Source: Styela clava (Eukaryota). From it: a DNA stretch of 64,000 bases. The notes under the pieces are model-generated. The model ran no database searches. It was not told the DNA's origin and saw only the letters and a list, made by a program, of their open reading frames with translations. Shown here piece by piece: positions 1 to 64,000 of the stretch. The stretch's first letter is position 1; each line of letters begins with the position of its first letter. Location of the stretch: positions 4,774,001 through 4,838,000 of the forward strand of contig NC_135250.1 in NCBI RefSeq assembly GCF_964204865.1, in the 5' to 3' direction. The position numbers and the translations under genes were made by a program.

Positions 1-449
1 GTTACGCTACGTCCACTAGAAAAACGATATAGGTACAAAACTACAAGAGACCCAAGATTTTTATACTGCTGTAGTGCTGTACTGATAGGCTGCTGATGTA
101 CGCTGGTTATAGTTTGAGACTGTAAACCATGATAATAATGACCTTTTGTGAATTTTGAAAAGAAAAATAACCAAACATGTTCGCTAAGTCTTTAGCCAGC
201 AAAAAATATAAAAAATAATTTAGGATTTTACGCAATAACACGATAACATTCAATATTTATGTGCATATTCAATAACAACGTTAAAAGTTGTAAAAATACT
301 GAATTAATTAATAAAAGGACGAAGTACTGAAGTAATGTTTTTCTAAAAAAAGTTGGTTTGGCGCGGAAGGCAATTCGTTTAGTTGAAATCAAACCTACCC
401 AATATTCAACTGAGCAGTTATGACTCATGCCAAATAGGGTAGTCTATAG

Positions 450-652
450 GGTTCCATTACATTTGAACCCACGTACATTTGAACCCATGACAATTGCACC
501 TGTATGCTATTTCACCTATGAAATTTTTTTTGTTTCACGGATAGTTAAACCCATACTAACCCTAACCCATGGGTTTTAGCACCCGCATATAGATTGAACC
601 CGTGGATATACGCATGGGTTCAAATGTACATGGGTTCAAATGTACGGTCACC
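450..652. mobile_element. ~200-bp MITE (family C), GG..CC termini, 8-bp TSD; Merlin-like
   Basis: Imperfect TIRs ggttccattacatttgaaccc / gggttcaaatgtacggtcacc with a doubled tacatttgaaccc subterminal motif. Exact TSD gtctatag at 442-449 and 653-660. Internal ctaaccctaaccc. Second copy, inverted, at 30717-30910. Confidence 0.85.
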
Positions 653-1054
653 GTCTATAGCGTTCTGGGCGAGACAGACTTTGAGAATGACTAAAAAAAT
701 TTGGCTGTATTTTTATATCATATTTTTGTTTCGCAATATTCAAGCAGTTGTCTAATCTGCTTCTAACTTAAATTTTATGATTAGTAGCTTTGATTCAGAT
801 ATCAAATTATACTATTATTTCGTATGTTTATTAAGTTGTGGCCAAGTTTATACCCAATTGAGTTTCAGTCAACGGTTAAATCGTTATTCCCTGGGTTAGG
901 ATGACATCAAATTTTATTAAAGTGGACTCTTTTTTTTATCTTGTGTACAGTCTACTGGTTCTCACTTGGTAAATTTTATGTTTAATTGTGTTTCAGACAT
1001 CTACCAACATGTTGTGACATTTTTGTGTACAAAGTTAAACTAATAATTAATGAA

Positions 1055-2149
1055 ATGGATAAATCATCCTTAGGCTCTGCTGGGTCTTCTCCAGCTGGGA
1101 ATTTAATTCAAGTAAAAAGCAAATTTCTAGCTGAATTTCGACGATTTCATCTTGATCCAGAACAAGACAAATTTCAAGATTTACATCAAAGAATCGAATC
1201 ACTTCATCAAATTCATCACGTCGATTTTATTGTGACTTACACCGACCCACTTCATGGTGATTTGTTGCCAATAAATAACGATGAAAATTTTGCAAAAGCG
1301 AAAAAAACGTCAAATACTTTGCTAAGACTGTATATTCACAAACGAGAGACTTTTAACTTACAAAATGGTTTTGGCCAATCAACTGTTAGAAAAAAGAAAG
1401 GAAAAAAATTACCACCAATTATAAGTTATCCAGAAGATTTTCGTCCGGTTTCCGCAATCATCGATGTGGATATTCTACCAGAAACCTTACGTCGGGTGAG
1501 GCTTCATAAGCATGGTTCAGACAAGCCATTAGGGTTTTATATCCGCGACGGTGTGAGCTTACGTATGACGAATAACGGACTTGAAAAAGTGCCTGGAATT
1601 TTTATATCTAGATTAGTACAAGGTGGTCTGGCAGAAATGACTGGTTTATTAGCAGTCAATGATGAAGTCTTAGAAGTAAACAGCATCGAAGTGATGGGGA
1701 AAACGTTAGATCAGGTCACAGACATGATGGTGGCGAATAGTTCTAATTTGATTATCACCGTCAAGCCTGCAAGTATGAGAAATGCAGTCGCAGGGATAAA
1801 GCCGCCTTCTCGGGCTCGTTCTTACGACGATATTCCACGACATAGGCATGAAGAAGAATCCGACGATGATCAGGATGTTGTAAAAGATATCACTCCTGCA
1901 TCGAAGCATGACCAAAAACCAAAAAGCAACAGTGCACGACATCAAAACGAAAAGATTTATTCAATAAATACGACCCAACAAGGCAAAGAGCACTCTTCTC
2001 CTCAATCTGTACCTAATAAAACTGAAGCTTCAAATTCTACGCAACCGTCTCCAAAAAAGTCGCCGAGAGTTGGGCACAAACATGGTAGAGACTCAGTAAA
2101 GGCTAAACGTAGAAGCCAAATTAACACTCAAAATGATCTGACATTGTAG
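1055..2149 (+). CDS. par6: Partitioning defective protein 6 (PB1 + semi-CRIB + PDZ), single coding exon, ~364 aa
   Basis: PB1 ([12 protein letters not shown]...[18 protein letters not shown]), semi-CRIB ([22 protein letters not shown]) and PDZ ([21 protein letters not shown]...[21 protein letters not shown]) are hallmark Par-6 sequences. First in-frame ATG is at 1055, downstream of a splice acceptor tttcag ending at 996. The ORF-track start at 986 is a TTG. Confidence 0.96.
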
Positions 2150-3061
2150 GTATTTGCATCGCCGTATCATCCCATGTTATTTTGGGTAAATGTTTTGCCA
2201 AAACGGCTTTTTGCAATTTTTCCATTTTATTATGTTTATTATGATTATAATCCATAGGTAGCACGGATTCACTTACTTATACCAGTAATTTATTGGTTAC
2301 ATATATGTGTGGGAATAATTACAAAAAACCTAATTTTTGATCAATCATAAAAATTAATTGATTGGCTTTTTCAAAAATTCGAATTTCACTGAAAAATAGT
2401 TTTTCTCACGGTACATTCCCAGCAAATTATTAACTATAAGCCCAGTGTGCTCGCAATTAGGATGCAGATTGTATCATGCGTTGTGTGATTGAACATTTGA
2501 GGTTGACTTAAAAAATCATCAAGATGTATTATCAGCTTGAAAATAATTGCATAAACTGAGTATTCGCGATTATCCTCAACCAAATATTACAATTTGAAGT
2601 TGTCTTCACTCTTACTACAGCATTAGGATTAGGAGGAAGATGAGTAGTTGGTCCCACAGAAACCCAATAAATAGTAAATAATGGACAATACGAAATGATT
2701 TTGAAGAATTGATACAATCGTGTAGCGTCGTGTGTGGACTCTTTTAAATCTTTGTTGCTTCCCATTCCACAGTTGATAAATCCATAAGAGTGCGTTTTTT
2801 CTCTTTAAATTATTTGTAGTTTTTTTTTCAATTATCTTGACAAATATGGAATTCCACTTTATTATATTGTTTTGTAGGTGCTGAATTATCTATTCAAAGT
2901 GTTGTTATTCCTCTATAGACGTTTTGGCCAATATTTTATTCTACCAATTTTACTTAATTATCAAAATATATCACTCAATTTAAGCAAATAGGAGTTCCTC
3001 AAATCTCGGTTTATGAGCTCTATTTCAACCCCTGCTCATGCTAGATTTGCTGCTCAGATCT

Positions 3062-3275
3062 GGCGCTCCAGAAGTATGTGTACCAATATGGAGGTAACTA
3101 ATTTTGTTCGCCTACTTTACATCAAGTTGTGTAAAGGGACTGAAACTTATGGTAAGGGGTATATTCACTTGGCTAACACAAACCGTCCCCGAACTCGTAA
3201 TCGAACTAATAAAAGAAAAATCGGAATAAAATTATAGCCTAACCCCAACCTGGTACACATACTATGGGAGTATCC
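3062..3275 (+). mobile_element. ~210-bp MITE (family A), representative copy of the most abundant repeat
   Basis: Consensus ggcgctccagaagtatgtgtacca...cctaaccctaacctggtacacatactacgggagtacc. Flanked here by (c)agatct(g) on both sides. Other copies at approx. 3905-4113, 9767-9967(-), 15958-16171(-), 16257-16354 + 19784-19823 (split), 26761-26966, 35067-35286(-), 36293-36465(-), 37874-38071(-), 44014-44220(-), 45303-45516, 45705-45908(-), 46998-47210, 53089-53297(-), 54305-54524(-), 57140-57321. It explains the recurring short ORFs resembling MCTNMEVTNFV...GYIHLANTDSPRTRNRTK. Confidence 0.92.
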
Positions 3276-6200
3276 AGATCTGTTGTTGTCAAAATTGTAC
3301 TTCAAAATTAAATATCAAATTTTTTGGTTATAATTACCTTTCATAATTTTGTTATGTTGTTTCATTCGGTTTTTCTTCTTTTATTCCATTTTAATCATGG
3401 AAATTATAATAATAGTTTGGCTAAAGATTAATTGATTAAAATTTAGATTAAGCGTTGAGACAAAAAATTTCATAATCAAATTTCAAGTACCGGTATATTT
3501 TGGAAAAAAAGCTTTCATGTCAAATTTGAAGTATATTTCTAAATATTGACTCCCTCAACATGAATCATCATTAATGCAAGATTATTGAGAGTGGTAAAAT
3601 GTATAATTCCACATTAGCTAAAAATTATTTATCATTATTAGTGATTACAAAAAAAAGTAATTCAAACCTAATTAGCCGTTTGTTATCTACCTCAGTCATT
3701 AGCATTTTATTTTTCAAACAAATTGGAAAATTGCATTAAGTAAATAGGATTGCGTAGTGATTTAATAGTATTACATTATTATAATTCTGTGTGACCTTTA
3801 TAAGCAAGTTTCACATGATAGTTGCACATGTGTGTTGTATAAGCATGTGATCAGGTCTCTTAATTGAGTTTTCTAAATGACATCCATCTTTTATAAAGTA
3901 ATGGGTGCTCCAGATTCCAGAAGTATGTGTACCAATATGGGGGTAACTAATTTTGTTGGCCTACTTTACATCCAGGGACTGAAACCTATGGGCAGGGGGA
4001 ATATTCGCTTGGCTAGCACAGACAGTCCCCAAACTCGTAATAGAACTAAAAGAAGGAAAATCTGAATAAAATCATGGCCTAGTCATAACTTGGTACACAC
4101 TACGGGAGTACCAAATCATGTGCAGAGGTTGTATAAGAATTGTGGATTAGACAATAACAATTTTTACCAAATTTACGGACAGATCTGTCATGGTATGTCA
4201 AAATTTTGCTCAATTCATTATTGTGCTCGCGATTTCTTGGACATTTCTCAAAGTTTGTGTAAACCAACTATAGATATATGTTGGTGGCCAATGCCAAACT
4301 GATTACAGTTCTTTGAATATACAAATTGATATATATTCCAGGCAAATCATGTGTATATCTAAATTTTGACATAAGTTATATCAAATCGAAAATGGCAAAT
4401 TTGTCAATAAAAGCAATCAGATAAATAAATTTTTGAAAAATTAAGGATTTCAAATCTTATTTTTATCCAAAGTTTTCTGTCTACATAAAGATTCTTGAAA
4501 CTAATATAATTTTTATTTGTTCAAAAATATTCAAAACAAAGACTTATTAGCTTCAATAATCATGATTTTTGAGTGACTATAGATGTGAAAACCTTGCTTT
4601 ACTAACATATTTGATAGTAAGTATGACAATATGTTAAAGTTACAGTAAAACGCCTGTCTCAAGTGAATATTGATTTTTTTTGCCACTAATATTAGCCTGC
4701 TTTTTCGTTGCATTCTCAAACATTTTTTTTTTGTTTATTTGTGATGAAAATTACTTTATCTATATTAGTATTGAGAATGCTCTCATTTCTATTAACATTA
4801 ACTATTATTTGTTCATTAGGAAAATAGAGTGGTTTGAATATTGTTTAATTAACAGAAGTTTAAAAATTTTCAGCAAATTTATTTCCTGTAAGTTTTTGTT
4901 TTTCCCAATATTCCCTGACAGATATGACTTGAATCATTTCAGGTCTCCAGTCAACTACCATCTGCTAGTATTTGTATTACAAGAAATACCTATATCACAG
5001 CAGTAGAACCAAATCAACTTTGAAGTCACATTTTGAAGTGTTGAAAAAATGGCAGATTTTCATATCCTTGAAGCCAAACCTAAAATTGAGCGTATGGCAT
5101 TACCTAAAATCAAAACCAAAATGGCCCATAATGACAGAAGATAAAAATTTTAATACCTATTTTAGGTTTTGGTTATTTTCCAAGTATCACAGTTTTAGTT
5201 GTTCTAATTCTTTTAGGGTCACAATAAGTCTATATATCCATTTTCTTGATCGAAATGTTGGTCACATCACACGAACCTTTGCGAACCCAAAGTCCCACCA
5301 CTGGCAACAGAGTACATTACAATCCTAATAATGTTTCAATCTGATATGCAGTCAGTGGTCTGGCTTGCAAACATCACCCCTCAATGCAGATCAAACTTAC
5401 CCACTGGTTAGACCCCGTCTTTAGACAGTTCTTGAAACGCTTGTTAGTAATAAATTTTCATTACCATATCTCCAGTTTTGTCATTTTCACCAATATCATG
5501 TCACCTGTTATGGTACTTTTTATACGTAGGACTGAAAATAATTATATTTTCTGCTAATATTGTTTATTATTATTATTACTACTATTATACATAATGAAAT
5601 TTTTATTTAAACAAAAAACGTATTCTGCTGTAAAGTTTTTCTTATTGTATCATTGATTAACACTATTATGGTACTGACAAATGATTGATGCACGCCAATT
5701 TTGTTCATATCTTAGTAAAAATTAACATAATAATTTGAAAAAGCACTCAAATGATATGTTTAAAATGATCTTATTAACTGGGAACATATCAGCTTTAATT
5801 TGAAATCTATTGAGGGATTGCTTCTTAGGAAAAAAAATCTGTTTCTGTACAAATTCCCACTGTTAAATTTTTGAGGTGCTATCGTCTAACGGTTTACCCG
5901 AGCCACAAGTAATATATCAATCATGATAGATTTCTGGAATGGTATCACTTGTCTGGATTTCATATTGTAGTGTTCACCATCTTCACATATTCTGTCTATT
6001 TATATGAGAACAACATTTTTAGTTCAGTTTGAATATTCCAAACCGTGTCATTGTGCAAAAAAATTCACGAATGTAAAATGTCATGGAGAGAAGCCTTTCA
6101 AATTTGTGAATCATCAAATTATCGTTCTTTAAATAAGAATTTTCATTCAAATTTATTTTGTTGGACCACACTTAGCTTAAAAACAGCCAATACGATTCAT

Positions 6201-8647
6201 GTTTTCATGTTTCCAAATCCATTGATAGTCACATTTTGATGCTTAGACAAATTCAGTCCAAATGAAGTTTGTAATTTTCTGTATTAGAAAAAAAGCATTC
6301 TTGGTATATACAGTAATAAGCCAAAATTGTTTGCTTTGAAATAGGCCTACAGAATAGGTCCATTTAGATTATTTGAAATTCATTAAAAGTTGAAATCCGA
6401 ATTCTATAATATCATTAATTAGGGTATGGGTTTTCCTGATTTTTGATATCCAAACATTGCTATGGTATTCAGCACATTTTTGAATTGTAGTTCATATCAT
6501 TGCATAAGAAAAGTCTGAAATAGTCTGATTTTTATTGGCTAAAACAGCCTTCTAGAATTCACTTTAGATTTTCATTCTCGCATATATAAATTGTGTAATT
6601 CTGATGCATTTATAATTTGTTACCTACATCTATAATTGTGATTTTTCCTGTATATGACTAGAAAATTCAATCTACTCATTGTGCCTTCTCATGTGTGTGA
6701 ACATTTCCAGTCTTAAAATTCCTCTTACAGTATGTATTTTTTCGAGGCCACTTTGGTCTGCGATCTCACTTGCTTAACATGATCTCAACCGCATACCAAA
6801 TTGGTATTTGCCACTTTGGTATGTGTTTAATCTCATGAAGACACTCTCGCATAATTCAGTTCCTAACTAAAATCGCTTAGAGGACATAACACAGAAGAAC
6901 CCCTTTTTCTTATAGCAAGTTCACAACAATCTACTGAAAATGGAAATTGGTAATAACCACAAAAGTGCTAAAACCTACCCTGGAATATAGTGATATTTTG
7001 CAGTATGAAAACTATGGGATCAGCTGAACTGAATATCCTTCTGAAAGTAGATAACTTTATCTACCCCACAACCTTCGTAAGGCATATTAATTCACTCCAC
7101 ATAGGATATGTAGATTTTTGAGCAAAATTTGATTTAATGTTTTAGTTAGACATAGCCTGAAGTGCCTTGCATGCTGTCTGTTCTGCAAAATGGTTGAGAT
7201 GAAATTTTTCATATTATAAATTAACCCTACAAATTGCATTTAGACTATCATATCAAGCATTAGCGAGAGCAAAGGCAATTTTTTTTGTCCAATTTAGAAA
7301 TATTTAGAATTTGTTCCCAATTGGAGTAGATAATATATGTATTGTTCAAAGTTTTAGGATTTGCACCATATTCATTTGTAGTTGCCACCAGATTTCTGAT
7401 GCTGCAAGTCAGTATTACTTGCAAGAGCCCATCTATTTATCTTAAAAATATGTTCCAACTATGTATAAGAGTGGAATCCTAATTTTTTCTGTATAACTGT
7501 CCTCATTTCTATGAAATTCCCGGATAACCCTGATTATAAAATTACAACTTTTTCCGTGAATAAGAATTTTCAAAGTACTGGCTATTCTTGTTCCTATTCA
7601 TCATGATCAGATTTTATTTTATAGATAATCCAATCCGATGTTGATCGGCAATGAATATGTTTCATTATTATTGTTTACTTTTCTGTATTTTATTCCGTCT
7701 TGAAATAAATTTTTCGCACTTGTATATATAAAGGTGTTTCTGTGGTACTGACATTTTAACAAACTTCACATCCTTCCAAGTCAAGAACCTTGTAAGCATT
7801 TGTTTTGGTACTTGAATATGGTAATTTGAATGACATACCGGTAGGTACAAAGAAGATGACAACACAGGATAGAAAGTTTCAACGAGGTTTAGTAATGTGA
7901 CATAATTACACAGGCAATTGCAACTTGTGTGACAAAGAATATAGATGAAAAACAGATGAAATACTCTCTAATGGGGAATTAAGCTAGTGAGCATTGTGAT
8001 GATGAACGACTGTGCGGGATTAGTGGAAATACAAATAAAATTGTGATGAACGCGACTACATCTTAGCCAACCCACCTCCTTCCAAATGATATCGTTCAAC
8101 CATCCTAAGGCATGTTATGATTCGTACCGAAACCAAGACTGATTTCTCACAGAGCGATCACAAATTTTCTATGCATAACTGCCGGTAAATGTGGTGAAAA
8201 TTCCATCGATCTTGATCCGCTTTCGCGGTCGATTACGTGATGGTAACCCGCGGTGCGTATCAAAAGTTAAGATGCGAGAAATTCCAGCAAGATTGTACGC
8301 GAAGTTCACACACGTCGAGCGATTGTAACATCAACAATCCCTTGTATATAGTACCGGCGAGTACAGTATTAGCGCGATCGCGAATACGAGCGACGTGGAC
8401 CAATGACTAGGAATTTAAAATTCGAATTTTTATTTTTTTAGTATAAAATCATACATTGGTAACTTTTTTTAAAACTGTGAACCGTGACATATATGAAATA
8501 TGGCTCGACGGTGTGATGCATCGTGCTAAGCACTATATATATACTGGCTATATCATCCCGCGGGTTTTAATTGTGTTCCAGAGGGCTCTTTTTAACAATA
8601 CCCAGGCGCAGATTGAATCGCGCAGTAATAGCTCACGTATAGATTGG

Positions 8648-8805
8648 TATTTTATCTGAAGGGGTATTCGAAGGACAATGTGCAACGTAACATTCCATGA
8701 ACAATCGGTGAACTCAAAACTGCAATTACAGGAACAAAACGAAAAATTTCCATAGAGGAGTACGTATTGATTATTTTGCGCAACCGATGCACGTCTGTTT
8801 TTAAA
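8648..8805 (+). pseudogene. Decayed C-terminal fragment of a Tc1/mariner-superfamily transposase
   Basis: Reads FYLKGYSKDNVQRNIP*TIGELKTAITGTKRKISIEEY then, after a frameshift, IDYFAQPMHVC. This matches the FFLWGYLKxxVYxxxPxTIxELKxAI...IxxFxxRxxxC tail of Tc1/maT-type transposases. Confidence 0.6.
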
Positions 8806-11800
8806 TCCTAGTAGATGATTTTATATAAAGAAAGTCCGCCACCTTGGTTCATGTATTTCGGGAGTACCGAATATTTCCCGATTTAAATTTCGATACTAAT
8901 ATGAGTCGTTCCGCCACGCAGAGACTTATTTGCAAAGCATAGAACCGTTTTAAGTAGTAGGCAATGGGGTGAGTGAAGGTGCAAAAATTGATCAAACATT
9001 ACCATGCATAATGTGAGAATTGTTGCCATTCGTTAATATTATCTCGTTTGTACATCGAGATAAATCCAGCGGCCAGATTGGAATGCATTTGCTTTGCCAA
9101 TTTTTACCATCCACTAGAAGAGTACTGGATGTCCATAAAGTCCCGTTGCAGTTTCAATTTTGTAATGAAGTCAGATATCAACCATTTTTTATTTATTTTT
9201 TTTATCAGTATTTTTTACTTCGTTTAGTGAATCTGTGAGGGCCAAAACAATATACGGTATCGATAAATTCCCTTTGCAATTTTTAAAGAAAATCAAGACT
9301 TTAGGGACACCCTAAATTACCTTTTGTGCTTTCCTACTAAATGCATCTAAAACAATGAATCGCATTATAATTGCTGTCACTTATGTAAAGTTCATGACAC
9401 GCTGTATCATACATTTGCTTCAAGTAATATCAACCAACGAAATACGGGTCAGCATAAAAGTAACAGTTGGGTTTTTAACTGCGCAATAAAAATTTCCTTT
9501 GCCACATCAGCACCGGGAATTTTTTTAGCAAACCAGATGTGCAATTTATAGGTGTATATTTACAGTGACGTATTTGTAACACCGAAAGGTCGTCAGTAAT
9601 ATCAACAAAAAGCCGCCGCAAATAATACGGACATTCAAATTGAACCCACGCCAAAACGAACCTCAATCCATTAAATTCCCCAGCGAGGGAAAATACAGGA
9701 AATAATACTTTACATTTAATGTTTTCCCACTTTCACTATTCAGTAAATCAATATTATTGAGATACAGGTACTCCAGTAACCAGGTTAGTACCATAATTTT
9801 ATTCCGATTTTCCTTATTTTTGTTCTATTACGCGTTCGGGGACTGTCCGTGTTAGCCAAGTGAATATACCCCCTGCCCATGGGCTTCCATCCCTTGAGAC
9901 GATTTGATGTAAAGTAGGCGAACAAAACTATTTCCCTCCATATTGGTACACACACTTCTGGAGCGCCGAGATACGTACATGAATAATATTGATTGAACAA
10001 AAGGCAACATGGTTTTTATGCATATTCATGAAGGAATAGGAAGTTCCAAAAAAGGCGAAGGAGGAAATATAAAAAAAAGTTTGGGAACCACCGCTAGAGT
10101 GATTGAAACGTTGGACTAAATTGTGTTAGTATCGCACATTAATGCGCAATTTACTCATGGTATAATATATTTGGCGGACAATGCCTCCCAAAATATAGTA
10201 GCCCCCATCCTTATGTATGATTTGTCCTTTAATTTAGGGGGGCCTGATTAAAATAACTGGGTGACACCACGGTCCGCACCTTAACGTCTAGTAGTTGCGA
10301 ACACAAAAATTTTGGCTATTGATCTTGTGACATGCGTTGTTTTCACAAGCTAGCTGTTAAGGCATTGTAAAGTCAACGGCATAAATAAGTAATTGGATTC
10401 AAGTATAGTCTTCGCAATTCAAAGGGGTTGGAATTACATCAAATAAAAATTAAAAACTCGTTTCGTGGGCCACACATCATTCAAAATTGGCACTTCTCCG
10501 CGGGACTCCAATTTTTTCTTGGGGCCTCATTCGGGCCGCAGGTTACACACCCCTGCTTCTATTTACAGAAAAATTAAACAAAATGTACACAAAAAGTCAG
10601 AATTGTGTATCGAATAACACAAGAAAAATTGCAAAATAAAAATGGAATGGAATACGCAAATAGTCAAGAGTGGACATCAATTTACGTCATATCTTGTTAC
10701 ATCAATTCTCTCTTCACAAGCAACATGTCAGTCAACATAACGGGAATTTTGTTTCTTTGTCACACCACCAATGTGACATTGTGATGCTCTCATATTATTA
10801 CAGCGTTTTTTTCGAAATTTTAATTTCAAAATTTTTTAGGTTTGAAAGAGCGGTAGCAAAAATAACAGACGGTCTATAAAAAGGCCAGTTTGTCTGTTTA
10901 AATCACAACTAAGACACCGTATCGTCGTGGCTGTGACCGAAAAAAAATGTTGCAGACTCGAAAAAAAAAACATCAGACTGCGAAGACTTACAACTCTGAA
11001 GCGTGTGAATTTTTTTTTAGTTTCAACTGGAAAAATCTATTTTGACTCGTTTTTGTAAGTATGATATTCCGACCGTAGAAGTTTCAAATACGGCTCCGTT
11101 TTCGAGTCGCTCAATTAAAAATTATTTAATGCAATTGAAGGAAAATTTATCGAATATGCCTTTATTTATTTAATTTATTGAATATGCATATAATTCATAA
11201 TATGGGTGAGCGTTTTTGGATCAGAGGCCACCCACCCAGGCCATTTAAGTGTGAAGTTTCAGTTTATGAACAATATTCACAGTGTTACAAAGCATACAAA
11301 GAAATCGATAAGCCTCGTAGCAAAACTAAATTTAATCGCAATTTCAACAACTTTCTTGTGCTATTTTTGAGCTAATACATCCAAATTTGGTTTTAGTTTG
11401 GGTTGTGGCAGCACGAAACGGGCCAGATTGAATTACCTAGAAGGCCGGATTTGGCCCGCGGGTCGTAGTTTGCCCGTGTCAGGTATAGATGAAGAAACGA
11501 CAAAATAGTGAATGATTTAGATTCAAGCTTTAGGCAGGGTCGGGCGTTGAAATTTGAGTTCACAAACATGTAATACCATGCCTCATGACCGGGGCTGGGA
11601 ATTTTCGAATACCTGACGATTCCAGAATCGAATCGAATAATTTTTTCGAAACGAATCTCGAATACTTGTGAGATATGGAATTGTAGGTAATTTTCTTACT
11701 GTATTAGGTCCTACAGACACATAAATAACTGAAAACATAGAATACATTACACACAATAAAAATACGTTTACATCAACTCACTTGTGTTGAAATTATATGG

Positions 11801-12122
11801 CTTCAATAAAAAATAGAGAAATTTACCTCGACCATTGGCGAAAAGAACCAAAAAACAAGATGACGACGATTCAAAATTTTGCTCTGAACTGATTCGAATA
11901 ATTCACTATTCGATTCGAAATGCCCAGTCCCAATTATGGCAAACAATTCGGCAACGCGTCTATCCTTTCAATTCCAATATGAAATTGTTTTTTGATTTGA
12001 TAGTTCACAAACTATTTTGTAGCTTTGGTTTTGATATATACTTTCATTTTTATTTTAGTAAAATTACTTATTCAGCAAAATTACTTATTGTCACGTCGTT
12101 GCAAACTTCGGAGTCACTCAAA

Positions 12123-14280
12123 ATGAAGTTATTCTTGACTGCGTGCTTGTGCTACTTGTTCGTCGAGACAGGTTCGAAATCAGATATTTTTAATATTGTT
12201 TTTTTTTTTAATTTATTTTTTACATTCATTCCAAAAAATAACGAAAGTGTCGGAAAAAAAAATTAAACACACGTTTTTACTGGGGAAGGGATGCCGCGGG
12301 GCATCGGGACTGGTTATCGAGCAGCGACACCCAAGGTTTAACATCTAATTAAAGTTCTAATGATGGAAATTAAGTTTCTAAAATACTGTTATTATATGTG
12401 AGTAGGCTTTTGGCAGCTGACCCACTAGACAGCAAACCAAGTGTTTTGAATTTTTTATTTTATTTCATTTTATCCCTTGTAATCCAGGTTACGCCGTTAT
12501 GTGCTACGATTGTCAGGACTGTGGCGATGCCACAAAGTTGACTGATGATCAACTCCTGAGATGCCCTGGCACAGTTTGTGACAAGACTTCTGAAAATGGT
12601 AAGTGCTTTACATCATACACATTGCTTACGAAAGTCTCAAAACATTATTTTTAATAAACTGAAAGTTTCTCAAACGGATATTTCAGGACATCTTTGTTAA
12701 AGAGGGATTAAAGAAAAATACTATCTCTGACCAAATTTAAATTGTCATAACAATAAATCAGTACGAATGTCTTTTTTAGGTACTTTCGTAGTATGTGAAC
12801 CAAAATGGCGGACGCCGAAACGTAGTATGCGTTCCAGGTTAGAGTTAGACCATAATATTATTCCAATTTTCCTTATTTTAGTATTATTACGAGTTCGGGG
12901 TCTAGCCAAGTGACTTCTGTAGTATTTATACCTGAAATCATAGTCTAACCCTAACTTGCTACACACTCTACATTTCGGTGTCCGCCATCTTGGTTCACAT
13001 ACTACGTAAGTACCCCTTTTTTAGCCAACTTAAACCAACGATGACAACAACAAAACGATAAATATGTCTAATTCAATATGTCCAATAATAAAACTCCAAA
13101 CCTAGTATAATTTATTAATTTTCAATCTAAACGGCATACTGATGATAAAATAATGCTCTTGGAATTTCGACCGTCTACTTCCTGGATAGACATTCAAAGC
13201 TTTGGCTCAGTTTAAGTACTTGATTGTTTAATAAAACCTTCTTTATACAGGTGTTGTTGTGCGAACATGTGCCGGCGTTTCGCCTGTTCTTGGCTGCCAT
13301 AACACCGATACTCATGGTGCAACCAAAGAAACTTGCACTTGCGTTGGGAGTAAGTTATATTATTCTTTTTGGTATATTCGCTGTATGTAAACCAAGATGG
13401 CGGACACCGGAATGTAGTATGTGTACCAGGTTAGGGTTCGGCCATAATTTTATTCCAATTTTAGTTTTATTACGAGTACAGGGACTAGCCGAGTGACTCT
13501 CGTAGTATTTGTACCTGAAATTATGGCCTAACCCTGACCTGGTACACATAGTACTTCCGGTGTCCGCCATCTAGATTTGTATACTACAGGAGTACCCTTT
13601 TAATCTCTTTATCTCTGTCAATCTCCATAAGGTTATTCACGCCTTCACTCCAAAAACGCTCGATTAGACAGACAGTCACTACGTACGAATAACGTCGTTC
13701 GTGGGGACGGAATAGATTCAGATTCTGTATTGAATACTCAATACTTAGACCAGGGGAGGGCAAGGTTTATGGACCAGAGGCCAAAAATTGTGTCCACATT
13801 TACTGGCGGGCCATGTAAGTGTGACGTAAAAAATTACATTTTATGAACAATATTTACAATGTTACAAAGATAAATCTAGAAAACAAGAAGCCTCGTGCCA
13901 AAACTAAATTTAATCGCGATTTCAACAAATTCCTTGAACTATTTTTTAGCTGAAACATCAAAATTTGGTTTTAGTTTGGCTATGGTAGCATCAGGCGAAC
14001 CAGATTGAATTTTGAAACGGGCCCAATTTGGCCCGCGGGCCGAAGTTTGATATGTCAGCCTTGGACGATAGACGTGTTGAACCTGAGATCTATTCCTCGC
14101 GATGCAAGCATAATTTAAACAAACAGAAAATGATGATACTTTGAGACAAAGTATTAATATTTTTCTGAATGTTTTTGTTTTTAAATTTATTCAGATAAAT
14201 GCAACGGAGCTGGAACCGTGAAATCAAGCATCATAGTTGGATCCGTTATCAGCCTCCTCGTTGCTAAATTCATTGTTTAG
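12123..14280 (+). CDS. Ly6/uPAR (LU, three-finger) protein with signal peptide and probable GPI-anchor signal, 114 aa, 4 exons
   Basis: Exons 12123-12171, 12488-12598, 13251-13349, 14195-14280 (345 nt, all GT-AG, all phase-1 introns). Translation MKLFLTACLCYLFVETGYAVMCYDCQDCGDATKLTDDQLLRCPGTVCDKTSENGVVVRTCAGVSPVLGCHNTDTHGATKETCTCVGNKCNGAGTVKSSIIVGSVISLLVAKFIV*. It has 10 Cys in the mature domain, a CxC...CN ending and a hydrophobic tail. Confidence 0.92.
12779..13015. mobile_element. ~230-bp near-palindromic MITE (family B)
   Basis: Long TIRs ggtact..gtagtatgtgaaccaagatggcggacacc / ggtgtccgccatcttggttcacatactac..agtacc, with ctttttta on both flanks. Other copies: 13371-13596, 23707-23929 (TSD cttcggaa/ctttggaa), 25869-26015 (catagatg/cataaatg), ~39533-39766, and a fragment at ~63790-63858. 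Confidence 0.9.
13751..14058. mobile_element. hAT/Charlie-type MITE in intron 3 of the LU gene
   Basis: cagggg start, subterminal ggcccgcgggccg, degenerate TSD acttagac/ccttggac. Related copies at ~11200-11482 and ~43010-43105(-). Confidence 0.75.
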
Positions 14281-15705
14281 ACCAGAAATAACAAAATTAT
14301 ATCTTATGTTGATTGAAAGGATTGTATATATATTATTTGCACTTTATCCTGGAATTTTTACCCTTTCGCCAGAATAAAGATTCAGTCAGATGGACCCATT
14401 CATTTAACCAGAGCCAGAGGTGTGCTACCTTCAATACAAGCGGGTCAGATACAAATGACTATGTGAAACCGCGGACCGCACCCTTATTTGACATAAGCCC
14501 CTAAAACAAAAATCTGGGAAACATGCTGAATGGGGGTGAGATGAAAAAAGTCCATCAAACAGCTGTTATATATTTATAATTCATATTATGGGAATTGTTG
14601 TGATTCGTTAATATCAAAGTCACCCATCTTGTCACGACGTGATCCGCTTATCCAGGGATTTCTAAAATTTTTTGCATGAAGGGCTTATAATTTCATTGAC
14701 GACAAGGGTGTGTCATGATTTGTACAAGGGAAAACCAGGGTGTCCATAGTCTCTTTAATTTTGTTATGAAGTCAGTTTTCGATAAACCTTAACGAGGTTT
14801 GTTATATTTTTCCATTAATTGTTTAGGTATTTTTACTTTATTTAATACATTTGTGAGGACCTAAACAATATATCGATAAATTTCTTTTGCAATTTTGAAA
14901 AATTCCAAGACTTTGTCGGGTATATATCAAGCAAATATTCCAACAGTTTCATAGGGATTGTTGGTGAACTCGACGAATTTGAACTGTGGACCATCATTTT
15001 ATTTATCCAGACGTAACAACTTCATCGCATTATATTTGCTGTCAGTTATAGAAAGCCTACAGTACGCTGTATTCTTCTAAGCCTTTCAAAAAGTATCAGA
15101 CTAAAAACAAATGTGAAGGAAGGCGAGTGAGAAGATTCTCGTCTACTCGAAGCTCACGTAGTGACTGCAAAAGTATCAATCAAAGAATAAGGGCCAGACA
15201 ATTGGGCTTTTGACTACAATAATAAATTTCTTTGCAACATCAGCATCAAACTTTTTTTTTCAGCAAGCCAGCTGCTCACTTTATAGCTATGTATTTATAG
15301 AGACGTTTGACAATGTAATAGACGAAAAAAACTCTGTGGTAGTTAGGTCATCTTGGGTGTCATATAATGTGGTTAATGACTGTGTCCGCCTGTGTCCTAA
15401 GACTCCGACAAGCGGTGAAATCTTCAATGAGCGCGTTTTGTAAAGACCGCATTCGCATCAATGAGCGCGTTTTCGCATAAAACCCAATATAACTCGCCGA
15501 TTGCTAAATGGTAGAACTGGGCACTACGTTGGAGTCGCGGATGACAAAAGCAAATTCAATCTAAGTGCATAAGTTGACCGTCCGTGATCACATAATTCAC
15601 CAAAAATGCGACAAATTCTCAAATTGAAAGTAGTTTAATATTTTGTATATTTTATCGTTACCAAAATGTATATTATAATTCCACCTAAATAAGATAAATT
15701 TATTT

Positions 15706-16085
15706 ATAACGGAAAGATTAACCGTCGAATTGGTGTAGAGCTTTATGTGGTAATGGGTGTAGCTTTATGGGTACTCCCGTAGTGTGCGTATCAGGTTAGG
15801 GTTGGGCCATTATTTTTTTCCCATTTCTCTTATTTTAGTTCTATTACGAGTTCGGGGACTGTCTTTGTTAGCCAAGTGAATATACCCCCTGCCCATAACG
15901 GAAAGATTAACCGTCGAATGGGTGTAGAGCTTTATGTGGTAATGGGTGTAGCTTTATGGGTACTCCCGTAGTGTGCGTATCAGGTTAGGGTTGGGCCATT
16001 ATTTTTTTCCCATTTCTCTTATTTTAGTTCTATTACGAGTTCGGGGACTGTCTTTGTTAGCCAAGTGAATATACCCCCTGCCCAT
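15706..16085. repeat. Near-perfect 189-bp direct tandem duplication that includes part of a family-A MITE
   Basis: ataacggaaagattaaccgtcgaat...ccccctgccc starts at 15706 and again at 15895. One substitution seen (aattgg vs aatggg). Confidence 0.92.
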
Positions 16086-16814
16086 ATGTTTCAGTCCCTT
16101 TACACAACTAGATGTAAAGTAGTCGGAACAATATTAGTTACCTCCATATTGGTACACATACTTCTAGAGCGATAATAAGATTTGAAAGTGAAAAATTTCG
16201 TTAACATGGTCCCACAATTGTTTTATTGTGAACGGCTCGAGTAAGACACGTTGGCTGGCGCTCCAGAAGTGTGTGTACCAATATGGAGGTAACTAATTTT
16301 GTTCGTCTTCTTTACATCAAGTTGTGTAAAGGGACTGAAACCTATGGGCAGGGGCAGGGGCGGACTAAGCCCCTTTGGTGCCCTAAGCACTGGAGACTTT
16401 GGTGCCCCCATATGTGTCTTTCAAAATACATATAATTAAGTGTATTATCTATCAAAAATACTCACAATCAACAGTAAAAAAATACAACTTCTACGAACAT
16501 TTTTAGGTTTTCTTACAATTTTTTGACTGTGAAATTTTGCTCATATTCCCAAAACTAATCTTATTCTTACATAACACATCTTTTACATTAAATAATGAAC
16601 AACACAGAATTTTGAAAAGATGAAATTGAAATAAAACAATACCAACAGTAAGGAAGCAAAAGATGTTTTTCGGTACATTTACTTGAATTTGATTCTGATA
16701 AATTTTCTCATATTATCAAAACAAGTCTCCCTCCATACTAGATACTACACCACTGACATTACAAAGGCACCACTAACATTTGAAAAGACAGAAGTCTTTC
16801 ACTTACTTTTGAAA

Positions 16815-17012
16815 AGTTTTTTCCTAATTTTTTTTAGCTGCAAAGTCTTTGATTAGATCCTCAAAACTAAGCTTATGTAACACATCTGCCTCTATACTCA
16901 ACAGAGATGAAGCATCCAGCCTGTCTTGTTTCATAGTTGTTCTGTAGGGGTTTTTAATATACTTCAGCTGAGAAAATGAACGTTATGCTGAACAATTTGT
17001 GATCATTAATAC
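16815..17012 (-). pseudogene. hAT transposase C-terminal dimerisation domain remnant
   Basis: Minus-strand translation LMITNCSA*RSFSQLKYIKNPYRTTMKQDRLDASSLLSIEADVLHKLSFEDLIKDFAAKK matches the hATC motif (TNCSAERSFSxLKxIKNxLRxTMxQxRL...LSIE) with a stop at the conserved E. Confidence 0.88.
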
Positions 17013-17026
17013 TTAATAGTCTAGTC

Positions 17027-18399
17027 CAGTGGTTCCCAAACTTTTTTGACCATCGCCCCCCCTACACTAGTTTATACAACTTCATCGCCATCGAGTTTTT
17101 ATATTATATCTGAAATTACCCAGTTCACTGATGGAAAGGCGATTTCGTTGTTATGATAGCAATAGAAGCATGGCTCAAAAATCCTTTTCTTCATAATAAT
17201 AGGTCGGAAATGAACGATTCCAGGGTTCTACCTCCTCCAAAACCGCTGTGTACTCTTGCCTTATAGCATTTCACTCCCTAAATTCACCCCATTTCACATT
17301 AAAATAATGAAAACAAAGTTAATTTTCCCAAAGTTATAATAATGATTTTCGTACATCTCATCATTCCTACAGCCTGATGACCTGCACTAATATACTTCGG
17401 TAAAATTCATCCCCGATTCCTCACCCTACCACGGCCTCCAGTCCGATCACCAGTCCATAGAATTATTCAGCTGTTTGATTTTGGATTCATGGACTCGGAT
17501 GTGGAAGAAATTGTGACCGACTGTCGACTACGGCCCAGGGGTCGGCAAATTTTATGTCGCTCGCGAGACAAAATTTAGAATTGCTAGTCTTTTGCGGGTC
17601 GCTTATATTTTTAAAAGTTAAAAACGGAACAGCGCGCGAAAACTGCGACAATTCGTGAACTCAATGACATTGGCCAATCAGCAAGATGAAAAAATAAACG
17701 TAACAAATTCCCCCCTATTCGCATCCGCTCAGACAGACTTTCAGACGTGGTCGTGAACATTTCTCATTTCCTCGTTTTTGGATTATATTCGTTAGTTTTT
17801 AGTTGTTTTTCGGAAATTTAAATATAAATCATATACGTCAATGATTACTTTGTCTTCCTATGAGTTTCATTTTAAATACAGTAATCAAAAATTGGTGTAG
17901 AAATAGCTGTGATAGACTAGGTTAAAAAATTTTAGCGGTACTTTTAAAAAACAGATTGTTGAATGATATGAATTATGATGATAGTTTGAAACAAATACCC
18001 CATTTTACACGGCCATCAACTCGCAAAACCACTCTTAAAATAAGCATTGAAAATTTTAAAATGGTAAAGTATAGGAAGAATTTTCCGCGGTCAAAGGTCG
18101 GGGATAGGTCCATTCGGTGAATCGTCCCGGGCCAGATTTTTTTATTCCGGCCGTATTTTGCCAACCACTGGGATACGCAAACTCCAGTACCTTACTGCGG
18201 AGACGAGTCCAGCAATCCTTTCGCGTGTGATAATCGACAACGAGATTCAAGCCTGCGAATGCACACAGAGTACAGAATTAAGTGCACTGTGCGCCGAGCA
18301 AAAAAAGGTTTCGCGAAATCGCCCCCTTCGACTTTTTCGCCCCTCTCTGTATCGTTATCGCCCACCGAGGGGCGATATCGCCCACTTTGGGAATCACTG
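17027..18399. mobile_element. Nested Charlie-type hAT non-autonomous element
   Basis: TIRs cagtggttcccaaa / tttgggaatcactg. Flanks gtctagtc / g-ctagtc (TSD with a 1-nt deletion). Contains a further cagggg..ccactg-bounded segment at 17536-18170 with no matching TSD. Confidence 0.78.
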
Positions 18400-18552
18400 G
18401 CTAGTCTACCTTACCAGAAAACTCCCCAACTTCGCTGACCTCTAGATCGCTGAAATGCGATCGCGGAACCGCCACATAGTGCGCCATTTTTAATTTTGAT
18501 GATGTCGCCACACCAAACTTTCGACAAGTAAGTTTCAGTGTTCATCACTAAT

Positions 18553-19035
18553 TAGGGTTACCATATTTTTGTGACTTCAAATCGGGACGCCTCAAAAGAC
18601 AACATTTTGTAACTTCACATTTTCCGATTTTATTACATAGGCCTACATTCCTACATTTAAAGCTGTCCCGGCTGTTTTTATTGACCATATTGTTATTGGT
18701 ATTTTATGCGCATATTCTCTGTCCAAATATCGGGCTCAGTTCGAAAAATAGGAAGGAATTGACGTTAACGATACCGGTACAAATAATTCGAATTTAGACT
18801 AATTAGTATTGGTTTTACATGCGATACGTCTGCCATCAATGGGAAACAGCGGGAAACGAACGCATTCACCTTCAGTAAGCAGGCTAGCGCTGCGCTTCAC
18901 AGAAACAACAGTAACGAGAACATGTTTGTGTATCATGCTGGAAAAGCGGGACTTTTGGCTGACTTATCGGGACGGCGGGACAAAACGCTGAAAAGCGGGA
19001 CTGTCCCGCCTAAAGCGGGACGTATGGTAAGCCTA
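18553..19035. mobile_element. Nested hAT (Blackjack-like TAGGGTTACC terminus) MITE
   Basis: TIRs tagggttaccata / tatggtaagccta. Exact TSD tcactaat (18545-18552, 19036-19043). Subterminal cgggac repeats. Confidence 0.9.
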
Positions 19036-20279
19036 TCACTAATGTGTCTTTCCCCGAGCATCAACCTCCTTGTTGACTTCAAGTAATTGGCCAATCAGCA
19101 AGATGCAAAAAGTGACGTAACAATGCACCCTTTTCGCATCCGCTCAGACACTTTTCTCACTCAGACAGATTTTCAGGCATGGTTGTAAACATTACCTCGT
19201 TTTCGCGTTTTTTAACTCTATTCATTAGTTTTCAGTTGTGTTTCGGAAATTTGAGTATAAATCAGGTAATTAAATGATCACCATGTCTTTTTATAAGTTT
19301 TAATTCAATTGCAGTAATGAAAAATTGGTGTAAAAATAGCTGTGGTAGACTAGGCTAAAATTCCTTACCGGTACTTATAAAAAGGTGATTATTGTACGCG
19401 ATGAAACATAATGATAGTTTCAACAAAAACCCCATTTTACAGGGGCCAACTCGCGAAACCACTGCTAAAATAAGCCCCGGAAATTTTGCAATGGTAAAGT
19501 ATAAGAAGAATTTTTCGGGAGTCAAAGGTCGGGGAAAGGTCCATTGATGTACACGATTTTTTAAAAATAAAGGTCGCAAACCTCCAAACATTAATCGAGA
19601 AGCTTAATATGATGCTTGAGGAAAAGAAAATACGAACAAGTCTGAGTTGTCTGACCAACTCGTAATATTTTATTAAACACCGATGAACTATTGAAAATTC
19701 TGTTATAAAAATTTCTGTGGTGCCCCCCTTTGCATGGTGCCCTAAGCACGTGCTTATATTGTTTACTGGTTAATCCGCCCCTGGGCAGGGGGTATATTCA
19801 CTTGGCTAACACAGACAGTCCCCGGTTGGTCATCGTTATATCAGTGAGGATTCGTAGCAGAATTTCTAGTCATATTGTTGGTATCGACTGGCCTTTGAAA
19901 CCACTGGTTATATAGTTCATGCCATCATTCATACTCATGAGGTTCGTAGAGCGGCAGCATTTTGTCAGGCTCTTAATATTATTGCACGCGAAATGGACCC
20001 ATGTACCATTTTGTTAAATTCTTGTTATTATTTGTAATCTTTTCGATACACTTTCCCTTCTCCTTGTTGTGAAAAAAAAATCATTCTTTTAGGTAATTTC
20101 TGGACCAGTTGCTTTAACATTTCCAGTGGTTAGAGCCTGTTGTTGTCGCTAGAAGGATTTCTTTTATTTTATATGGAATATATTTACGGCTCCAAAACAT
20201 TATATATAAATATAAAAGGAATCATGTTCATTCATAACTATGCCGAGTGATTCGCTTCCGTTATCCAGTTGCACAATGA

Positions 20280-23200
20280 TCATTCCTTTTTATGGGGACT
20301 AGATTTGGATACGTATTTGAAAAAACCCTTCACAACTAAATGAAACCAGTAAACGTTCAATGTATCGATGAAAACTCCAACTCCATAGAAAGCCACAACA
20401 AGGCCGCTGTGTAACCTGAAATAAAGGAAGAAATGAAGGTGATTTATGTGATGATTTGCGTCTTAAAATCTGGCAACGCATTATACAGTCACGACATTCG
20501 ACCCTGCTGACGTATAATGTTCGTCCTTGAATAGCATGGTGATTTGATTTGAAAGTCATTCTTTGGTCCGTGTTGCTTTAAGACTCTCAGTTGACGTTTA
20601 AGCCAATAAAAGCCTATAGTGTACGAGCTTGTTTATGTTTGTGTTTGGTTCATCTCATGTATGAGGTGAATCTTTAAGATGAAATTCAACCAAAATCAAC
20701 GAAAAGCGTGAATTTGTTTTTTAAAGTATAAGAAAATGAAATGGATAATTTCTTATTCACATTTTCCTATATTCAGGGTTCAGATCGAATTACTTGGCCG
20801 TAATTTGACTTTTGCAGAAGTAATAAAATTCCCATTCGTGATTGTCGATATTTTACAATCAACCGTTACTTTAATAAGTTTACACCAGACGAGCGTTTCT
20901 CAAACTGTATTCCGCGGAACACTGCCGTGAGCTTCCTCGAAATGTTCCGAGCGACATGAATCGAGACTGCGTTAAATCGGTCGCCATGGCAATCTCGGCC
21001 GCAATTCGGCGACTCTGTATGAAGAAACGTAAATAACCAAAAAAGGCGGGCAAGATCAAATATTTTTATTTTTAATTAGCTTCACGCCCCCTCAAAAAAT
21101 TGTTTACCCCCTTTTGTTGGGCGTGCCCCACTCTTTAAAAACCACTGGCCCATGTACTTGTTTACCTAATATCCCAAGAAAAACGTTTGTCTCGTCATAA
21201 AGCTCCATTAAATAACTCACCTTTCATATCCTTCTCCATAACTAGCGGATACTATTGCGTAATAATATATTGGCATGACTGCAATTCTTCCGAGGAAAAA
21301 AGTTATCATAAATAAAGTTCCGTTTATCACATATAATCTTGTTTCTTTCATATCAAGTTTTGCTAGAACGTACCTGAAATACAAAATATCAATGATAATT
21401 GACTTTCTATAGAATGATTACCATTCATCGCCGTGATGAAGTTGTAAGTCATACGCTTGGCAGATTCACCTCGCCTTTGTTTAGTAGAGGGTTGGTCTGC
21501 GACCCAGCCCGTCTCAATTAGTTATAGCTACATGGCTCACTTAGGGATAATTTCATAGGAGTTACAATTTCGCCCGGTACTTATTTCGTACAATTAATTT
21601 TCCATCTTATTTCGTGAGAATTTGCCATGTCTCTACCTGTTATATCCTACAAATCGTCATTTCAATTCCAGAAAAATAGCATAAATGGAGTATTGTTTGT
21701 TCATAATTACAATTTTTCTAAATTTGACTGAGATCCTCCTAACCTTAACAGACAGAGTATTGATATCTAATTTGAAAGGCGTTCAGGAGTTTGTAATAAA
21801 TTCTAATGAAATCATTAGGAATCGAAACGACAGCGATTGTAACTAGAGCTCGACCGATATCACTTTTTGTCACCGATACCGATAACGATATATCGGCCAA
21901 CTAGTGACCGATAACCGATATTGACATACCGATATCTACAACTCGAACCCGCAGTAATTACAAATAGAAAGAAACATTCAGTTTCATTCAATCAAAAGTT
22001 TATGTTGAAAAATAAAGCAGTCCTACACAGTGCTTGCATCATTAATAAAAGTTTCGCAGCAAATAATAAGAACATACATTAATGCACAAGAGAAAAAAGG
22101 CAGTGAGTAAAAAGCTTATATAGGTCCATTTTGATCCATACAGTAGTAGGTGGGAGTAACCTTGCACATAATTTACGGATTTACGGAATTGTTTGGAGTT
22201 ACGGAAGGGAAGTTACAAATTACGTAAAGTCGTAATTATTGGTCGAGCGCTTTCACGTTTGAAACGTGCTCCTTCCAAGCAGTCAATTCCGTCGATTGTT
22301 AAAAATCAAAGTTTAACAAGTAGAAGAAGTTAGAGTTCCGGTATTCGCAGCCGTTTTGAGCCGGCATGACGCGTTGCCACCCCGTTTGAGCGTTTGGTTT
22401 CACGGTCAAAACGATATTATTATAAGCGTTATCACCGTAACGCAATTAGCACCGACAGACTTTTTTGTCTTCACGATTTGGTATCTTTTTTATTTGGCGC
22501 TGATAATGATAAATAAGAATGTGTGATAGTTGATTGTAATTCCGGAAGGCGTATTTTTCTTTCTCTCCGTGAAACAGACATGAAACGAATTTTACCGCCG
22601 CTATAAGCGCTCAAAAGGAGAGGAGGCTAGGCTACTTTCTTTTCCCGACTCAATCACTTTTATTAATACAAATCACAGCGCATTAAAAAACAAAATAGCA
22701 TTTATTAGCATTAATTTACAACAAGTTACGGGTAAGAATTTATCGCTGGCTAAATAATTATTATTTGATTTAAATTTATCGCAAATAATGTTATAACATT
22801 TAGGCCGCGAAATGATTTGATATAAAATGGAGCTTGGTAATCGGAATATCGTCAATAATTCAGCATCAATAATTATTATAAAATGCTAACTAGGTAGCAA
22901 AGTCGGATAATGTAAAAAAACGGAGCAATAACAAGTCTTCGTCGCGAGGCAAGCGCAGGTATAATCAAACGAGAAAATACGCTTGTCGTTGATTAATAAC
23001 TTAGAAACCCGAAATTTTTATTCAATACGAAAGTCGGTTTTAAAAAAGGCAACTATCGTTTCATAAATATCCGTATACCATTATCTGTAATGATAAAATT
23101 GATCGCATAAAATTGGGACGGTTAATTTGCGAACGTGGTAAAGGAAAATCAAAGCAAACACAATTAAACAAGATAAAAATCAGAATAAATTTAATTTGAA

Positions 23201-26200
23201 TTCACTCCTTGGTATTTGTCTTTAACATCTGTCGCCGGCGTGTAGTACTGTCGGTAATATGAAAACCAAACTTCGATTCGGAAAAGAAGTGGATTCGAAT
23301 GGTTTTTATGATAGGTTTAAACGTGTGAAAAAATATCGCAATTACGGGGTCACTACGTAATCAATTTTTCCGTAATTACGGAATTGATTTTTGTCGATTA
23401 CGTGCAAGCCTAGTGGGGATGCAAGATATTCGAAGGCGAGGATTTTGCGTTGCACGAAGAGAGAAATATAGAAGAGAACTCTCTGTTCATTGAAAGGCAA
23501 AATGAGAGAAGCGTAAAAAAGGAAAACGCTCGGCCGCAGATATTTCCCGGGGAAAAATACTCATTTTTTAGAACGTGGAAAAGCGACCAACGCTGATATA
23601 TATCGGCCAGATATATCGGCCGGTTGGGCCGATATGATATATCGGCCAACACGCAATATCGGTCGAGCTCTAATTGTAACCTGTATATAATGGTGTTGCT
23701 TCGGAAGGTACTCCTGTAGTATGCTAACCAAGTTGGCGGACACAGGAACGCAGTATGTGTACTAGGTTAGGGTTAGGCCATAATATTATTCCAATTTTAG
23801 TTCTATTACGAGTTCGGGGACTAGCCAATTGACTCCCGTAGTATTTGTACCTGAAATTATGGCATATAGTCTGGTACACATACTACGTTCCGGTGTCCGC
23901 CATCTTGGTTAACATACCACGGGAGTACCCTTTGGAAAGCAAACAACTGATTGCAAAATAATATAAAAAAATTTAGTCATTACCTTCCATTGAAAAAAGG
24001 TGCAGAAAATTCATTCAACGTTCGTATACACATATGGAATGCAAATACCTTCCAAGTCTATAAATGAAATGAATTTGTAATTGTTTATAATCACAATCTC
24101 TTAACTAATATCTATGCTGGAAATGTACGTCAGGGAGAAACACTCCATACAACGCGTTACAGTGGATATTGACTGGATGACTTAACGTAAAATTACTTTG
24201 ACATAATCGCCAATCATTAGCAGCTAGTAATGACTGGAGCTAAATAACCAAAATAAACTAATGTACGCCAAGTGCTCTTACCGTAATTACAAAAAGAGCC
24301 AATAAGCAACACGCATGATGAGCTAAAAATGTATTCCTTCCCGGATATCCAGGCGTTAAGATGGCCGCAATGGCGTCTAATTAAAATAAACAAAAACAGG
24401 TGAGTATATTGACAAACTAACTCCATCATGTAACAACTAATATAAAATTAATGAAAACAGCTGAAAAGTGAAATTGAACATAACCAAATGATGTGTTGGG
24501 TGTCCATAAAGTATAAAAAAAATTGCAAAGGGAATTTATCGATACCATAATATTGTTTTGGGCCTCACAGATGTATTAAATGAAGTTAACATACTTAAAC
24601 AATTACTGATTAAAAAATAACAAACTTGGTTAAGATATATTGAGAACTGACTTCATAACGAAATTGAAATTTTAAAGTGACTTTATGGACACCCTGTGAT
24701 ATCCATAATCACCATTTAAATAACCTCCTTCTAAATCTAACATATCCACTATCATATATACACAGACAGCGGGTCCGGTATCTCTTCGAAATATAAGACG
24801 AACCTTCTTAGATAAATATTCGAAAAGCATGTGTCGTACATGCGTGGCTTTTCCATAATAAATCAAACTAGAAATATTTCGACTCACCAGCGATAAAATA
24901 TCCACTCTGTATCGACGCTAGTACTTGAACATGATGGTTGTTAGACCTGAAAATAATACGTTTGTTTTATTCTCATAAAAGGTTGGAGCGAAGCGTGGAA
25001 TTCAAAAACCAAACCTACAAGTGCACTTGACAAATGTCGCGGTTGATCTGATTGGTTATATCATGGCATAAGGACCGGCCACAATCCACTGCAATCTAAC
25101 CGACCAGCAATTACGTGAACCACTCTGCGGCGACGAGGAGTCCAGCTATGTGCTAGCTAGAGAGGCCGTGGTTCGCCATATCATTAAGTCGTCTTATCGG
25201 CTTTCCTCTTCCCTGGGATAAATATGTAAACCCTAACCTATGTGGGCGGCAGTGGGTGGGCTCCGCACTCCCGTAGGCCCCTCGCTTATATTATGAGTAA
25301 GTTTAACAAATTAAATCAAATCAAATTTAACCATTATGAATTATAATAATATATGTTAGCGTATTTATTCCGCATAAGTACGGCTAATACAGTAAAGTAC
25401 CGTAACTTTAAATGGGATCTTGTACTTGCTTAAAAGATAATAAATGGCGAAAGTATAATTTTTAGGTATTATAATCTTATCTCTTCCAACAATGGGCCCA
25501 GCGCAACCCGCTTCGCATAGGCCCCACTGTTCTCTGCAATATCCCGAAGGTTGCAATAGGAATATCCCAATGGCCTTCTGCGTCAAGAACTATCGATGTG
25601 CTGCTATATTATAGACAGCGGTTTTGTTCTTAATCTTAGCTACACAAGAGGTGTGTTGCTCACATAAGAAAATCTCACCAGAAAATATCTTCATGTAAAT
25701 TGTCCATAAGTAAAATATACAACGCAACAGCAGTGGCAAACACTCCATTTATACCCGACACAAATCTGAAAATAAGGTTATTTTATATATCTATAGTTTT
25801 GCACGGACCGATAATTTTCGGACCGTTCATTTAAGATCAATGCCTATATCATGATGGGCTCATAGATGGGTACTCCTGAAGTATGTGAACCAAGATGGCG
25901 GTCACCGGATGATAGATAGAACTAAAATTGGAATAAAATTATGTCCTAACCCTAACCTGGTACACATACTAAGTTCCGGTATCCGCCATCTTGGTTCACA
26001 TACTTCCGGAGTACCCATAAATGTCCGATTTAATGGCATCGAATAAATATCGCTATTAATCTGCCGCCATATTGACATGGCAATTGCAAGGTTAAACAAC
26101 ATATGGCCCGAGATTTCATTCGGAAATAATACAATCTCATAATTTAAATAAGGAAAATTTCCCACAAATCACCTCACGCCAGTCTTGGGCCAAAACAATG

Positions 26201-26573
26201 TCTCCATTATATGGTAAAATGTCCACATATAACAGTTTTTTTTATTAATTTGCACGGACTGCCGAGCAGTTTCAACTCGTTGGAACAGTTAAAAAAAAAT
26301 GTTTATTTATTTGCCAGCGGATATTAAATGTCGAACGACATGACTCAACAAATTTATCTTCCATCAACGAGAATAAATTATGTTAAAACAAATTTATATA
26401 GTATTACAAACTTACGAATTGGCAATCATTAACTTGTCTCCTTTTGGAAGTAAATTTTTAGATTTTGGCAAAAGTAATTCACATAACAGCGGCGTAACAT
26501 ATTGAATAACAATAAAATATAAAAATGTTGAAACTGCCGAAATTTGTAGATAAGTTGTATAATCTGCTATCAT
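20280..26573 (-). CDS. tlcd4: TLC-domain multi-pass membrane protein, TLCD4/TMEM56-like, paralog 1 (253 aa, 7 exons)
   Basis: Exons 26573-26416, 25765-25679, 24946-24888, 24376-24282, 24057-23984, 21373-21221, 20415-20280; 762 nt, open frame, all GT-AG. TLC motifs: SGYFIAD, FLAHH, RTLNEFSAPFFNGR, INGTLFMITFFLGRI, IDTLNVYWFHLVVKG. Confidence 0.9.
21844..23672. mobile_element. 1.8-kb hAT-type non-autonomous element in a TLCD4 paralog 1 intron, with a probable nested element at ~22157-23412
   Basis: TIRs tagagctcgaccgatat / atatcggtcgagctcta. Exact TSD attgtaac (21836-21843, 23673-23680). Subterminal ccgata repeats. Inner inverted ends cttgcacataat / attacgtgcaag with ttacg repeats, TSD unclear. 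Confidence 0.88.
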
Positions 26574-29500
26574 TTCGCCAATTTATCTGAAAAATAAATT
26601 TATTGATTATACGGAACGAAATGCATGGCAAAAGCGAAAAGCTCGTACGTCGTGTGATAAATAGTTGCATCTACATTACCTGAAATAGCCGACGCAATTC
26701 CGCATATTTCAGATGAATGGTCTGGGTTAAACCATACTTATTGAATCACATCATTAATCGGCGCTCCAGAAGTGTGTGTACCAATTTGGAGGTAACTACT
26801 TTTGTTCGCCTACGGGTATGTGAAGGGAATGGGACCTATGGGCAGGCGGTATATTCACTTGGCTAACACATACAGTCCCCGAACCATGAACTCGTAATAG
26901 AACTAAAATAAAGAAAATCAGAATAAAATTATGGCCTAACCCTAACCTGGTACACATACTACGGTCTCGGTTAAACCACACTTCATCAAATCGATATTCT
27001 TCTACACTATAGTCTGTCCCGTAATAAAAATATAATTTTCAACCCATTCATTAAAAAAGTTAATGAATTCCTGTACTATATTAACATCATTTCTCTATCG
27101 TCAGAACTATCATCAGGTAGGGTTGTTTAAAAAAAGGAACAAAACAGAGCTTTCCAAGTTAGATAAGACAAATCTCAAAGCCATCTTACGAAATCTAAAT
27201 GCTAAAATCTAGCCTCCTCTCTTATATACATGCATTTATATGAAGTAATCCTATCGAGATCGATACCACACTTAGATCTATCAGTGAATTCATTAAGTTA
27301 AACAAATAACGCGCATACCATTCATAAGGCGGATATGAAAGTATGACACACAGCGAATGAATATAGCATACGTTACCATTCTCTATTTAATACAACGTAA
27401 ACGGATTGCATAGAATTTTACATTAGAACGAAAATTACATCGACTAATTTTGCTCGATTATCACGCTAGCTCGCTAACGAACATGTAACTGTCTGGACCA
27501 ATACTATACGAAGAAAATTTATCTGTAGGCACATACTGATGCTTCATAATGCATAGTGATTTAATATGTTATCCACCACAAAAAGGCGGTTATCATTTGA
27601 TTCGTGAGTTCCGGCAATAAACGTTATGCTGATGTCTAATCTAACCATACTTTTGCCTGCATGAGCAACTATTACTCACTGTCGTTTCAAAACATCTCGA
27701 AAAACCAGTATTCGATGCCATGCCATCTAGAGACGTATTATACAATTCCCATCCAAATGTAGATTATTTATTTACACAATTGAGTGGTTAGCAATGTTCA
27801 GTGTTTACACAAGGACATTGGCTATTGGAAAGCAACTGGCTTAAAGTCGAATAAAGTACACAAATAAGTACAAGACAGTTCCACTGCAATTAAACAATAT
27901 CGACTTCTATCCAAGTCTGGTCTTCACTTGAACGACATATCAAGTACGTGAATTGAAATTTTACCGGATAAAAAAATATATGTGTATATTTTGTCGCTCG
28001 GAAAATTCAACGCAAAATTAGAAGTTGAAACTAATATCTGATAAACCATAATCAAATACTGTCTGTGTAAACTAGAAATGCTACTATCCTTGATCAGCCG
28101 ACTGAATTCCCAAAAGACATTCAGACATAGTATTCGTCTATGTGCGACGATTCGTTTTGGTTGTTTGTAACGCTTGAGTAGCTTCGAGGAACACATTACG
28201 TAAGGTGCGTTAAGCAGAAAAATGTGCTGTTTTTTATTGTAAAAGCGTCTGAAGCGTCGAGTTACATAAATAACGAGAGTTATGGAAGTTCTTAGACAGT
28301 TTTATAAGCTTTGTGTCTAAAGAGTTATACCTAACATCAAACTGACGGTATTTTACCATATTCATAGTGGGAACAGAGACAGACATGTATCGATAATTAA
28401 TTAATTAAATTTATTGATTCGAATAATAAATACTTGGCAGCAAATAAATTTAATTTTAATCTATACTTCGTGAACAATTCTCCAAATTGGTCAATTGGTA
28501 TTTTTTTCGAGCCTAATTCAAATATAATTCGGACTAATGCTGGCTCTAATTGTCGACTTATCTTAAGAACAGACTTTTGGGAAGTTTATGAGAACGGTGG
28601 CCAATAAATATCTGTAAAAATATCGTCAATATTGAAGATTTGACAATACTTTTTTAATATGTAGGTCAGAGCAGAGCGGTGGAGTCGGACACTCTATATC
28701 CAACTACGAATGTATTATAATCGATTATGTTAGGTATGAAATGAGATCTTTTGTGGAAAGCACCCGTCACTAATGCAAAATGCAAAAAAGTGAGATTTGA
28801 GAAATTACTCGCCCTAAACCTAACTGAATAATTACTATTTTTTTCATTTGAAGCGGTGGCAAGGCTTTTGTTTGACGGGGCTTTGCACAGAAGATCCTTG
28901 AAACCTGTAACTACAAGAATGTAATATATATATATATTATGCCTTTTTTATTTTTTCAAGTTTAGTAGGACTAAATTGAGTCTGATTACCGACAAGCAGT
29001 ATTATTAAGTTTCGACTTAACACTATAAAACACCTATACAGAATGTTCATAAATTTCCTTTACAATTTCAATTTTGTTATGAAGTCAATTCTCAATATAT
29101 CTTAACCAGGTTTGTTGTTTTTTGAATGGTAATTGTTCAAGTATTTTTATTCCATTTAATACATCTGTGAGGGCTAAAACAATATATTATATCGATAAAT
29201 TCCCTTTGCAATTTCAAAAAATTTTAAGACTTTATGGACACCTTATATATTTGCAAGAATAATCTAACTAAATTGCTTTATTTCACTAATAAAATGACTC
29301 ACTATATACTCACATAATAAAATTAACCATGGCAACTTTTTAGAAATTTACCGAACGTAGTTTGCGCTTCTTTGCCCCCCAAATATAATGTATATGTTAA
29401 GCGCCGATTTTATGGCACAAACGACGCCTCGTATATGTCATGAATTGATTTTGTATTAAATTTCCTAAGATCGTGTTGCCAACCTAACACTCGAAAGATA

Positions 29501-30716
29501 TTGACAAAGATTGCTGAAACAACTTTTCTGCTGACTTAGACTTTTTCGTTAGCTGCATTTTCCTTCGCAATTATCTATTCAATACCGTGTTTCCTCTAAA
29601 ATGAGACCTAGACTGGAAATACGAGCCTAGTCTGAATTTTATAAATGATGTTAATATATGCACTCTCCTTAAAAAAATACGTACGTGGTATTTATATCTA
29701 AATGGATATCGGTTTTCATATTTTGTATATTTGAAAACCTCGTGATTATCTACTTTGTAATTTTGTTCTTGATAAATGAAAGTAAAATACCCCCCCCCCC
29801 TGAACTCCTTTGCTTTTCCTCTTCTCAAAAATCAATGTAACATCTAACACCCCACCCGAGACCTCCAAATGAGAAGAACTATCGCATATTACATATGGAG
29901 GCAAACAAAATTCGTCACATTCAATGATTAAACCACGTCGTGAAAGTGACATTGGTTTGAAGATCATGTGACAAATAGAATAAGTGTCGATTGCTTCCTC
30001 GCCAACGCATTATATTTCAAAGTGTCAATAGATGGAAGAAACTTTGCGCGATTTTCGTACAATAGCACAGATTGATTGATAATACGTATGGGAAATGGCT
30101 CTAACAGCAGGTGTCGCAACTTGCACATTGCGGGCCACATTAAAATAAACCACCAATGAACATTTAGTTCATTCAGCTGAAATAACAAACATCTGTGAAC
30201 TAATCATGATCATAAAGTGAGATATGTCAAAGACTATATGAACATAGAGCAGCGGTTCCCAACCCGGGGCCTGTACCCACCAAAGGGGCCACAGAGCGGT
30301 AGGTGGGGGCCACAATTCTAGATATAAAACTGATTACCCTTTACAAGAAAACTCCCCGTTCTTCCTAGTTTCATAGCTGGCTAAGGGTATTTCACAGGGT
30401 GTTTACACTTCGTTGAGCATGAATTGTTTGAACATGATGTGTTTTGGAATCTACCGATCAAACTAACACTAACGATAGACAGGGGGCCATTAGTGCTGAA
30501 AGCCACCTGAAGCGAGTCATGAGCCAAAAAAAATTGAGGACCACTGACATAGAGAGTCAATGTAAGTTAAGTGTTATTTGATTTGGACTTATTCTACGCA
30601 ATGTATAGACGGTTTCAAAAACTTTTGAGGAAAACATTTATACTATACACTAGTTAGTGTCATGCCGACATGTCTTACCTGTTTATAACGAGTTTCCATA
30701 TGTACATCTATAACAA

Positions 30717-30910
30717 GATGACCGTACATTTGAACCCACGTACATTTGAACCCATGTGTATATCCGCGGGTTCAATCTATATGCGGGTGCTGAAACCCAT
30801 GGGTTAGGGTTAGTATGGGTTCAAATATCCGTAAAACAGAAAACAAAAAAATTTCTATAGGTACAATAGTATGCAGATGCAATTGTTGTGAGTTCAAATG
30901 TACGGGAACC
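30717..30910. mobile_element. Family-C MITE, second copy
   Basis: Inverted homolog of 450-652. Exact 9-bp TSD ctataacaa (30708-30716, 30911-30919). Confidence 0.88.
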
Positions 30911-30936
30911 CTATAACAAAGCTCAAGACAAGTATA

Positions 30937-31874
30937 CGAGGTGCGGCTAAAATGAAACGGGACTGACGTCACAGATTGCGCAACACGATTAACCATCGGT
31001 AATCAACACTTTTGCAGTGTGGCGTAATATGTGTTCTTCGTTTAACAGCTGTTTTGACACAATATCGCAATTATTTTTGCTTTTCAGGATCCATAAGTGA
31101 ATGTGATAAATTTCTTGTTGAAAGAAAAATGCTGTGCGAGGTCTGATTGAGTTTTTTGGCGATAGGGGGTTCAATTGCAGAATGACGATTGAGCAAAGAA
31201 TTAACATTAAATTTTGTGTCAAACTTGGAAAAATGCATGTCAACTCGGCATGCATTCAATCGTTGAGCTTTCTGCTCCTCAGTCAACTCAAGAGCCTTTG
31301 GCATTATTTTGGCACACACCTTTCGCATTCCCAAAGTGTCAACCAAAATGGTGCGGACCGTTTCTTTGTCCATCCCAATTTCGTTGGCAATGACGCGAAT
31401 TGTTAAGTGACGGTCACTGCGAACCAACTGCCAAACCTTTTCGATGTTGGTATCAGTAGTGGAAGTGCAAGGCCTCCCTGACCTCGGATCATCCTCCACA
31501 TCCTCCCTGTCTTCCACAAATCGCTTGTGCCATTCAAAAACTCTTGTTCTGGACATGGAAGAATGTACATAAACATCACGCAACATCTGCAAAGTCTCAG
31601 TCGCCGTTTTTCCAAGTTTGACACAAAATTCAATGTTAATTCTTTGCTCAGTCGTCATTCTTTAATTGAACCCCCTATCGCCAAAAAACTCAATCAGACC
31701 TCGCACAGCATTTTTTTTCAACAAGAAATTTATCACATTCACTTATGGATCCTGAAAAGCAAAAATAATTGCGATATTGTGTCAAAACAGCTGTTAAACA
31801 AAGAACACATATTACGCCACACTGCAAAAGTGTTGATTACCGATGGTTAATCGTGTTGCGCAATCTGTGACGTC
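30937..31874 (-). mobile_element. Mariner-derived fold-back element: truncated transposase (N-terminal HTH only) between two inverted copies of the 5' end
   Basis: ORF 31658-31071 begins EQRINIEFCVKLGKTATET...VFEWHKRF...DDPRSGRP...LGMRKVCAKIMPK, the mariner DNA-binding region and linker; there is no DDD catalytic domain. 30961-31232 is the reverse complement of ~31610-31874. Left end is ta|cgaggtg; the matching right tip is missing. Confidence 0.92.
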
Positions 31875-32368
31875 CCCACCTGCCTTTCGCCATTTATTGC
31901 CCCCTGAATGAAGTTAAGAATGAGTTTGGGACTTTTAGTCCACCATTACAATTAAAGCGCAGAATACTAACTAACCGATTGCCGTTGCGCTCATGGTTCC
32001 GTCCATGTGCGCGAATATTCTCGGTATAATCTCATAGAAATATACTTCCATGAGCACAATTTAACGCCGTTCAAAAACAATACTTTACATTTGAAATTGG
32101 GGGCTTCCGAAGTATTCGTACCAAGATGGCGCAGAACCTGAAAATAGTATGGGTAACAGAATTAAGGTTGTGCGTCATCTTGATACGGATATTTCCGGAG
32201 CGCTTGAAATCGTCCCTGAACCTTTGCGCACTTTTGCTTCCCATACGTCTTTTCCTGTCGTAAACGATCGCATACCTCCATATCTCAATTCGGATATTCT
32301 ATTCGTTATAGACATCTGAACAATAGAAACGTATTGGGTATGACGTTTATCAAATTGGACGTTGTTGG

Positions 32369-33452
32369 TAGGAATGGGACGAGTCCGGCATTACAGAGAT
32401 TCGACGAATCCGAGTAATAGATCAAGGACTCGAATCGAATCCTCCGAGTCCGTGACGTCACAATGTAGAAGTAGAAAAACTCGGATTCGATTTCGAGTCC
32501 ACGTCGTTTTTACCGAGTCTATAATCAACTTCGCTTTTACTAATTTACGGCTATGTTTGTAATTTTACCCCTATAAATCTCACTACATACGTTAACTAGT
32601 TGAAATTCAAGGTTAGATATGTAACAATATCACTCGTGTGTATTATAAACACTCCTAATAAAAACGACGACAGATATCCAGATAATATAACGCAAGTTAA
32701 AAACTATTGATAGCTTATAACAATGATGAGCCAGTCGCCTTCAAACTATCTATCTTTTTTGGTATACATGTGGTACACAATAAAATATGTGTCAGCGCAA
32801 TATTTCTGAGTTTTCGATTCGCGTGAATAAATATGAAACATGCGCAGGATCAACCCATGAGGGAATCTCATCGATACCTCTTTTAAATCGTGTTTATTCC
32901 GTGCAATCCTTTCTTTAAAATAAAAGCAATGGAAAGCATGGAGCGTTTTAGAACGTTTACATGAACTACTAAATTGCAATCATTGTATTGACGACGAGTG
33001 GCATCTCTCTACCATTTGCGCACGCCACATAGTAAATTTAAGGCTAGAAATATCTGGAATTATGGGGAATCATTGTAGTCAAAAGCTTTTTATTTTTCAT
33101 ATTGACATGTGAGAATTTATAAATAGCCGCCCAGAATTGACGCAAGGTGATGGGCTGGAAATCCAGTTTACAGCCAAGGCGCACATTGACCCACGTTTAC
33201 GTTTGTATTAGGGTCGCCAAAAAAAAATAAAAATATATTTTTAAATTGATTCAACAGCCATCTGCGGAACCATTAGGCAAAAAATATGAGCTACGACGCA
33301 TTTTTGTGAGCGCGCGATGCTGTAATATGGTCAAAAACGTGTTTTTCTACTTTTACATTGTGACGTCACGGACTCGGAGGATTCGATTCGAGTCCTTGAC
33401 CTATTACTCGGATTCGTCGAATCTCTGTAATGCCGGACTCGTCCCATCCCTA
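32369..33452. mobile_element. 1.08-kb hAT-type MITE with ~110-bp TIRs
   Basis: taggaatgggacgagtccggcattacagagattcgacg... / ...tgccggactcgtcccatcccta. Exact TSD gttgttgg (32361-32368, 33453-33460). Confidence 0.92.
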
Positions 33453-34009
33453 GTTGTTGGTCGAGCAAATCGCTGTACAAAGCCCCCGCCAACGATTAAA
33501 TAAGAAAATTAGTATTTATCCAGTTAGGTCTTGGGAATGCAGGTGGCACTGGAAATTCATATTTTCAAATAATTTCTAACTAATTTGTTATTTTGAAACG
33601 CGCCGTGAGTGTTTTTCGCTAATCTCACATTTTTGCATTGATGGCGGGGCTTTGTACAAAAGATACTATTCGTTTATTTTTCGATTAAATGACCCTTAAG
33701 AACACACGGGACCAAGTATCCAGTTGCAGCTACTTTCACTCGGCAAGCCACTCGAGCAAGCAACTCGAAGCGTACGTGACAAAATGTGTCCATTCGAGCG
33801 TGCGGTATCGCACGTACGCAAAGTCTGACTGTTTACGATAGAAACCCTAAACCAGACCACTCGAATATACTACATTCTAATTTCTCTACACAAGCGCATT
33901 TAAAAATGTTTTTATTGCCGAAAGAGAGAGAGCTGTATATAGTGTGTTGTATAAGCGCAGGAAATGTTTTTTTTTGCATCGTGAACTGAATATTGATACC
34001 TTTGGGTAT

Positions 34010-34540
34010 GGTTTTCTATGAAGGTAGTTTGAGATTTTGGTGTGACAACAAGTATCGAAAAGATGCTCAGAAGCTGCTAGACGGTTTTTTAATTTGCCAG
34101 TCGAATCTGACCATTATGTACTAAAGCTTTCCTAGTTTCAGTAAACGCGAAGAGAGTTTTAGGTAGGTACGTTTTCCATGAATGTAGACTGTGACATCGA
34201 TATTACGAGCAAGTATCAAAAATAGGCTTAGAGGCTCAGAAACTGCTAGTTACCTGACAAACGATTAGTCTACCAAATCAGATACTGCTAGACGGTTTTT
34301 CAATTTGCCAGTCGAATCTAGTCTACCAAATCAGATACTGCTAGACGGTTTTTCAATTTGCCAGTCGAATCTAACCTTTATGTACCAAAGCTTTCCTAGT
34401 TTCAGTCTACGTGTGAGTTTTAGGTACGTTTTCTATGAATGTAATTTGTGACATCGATATTACGAGTAAGTAGCAGAAAGATGCTCAGAGGCTCAGAAAC
34501 TGCTAGTTCCTTCAACAAACGATTAGTCTACCAAACTTTC
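34010..34540. repeat. Degenerate tandem repeat with an internal 53-bp duplication
   Basis: Recurrent gttttctatgaa..gta, gctcagaaactgctag and tgctagacggtttttcaatttgccagtcgaatct blocks. tagtctaccaaatcagatactgctag...gaatc is repeated at 34266 and 34319. Confidence 0.8.
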
Positions 34541-35663
34541 AGAGTGACCGAAAGGGCAAAGGCAAAAATGTAAAATGCCGTATGTAAAGTGCTTTTGTTA
34601 ACAGCATATAAATATTTTAGTGACACTGTTAGCTCTGACTCTACGGTACTTTAAAGCATAGGCTTCTGATTCAAAAGGTTGTTCATTACCTTTGCGCATT
34701 CTTGTTTATATATATCGCAAATTTTTGTGGCGTTGGGTTACAAAGAATTAAGTAAACACTGTGTTTTTGGAGATATGGGCAATAAACGTCAATGGCGGGT
34801 CTCTATCGCTGTTGTGTTGATAGTAATTTACGAGTTATAAAGATATAAACGGCGCATCTGGCCATTTATGACTAAACATTCAAATATACCATGCAAGTTC
34901 TTTACCCATAATTATTACCATGTTTTTTTTTTGGTCTTGGTAGTGCAAATTCTGAATACATTCAGTGATATAAAAAGTTGGCAACGTTGATTAGCGAAGT
35001 ATTATTATGAATGAGAGAGCCCATATTGGGCTTTAAATGAGAATTAACGATTTCTGTTTAATTGGAGGTATTCCCATAGTGTGTTTACCAGGTTAGGGTC
35101 AGGCCGCAATTTTATTCCGATTTTCCTTATTTTAGTTCTACTACGAGATCGGGGACTGTCTGTATTAGCCAAGTGAATATACCCCCTGCACATAGGTTTC
35201 AGTCCCTGTATATAATTTGATGTAAAGTAGGGGAACAAAATTAGTTACCTCCATATATATATTGGTACAGGGACATCTGGAGCGCCTGATTGAATGCTTG
35301 CACGACAATCTGCTGTCTGATAGTTACAAAATCGGAAATACTGTAGACCTAAAACTTCTTCTAGGGAAACTCGGCAAAGTCAGTAATTTAGAAACAGTTA
35401 CAGTTGGAAACTAATTTCCGTCGCCATGGATTATTCAATTTACTTTAATGGACACGAAGCGTAACTATGTGCCGTTTTACTAAATTGTTGTCGTTGTTAT
35501 TCTTGTTGTTGAGGTTTGAAAGAATGCTTTTTGCCACAACTAATCGACCAAACGAAATAAAGTGGTCAGTACCGATTTGTTTTCAAGTAACCATAACGTC
35601 ATTTGATTCCCAGCTTACTTGTTAATTGCATAATAGAAGAATACTTTGCCTGTGCCTTCCATT

Positions 35664-36185
35664 ATGGCTGAAACACAGCAAGAACAAGTCGAAGAAGTAT
35701 TCAGCGTTTTAATATGCGTCGATAAAAGTGAAAATTCAGAACATGCTTTTGATTACTACATACAACATCTTAATAAACCGAACCATAACGTTGTCATAGC
35801 CTACGTGGCCGAAATGACATTTCCAGTGGAATACCTATTCGCGGGTGCTGGCGGGAGATTTCCAATGCCAGTAGGAATCGGCCCATCGCCCGCTGTAGCA
35901 CAAGAGCTTATTGAAAACGAACAAAAGAAGAAAAAGAGCATTGAATCAAAATACAAGAAAAAATGTGAAAAATTGGGAATCAATTTTGAATTTAAAATAC
36001 TGGTAGAAGTCCAAGGAGGTATTGGTGCTTCTTTAGTAGAAGAAGCGAAAACACGTGGAACGAATCTCATTATAATCGGCAGCAGAGGACAAGGACTGGT
36101 ACGAAGAACGATACTTGGCTCGGTCAGCGACTACGTTTTACACCACAGTCACGCTCCAACATTAATTTGCCCAAAACAAGAATGA
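35664..36185 (+). CDS. Universal stress protein (UspA-domain), single coding exon, ~173 aa
   Basis: N-terminal VLICVDKSENSEHAFDYY strand/helix. ATP-binding motif G-2X-G-9X-GS (GSRGQGLVRRTILGSVSDYVLHHSHAPTLIC). First ATG at 35664. Confidence 0.95.
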   Translation: MAETQQEQVEEVFSVLICVDKSENSEHAFDYYIQHLNKPNHNVVIAYVAEMTFPVEYLFAGAGGRFPMPVGIGPSPAVAQELIENEQKKKKSIESKYKKKCEKLGINFEFKILVEVQGGIGASLVEEAKTRGTNLIIIGSRGQGLVRRTILGSVSDYVLHHSHAPTLICPKQE

Positions 36186-37018
36186 AATCAATTTCAAAAT
36201 ATTCATAAATATTGCAGACAATGCCCAATATGTGTCTCTCAGCGGTATCAACTATTTTGTTCCAAAATTTTGCAAGACGTAGTACCAGGGGGACTGACTC
36301 CCTTAGTGTGTGTACCATGTTAGAGTTAGGTCATAATTTTATTCCGATTTTAGTTCTATTACGAGTCGGGGACTGTCTGTGTTAGCCAAGTAAATATACC
36401 CCATGCCCATAGGTTTCAGTCCCTTTACACAACTGGATGTAAAGTAAGTGAACAAAATTAGTTAATTTCCTATTATTTTATCATTCATTTTATCATATTA
36501 ATCATTTATTTTACGAACTGATTTACTAATCTATTAGAAAGGTCTTGTACACACCAAAATATTCGTTTTAAAAAATTTTATTTTTTCGTAGCTGGTGTCG
36601 GGGTACAATTTTTTTCAACCGGCTGACGAAATCGATAGTAATTTTTTCCGTAATCCACGGTCCTAACTAGTGCACGCAAAACGTGCATCCGACGTTAGAT
36701 TAGGAGAGTGTCATACATTGTCTTATCGACTTCTCGCGTCATATACCGGTACTTTTGCTTTATTAAACATCGTATATTGCATGCATTAATATGTAAGTCC
36801 AACCAACTATTTACACTGCATGGTGATTATCTATGTTGTGATATAGTTCCGTTGAATTCCGTAATATCGAAACTCAAGATTCACTCACACTCTCGTCATC
36901 GTAAATCCGAATTCACGTACTGATAAAAGTATTTATTGAATTAGTGAACAAGTTATATCCACCCCAACACAACCAAATACCTGGCTAACTAATCCCATGC
37001 CCGTTATAGACTAGTAAC

Positions 37019-37186
37019 CAGTAGTGGGATTCAGCCGGTTCGCACCGGTTCTATAGAACCGTCTCACGGAATTTTATGAGATCAGCGAACCGGTTAGCAT
37101 TACATGACTTTTTGTAACAGAACCGCCTGGAAATATGACATTTGTATGATGGAACCGGCTGACAAAAAATTCGAATCCCACCACTG
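37019..37186. mobile_element. 168-bp hAT-type MITE inserted into a SINE fragment
   Basis: cagtagtgggattc / gaatcccaccactg. Exact TSD ctagtaac. Flanks resemble the 3' part of the SINE at 49056-49376. Second copy at 48338-48517. Confidence 0.9.
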
Positions 37187-40100
37187 CTAGTAACCGAACA
37201 AGAGGCCGTGGTTCGCCACATGAAAATCCTATGTCGCCTTTGCGAATGAAGAAGTAGCCTACATGTTTCTTCAATATTGCTACCTCAATCTGGGAATGGT
37301 TTTTATTGTTGTTTGTTACTTTGTGCCTCATTTTCATTTTTTCTGTCAAGTATCTTCAAAATAAAATAAAACATCGATAATGTGCTGTTACACATTGTAT
37401 TTTACATAACGATATAAAAAAAATACGTGAAAAAAGTAGAACGAAATGCCCAGGATTGAAGCAAAATATGCGCAGCAATGCTAGAATATAAAATAAACTA
37501 ATTTATAAATGAATATACGTAAAGAGACCAATTAATATCAACTGAGCGAAGTCGATATTCGGATGCTAATGATTACCTTCGAAACACGCGCTTGCTTGTT
37601 GTAAATTATTTAGATATTTAGTCAGCTGAGTATTTTTGGGCACGGAATGTACAAATGGATCGTTGTTGTTGTTGTTCTTGATCAGGCTCAATGGGATTTT
37701 TTTTGTGTGCGATGACGTCATCAACATTGTAAAAATTGCGTACTTTCTTACGGTAGTATACTGTGACAGATTGTATATCTGTGCTACTTCGTTTTGGCCT
37801 TCTCCCATGTATTTATGCATCGCTCTCTTGTTCACACAAAGTCCGATGGTTTGAATTACTGTAATATCAAACCGGTACTTCCGTAGTGGCCATAATTTTA
37901 ACCCAATTATCCTTATTTTAGTTCTATTACGAGTTCGGCGACTGTCTGTGTTAGCCAAGTGAATATACCTCCTGTCCATAGGTTTCAGTCCCATTACACA
38001 ACTTGATGTAAAGTAAGCGAACAAAATTAGTTACCTTCATATCGGTACACATGCACACACTTCTGGAGCGTCATCAAACCATCGTCAGATACGTTTTTTT
38101 TACTTTGATGCAAAACGTGAGAAAGATAAAAGATAATCGGAAACGAGTCATCAGCAGATTACATGTTAACATCTGTTCATTTTTCACAGCATCAGAACAC
38201 GCATACTTTCGACTAACTTTTGCTTCGAAGACATTATTGTTAATTATTATGTGCGGTGTGTCGTGTCACTGTTTAGGCCAGGTTAGGAAATTTTGAACTA
38301 AGTTATATGATAAGAGAATTTTAAAATTGTTGGTCCCCTCCTCACTACATGGTAATTGGAGTTGTTGAGTGAGGTTCAGTTCTCGTGAGTGAGTGAGAAT
38401 CAATAGATTTATAGTTCTCGGAAAATTATTGATATCATATATACGAATAATGTAATACTACACAACAGAAAAACAGGCAAAAGACAGGGGGGCAGACAAA
38501 ATCTAAAAAATAGATGAAGAACGAGGAATTACCCATAGAAATATGTCAACTGTAAATCTGCTCAAAGCGAAGTCACATACACTAGGTACACACACTCAGA
38601 AGTGAAGACGGGCGACTCATCTCAGAGTAAAGTTGTAGGCGAATGCTGTAACGCCAAGATCTACTAACTCACCAATACAACACACGTAGGCACGCGCTTG
38701 TGGCAAAGGGAATGAAAACAAAATATTTAGCTGACTATCCTTGATTTAGTAGCCATATCAAACAGTATAAATAATTTAAATTACAGTTCAGCTTCAAAAT
38801 AAAAAGGCCAAAAGTGTTCGGCCGTTAGGTAATGCCACGCGCTTTGTGAATTCACACAAACAAAACAGCAATATATATGCTACGGAGGCCAAAACGAAGT
38901 AGTATCAAGGCTTTTGCATTACCGTTAGTCTGACCGCCAGATCATTGCGATGTGATCACAGAACCACGGTACGCAATTTAAAATTTTGATGATGTCATCA
39001 CATAAAACTTCGAAGTGAAAAACGAATCCCATAGAGTTCACAGATATTTTTGAATTAAATAAAAAGTATAAGCCTTCAGCTTACAACAACAAGCTTTTAC
39101 CACTAGATATTTTAAAACAATTGACCCAGTAGTTAATTAGAAAAGTGATTTTTTCACAACAACAACAAGGAAATGAGGAATACCAACAACAACAACAATA
39201 TAACAGCAAAACGATTTTAGGTCCACTCCATAATGAAGTTAGGTGTCAGGTTATGTCGTTCGTAGTTTCACAGTAGGCCAAATGGTGACACTTTGATGGC
39301 GTTGTGTAACAAAAAAGGTCGTTTCCGCTTCACTTCGCGCCTTTTCATTTTACTTTTGTAACATGCCATTGGCGTTAATTTTTAATGCTTGCATGAGCAC
39401 GCAGTCAGTCGTCAGTTTATTCGTTAGAGAATCAACACATTCAGCGCAGTCAATAATGAAAATATAGAGGAAAACATTAAACAGGTGTTTCGCATTATAA
39501 CAAACAGAGCACGTCGCTTATGAAAATACTTCGATACTCCCGAAGTATGTGAACTAAGATGGAGGACATCGGAACTTAGTATGTGTACCAGGTTCGGGTT
39601 AGGCTATAATTTCAGGTACTAATACTACGGAATTCACTTGGCTAGTCCCCGAATTCCTAATAGAACTGAAATAAGGAAAATTGGGATAAAATCATGGCCT
39701 AACCCTCCTGGTACACATGCTACGTTCCGGTGTCCGCCGTCTTGGTTCACATACTTCGGGAGTACCGAAACCTTTTGGCTTGAAATTGTCTGGTTTATAT
39801 AATGAAAGTAATGGAGGGAGGGCCCTTCCGTCCATAAAATTTCACCTAATTGTATGCGTGCTAGTAAAATTATCTTGTTTAAATAATTTGAGATGACGTT
39901 TTAATTGTTACCAGGTTGAGTCAATATTTTATTTTTGAGTATAAAATTTACTCCGACTAATTCTTTGTTATGACCCGACGACAATGCAAAAACGTGAAAT
40001 ATGAACAAGATTGGTAACTTTTAGGTTGTTTCAATTGATTAGCGTAAGCTCGAAAACTTGCTTTAACATTTAGTGATAATTTTCAGCTTTTACAAGTTTG

Positions 40101-40934
40101 CTCTTCAGTCGAGCTGGACTTGTCACACAACTTATTATTATCGCAATTTAAGATTTGGAGAACACTTTGGATGCATGTTTTGTAAGGTTTTTGTTAGTTT
40201 TTCGCGGGTTTTGCAATGTTTTTGGTGTTTTTTCACATTTTTATCTAGGTTTTTGGTAATTTTCCACGTTTTTGCAATGTCAAAAACAGTGGTGGCTTGA
40301 TAGTATTTTTTCCGCGTGTTTTTGATCGTTTTATTTTCCTGTTTTTGTAATTTGTTTTGATTATTGCATTAAGTGAGGATTGCCCCCGAACGCGAGGACA
40401 AGCAGACACTGTCTGCCATGTTTTCGTCGGTGACAATCAAGTTTTGTGTTTCGTGTGAAAAGTTCGAGTTCTATTTATCCACTTTATGTTGCAATATTGC
40501 TGTTTTGATTAATTAAGAATAAAGCCGCAGTCGAACCGCGGATCTTCTAATTTTACCTTAGTAGATGTTTTGGTAAGGTAAAGCTGCGACAGTGGAATTT
40601 AGTTGGTTAGCGCGAATCTTGTCATTTCGTGATATTCAGCTGTTCTGTTTTTTGTTTGTCTTGGTTCGGCACAGTATTATGTAATACACAAACCTGTTGC
40701 TATAGCGTGTTTGATACAAAGAGGATCTGCTCTTCAACTTTGAATCCATGAAAGGTTGCACCAGTGGTTCCCAATCTTTGTTGTTAACTTCCTTCCTACG
40801 CCTATTGTGGAACTCCTTATTCCTTCCTCCCTATAATCTTTAATGAGTCCCTAGTGGTTGCGTAAGTCGTACTCCTGTTTTTGTATAGTTTATATATATA
40901 TCCTAGTTTGTTATGGGATTATGAATAAGTATTA

Positions 40935-41140
40935 CAGGGTGTTAAAAAAATAACGCAAAATTAACAGAAGTTGAGATGAATTGTTACTCAAAACATTCAA
41001 CGACTGACACCTATCAACAGTATTAAATTACAGTAAAATGCCATTTAACATGTCATGACTAAGGCTTTTAACAGTTACTTTTTTAAAGTTGCCATGACAA
41101 AAAATATTACCTTAATTTTGCTAACTTTTTTAACACCCTG
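40935..41140. mobile_element. Tc1/mariner-type MITE (TA TSD)
   Basis: ta|cagggtgttaaaaaa ... ttttttaacaccctg|ta. A related cagggtgtcc-ended family has fragments at ~9125-9312, 14737-14915, 24498-24697 and 29038-29243. Confidence 0.78.
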
Positions 41141-42760
41141 TATATAATATTAATGACAAAAAACTAAAGAGTACTAGTAATTAATACTACTGCGAAGTGC
41201 GAACCAAATGAGAACTTCTTCCCAGTTGGGAAATGGGTTTGGACCCTGCCGATGATTGAATTTGATGGCACTAATTATAACGTGAACAAACCGTTGATTA
41301 GGGAAACTACATTTCTGTATGCAAATTGAAATCTAATCGTTATTACAACTTCGCTTCAAGTCGAAAATAGCCATTATGCTTCTTTGTGTTTGGCTGTCTC
41401 CCCCATGTCCCACATTAAGATTTCTTCGCAATTATGCCTATAGGCGGTGCAGACAGAAAGGCATTGTCATCTTACTCGTTACATTTGCTCCGTTTGATAT
41501 TACAAAGACGTATGTATAGATTGTTACCTGATTGACAAAGTGCTATTCAGTTTTTATTATGCAATTCATTGAGGAAGGATTGGGAGTTAGTCTCTCGCTA
41601 CCTCTACTGATAGTTAATTCAGTTTTTAGTGGCATATTAGAAAAAGAAACATCAATTTTCGAAGTTAAGAAATGTCGGGAGCGGTTTCTAATACTGTGGA
41701 GGCTTATATCATACCTAACATTAATTATTGGCATTTCATAACTCATCATCTATACTGTGAGTAGTATCAGTCTGTTTTGAATTTTGTGAAATATTCTTTT
41801 GATGTATATATGAAAGGTTTAGTGTTTAAATGTCTGTGAAATATTCTTTTGATGTATATATATATGAAAGGTTTAGTGTTTAAATGTCTGTACCAATTGT
41901 GTGATATTTTAGTTCAGCCTCGAGAATACGAGTATAGTAAGACCTAGAATGCCGAAGCTAATATATGTCTGTGTTTATCGATTTATCGTAGCAATGACAA
42001 TGCTCATATAGAATCTGATTAGAGAGTATGTCATTGTGTTTTATTCTTAATTCTATGTCAGGGATGTGCAACCTTTAATACAGGACGACCGGATACAGAT
42101 AACTGGGTAAAACCGCGGACCGCACTTTAATTTAACAGAGGCTTTCGAGTAGTTGCAGGCACAAAAATTTGGGTCATTGATCTAATGACTTCGCTTCACA
42201 CAAGGTAGCTGTTAGGCCTAGGGCACTGTAACGTCATATGCATAGCTGATAAATCGGACTCAGCTATAGACTTTGCAACGCAAAAGGATTGGAATTACTA
42301 GCATGTACCAGATTAAACTAAATTAAAAACTCGTTTGGGCACATTTAATGCACGTTAATTTCTAGTAATAACCCCTAACAATTGATATTGATTGGCTAAT
42401 TTGCAAAATTCATATGGTATTCACCATTAATATCAGTAATTTTGAAACTCTCCTCCCAATCTGTCGAACTAGGTGTTATTAACCGTGGTCGCTGCTCGAT
42501 AACCAGTTTGGTTCTCCGCAGCTTCCCTTCTTCAGTAATGTTAATATGATTTTTTTCTTTTAATTTTGCATGTTTTTTGTCCTTTACTGGTTGGAAGAAA
42601 TAAACTTGACTTGACTTTCGCGGGCCGCCCACCATTCAAAATTGGCATTAATATCATATATATTATTGTTTTCTGATGAAATCCTTCCCTTCGATTACTG
42701 TTATTATATTTCAAGTCATTTATCACTTAATTTTTCAGTCTAGACTTGTAATCATTAAAG

Positions 42761-45700
42761 ATGCTGTCAATATACGCCAATGTTGCAACTGTTTCTTTAT
42801 GTTTTGCGTGGTTCCAATTTATTGGAAAGTCCTTGTCAATTCGACTATGCAAAAAATATATTCCATTGCACCTCGAACGATTATCTGATGAAGACAAAAA
42901 GACTTTAGCCAACAAGTTTGTCCTTAATTAATTACTTGATTAAAAATTTGTTGGGATTGAGATTAAATATAGATGGGCGCGAGGCTGATTGTTTCACAAA
43001 TTTGCCTTTTTTAACATTGCAAATATTGTTCATAAAATGTAAATCATTATGTCATACTTACATGGGCCCCCCAGTCTAGGTGGGCAAATTTTTGGCCCCT
43101 AATCAGAGGACCTTGCCCACCACTGCTCTGACATATAGTTTTTATTTTACTTGGGGCTATTTCTCGATTTTGAGTTGATGGAATGGTGTGTGTCTTTGGT
43201 GATGTAACCTCACCTTTGGGGATCGGCCAAAAAGCTATCGCACTGTTACTATTTTCACGCTATTTATAAGATTTTAATTTCATTTTTTTTGATCTAATAG
43301 ATTACTTTGTTGTGTATTTTTAGAATGATGTCTTCATTTAACTCAATCTTTGTGTTTTTCAACGTGTCGGCTATTCTTGTTCTAAATTGGCAACGTATAC
43401 GCAGTGACCCATATTGGTGAGCAAAGTTCTAGTTTGTTTGAATTTTTTTTGGCAACTGGAACAAAAATGTAAAGGGTTCGAGTCGCAATCTGAATACAGT
43501 CTCGAAAAATCAGAATCTTGACATAGGCCGAAAAGTTGTGCAAAGAGTATTTATCTGTAACGCTTAGAATCAACCGGGGTAACCTAATTTTCCGTGGTAG
43601 TAATATTCATTTAGTGCATAGAATTGTGTAGCGCGTACGATAATTTGGTCGCATTTTGACTCCAAAACATAGCATGCAAGCCCGAATAGTCTATTTCCAA
43701 CCTTTTGGCAAAATAAATCAAACTTTTTCAAAAATTTCATTATATATTATTCAAGTAATTCGACAAGGTTTTGGAAGTGAGCAAACGTCATTTAAAATTA
43801 TTTCGAACCCAAGTTCCGGCCCGAACATTTTTGATGACACATCGCCTGTTAATTTGCGTCAACCGTGCACTTTCCCCGAATCACTTTTGAGACCATTCTA
43901 TGACACCAATTTCGTGACAGGGATCGAACGATAAGTTGACGCATAACATAATGTTGTAAACTTGTCACCTTTTCCTGAAAAACAAATAGAGCCATTAGCG
44001 AGGTTTCATTTTGGGGACTCCCGTAGTGTATGTACCAGACTAGGGTTAGACCATAATTTAATTTGATTTATCTTATTTTAATTCCATTACGAGTTCGAGG
44101 ACTCTTTGTGTTAGCCAAGTGAATATACCCGCTGCCCATGAGTTTCAGTCCCTTCACACACCTTTTGTAAAGTAGGCAAACCAAATTAGTTACTTCATAT
44201 TGGTACAAACATTTCTGGGCTCAAATATATATATAGACAAGAATGTGGTACCGGAATATGAACGTACGCTATTTTAAAGGCACTAACACAACACAATATG
44301 GTGGCGATTTAGAGTAGTTCTATGTGTTTTATTTAAGCATTTTGTTTTACAGGGCTGACACTTTTGTCCGCGAACCGTACTGCTGCATCAGTTTAGCCTA
44401 TTTTTTATCAGGTATTATTTATCGTGTGTATACTTATATTGTTATTATATATATCACACGATCATATATATCTTATCATATCATTAATTGTAGATCGAGT
44501 ATTTTGAAACGCCTGCAACATTTGATTTTCAAACTTTATTTCTTGAATTGCCAAGCACAGTATGCCGGCAATGACAAACCTGTATAAATACGACTATGTA
44601 TTTCAATTAAACTCTATAAAGATAATGAGGGTTTGCTCCGGAGTGATTTTGAAGTAAGTGGACTGCGGTAGCAGAAAAGAATTGAATCCAGATTAGTTTT
44701 TGTGACTTTCTTCAAAAATCAACAGCCCGGGTTCGCAAACCCGGTTTCTAATTTGCATTGCTTGCTATATATATACCAACAAATACTAAATTATCTTTTA
44801 CCATTCCATTTACCCTACAACTAGTAGGAGAATTTTCAAAGTTAGTTTTATACGCATGCGTGTGAGTTACCGACATGTATTATCTCTGTATGATTACATT
44901 TTTGAATACCGATTACAGAGAGTTCCCGAAGTATGTGTGCCAGTTTAGGGTTATCAGGTTGTGCGCCATCTTTGTGCCAATACTTGAGGAGCGCCGATTA
45001 CAGAATTATCTTTTTTTGTCACGAGGTGAGACTGCCGTATTACCTCTGTCTTTATGTTCGAAACCTAATCTAAAGTTCAGCATCTCTTTTGGCAACTTTT
45101 CTGAATTTCCTTCCCGTGTGTTGCACATTTTTTCTGGTACAATGGCGGAATTCAAAATAGATTGGCTTATCTTAATTTCACAGACATGATCAACGATTTG
45201 CGAGGGAAACGAAATTTCAATACCATTTTTTATGTCCTTCATCATTCCATGTGTCTGTCAACTATTTCAATAGTCATAGTAAGTGCCTCTAGGTCTATTT
45301 CGGGCGCTCCAGAAGTGTGTGTACCAATATGGAGGTAACTAGTTTGGTTCGCCTACTTTACATTAAGTTGTGCAAAGGGACTGAAACCTATGGGCAGGGG
45401 ATATATTTGCTTGGCTAGCACAGACAGTCTCTGAACTCGTAATAGAACCAAAATGAGAAAAATTGGAATAAAATTGAATTCTAACCCCATTCTGGTACAC
45501 ATACTACGGGAGTACCCAATTTCGCTCATCTATCAGAGAAAAAATTCTCAAAAAAGGGTTGCTTACTAAATTCTCAAATAAGGTTTGCTTACTGACTTAA
45601 ATGTGCATTCCGAACTGTATTCAATGCCAAACGTTAAATTTCGCTTTTTCGTAAAGATAAAAATTATTAAAAAAACAAACAAACTTATTCGAACCATTAT

Positions 45701-47579
45701 TTTGGATACTCCGTGGTGTGTGTTATACCAGGTTAGGGTTGGGCCATAATTTTATTCGGATTTCCCATATTTTAGTTCTATTAACAGTTCGGGATGTCCG
45801 TGTTATACCACATGAATATACCATAGGTTTAGGCCATTTACACAACTTGATGTGAAATGGGCGAACAAAATTAGTTACCTCCATATTGGTACACATACTT
45901 CTGAAGCGCAGATTTTTTGTATAAATAAACTTGGATTGATGACCAAGGGAAATGTGGCATTTATCTTCTGTCTTTATTCCTCTCTTTCTGTAATTTGTAC
46001 TTTTTCGCATAACTTGACTACAATTTTGCATTTAAAGCTTTTACTGCAACCATCAACTTACACTTCTATAATTACAGTACTACAGAGTCTTCATTTTCCA
46101 CGTATGTATGAGAGGATTGAATGAAATGTCTACGCCTGTCCTGAATCTTAGGTGAGATAAATAATTACGCCCGAAATGCTAGTTTAGCACCAACGAACGT
46201 ATATATGTCACATAGCGTTGAAAAAGCCTTGCTCTTCAAATATAAAACCTAGACTGAATTTTAAAAATGATTCCAATATAAGCCCTACCCTTAAAATAAC
46301 ACTTAGTCAATACCGCAAATTTTTTTTTCGGTAACGCGAATTTTTTCTAAAGAAAATCGTGTTATTTATAAGCAAATGGATATTAGTTTTCATACTTTGT
46401 ATATTTGAATATCTCGTAATTCTCTACTTTGTAATATTGTTTTTGGTAGATGAAAATAAAAGTCATCCACCAAAAATAACTCCTAGTGTTTTTTTTTTCC
46501 AAAGAAAATTGAAATAAGACCCCGTCCTTTTTTCGGGGAAACGCGGTATGTTAGTCAGTTACTCGGGCATTGTCAGATGTTATCTGAAAATGTGTAAGGT
46601 ATTCTCGTAATCAGTCGTCTGTAATTCTTTCACGCTGGCCAGCGTTATGGTGTAACGTTCATTACAAGCAATTGCTCAACGTCCGGATATTTGACCACGG
46701 AACAACTGCTAGCATGAAATCGTATCATACATTTTTGCCTTTTCTTAGGTGGGCTTTGAAAAAGTTCGGCATGGAAAATGAAAGAATTTATGCTATGACG
46801 GAAATTGCGTTTGTTGTGACATACTTCTTGGGTCGTATTGTTACTATGCCAGTATTTTACTATACTATACTTATAACGAAAGATACTGAGGGATATAAGA
46901 GGTGAAGAAATTTTATTTTTATCAGGCTTTAAAAACATGAGATGGGTGACAAATGAAACAATTCTTACATTTAATCAGAGTGATTATTGCATAGAAGGGC
47001 GCTCCAGAAGTGGGTGTACCAATATGGAGGTAACCTATTTTGTTCGCCTACTTTACAAAAGGTGTGTGAAGGGACTGAAACTCATGGGCATGGGTTATAT
47101 TCACTTGGCTAACACAGACAGTACCCGGACTCGTAATAGAACTAAAATAAGGAAAATCTGAATAAAATTATGGCCTAACCTCAACCTGATACACACACTG
47201 TGGGAGTACCTATAAAAGTGTATTGCTCATGTGCTTCTTTGATCGAATATTTTTCTAATACTGTTTTATTTCGCCATCATTTTGTCAGATAGTGATGTCT
47301 ACTTTCAAAATTATCTAGTAAAATGATACAATTAGGGATAAACGAACATGCCATGTTCATCAAAGTTTGGTGATATTTGTCGATTTTTACACATTCACTT
47401 CACTTTTACCAATTTGAAAATATTCTAATTGCAGGCTAAATACACTATGCAAAGTGATATTCTTTGGATCAGCAGTTGTTATAGACACACTAATCATATA
47501 CTGGTTCCTTCTGATCTGCAAAATGGTATTTACCAATGTCAAAGAACGTACTCAGCAGATAAAAGGAAAAGAAGAATAG
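42761..47579 (+). CDS. tlcd4: TLCD4/TMEM56-like paralog 2 (257 aa, 7 exons)
   Basis: Exons 42761-42915, 43324-43416, 44353-44411, 45184-45278, 46078-46151, 46749-46901, 47435-47579; 774 nt, open frame, GT-AG. Internal exon sizes 59/95/74/153 match paralog 1. Motifs LAYFLSD, YVLHH, RGLNEMSTPVLNLRW, TYFLGRI, IDTLIIYWF. Confidence 0.92.
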
Positions 47580-48337
47580 CAATGCGATTTTGAATGATTT
47601 TTAAATTGGATTCAATAATTATTTTGGAAATTAAAATATATTTATCTTAAAATCAACAATGTCATATCGAAGCAGGATTGTATTTTTGAGCAAAAGCCAT
47701 AAGAGTTTAGTCTGTATGCTGCATTTAGCTTCGCTGATTTCTGGCAACTTTACTCTAGATAAAAGCAGAGTTGTTCTGTGTTACGTACCACTAGTCAATA
47801 TTTGTACTCAAGGAGGTAGGATTGAAAAGGGAGGCTGTTCGCTTGTATACATTCTAAATAAAATTAACGAATCATTGAAAATTAGCTTCTGTGGTTACAA
47901 ACGTCCCAGTGTAACATAGTGCCAACATAATATACATTCATCCGCAACACTTGGTTTTTTAATCCCACGCGTGCGGTGTAGATAGATAAATTAAAAATGA
48001 AGAGTTCTGGAGAGCGAGCAAAATCTTTAAAAAGCTTAAAACATGAGAAATATCACGTGCCCGCCCACCAGCACACAAACAAGAAAAATACAAAGAAACA
48101 CCAACCAAGTTAAACGAGGCTTGGGACAGAAATAAACAAACATTAAGATACGCGAATGTAATTTTCGGACTGTTAGACTTTTGAAACACTCAAGCTAATA
48201 CAGTAATAATGACTAGTTTAATCTGATACAGTATATCTGTATATACCTTAATATAAATGTCTTGAAAAGATAGAACTATAAATTCAATTTTCAATCTTCT
48301 CGAAACTTACGCTGATACAGCAATATACAGATATATG

Positions 48338-48517
48338 CAATGGTGGATTTAGCAGGCGGTTCGCACCGGTTCTATAGAACCGTCTTACGGAATTTTATGA
48401 GATCAGCTAACTGGTTAGCATTACTGGTTACTGTCAATGACTTTCTGTAACAGAACCGGGTGAACATATGACTTTTGTGATGGAACCGGCAGACAAAAAA
48501 ATTGAATCCCACCACTG
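48338..48517. mobile_element. hAT-type MITE (same family as 37019-37186), present only in the left arm
   Basis: Exact TSD gatatatg (48330-48337, 48518-48525). The right arm shows the empty site near 51932-51940. Confidence 0.9.
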
Positions 48518-48897
48518 GATATATGTTGTTAATGTACAAACAGATAACGGCGAATGGTTGATCTAACAACATCGTTGTAGAAGCTTCATCCCAATACCAT
48601 GTTGACGTTTTTGGAACATTGAACAGTCCTATGGAATCAGTTACAAATATCGTGTTTTCTGCATAGAAAAAAGTTTGCTCTCGATGTTTTTCCGATCTTT
48701 AAATTCAATCAATCAATCAACCAATCAATTTTATTTTAGTCACTCTGAAAGAAACAAAACAACAACAAACGGACAAACAAAATGCAGAGGACCTGGAGGA
48801 CGGGCATAACTTAATAAAAAGTTAAAAACGTACAAGTACGTGCCCACGCACCAAAAACAGTCAAAAAAACATTCAAAAGATGTTCCCTATAGTGACA

Positions 48898-49045
48898 ATA
48901 GACCACACTAATGACAAGCTGATTGAATATTTCGATCCAAACCATAATTTTATGTATGTGGACGATCATTGCGCGATCTGCAAATCTCGAGAATACTTTT
49001 AGAACTAGTAAACTATAGAAAACATTTTTTGAAGATTGGAAAAAC
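48898..49045 (+). pseudogene. Short decayed non-LTR retrotransposon reverse-transcriptase fragment
   Basis: Reads IDHTNDKLIEYFDPNHNFMYVDDHCAICKSREYF*N**TIENIF, resembling the IYTND...FIYADDLCI catalytic region of LINE RTs. Short and degraded. Confidence 0.5.
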
Positions 49046-49055
49046 GATGAGAGCA

Positions 49056-49376
49056 GGATAGGATAGGATTTGTGTATTTAGTCCAGGGGAGAGGAAAGCC
49101 GATAAGATGGCTTAATCATATGGGGAACCACTGCCTCTCGTCCAGTTACAAGTCCATGTCGGGTATAGGATTAGTTAGTCAGTTATTTGTTTTCAGAGTC
49201 ACGGAAATGATTGTGGATGAAGCCATAACCGACCAGCGGTTACGTGAACCACCCTACGACGTCGAAGAGACCACTTAACCCCGCATGGGATTCGAACCTG
49301 CGTACCCATACAGGGTAATCAGCGGTGCGGGGTCGAGCGTATTCCTAACGCTTAGCACGATGCGCCACCACCGCCG
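49056..49376 (-). mobile_element. tRNA-derived SINE, apparently full length
   Basis: Minus strand begins ggcggtggtggcgcatcgtgctaag (A-box-like), contains ggttcgaatccc (B box), and ends in an (atcct)n tail. Related fragments at ~8502-8530, ~25060-25240 and ~36960-37240. Confidence 0.85.
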
Positions 49377-50064
49377 AGAAAACGCGATATCTGTAACCCA
49401 TTTCATAGGACTGTTCAATGTTCCAAAAACGTCAACATGGCTTTGCGCTGAAACCTCTACAACAGCGTTTCCCAACCTTTATTGATCGCGGACTATTTTC
49501 TCACCGGCGAAAACCTTTGCGGACTCAAGGTGAGTTTATTGCAACCGTACTCAGTGTGAAGAAGCAATAAAACCAAATACAACAGAATTTTGACGAATTT
49601 CAATATTGGCATTTTCTGTTGCACAATATTCAATCCATGACAACGACTAGAATTTAAAATGTCTTTCTATTTTAATTTAATTGTGTTCATAGTAACTCAC
49701 GGTTGCGTCGACTTACGACGGGATGAAAGCATTATCTCTTTAAAATGCCACGGCAACCTGTGAGCATGATAATGTGAGAATATATTGTCCGATTATATTT
49801 AGTTTTGATACGTATTTTTTGCGAGCTTGCGAATTTGTTGTCGCCCTTAGAAATACCCTACTATCTGCTATAAATTTCCAGATGGTACAACTTGATTTAG
49901 TACTTATTAAAAATATATTTAAAGTATATTAGTAAATCCAAAAATACATATTCATCGCCTTGCTTTATTATTAATTTAATTGTTATCATTTTAATGTGCG
50001 GTTGTGTTGACGAAATAAAAGCAATACTACTCCGAAAATATTATGACAATCCGTGGATTAGTAA

Positions 50065-50358
50065 ATGAAAAATACATACTCATCGCCTTTCTTCATTATT
50101 AATTTAATTGTGATCATTTTAATCTGCGGTTGTGTTGACGAAATAAAACCAATACTACTCAGAAAATATCATGACAATCCGTGGACACAAAAATGCGTGG
50201 TAAAGTGCCCAATTATTTTTGTGAATTCGACACCTACGCCGCTCCGCTACTGTACGTACCAATGTGGAGGCAGTGAAGCAAAGAATCCTAAGGAAAAATG
50301 CCCTGGTACGTTTACTACGGTAGCACGAGAAATTTTGAAATTTACCAGTAATCAGTAA
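50065..50358 (+). CDS. Hypothetical 97-aa protein with a hydrophobic N-terminus and Cys-rich body, inside the hAT element
   Basis: True ATG. Signal-like FFIINLIVIILICGC, then CVVKC...CTYQC...C. No family recognised; coding status is unproven. Confidence 0.3.
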   Translation: MKNTYSSPFFIINLIVIILICGCVDEIKPILLRKYHDNPWTQKCVVKCPIIFVNSTPTPLRYCTYQCGGSEAKNPKEKCPGTFTTVAREILKFTSNQ

Positions 50359-51002
50359 TTTATTTTTGCACATACCGAAAATAGGAAAGTATACAAACAG
50401 TAAGGTAAAACATAAAATAATGAATTTCAGTGTGAAGGGAGACGCGATAAACCAGTCTTGGTTATCGAGCAGCGTCACCTTTGAGGGAGTCTAACATAGA
50501 ATCACAAAAAAAAGGGAAGCTGAATAATATTTAATAACAGAAATCGGCCTTTTAGGTACGTTTAAGCGACCTGGTGTTTCCAGCATCGCTCATAGTGATT
50601 CTAGAGAACAACTCCGGGCACCACGGGCGGGGTAACCGCAGTAGACTGAATGCAAAGTGACTATAAACCTTTGATGGAATGACAGACGGGAGATTGCTAG
50701 TTTTTGTGTGCCTATCACGTTTGAGTAGCCTTTCACAGGAAATATGAAAAAAATAGAAACCACTCAAATTGTGAGAGGTTTACGAAGTATACTCAGGGTA
50801 TCATGGTATCCTGCATTGGCATGGTGCCATGGAGACAGTGATAAAGTAACAAACAAGGAGAAGCAGTTAATGAGAGATAAAAAAAATTCTAGTAGGTTAA
50901 CTAAGAGGTCATTTGTCCCAAAGTATGTGATATTTAGTACAACAGCATGTGGATCATGAAATGCTGGGCACTTTTATTGTAAAAACATAAAAAATAGTAT
51001 AT

Positions 51003-51369
51003 CGCCGGATGAGAACAGAAGGGGCCTAAGTCACATTTTTGCAAAATTCACTTTTTTCAATATTTTGGGGATTTGAGCCATGCTCTACAAGGTGGTAGTC
51101 TTGAAATCCTGAATTTCTCAATAATAAAAATTTTAGCTGGACTTAGGACTGTAGAAGTTAAGAACAGAATGGGCCTAAGGAATTGAAGCTGAAGTGCCAA
51201 TAAATGTTGATTACAAAGATATTCATATCCACATTGAAATAACCAGAGCTCAGGTCTTTACTGAGTGTGAATATCTAGAAATTCAAAAATAAAAAAATTC
51301 CGAATTGTTTTTTGCGTTTTTCTCAAAACTCAAAATTGTGACTTAGGCCTGTTCTGTTCTCATCCGGCG
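51003..51369. mobile_element. 367-bp MITE with ~40-bp TIRs and ATAT flanks, nested in the hAT element
   Basis: atat|cgccggatgagaacagaaggggcctaagtcaca ... tgtgacttaggcctgttctgttctcatccggcg|atat. Superfamily uncertain; a 4-bp AT-rich TSD would fit Sola. Confidence 0.85.
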
Positions 51370-52729
51370 ATATATACTATGATAATAGCTGCTGAGCTGC
51401 AGCATTTATCTGTTTTTATATTATGAAATCAATAAAAAAGGCTGCGGAATCATAGGGAAACTGGTAATATACTTAACTGTGCCATGTCTAAAAAAGCGTT
51501 TTTAATCGGTCGCGGACCATCATAAAACAAAACTTATGTTGTTCTCCGTTTTATTTTTAGTATTGGCACTTAGGTATTATCCATCGACGAGTGATTAAGT
51601 AACCTGTCGCGTCACTCGTTACCAAATTTTTGAATAGTAAATTGCTATTCTAATATTTGAATATACGCCCAGCCCTACTCGCTAACAGTAATTATTGACT
51701 CGATTAATGTTATGCAAATAAACTTGCTTTTTATGTTTTATGTATATTCCAACGTAAATCGTAACTAAGCTGATATATAGATAGGTTTCACAAAAACGTT
51801 TGCGGTCCGCAGTGAATTTCTGGATCGTTGCGGACTCATTCAAACGCTCCGCGGACTCGGGTTGGGAAACACTGCTCTACAACGATGTCGCTGGATGAAT
51901 CATTCACCATTACCTGTTTGTACATTAACAACATATATCTGTATATTGCTGTATCAGTGTAAGTTTCAAGAAGAATAAAAATTAAATTTATACCCTTTCA
52001 AGACAATGAAGACATATATATACTTTTTACTTACAATTAAGGCATATACAGCTATACTGCATCAGACTAAACTAGTCATTATTACTGTATTAGCTTGAGT
52101 GTTTTAAAAGTATAACAGCCCGAAAGTTCAATACATTCGCGTATCTTATGTTTGTTTATTTCTGGCCCAAGCCTCGTTTAACTTGGTTGGTGTTTTTTTT
52201 TGTATTTTTCTTGTTTGTGTGCTGGTGAAATTTCACGTGATATTTCCAATGTTTTAAACTTTTTGAAGATTTTGCTCGCTCTCCAGAATTCTCCATTTTA
52301 AATTTGTGTGTTTCATGGAGTTTTCAAAATGAACTATCTATCTACATGACCGCAAGCTTGGGTTTAAAATATCAATTGTTGCTGGTGAATGTAAGCTAGT
52401 ATATTATGTTGGTACCATGTTACTCCGAGACGTTTGTAATCACGGGAGCCTATCTTCATGATTCGTGAATTATATTTAGAAGTATACAACCAAAGTGCCT
52501 CTCTTTTTAATCCTACCTTCTCGAGTATATTTATTTGCCTAGTGGTACGTGACACATAACAACTCTGCTTTTATCTAACAGTAAAGTTGCCAGAAATCAG
52601 CGAAACTAAACGCAGCATACAGATTAAACTCGTACGATTCTGGCCAAAATACAATTTTGCTCCAATATAGCATGACCTTGTTGATATTGAGATAACGTAA
52701 TTATTGAATCCAATTTAAAAATCGCATTG

Positions 52730-55700
52730 CTATTCTTCTTTTCCTTTTATCTGCTGAGTACGTTCTTTGACATTGTTAAATACTATTTTGCAGATCAGAA
52801 GGAACCAGTATATGATTAGAGTGTCTATAACAACTGCTGATCCAAAGAATATCACTTTGCATAGTGTATTGAGTCTGCAATTGGAATATTTTCGAATTGG
52901 TAAATGTGTAAAAATCGACAAATATCACTAAAACTTTTGATGAACATTAGGCTTGTTTGTTTATTCCTAATTGTATTGTGTTATTAGATAACTTTGAAGG
53001 AAGACATTGCTATCTGACAAATGTATGATCAAATAATTCATTGAGAAAATTTGCGATCAAAGAAGCACATAAGCAATTCACTTTTATAGGCACTCCCGTA
53101 GTGTGTGTACCAGTGAGGCCATATTTTTTCCAATTTTCCTTATTACAGTTCTATTACGAGTTCGGGGACTGTCTGTGTTAACCAAGTGAATATACCCCCT
53201 GCCCATAGGTTTCAGTCCCTTCACACAACTTGATGTAAAGTAGGCGAATAAAATTAGTTACCAACTCCCATATTGGTACACATACTTCTGGAGCGCCCTT
53301 TTATGCAGTAATCACTTTGGTTAAATGTAAGAATTGTTTCATTTGTCACCCATCTCACATCTTGTCACGTTTTAAAGCCTGATAAAATAATAATTGATAA
53401 TTCCTTCACCTCTTATATCCCTCAGTATCTTTCGTTATAAGTATAGTATAGTAGAATACTGGCATAGTAACAATACGACCTGAGAAATAAGTCACAACAA
53501 ACGCAATTTCCGTCATAGCATAAATTCTTTCATTTTTCATGCCGAATTTCTTCAAAACCCACCTAAGAATAAACAGAAATGTATGATATATACAATTTTA
53601 TGCTAACAGCTGTTCTATAGTCTAACAACCAGTGAAGTGAATGCTACACCATAACGCTGGCCAATGTGAAAGAACTACTGGATTACGAGCGTGATTTACA
53701 TATTTTCAGATAACATTAGTCAATGCCAGTGTAACTAACATACCGTGCTTCCCCGAAAATAAGACGGTCTTATTTCAATTTTCTTTAAAAAAAAAACACT
53801 AGGGCCTATTCTTGGTGGATGACTTTTATTTTCATCTATCAAAAACTATATTACAAAGTGGAGAATTACGAGATATTTAATTAAATATACAAAGTATGAA
53901 AACCGATATCCATTTGGTTATAAATAACAAGATTTTATTTAAAAAGAATTCGCGCCACCGACTAGGTCTTATTTTAAGAGGAGGGCTTATATTGAAATCA
54001 TTTCTAAAATTCAGTCTCGGACTTATTTTCGTTGAAACACGGTAATTAGTGTTAATTAAAGATATTTGCAGTCTGATTCAGAGTATTTCAAATACAAGGC
54101 TTTTCAACGCTATGTGACAAATATACGTTTGTTGATGACTGGACTAACATTTAGGCACAATTATTTATTTCACCTGAGATTCAGGACAGGCGTAGAAAGT
54201 TCATTCAAGCCTCTCATACATATGTGGAAAAGGAAGACTCTGTAGTACTGTAATTATAGAAGTGTAGTTTGATGGTTCCAGTAGAAGATTTAAATACAAA
54301 ATTGGGTACTCCCGTAGTAGTGTACCAGGTTAGGGTCAGGATTTTTTTTTAATTTTAATCCAATTTTCGCTTATTTTAGTTCTATTACGAGTTCAGGGAC
54401 TGTCTATGTTAGCCAAGTGAATATAACCTCTGCCCATAGGTTATAGTCCCTTTACACAACTTGATGTAAGGTAGGCGAACAAAATTAGTTACCTCCATAT
54501 TGGTACACACACTCCTGGGGCGCCCGAAATTGACCTACAGCACTTACTATAACTATAGATATAGCTGATAGAACCATGGAATGATGAATGAGGAAAATTA
54601 TTTTACTGAAGTTTCGCTTTCCTCGCAGATCGTTGATCATGTCTGTGAAATTAAGATAAGAAAACTTATTTTGAATTCCGTCATTGTACCAAAATAAATT
54701 AACAAGACAATACAGGAAAGGAAATTCTGGAAAGTTGGCAAAAGAGTTGATGAACTTTAGATTAAGTTTCAAACACAAAGACATAGAGGTACTATGGCAA
54801 TCTCACCTCGTGACATAGAAGATAAGTGAAAAAAGCACGATAAGATGGTCTGTAAACCTGTCTTTAAAGCTTGCAAGCATTGAGAGACAATACATGCCGG
54901 TAACTTACATGCATGCGCATAAAATTAACTTTAAAAATACTCCCACTTGTTTTGGGGGTAAATGGAATAGTGAAAGAAAATTTTGTATTTGTTGGAATAG
55001 CTATGCGAGTAATGCATATTAGAGACCGCGTTTGCGAACCCGGGCAGTTGATTTTTAGAGAGAGTCACACAAACTAATCGGGATTCAATTCTTTCATGAT
55101 GCCGCAGTCCACTTTACTTCAACATGACTGCGGAGCAAACCCTCATTATCTTTGGAGGTTAATATAGAGTCGGATTTATATAGGTTTGTCATTGCCGGCG
55201 TACTGTGCTTGGCGATTCAAGAAATAAAGTTTGAAAACCTAATATTGCCGGCCTTTTTGAATATATTCGATATACAATTTAATGATATAATATTAAGTAT
55301 ACACACGATAATTAAGTACCTGATAAAAAATAAGCTAAATTGATGCAGCAGTACGGTTCGCGGACAAAAGTGTCAGCCCTGTAAAACAAATTGCTCAAAT
55401 AAAACACACAGAACTGCTGCGAAACACCACCATATCCCGTTGAGTTAGTGCTCCAAAACAAGGGTGTGCAACATTTATTACACGAGGGCCGGATACAAAT
55501 AACTGGATGAAACCGCGGGTCGCACCTTTACCTCACATAGGCTTTCTAGTAGTTGGAAACCAAAAATTTTGGTTATTGATCTTGTGCGTTATTCGTTTTG
55601 CACAAGCTCAGATATAGGCTTTGCAGCGCAAAGGAGTTGGAATTACTCGCACATACTGGATTAAATTAAAAACTCGTTTCGCGGGACGCACGCCATTCAA

Positions 55701-57518
55701 ACGTGGCGCTCCTTCGCGGGTCGCACAAGTTGTCAAATAAGGGCCGCATTTGAGCCGTGGGCCGCGGCTTTCACAACCCTGCTCGAAAATAAAGCGTACG
55801 TTCATCGTTCGTTACCGCATTCGTGACATTATATTTGAGATTTTGTCTCGAGCCAAAACGACACCTTGCTAATGACTCTACTCATTTTTTTGGCGATGGC
55901 TCCATTCGATTTTCAGTAAATGTGATAAGATTACAACATGTTACACTTCAATTACTCGTCCGATATCTGTTACGAAAACGGCATCATAGAGTCGTGGTGG
56001 ATGTCATTCAAGTGATTTAGGGAAAGTGCATGGTTGACTCAAATGGGCGGGCAATGTGGTATCATTATACCTTTCGAAAAAATTGAAACCGTTTGGTACG
56101 TAAGAACCCTGCAAGATTAGTTACCAATAATGGGAAATAAAGAGTTTGATGTCCGTTAAAAACGCTTTATGGTGTCGACAAATTCGCTGATATGATGGGT
56201 TCCGCAGTTGATTGGCATGGGATAATGTGAAATACGAATTATATAATGAAAAACATGCTTGGTAGTGATTAGTCAATTTGGCACTTTACTCGCAAAATGT
56301 TTCTACACAGTTCAAGTTGGGCCCGAACTTGAGATCGAAATAATTTTTTAAATGGCCTTTGCAGTCAGTAAATAGTAATCAGTAGTTTATTTTTTCACCA
56401 TACGTGAAATACACTTCCTGAATACAGAATGTAAAAAGGTGAAAAACTTATATTTCGGGGTGGAAGGAGTCGCGAGAAACCAATACTGGAGGAGGAATAG
56501 GAGAAAAATACAAGCCGAGGCGACCTGAATTTCGAGAAGACGCCCGATACGCAAAGAAACAAAAACAAAAAATGACCCCAAGCTTCGTTTTGCTCACCTC
56601 TAATACACTGTCAAACTACTCTATAAGAAAAGTTTTTAAATGGTTCAATTTATTGTGACACAAGGTTAAAAATCGACCGTTTGTACTCGCATTCTCGGCT
56701 TTGAAATGAAAATGCGACCATTTTATCGTCCGCGCCCATAATTATATGACCAATGGTACAACTGAATATTAGGTTACCTCGGTTGATTCTAAGCGTTACA
56801 GATAAGTAAACTTCGCACAACTTTTCGGCCTATGTCAAGCTTCTGATTTTTCAATACTGTATTCAGATTGCGACTTATTAAAACCAATTACATTCAATAT
56901 ACATTCACGAAAACTAGAAATTTGCTTGCCAATATGGATCACTGCGTATACGTTGCCAATTTAGAACAAGAATAGCCGACACGTTGACAACCACAAAGGT
57001 TGAGTTAAGAGAAGACATCATTCTGAAAATACACGAAAAAGTAAGCTATTAGAATTCTTATAAATAGCGCGATAACGAAAATAGTAACTTTGCGATAACT
57101 CTTAAGGTCGATTCCCAAACGTAAGGTTACATGTAACAGTGCGCTCCAGAAGTATGTGTACTAATATGGAGGTAACTAATTGTGCTCGCCTACTTTACAT
57201 CAAGTTGTGTAAAGGGACTAAGTCTATGGGCAAGAGGCATATTCACTTGGCTAACACAGACAGTCCCCGAACTCGTAATAGAACTAAAATAACAAAAATC
57301 GGAATAAAATTATGGCCTAACGAATTGAATCTTTGTTTCAGCAATAATTAATCAAAGACTAACCTGCTTGCCAATCTCTTTTTGTCTTCATCAGATAATC
57401 GTTCGTAGTGAGATGGAATATATTTTTTGCATAGTCGAATTGACAATGACTTTCCAATAAACTGAAACCACGCAAAAAATAAAGATACAGTTGCAACGTT
57501 GGCGTATATTGACAGCAT
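52730..57518 (-). CDS. tlcd4: TLCD4/TMEM56-like paralog 3 (257 aa, 7 exons; intron 2 has a GC donor)
   Basis: Exons 57518-57364, 57022-56930, 55378-55320, 54642-54548, 54247-54174, 53562-53410, 52874-52730; 774 nt, open frame, same exon sizes as paralog 2. The donor after exon 2 is GCAAGC. Confidence 0.88.
55459..55781. mobile_element. Charlie-type hAT MITE present only in the right arm
   Basis: caagggtgtgcaac ... cacaaccctg with flanks ctccaaaa / ctcgaaaa. The equivalent left-arm site (~44270) is empty. Same family at ~10250-10555, 42058-42340 and 57660-57959. Confidence 0.82.
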
Positions 57519-58633
57519 CTTCAGTGATTACAAGTTAAGACTGAAAAATTAAGTGATAAATGATTTAAAATGCAATATCAGTTATATCAAGTTAATTTTA
57601 ATTGAAAGGAAAAGATTTCATCAGAAAACAATAATATGATACTAGTGCCAATTTTGAATTTCGTGCGGCCCGCGAAACGAGTTTTTAATTTAGTTTAATC
57701 TCATACGTGCGAGTAATTCCAATCCCTTTGCGTTGCAAAGCCTGTGCCTGAGTCCAATTCATTAGCTATGCATATGACGTTGCAATGCCCTAGGCCTAAC
57801 AGCTAGCTTGTGCGAAGCGAACAACGCATGTCATAAGATCAATAACCCAAATTTTTGTGCTTGGAACTACTAAAAAGCCTCTGTTAAATTAAAGTGCGGC
57901 CAGCGGTTTCACCCAGGTATTTGTATCCGACCGTCCTGTATTAAGGTTGTACACCCCTGACATAGAATACAGAATAAAAACAAGATATTCTCTAATCATA
58001 GACGAAGTTCGTGAACATTGTCATTGTAAACGATAAACACGGATACATCGGGCCAATCCTCGAAGCTGAACTAAAATATCACACACTTGGTGCATACATT
58101 TTCACACTAAACCTTCCATATATAAATCAAAATAATATTTCACCGAATTCAAAACAGACTGATACTACTACACAGATGATGAGTCATGGAATGCTAATGA
58201 TATTCAACGTTAGGTATGATATACGCCTCCACAGAATTAGAAACCGCTCCCGGCACTTCTCGACTTCGAAAATTTATGTTTCTTTTTCTAGTATGCAACT
58301 AGAACCTGAATTAACTATCAGTAAAGGTTGCGCGAGACTAACTCCCAATCCTTCCTCAATGAATTGCATAATAAAAACTGAATAGCACGTTGTCAAGACC
58401 AAGAGGCAACAATTCATATATATGTCTTTGTGATATCAAACGAAGCTAATGTGGCGAGTAAGATGTAGATGACAATGCCTTTCAGTCTGTACCGCCCAAA
58501 GGCACAATTGCTGAGAAGTGTTAATATGGGACATAGGGAGGGATAGTCAAACACAGTGAAGCAGAATGACTAATATCGACTTTCTAAAACCGTTAAATTG
58601 TACAGAAATGTAGTTTTCTTAATTACCAGTTTT

Positions 58634-58887
58634 TCAACAATCGCCAGACCAGGTTTATGCTCGTTTTGAGAAACACGTAAAACTTTGGTTTTTATTTGTT
58701 GATCGCAGCATTTCTTATTGTACTTATCCTCGATCGCTTTATTTCTCAGACGTATGGTTTCCACTTCTTCGCGAGTGGTCTCAGGCAAAACCCCAACACC
58801 GCCTGATAAAACTCCTCCCGCCTAAAGATAGGTTGGAAGCGATACTGAATCAGAAACATGCAGAGCTATCACTTCGCATGTCTTTAT
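58634..58887 (-). pseudogene. Inverted, truncated USP pseudogene copied from the 59540 gene
   Basis: Reverse complement aligns with 59540-59900. ATG>ATA (58885-58887), a deletion of roughly codons 4-40, TAC>TAG (58822-58824), and truncation before the ATP-binding motif. Confidence 0.92.
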
Positions 58888-59539
58888 GATTGCAGCAAAT
58901 GAAATGCAGCACAAGCAAACTTACGCCTCACCGTAGATGTGTGTGAAGTCATCAAAACAACTTATCGACACATTTTCATAGATTGTTACCTTTAACGTTT
59001 GGTACTATGATTAGCTCAATATAATAATATTTTATATAAAACGTTTTAGTCATAATCGTGAAACCAGGTCACAGTTTTGTCAGTCACCAAATATTATGGG
59101 TGATGGTCGCGAAAAAGTGCACATTCAAAACAAAACATTCGAAAATAGGCCACGCTAATGAGAATACTGTACTTTGATACAAAATTATAATTTTGTGTAT
59201 GTAGACTAGTATTCGAACTGCACATCAACAGGCATCAAAAAGCTCGCAATTGTAAAATATTTTGTTCTGAATGTGTCCTTTTTCGCGACCATCATCATAA
59301 TATTTGGTGATTGGTAAAGCTGTGACTTGGTTTTATCATTATGAGTATGACGTTTTATATAGAATTTTATTATTTGAAATAAATAAAATATAATAATAAT
59401 GAGCCAATCATAGTTTCAAATGTTAACGGTAACAATCAATGAAAATATGTCGATTAGTTTATTAGACTCCACACACTTCGCTTGTAAGGCGTAAGCTTGC
59501 TTTGCGATTTGCTCCTGCTGCATTTCATTTGCTGCAATC

Positions 59540-60046
59540 ATGGAGACGGGCGGCGTTCTTGAAAGTCCACCAATGCGGGTAATGGTTTGCATTGACGACA
59601 GTGTATATTCGCAAGTAGCATTTGAATATTATGTAGAAAATTTCCATCGACCAGAAAATGAGGTGATAGTCTTGCATGTTTCTGATTCAGTAACGCTTCC
59701 AACCTATCTTTACGCCGGAGGAGTTTTTTCAGGCGGTGTTGGGGTTTTGCCTGAGACCACTCGTGAAGAAGTGGAAACCATACGCCTGAGGAATAAAGCG
59801 ATCGAGGACAAGTACAATAAGAAATGCTGTGATCAACAAATTAAAAACAAGGTTTTGATTGTTTCTCAAAATGAGCATAAACCTGGTCCAGCAATTGTTG
59901 ATGCAGCTAAGAAACACAACGTAAATTTGATTGTGGTCGGAACCAGAGGTCTAGGAATGGTGAGGAGAACCATAATGGGATCAACTAGCAGTTATGTTAT
60001 TCATCACTGCCACATACCTACTTTAGTTTGCCCGACACCGAAATAG
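59540..60046 (+). CDS. Universal stress protein (UspA-domain), single coding exon, 168 aa
   Basis: RVMVCIDDSVYSQVAFEYY N-terminus. G-2X-G-9X-GS motif GTRGLGMVRRTIMGSTSSYVIHHCHIPTLVCP. Confidence 0.95.
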   Translation: METGGVLESPPMRVMVCIDDSVYSQVAFEYYVENFHRPENEVIVLHVSDSVTLPTYLYAGGVFSGGVGVLPETTREEVETIRLRNKAIEDKYNKKCCDQQIKNKVLIVSQNEHKPGPAIVDAAKKHNVNLIVVGTRGLGMVRRTIMGSTSSYVIHHCHIPTLVCPTPK

Positions 60047-62212
60047 ATTCAACTGGCATCTGTTTGCAGTTTGTCACTACTGTCCAACTGTCTTGACTGT
60101 ACTTCCAGACTACAACACTAAATCTACCTAATTGCTGAGAGATTGCATATGAAATATTGACATCTAATATTACTGTATAAAATCTGTAAATGTTTGGATC
60201 TCATGTAGTTTCGTACCACAATAACTTCTAGTGCAGTAGTGGGCTTATCCTAACCATGTTTGCATATGTGATTCCCAACCTCTGAACCTCCACCTGACTA
60301 CGTCATCCAAAAATTATGTCACTACGACATCACTGATTCACTGTATTGTAAAAAGGCCTGGCAGAATATAAGGATTGCCATCCAAAACGTGCAGGCGATT
60401 ATCCTTAGTCGAGCAAGCTATTTTTCTCATTTTGGCAATCTCAATATGAGAGAGATGCTTGCATTAGTGAGTTTGTATTATGCGGCGCAGATGATGTTTC
60501 GAACGATTGTAGCTATACTAGTATACTTTGACAAGCTCTATTGTGCGATTGTGATGTCGTAGTGATGTCATTTTTTGCCGACTCAATCGCAGGGGGGTTA
60601 GGAATGACATATGCAATAATTGTTATGCTGCGCTCACTAGAACTACTTGCGGTACGAAACTACACTAGATCCGCAGTTTGTTACTACTCTACAACACTTA
60701 CTGAATCTACCTATTTGGTGAGCGATTGCATATGAAATATTAGTAATATTAGTGTATTAAATGTTTTATATCACTTCATTGAAAACCATGTTATGTTGTG
60801 AAATAAAACAAAAGATAATTTGGTTCTGCGATGATATGAACATCCCTTTATCTATTTTTGCATATTAAAATTCCTATTCCTTTCCTATTGCAGTTCCATT
60901 TTTATAGTTTCGAGATATATTTGTGTTTCTCATTTTAATCAGCTATAATTGATTATAATATAATTATTGATTATATTATAATTGATTCTTATCAAATTTT
61001 AGATAATTAATGTTAGTCTCAAAATTCAATTTGCCATGTACTTGAATTAACAAACATTTTTGATTGTATATTTCATCAAGTAGAAAGGAAAAAATTATCA
61101 ATTACCTTCTGTTGTTCCTTTTGTTATATGATTGCAATTTTCATTCAGTGTTTCCTTGATTTGTTTTTGAAAATCATTATTTAGCGAAAATGGAACAAGT
61201 TGTCCCAGGAAAAAATTAAATCATGTTTCATATTGCAGTGTTGTTTTCTCCAAGACTCAAAATGTCTTCCAAGTTTTAATGACCATTTTGTAAAATAGCT
61301 TTTTACTCGGAACAAAGTGCATATTTTATCATGCTTTTATTTTATCATCAAGCTGAACTGAAAAAAAAAAATTAAATTATTTTCATGTGTGGATTTTAAA
61401 TCAAGAAAAATGTATATAACGATATATAATTTCTTTTCATTAACCTGCAAGACATACATAAAGCAATTATGCAGTAATTTTGACTCAAAATTTTAGCATT
61501 ACGAAAATCTCAAATTTGAACAATCTTTTATGGATGATGCAGTAGAAATAATGCTGAAAAAAATTATTTTGACAGATTACCATTTTTTTTCAATCACTCA
61601 ATTAAATAAAATACTATCTATATAAGAGCTTATAGTGTTTGCTTGAAGTAATATTACACGATTTCATCATTTATTTAAATATACTTTTTGTATAAATTCA
61701 GCTGCAATAACTAAATAATAGCCTAGCTTAACCTTTGAAATTTCAAACTCAATTTCATTCCAGAATATTTTAAATTCTAAGTTGGTGCAAAGGATAGAAA
61801 TGATGTTAATTTTCTAAAAAAGTCTTGTTACAGCAAATAGAAAATTAACAGATTTATTGCCTTTTGTACATTTGATTGTAGAGATTATGACTTGTTACTT
61901 TTGTGTGCAAGTTTTTTTACCGAATAGTACTAAAAACTGATAATTTCGTTTTGTGTTCTAATAGTTACTTTTTTGATATGATAATCAGTACATAGTGAAT
62001 ATTTTCCGGAAGTAAGAAAATTTTTTTCGTTAATTTTGTGTCAAATTTGAGGAAAAATGCGTATACATATTCGTTGCTTCTTATTTTGCAATATATCTTT
62101 TTATGGTCGCCATTGATATTAGTATATGATTATCACTAAACTGAAGTTAATATTATTGTACAGTCTATCTGGAACTAGGCTAGCTCGCGATTGAAGAATT
62201 TTGCAATAATAT

Positions 62213-64000
62213 ATGATGACAATGTCACCAACTAAATATTATTATGATTTGATGTCACAACCATGCAGAGCAATCTACATCTTTCTCAAATGTGCTAGGA
62301 TTCCTTTCCAGTCAGAAGTTGTGGCTTTGCGTAAAGGTAACAAGTTTGTTATAAAATATATAAAACAAAATTTGTGATCCGTATTTTCCTGCTCTTCTAG
62401 GAGGGTTTTATATTCCTTTTTGAGTATTTGTTTTTAAACTTCCATGATTGATGGTCTATGAAGACTCAGTGTTGTGGCCAGTGCTCTTCTATAAAAATAC
62501 CGTAGTTTAACTTTTAACATTTTTTTTTTAATTTTGGAGTAGCTCACATATATTTTGTTAGAAATCCTATTAACTCTAATAGTGAATATCGAAGCCATTT
62601 GTCCTACCTTTCTACCAAGTCTCAACTCTAATAAAATTTTTAAGCAGTATAAATATTTTACAGGAGAACATAGAACTCCAGATTATTTAAAGTTGAATCC
62701 AATGGGTTTGGTTCCAGTCATTGATGACAATGGTTTTGTTTTGACAGAGAGGTAAGTATTTGCGGATAATTTTTCTAGATATCTTATATAGAAATTTTGA
62801 TTGATAAGACCAGGGGTGTGCAACGGGCGGCGAACCACAACCAGTATTGCCCTTATCAACACTCTGATTTTCCCCGTCCAGCATAAGTTCCTGATCCGAC
62901 AGTTTATGGGTAATAAAAATACCTTTTTTTTTGCTCTCGTGCTGCTTTAAATCTTTCACCGTTTGCCCGATGCCTTTATTACTAAAAGGCTAAGAGGTAG
63001 CTGCATTCTTTTCTCATATCTTTCCCACGGCACTCTGGTTTTATTCAACGAGTGTCATGACTACAGGAATCCAATAGAAAAAGTCCAATATACTGTTTTG
63101 TCCATTATAAATTTTCTTGTTGTTATTGATATAGTTCGTCATAAATATTCTATTTTTTTTTTCAGTGTTGCAATAATGAAATATCTTGCTGATAAATACA
63201 GTGCTGATGAATCTCTGTATCCTAAAGATTTACAACTAAGGGCGAAGGTTGATGAATATTGTGCATGGCAGCATCTTAATACACGGTATTTGTCATAAAA
63301 CTTTGTATAATTACTGAATAGGGAACAGAAATTGCAGTCTGAGTGCGCACAAGGAATTTACATGAAGTTTTCATCATCTACTGACAGTTTCTTTTCGAGT
63401 TTTTATTTGGTTGAAATATCCACGGCTGAGAAGTTGGGTAAATTTACGATTGATTCAGAATAGTTGCTGATAATTTTGAATACAGCTCCAAATCAAATCT
63501 CGATAATAAAAACTGCAGCACATATGCAGAGATTTTTTTTATACACCATTAAAAACGCTTGTTCAACTATTCAGTTTTTTCTCAATGGAAATTTAATTAT
63601 CTCGATTAAAAGTCTTAAATTCTGACTCATGTGAGTTTGAAAACGACTCTCGAAATACCTTTATCAATGGGAAAACTTTCTTAGTTACTTTGATTATTAC
63701 TTTAAACAAATCTGTAAGAATTCATAATTTGAGTATGGCTTACTAATTGATAATGTTGTGAGAAGTCCCCAAGTCAAATCAATTACCAGGCCTCACTCTT
63801 TGTCTCCTGGTACTCGTACTACATTCCGGTGTTCGCCCTCTTGGTTCACGTACTACACACCTTTTTTCTATCATACGAACCATTGATTACTCTTACAGAA
63901 TGAAGTCAGCTAAAGTATTCATTGCAGAAGTCATCATGTCAACTCCTTCCTCGGATGTTGGTCACCTAGTTGATAATATGAATAAAATGTTGGACCAATT
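62213..64000 (+). CDS. gstt: Glutathione S-transferase, theta class (5' part; continues beyond the window)
   Basis: Exons 62213-62336, 62664-62751, 63166-63285, 63899 to end. Translation includes [73 protein letters not shown], which are theta-class signatures with the catalytic Ser. Confidence 0.93.

Follow-up and report, generated by a model that had tools for sequence, protein, structure and literature searches.

Two mirror-image TLC genes of Styela clava lie in an inverted duplication that adjoins a second palindrome with the same loop

Results

Styela clava carries a real inverted duplication with two intact, mirror-image TLC genes. In the window, that is, the whole 64,000-nucleotide stretch of contig NC_135250.1 analysed here, we observe the segment order A X m X' / Y' m Y C, where the slash marks the junction between X' and Y'. 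A large palindrome holding the TLC genes (X m X') stands next to a small one (Y' m Y) derived from a universal stress protein (USP) gene, and the loop m is common to both. With a probability of roughly 60%, this arrangement goes back to one staggered chromosome break, each end of which was folded back before the ends were rejoined. Inverted paralog pairs are common and their birth is rarely readable; at this locus all three junctions survive.

Architecture of the locus

A self-comparison with blastn returns nine collinear minus-strand blocks (41358-48660 against 58582-49377, 72 to 87% identity) and confirms the diverged palindrome that a first-pass annotation had placed at 41296-58625. We refine its arms to 41283-48893 and 49012-58636, and gaps in the arm alignment bear out the arm-specific insertions also reported in that annotation, which had not noted the second palindrome or the loop common to both. 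The segments are as follows.

41283..48893, + strand: arm X, the original TLC gene position with ~1.5 kb of upstream and ~1.3 kb of downstream DNA
48894..49011, + strand: left copy of loop m, ~118 bp, the true spacer of the large palindrome, with ACAAT at 48895-48899
49012..58636, - strand: arm X', inverted copy of X
58634..58636, - strand: junction X'/Y', USP mid-frame fused to the outer end of X, the two probably overlapping by 3 bp (TGA)
58634..59146, - strand: arm Y', inverted and dead, copied from the USP upstream region and the first ~120 codons
59147..59248, + strand: right copy of loop m, which separates the arms of the small palindrome; ATTGT follows at 59249-59253
59249..59901, + strand: arm Y, the USP upstream region in its original place with the 5' part of the coding sequence
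59540..60046, + strand: intact, intronless USP gene, 168 aa, with an open frame (PF00582, 96.7 bits)

The arms of the large palindrome are 80 to 88% identical, with 12 to 20% divergence and 141 gaps in noncoding DNA. Introns 1 and 2 diverge by 20%, versus 12 to 15% in the other segments (P = 2e-4 under the stricter alignment; a looser estimate, K of ~0.28, is partly inflated by nonhomologous insertions). The innermost 22-nt piece of X' scores 32 at its expected place, a value reached by 0 of 3,190 other windows. In the second palindrome (58634-59901), the outer end of the right arm meets the dead inverted 5' USP copy; the terminus of X' coincides exactly with the start of this broken copy, the junction being placed with an uncertainty of some 15 bp. 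The broken copy has lost its start codon and ~108 bp and contains one in-frame stop. No Rfam families were found in 47000-60500.

Each junction is bridged by read-derived contigs from runs X1 and X3, which may themselves derive from the assembled individual. A 443-nt contig (58359-58801) crosses the X'/Y' junction with 0 differences in both runs, the centre of the USP palindrome is spanned by contigs at 58833-59702 (X1) and 58848-59702 (X3), and the left loop is bridged by a contig in X3. Contig depth in the right arm is close to that in the USP region in both runs, a depth that does not give copy number. The comparison covered 4 of 9 runs presumed to be RNA, whose contigs are unstranded, and 3 of 5 other runs; dispersed repeats dominated most of the resulting tables, and depth on unique stretches was near 0 to 1 in run X14.

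These contigs bear on the concern that two haplotypes of one locus were assembled back to back. Such an artefact would fit the absence, among the contigs and reads listed, of any record covering the entire palindrome, and also the version-.1 accession numbers of the two genes (L and R, below), which are far apart. Mis-joined haplotypes are nevertheless very unlikely, since a noncoding arm divergence of 12 to 20% lies far above allelic variation (heterozygosity of ~1.72% is reported for S. clava in the available text of PMC7540406). Besides the bridged junctions, each gene has its own close version-.1 variant (98% identical for L; differences at 6 of 257 residues for R).

Two intact TLC genes under purifying selection

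The genes lie tail to tail in the two arms.

42761..47579, + strand: gene L coding span, 257 aa, P0001 (XP_039274544.2); all introns GT-AG
42761-42915, 43324-43416, 44353-44411, 45184-45278, 46078-46151, 46749-46901, 47435-47579, + strand: gene L exons
52730..57518, - strand: gene R coding span, 257 aa, P0008 (XP_039270470.2); intron 2 with a GC donor
57518-57364, 57022-56930, 55378-55320, 54642-54548, 54247-54174, 53562-53410, 52874-52730, - strand: gene R exons

Both gene models equal the annotated proteins. As the first-pass annotation held, each has an intact 774-nt frame with matching exon sizes (seven coding exons of 155, 93, 59, 95, 74, 153, and 145 nt, no stop or indel), and the two are identical at 710 of 774 nucleotides and 230 of 257 amino acids. 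Purifying selection on both copies, likewise proposed there, is supported by a pN of 0.051 versus a pS of 0.199 (Fisher P = 2.7e-8) and by a dN/dS of 0.23 to 0.30 between the paralogs. The coding sequences differ by 0 indels in 774 nt, where ~24 would be expected at the noncoding rate. The dead USP fragment, duplicated together with the retained TLC gene, serves as a built-in neutral control for this selection.

The products are predicted TLC (lipid) acyltransferases with intact active-site residues. The Pfam TLC domain PF03798 is recognized in L at 82 bits and in R at 88 bits (cutoff, 24.6; profile positions 3/4-198). No PDB sequence match was found for L, the one protein modelled; its predicted fold (pLDDT 95) has Lac1/CerS6 as its top 8 PDB structure matches (TM 0.65 to 0.74, E values of 6e-4 to 2e-2). 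L, R, and a third paralog, P0006, all carry the candidate active-site residues D103, H122, H123, E150, and R188. Among 56 aligned relatives, H122 and R188 are conserved in 56/56 and D103 and E150 in 54/56. The residue spacings of 19 and 28 equal those of D98/H117/E145 given for TLCD1 in the available literature text, an equivalence drawn from spacing and conservation rather than from alignment to human TLCD1. "TLCD4-like" is an automatic name, and the putative orthology to vertebrate TLCD4/TMEM56 is drawn from such names. Other relatives among the matches listed are at most 35% identical and mostly unnamed.

The palindrome centre and its later insertions

Only part of the ~0.7-kb spacer first described as retroelement debris answers to that description: ~480 bp consist of two later insertions (48709-48870 and 49058-49376), whereas ~115 bp are eroded arm and ~118 bp are the true spacer. 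The elements near the centre are listed below.

48353..48517, strand unassigned: short dispersed repeat in the left arm only, a gap in the arm alignment, with a copy at 37032-37186
48709..48870, - strand: dispersed repeat at the inner end of X; it terminates in (TCAA)n, and its 6-bp target-site duplication reads ATTCAA
49058..49376, strand unassigned: dispersed repeat at the inner end of X', with partial copies at 25097-25241 and 36971-37018
49463..51874, strand unassigned: 2.4-kb DNA transposon confined to the right arm; it has terminal inverted repeats, and the 8-bp target-site duplication is CTCTACAA

From its tail type we take the repeat at 48709-48870 to be a retroelement; the scored candidates include 40 further copies (704 at first look), none of which continues past 48872 (query base 183). 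The repeat at 49058-49376 is presumably SINE-like, given a tRNA-like motif, and we assume the transposon to be hAT-like; both end regions of the latter match an element ~4 to 5 kb upstream of the window. Because the transposon interrupts the right arm 87 bp beyond the spacer as first drawn, ~3.3 kb at the centre are unpaired today; the symmetry has been lost through later insertions. By a post hoc hand count, four insertions lie near the centre versus eight elsewhere (P = 0.016).

Arm homology ends where loop homology begins, at 48894. The left loop aligns to 59141-59226 on the same strand with a score of 73 to 76, versus 20 on the opposite strand; the maximum was 39 over 2,000 shuffles and 43 over 789 windows, so that none of these controls reaches the observed score. 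In the genome search, which misses diverged copies and did not retrieve even the 71%-identical right loop, the left loop is matched closely by nothing but itself; the right centre hits nothing beyond itself and its inverted arm. We also considered m as a dispersed repeat, which genome matches to either loop do not support.

Origin of the arrangement

The first-pass annotation had proposed an old fold-back, and this origin now has stronger evidence than was offered for it, namely, the small palindrome and the common same-strand loop. The ancestor would have read A X m Y C, an order and an orientation of m that we reconstruct from the copies. Nicks on opposite strands, ~110 bases apart and flanking m, would have given both ends an overhang consisting of m. 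Snap-back synthesis primed at ACAAT/ATTGT, or else replication and sister-end fusion, may then have turned each end into a fold-back looped by m, and end-to-end joining of the copies X' (~7 kb) and Y' (0.65 kb) would yield A X m X' / Y' m Y C. We infer the break, the order of events, and the enzyme activity.

Noncoding divergence is alike in the three pairs of segments, as one event predicts: 671/4,519 between X and X', 42/253 between Y and Y' (P = 0.47), and 17/84 between the two copies of m (P = 0.17). ACAAT and ATTGT flank the reconstructed loop, and a run of at least 5 nt occurs by chance in ~1% of random registers. This microhomology is short and eroded, one derived fold-back junction reading AAAAT for ACAAT and the other having no motif. 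In yeast, fold-back priming can occur at an inverted repeat of 5 bp whose halves lie 35 bp apart (PMC10622511, in the text available), and reciprocal foldbacks from a single break are documented in cancer genomes (PMC12807874). Because the loops in the cancer model, as far as its accessible text describes them, are neighbouring resected stretches and not one common stretch, an extra assumption, the ~110-nt stagger, is needed here. The one-break model also misses a step in the history, since the third paralog (P0006, XP_039274543.1, from the version-.1 annotation) is about equidistant from L and R and absent from the present assembly.

The main rival to one break is a head-to-tail tandem duplication of X-m-Y followed by an inversion with breaks before the first and after the second copy of m, the ancestral m then being reversed. 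It would give exactly the identical final order, with X, m, and Y uniformly in two copies and a Y/X joint that is the typical product of tandem duplication. Direct and inverted local duplications both occur within 70 kb, and Drosophila inversion breakpoints are described as enriched between duplicated genes (PMC3355041, available text). We regard this route as unlikely, though by no means negligible, for it takes two events instead of one and requires both breakpoints to fall no more than ~120 bp apart within a ~6.8-kb unit (P of ~0.035), unless the short inverted repeat or AT-rich palindrome of m targeted both.

The properties of the right loop suggest a further route. It is quasi-palindromic (self score of 46 versus 20 for the left loop), with a perfect 18-bp AT-rich palindrome at 59179-59196 as its core, and might have been cut as a cruciform to leave two hairpin ends; alternatively, a Y/X circle might have been reinserted in reverse at its own locus, duplicating m like a long target site. 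Reasoning strand by strand, a crossover in a palindromic m or the opening of a cruciform hairpin should leave the loops in opposite orientations, whereas we observe the same orientation, and reinsertion of a circle at its own site is a further coincidence. Both variants appear improbable.

Hairpin RNA and gene conversion

It had been suggested that convergent read-through could form long double-stranded RNA (dsRNA) and that the arms could exchange sequence by conversion. The first idea finds no support: 4,029 bp separate the distal AATAAA signals, the ~3.3-kb centre is unpaired, and 467 of 9,605 right-arm 21-mers occur in the left arm. The second is weakly supported, in that residue states across the paralogs suggest some conversion: at position 209 the two window genes carry K where the three version-.1 genes all have Q, and version-.1 R matches L at residue 168. 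Identity does not change systematically toward the centre (Spearman P = 0.55), and the coding sequence has no excess of long identical runs (P = 0.57). The longest perfect run measures 55 bp, and the longest identical run counted in noncoding DNA is marginally long (62 versus a mean of 44, P = 0.03). As judged from these sequences, gene conversion has probably been at most occasional and short.

The palindrome might instead be kept as a regulatory unit, in which dsRNA or siRNA from convergent read-through tunes both genes and conversion holds the arms together. The convergent genes, 35 identical runs of at least 21 nt (1,104 bases) between the arms, the residue states, and the marginally long noncoding run would all fit. 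We consider this improbable, given the distance between the polyadenylation signals, the four symmetry-breaking insertions at the centre, the divergence and gaps of the arms, the missing gradient, and a pS that is not lower than noncoding divergence. L and R now behave as ordinary TLC-family paralogs.

Comparison with known systems

At the protein level, L and R share PF03798, Asp/His/Glu at the TLCD1 spacing, and the invariant Arg with the TLC acyltransferases TLCD1, CLN8, and the ceramide synthases as described in the available text of PMC11838012, and the L model has the same ceramide-synthase-like fold.

Mammalian Y palindromes are maintained inverted gene pairs with nearly perfect arms. 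Here, near-identical arms or long conversion tracts are not seen, the noncoding divergence being 12 to 20% without a gradient, and we find no sign of ongoing wholesale homogenization because the arms are 80 to 88% identical and carry arm-specific transposons. The inverted gene pairs of Caenorhabditis elegans resemble the locus in being convergent and homologous, and their arms too are nearly perfect according to the available text of PMC1803023.

Staggered-break inversions in Drosophila, so far as PMC3355041 could be consulted, are alike in their staggered nicks, inverted duplications, and a new gene as by-product. Their order, A P Q' M' P' Q C, contains an inverted, single-copy middle, a form that the Styela order does not fit: such a middle is absent here, all inverted DNA being duplicated in the order X' then Y'. 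The segment order thus rules out a classical staggered-break inversion.

Fold-back inverted duplications in humans (PMC3907307) and yeast (PMC10622511, PMC11724301) resemble the locus in their short spacer and would also share with it a few bases of inverted microhomology at the spacer edge, eroded here, and folded-end synthesis captured by end joining. The human spacer is single copy, measures 766 to 70,466 bp, and usually lies beside a terminal deletion, and local templated inverted insertions in yeast measure 2 to 150 bp. These events are described as one-sided in the available texts, whereas both ends are involved in Styela; instead of the single-copy spacer of a classical one-sided fold-back, the spacer is present twice, and the inverted arm copies measure ~7 kb and 0.65 kb.

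The locus also resembles reciprocal foldbacks, of which 23 cases were reported among 2,588 cancers and ascribed to breakage-replication-fusion (PMC12807874, Nat Genet 2026, available text). In these, too, a pair of fold-back junctions points outward from a single site, and nearby parallel breakpoints are joined at each. In Styela, X m X' and Y' m Y lie on opposite sides of one reconstructed ancestral site with loop m in common, and the parallel breakpoints, set against the ancestor reconstructed from the copies, are ~100 to 120 bp apart at both centres (the threshold of that study is 20 kb). The Styela locus differs in being germline-fixed and ~15% diverged, with the same ~110 bp in both loops, and its products were rejoined locally, with no loss seen and one of them yielding a retained intact gene. 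The reciprocal-foldback table in the supplement of PMC12807874 could show cases with overlapping loops.

Our literature search, confined largely to openly available main texts, listed neither a double fold-back fixed in a germline nor any work on the locus. In animal genomes, inverted paralog pairs are now usually ascribed to tandem duplication and inversion. We tentatively propose, as a possibility short of an even chance, that a reciprocal double fold-back from one staggered break is preserved here as a germline fossil, in which both flanks were reverse-copied without loss and a lasting gene was born, and that such events may explain a share of these pairs. If the one-break reading is true, a tumour-type rearrangement also yields heritable intact genes and leaves a countable signature: two adjacent palindromes with one common same-strand loop and a head-to-tail junction, which can be searched for genome-wide.

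Two palindromes around a shared loop

A self-blastn of the window aligns 41358-48660 with 58582-49377 as nine collinear minus-strand blocks (72-87% identity), and each arm holds one seven-exon gene, L or R, with exons of 155, 93, 59, 95, 74, 153, and 145 nt in both. The two 774-nt frames align with zero indels and are identical at 710/774 nt and 230/257 amino acids. The inverted ~17-kb arrangement with two intact genes of equal exon sizes, as described in the first-pass annotation, is thereby borne out. The USP half of the locus, comprising a second palindrome and the common loop, was missed in that reading: the outer end of the right arm adjoins an inverted, broken copy of the neighboring USP gene (PF00582), 58634-59146 being the mirror image of 59249-59901. 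In this copy the start codon and ~108 bp are missing and one stop has arisen; its joint with the arm shows a probable 3-bp overlap.

Features of the window:
986-2146 (+), open frame of 387 codons, starting with what we take to be a PB1-like, Par-6-like stretch
20283-26573 (-), older TLC paralog XP_039274456.2, ~16 kb from gene L, coding part in seven pieces with a layout resembling that of L and R
30965-31874, 269-bp terminal inverted repeats, 98% identical, enclosing a 196-aa, presumably transposase-like frame
35637-36182 (+), USP-family frame
41283-48893, arm X
42761-47579 (+), gene L
48894-49011, left copy of loop m
49012-58636, arm X'
52730-57518 (-), gene R
58634-59146, Y', dead inverted USP copy
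59147-59248, right copy of loop m
59249-59901, Y, USP upstream and 5' coding part
62210-63300 (+), exon-like frames, which we take to resemble theta-class glutathione S-transferase

At the large center, the inner arm ends are masked by a dispersed repeat (6-bp target-site duplication) and a SINE-like repeat. With these two set aside, arm pairing extends to 48893 and 49012, and the innermost 22-nt arm piece scores 32, a value reached by 0 of 3,190 other windows. Repeats are present in what had been called a ~0.7-kb spacer of retroelement debris, but the remaining ~118 bp aligns on the same strand to the center of the USP palindrome (score 73-76 versus 20 on the other strand; the maximum was 39 among 2,000 shuffles and 43 among 789 windows). 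No other close copy of m was found in the searched genome, at the sensitivity of the search, or in 264 kb around. Divergence is alike across X/X' (14.8%), Y/Y' (16.6%), and m/m (20%). In order, the locus reads A X m X' / Y' m Y C, with A and C the outer flanks and the slash the joint. The center of the right loop is a perfect 18-bp AT-rich palindrome (59179-59196), either the original fragile site or perfected later; the left copy is not palindromic. A second USP-family frame near the locus lies at C1:4840141-4840605 and, like that at 35637-36182, is ~40% identical; contig C1 carries at least eight such frames.

The palindrome is not an assembly artefact. Mis-joined haplotypes are ruled against by non-coding arm divergence of 12-20% of aligned sites, uneven among segments (p = 2e-4) and with 141 gaps, versus a k-mer heterozygosity estimate of ~1.72% for the species (PMC7540406). 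In addition, version-.1 protein records, probably from another individual, contain separate close variants of L and of R. A read-derived contig (58359-58801; public runs X1 and X3) bridges the outer junction with 0 differences, contigs from both runs span the USP palindrome center, and an X3 contig (48740-49092) spans the left loop with 12 mismatches and 7 gaps; the assembly may itself derive from these runs, and the whole structure is spanned by none of the listed records.

A retained pair of predicted acyltransferases

L and R are a real, ordinary pair of retained paralogs, and their models equal the annotated Styela clava proteins XP_039274544.2 and XP_039270470.2. They were the only close copies in our protein search of the genome, which also returned the 33%-identical TLC paralog at 20283-26573 and weaker matches on contigs C14 and C17. 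A third paralog of the version-.1 annotation, XP_039274543.1 (24 residue differences from L, 28 from R), was absent in this search. In run X10, guessed to be RNA, three letters in exon 2 (43355-43362) give its residues 63-65, two of them private to it; it is either a third copy whose presence differs between individuals or an allele of deep divergence.

Purifying selection on both copies, as earlier proposed, agrees with 33 synonymous differences at 166 sites against 31 non-synonymous at 605 (NG86 counts, p = 2.7e-8) and with dN/dS of 0.23-0.30 by four methods. The non-coding gap rate predicts ~24 indels in 774 coding nt (~12 in each lineage), against 0 observed; therefore, each copy has been constrained through most of its history. 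With XP_039274543.1 as third taxon, private residues number 10 in L, 14 in R, and 11 in the third protein. Exon 4 (45184-45278 and 54642-54548) is the most diverged (20/95 nt; heterogeneity among exons, p = 0.002), its differences surrounding a conserved His pair. We do not take this cluster as evidence of positive selection, because synonymous changes are equally raised there (9 synonymous, 8 non-synonymous codons).

Both proteins contain PF03798, and the predicted structure of L (pLDDT 95) best matches ceramide synthase structures. D103, H122, E150, and R188, retained in both, rank with the most conserved positions in an alignment of 56 relatives, and the first three share the spacing of TLCD1 D98/H117/E145, needed for activity according to mutants (PMC11838012). 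L and R are therefore predicted membrane acyltransferases, with "TLCD4" a putative label. Evidence for expression is indirect, from RefSeq splice isoforms of both genes and one spliced contig. Intron 2 of R has a GC donor (56929-56928) where L has GT, which fits R isoform X2, annotated in both versions, that lacks the 93-nt exon 2 and keeps frame. The contig, from run X5 (presumed to be RNA), carries R exon 6 spliced to L exon 7, each part with 0 differences; it is not assignable to one gene, since it is probably a fusion formed across 50 identical nt.

Origin and later history

An old fold-back duplication, the origin first suggested, is favored by the same-strand loop shared by both palindromes. 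A single staggered break would leave m on both ends, and each end would fold back with m as its loop; same-orientation twin loops are what such a break predicts. ACAAT and ATTGT flanking the reconstructed loop could have primed both fold-backs; this evidence is modest, as such a repeat would arise by chance in ~1% of cases and its motif is eroded in the products. Tandem duplication followed by inversion, from an ancestor carrying m reversed, yields the identical segment order, but it requires breakpoints <~120 bp apart in a ~6.8-kb unit (p ~0.035) and seems less likely. To a one-break double fold-back, pooling snap-back synthesis, sister-end fusion, and triple template switch, which are inseparable by sequence, we give a probability of roughly 0.6.

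Local inverted duplications are not rare in this genome. At C1 ~4858000-4905000, some 20-70 kb past the window end, direct (6.8 kb, 93%) and inverted duplications form another such complex.

Four insertions near the center, one of them 2.4 kb long and flanked by an 8-bp target-site duplication, have abolished the symmetry of the palindrome; palindrome instability falls with longer spacers and with divergence (PMC7999016). Long dsRNA, earlier envisaged, finds no support here: it would take ~4 kb of read-through, and the arms share only 467 of 9,605 21-mers. As to arm-to-arm gene conversion, also proposed, the arm comparison reveals none in bulk. Hints come at the protein level from residue 209, where L and R of the window have K and the three version-.1 genes all have Q, and from residue 168, at which version-.1 R has the state of L (2/7 variable sites); one or more events of conversion or parallel change would be required for these patterns.

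The notable part of the locus is the still-readable double fold-back scar. We found no fixed germline double fold-back in the literature searched (partial coverage, main texts without supplements). Yeast fold-back is primed by 5-bp repeat copies 35 bp apart (PMC10622511), human fold-backs show 2-8 bp of microhomology (PMC3907307), and for cancer genomes PMC12807874 describes 23 cases of reciprocal foldbacks from a single break. An inversion from staggered breaks, as in Drosophila (PMC3355041), was rejected as origin because its segment order differs from that of the Styela locus. Inverted gene pairs of C. elegans (PMC1803023) are near-perfect, unlike the L and R arms with their lack of bulk conversion.
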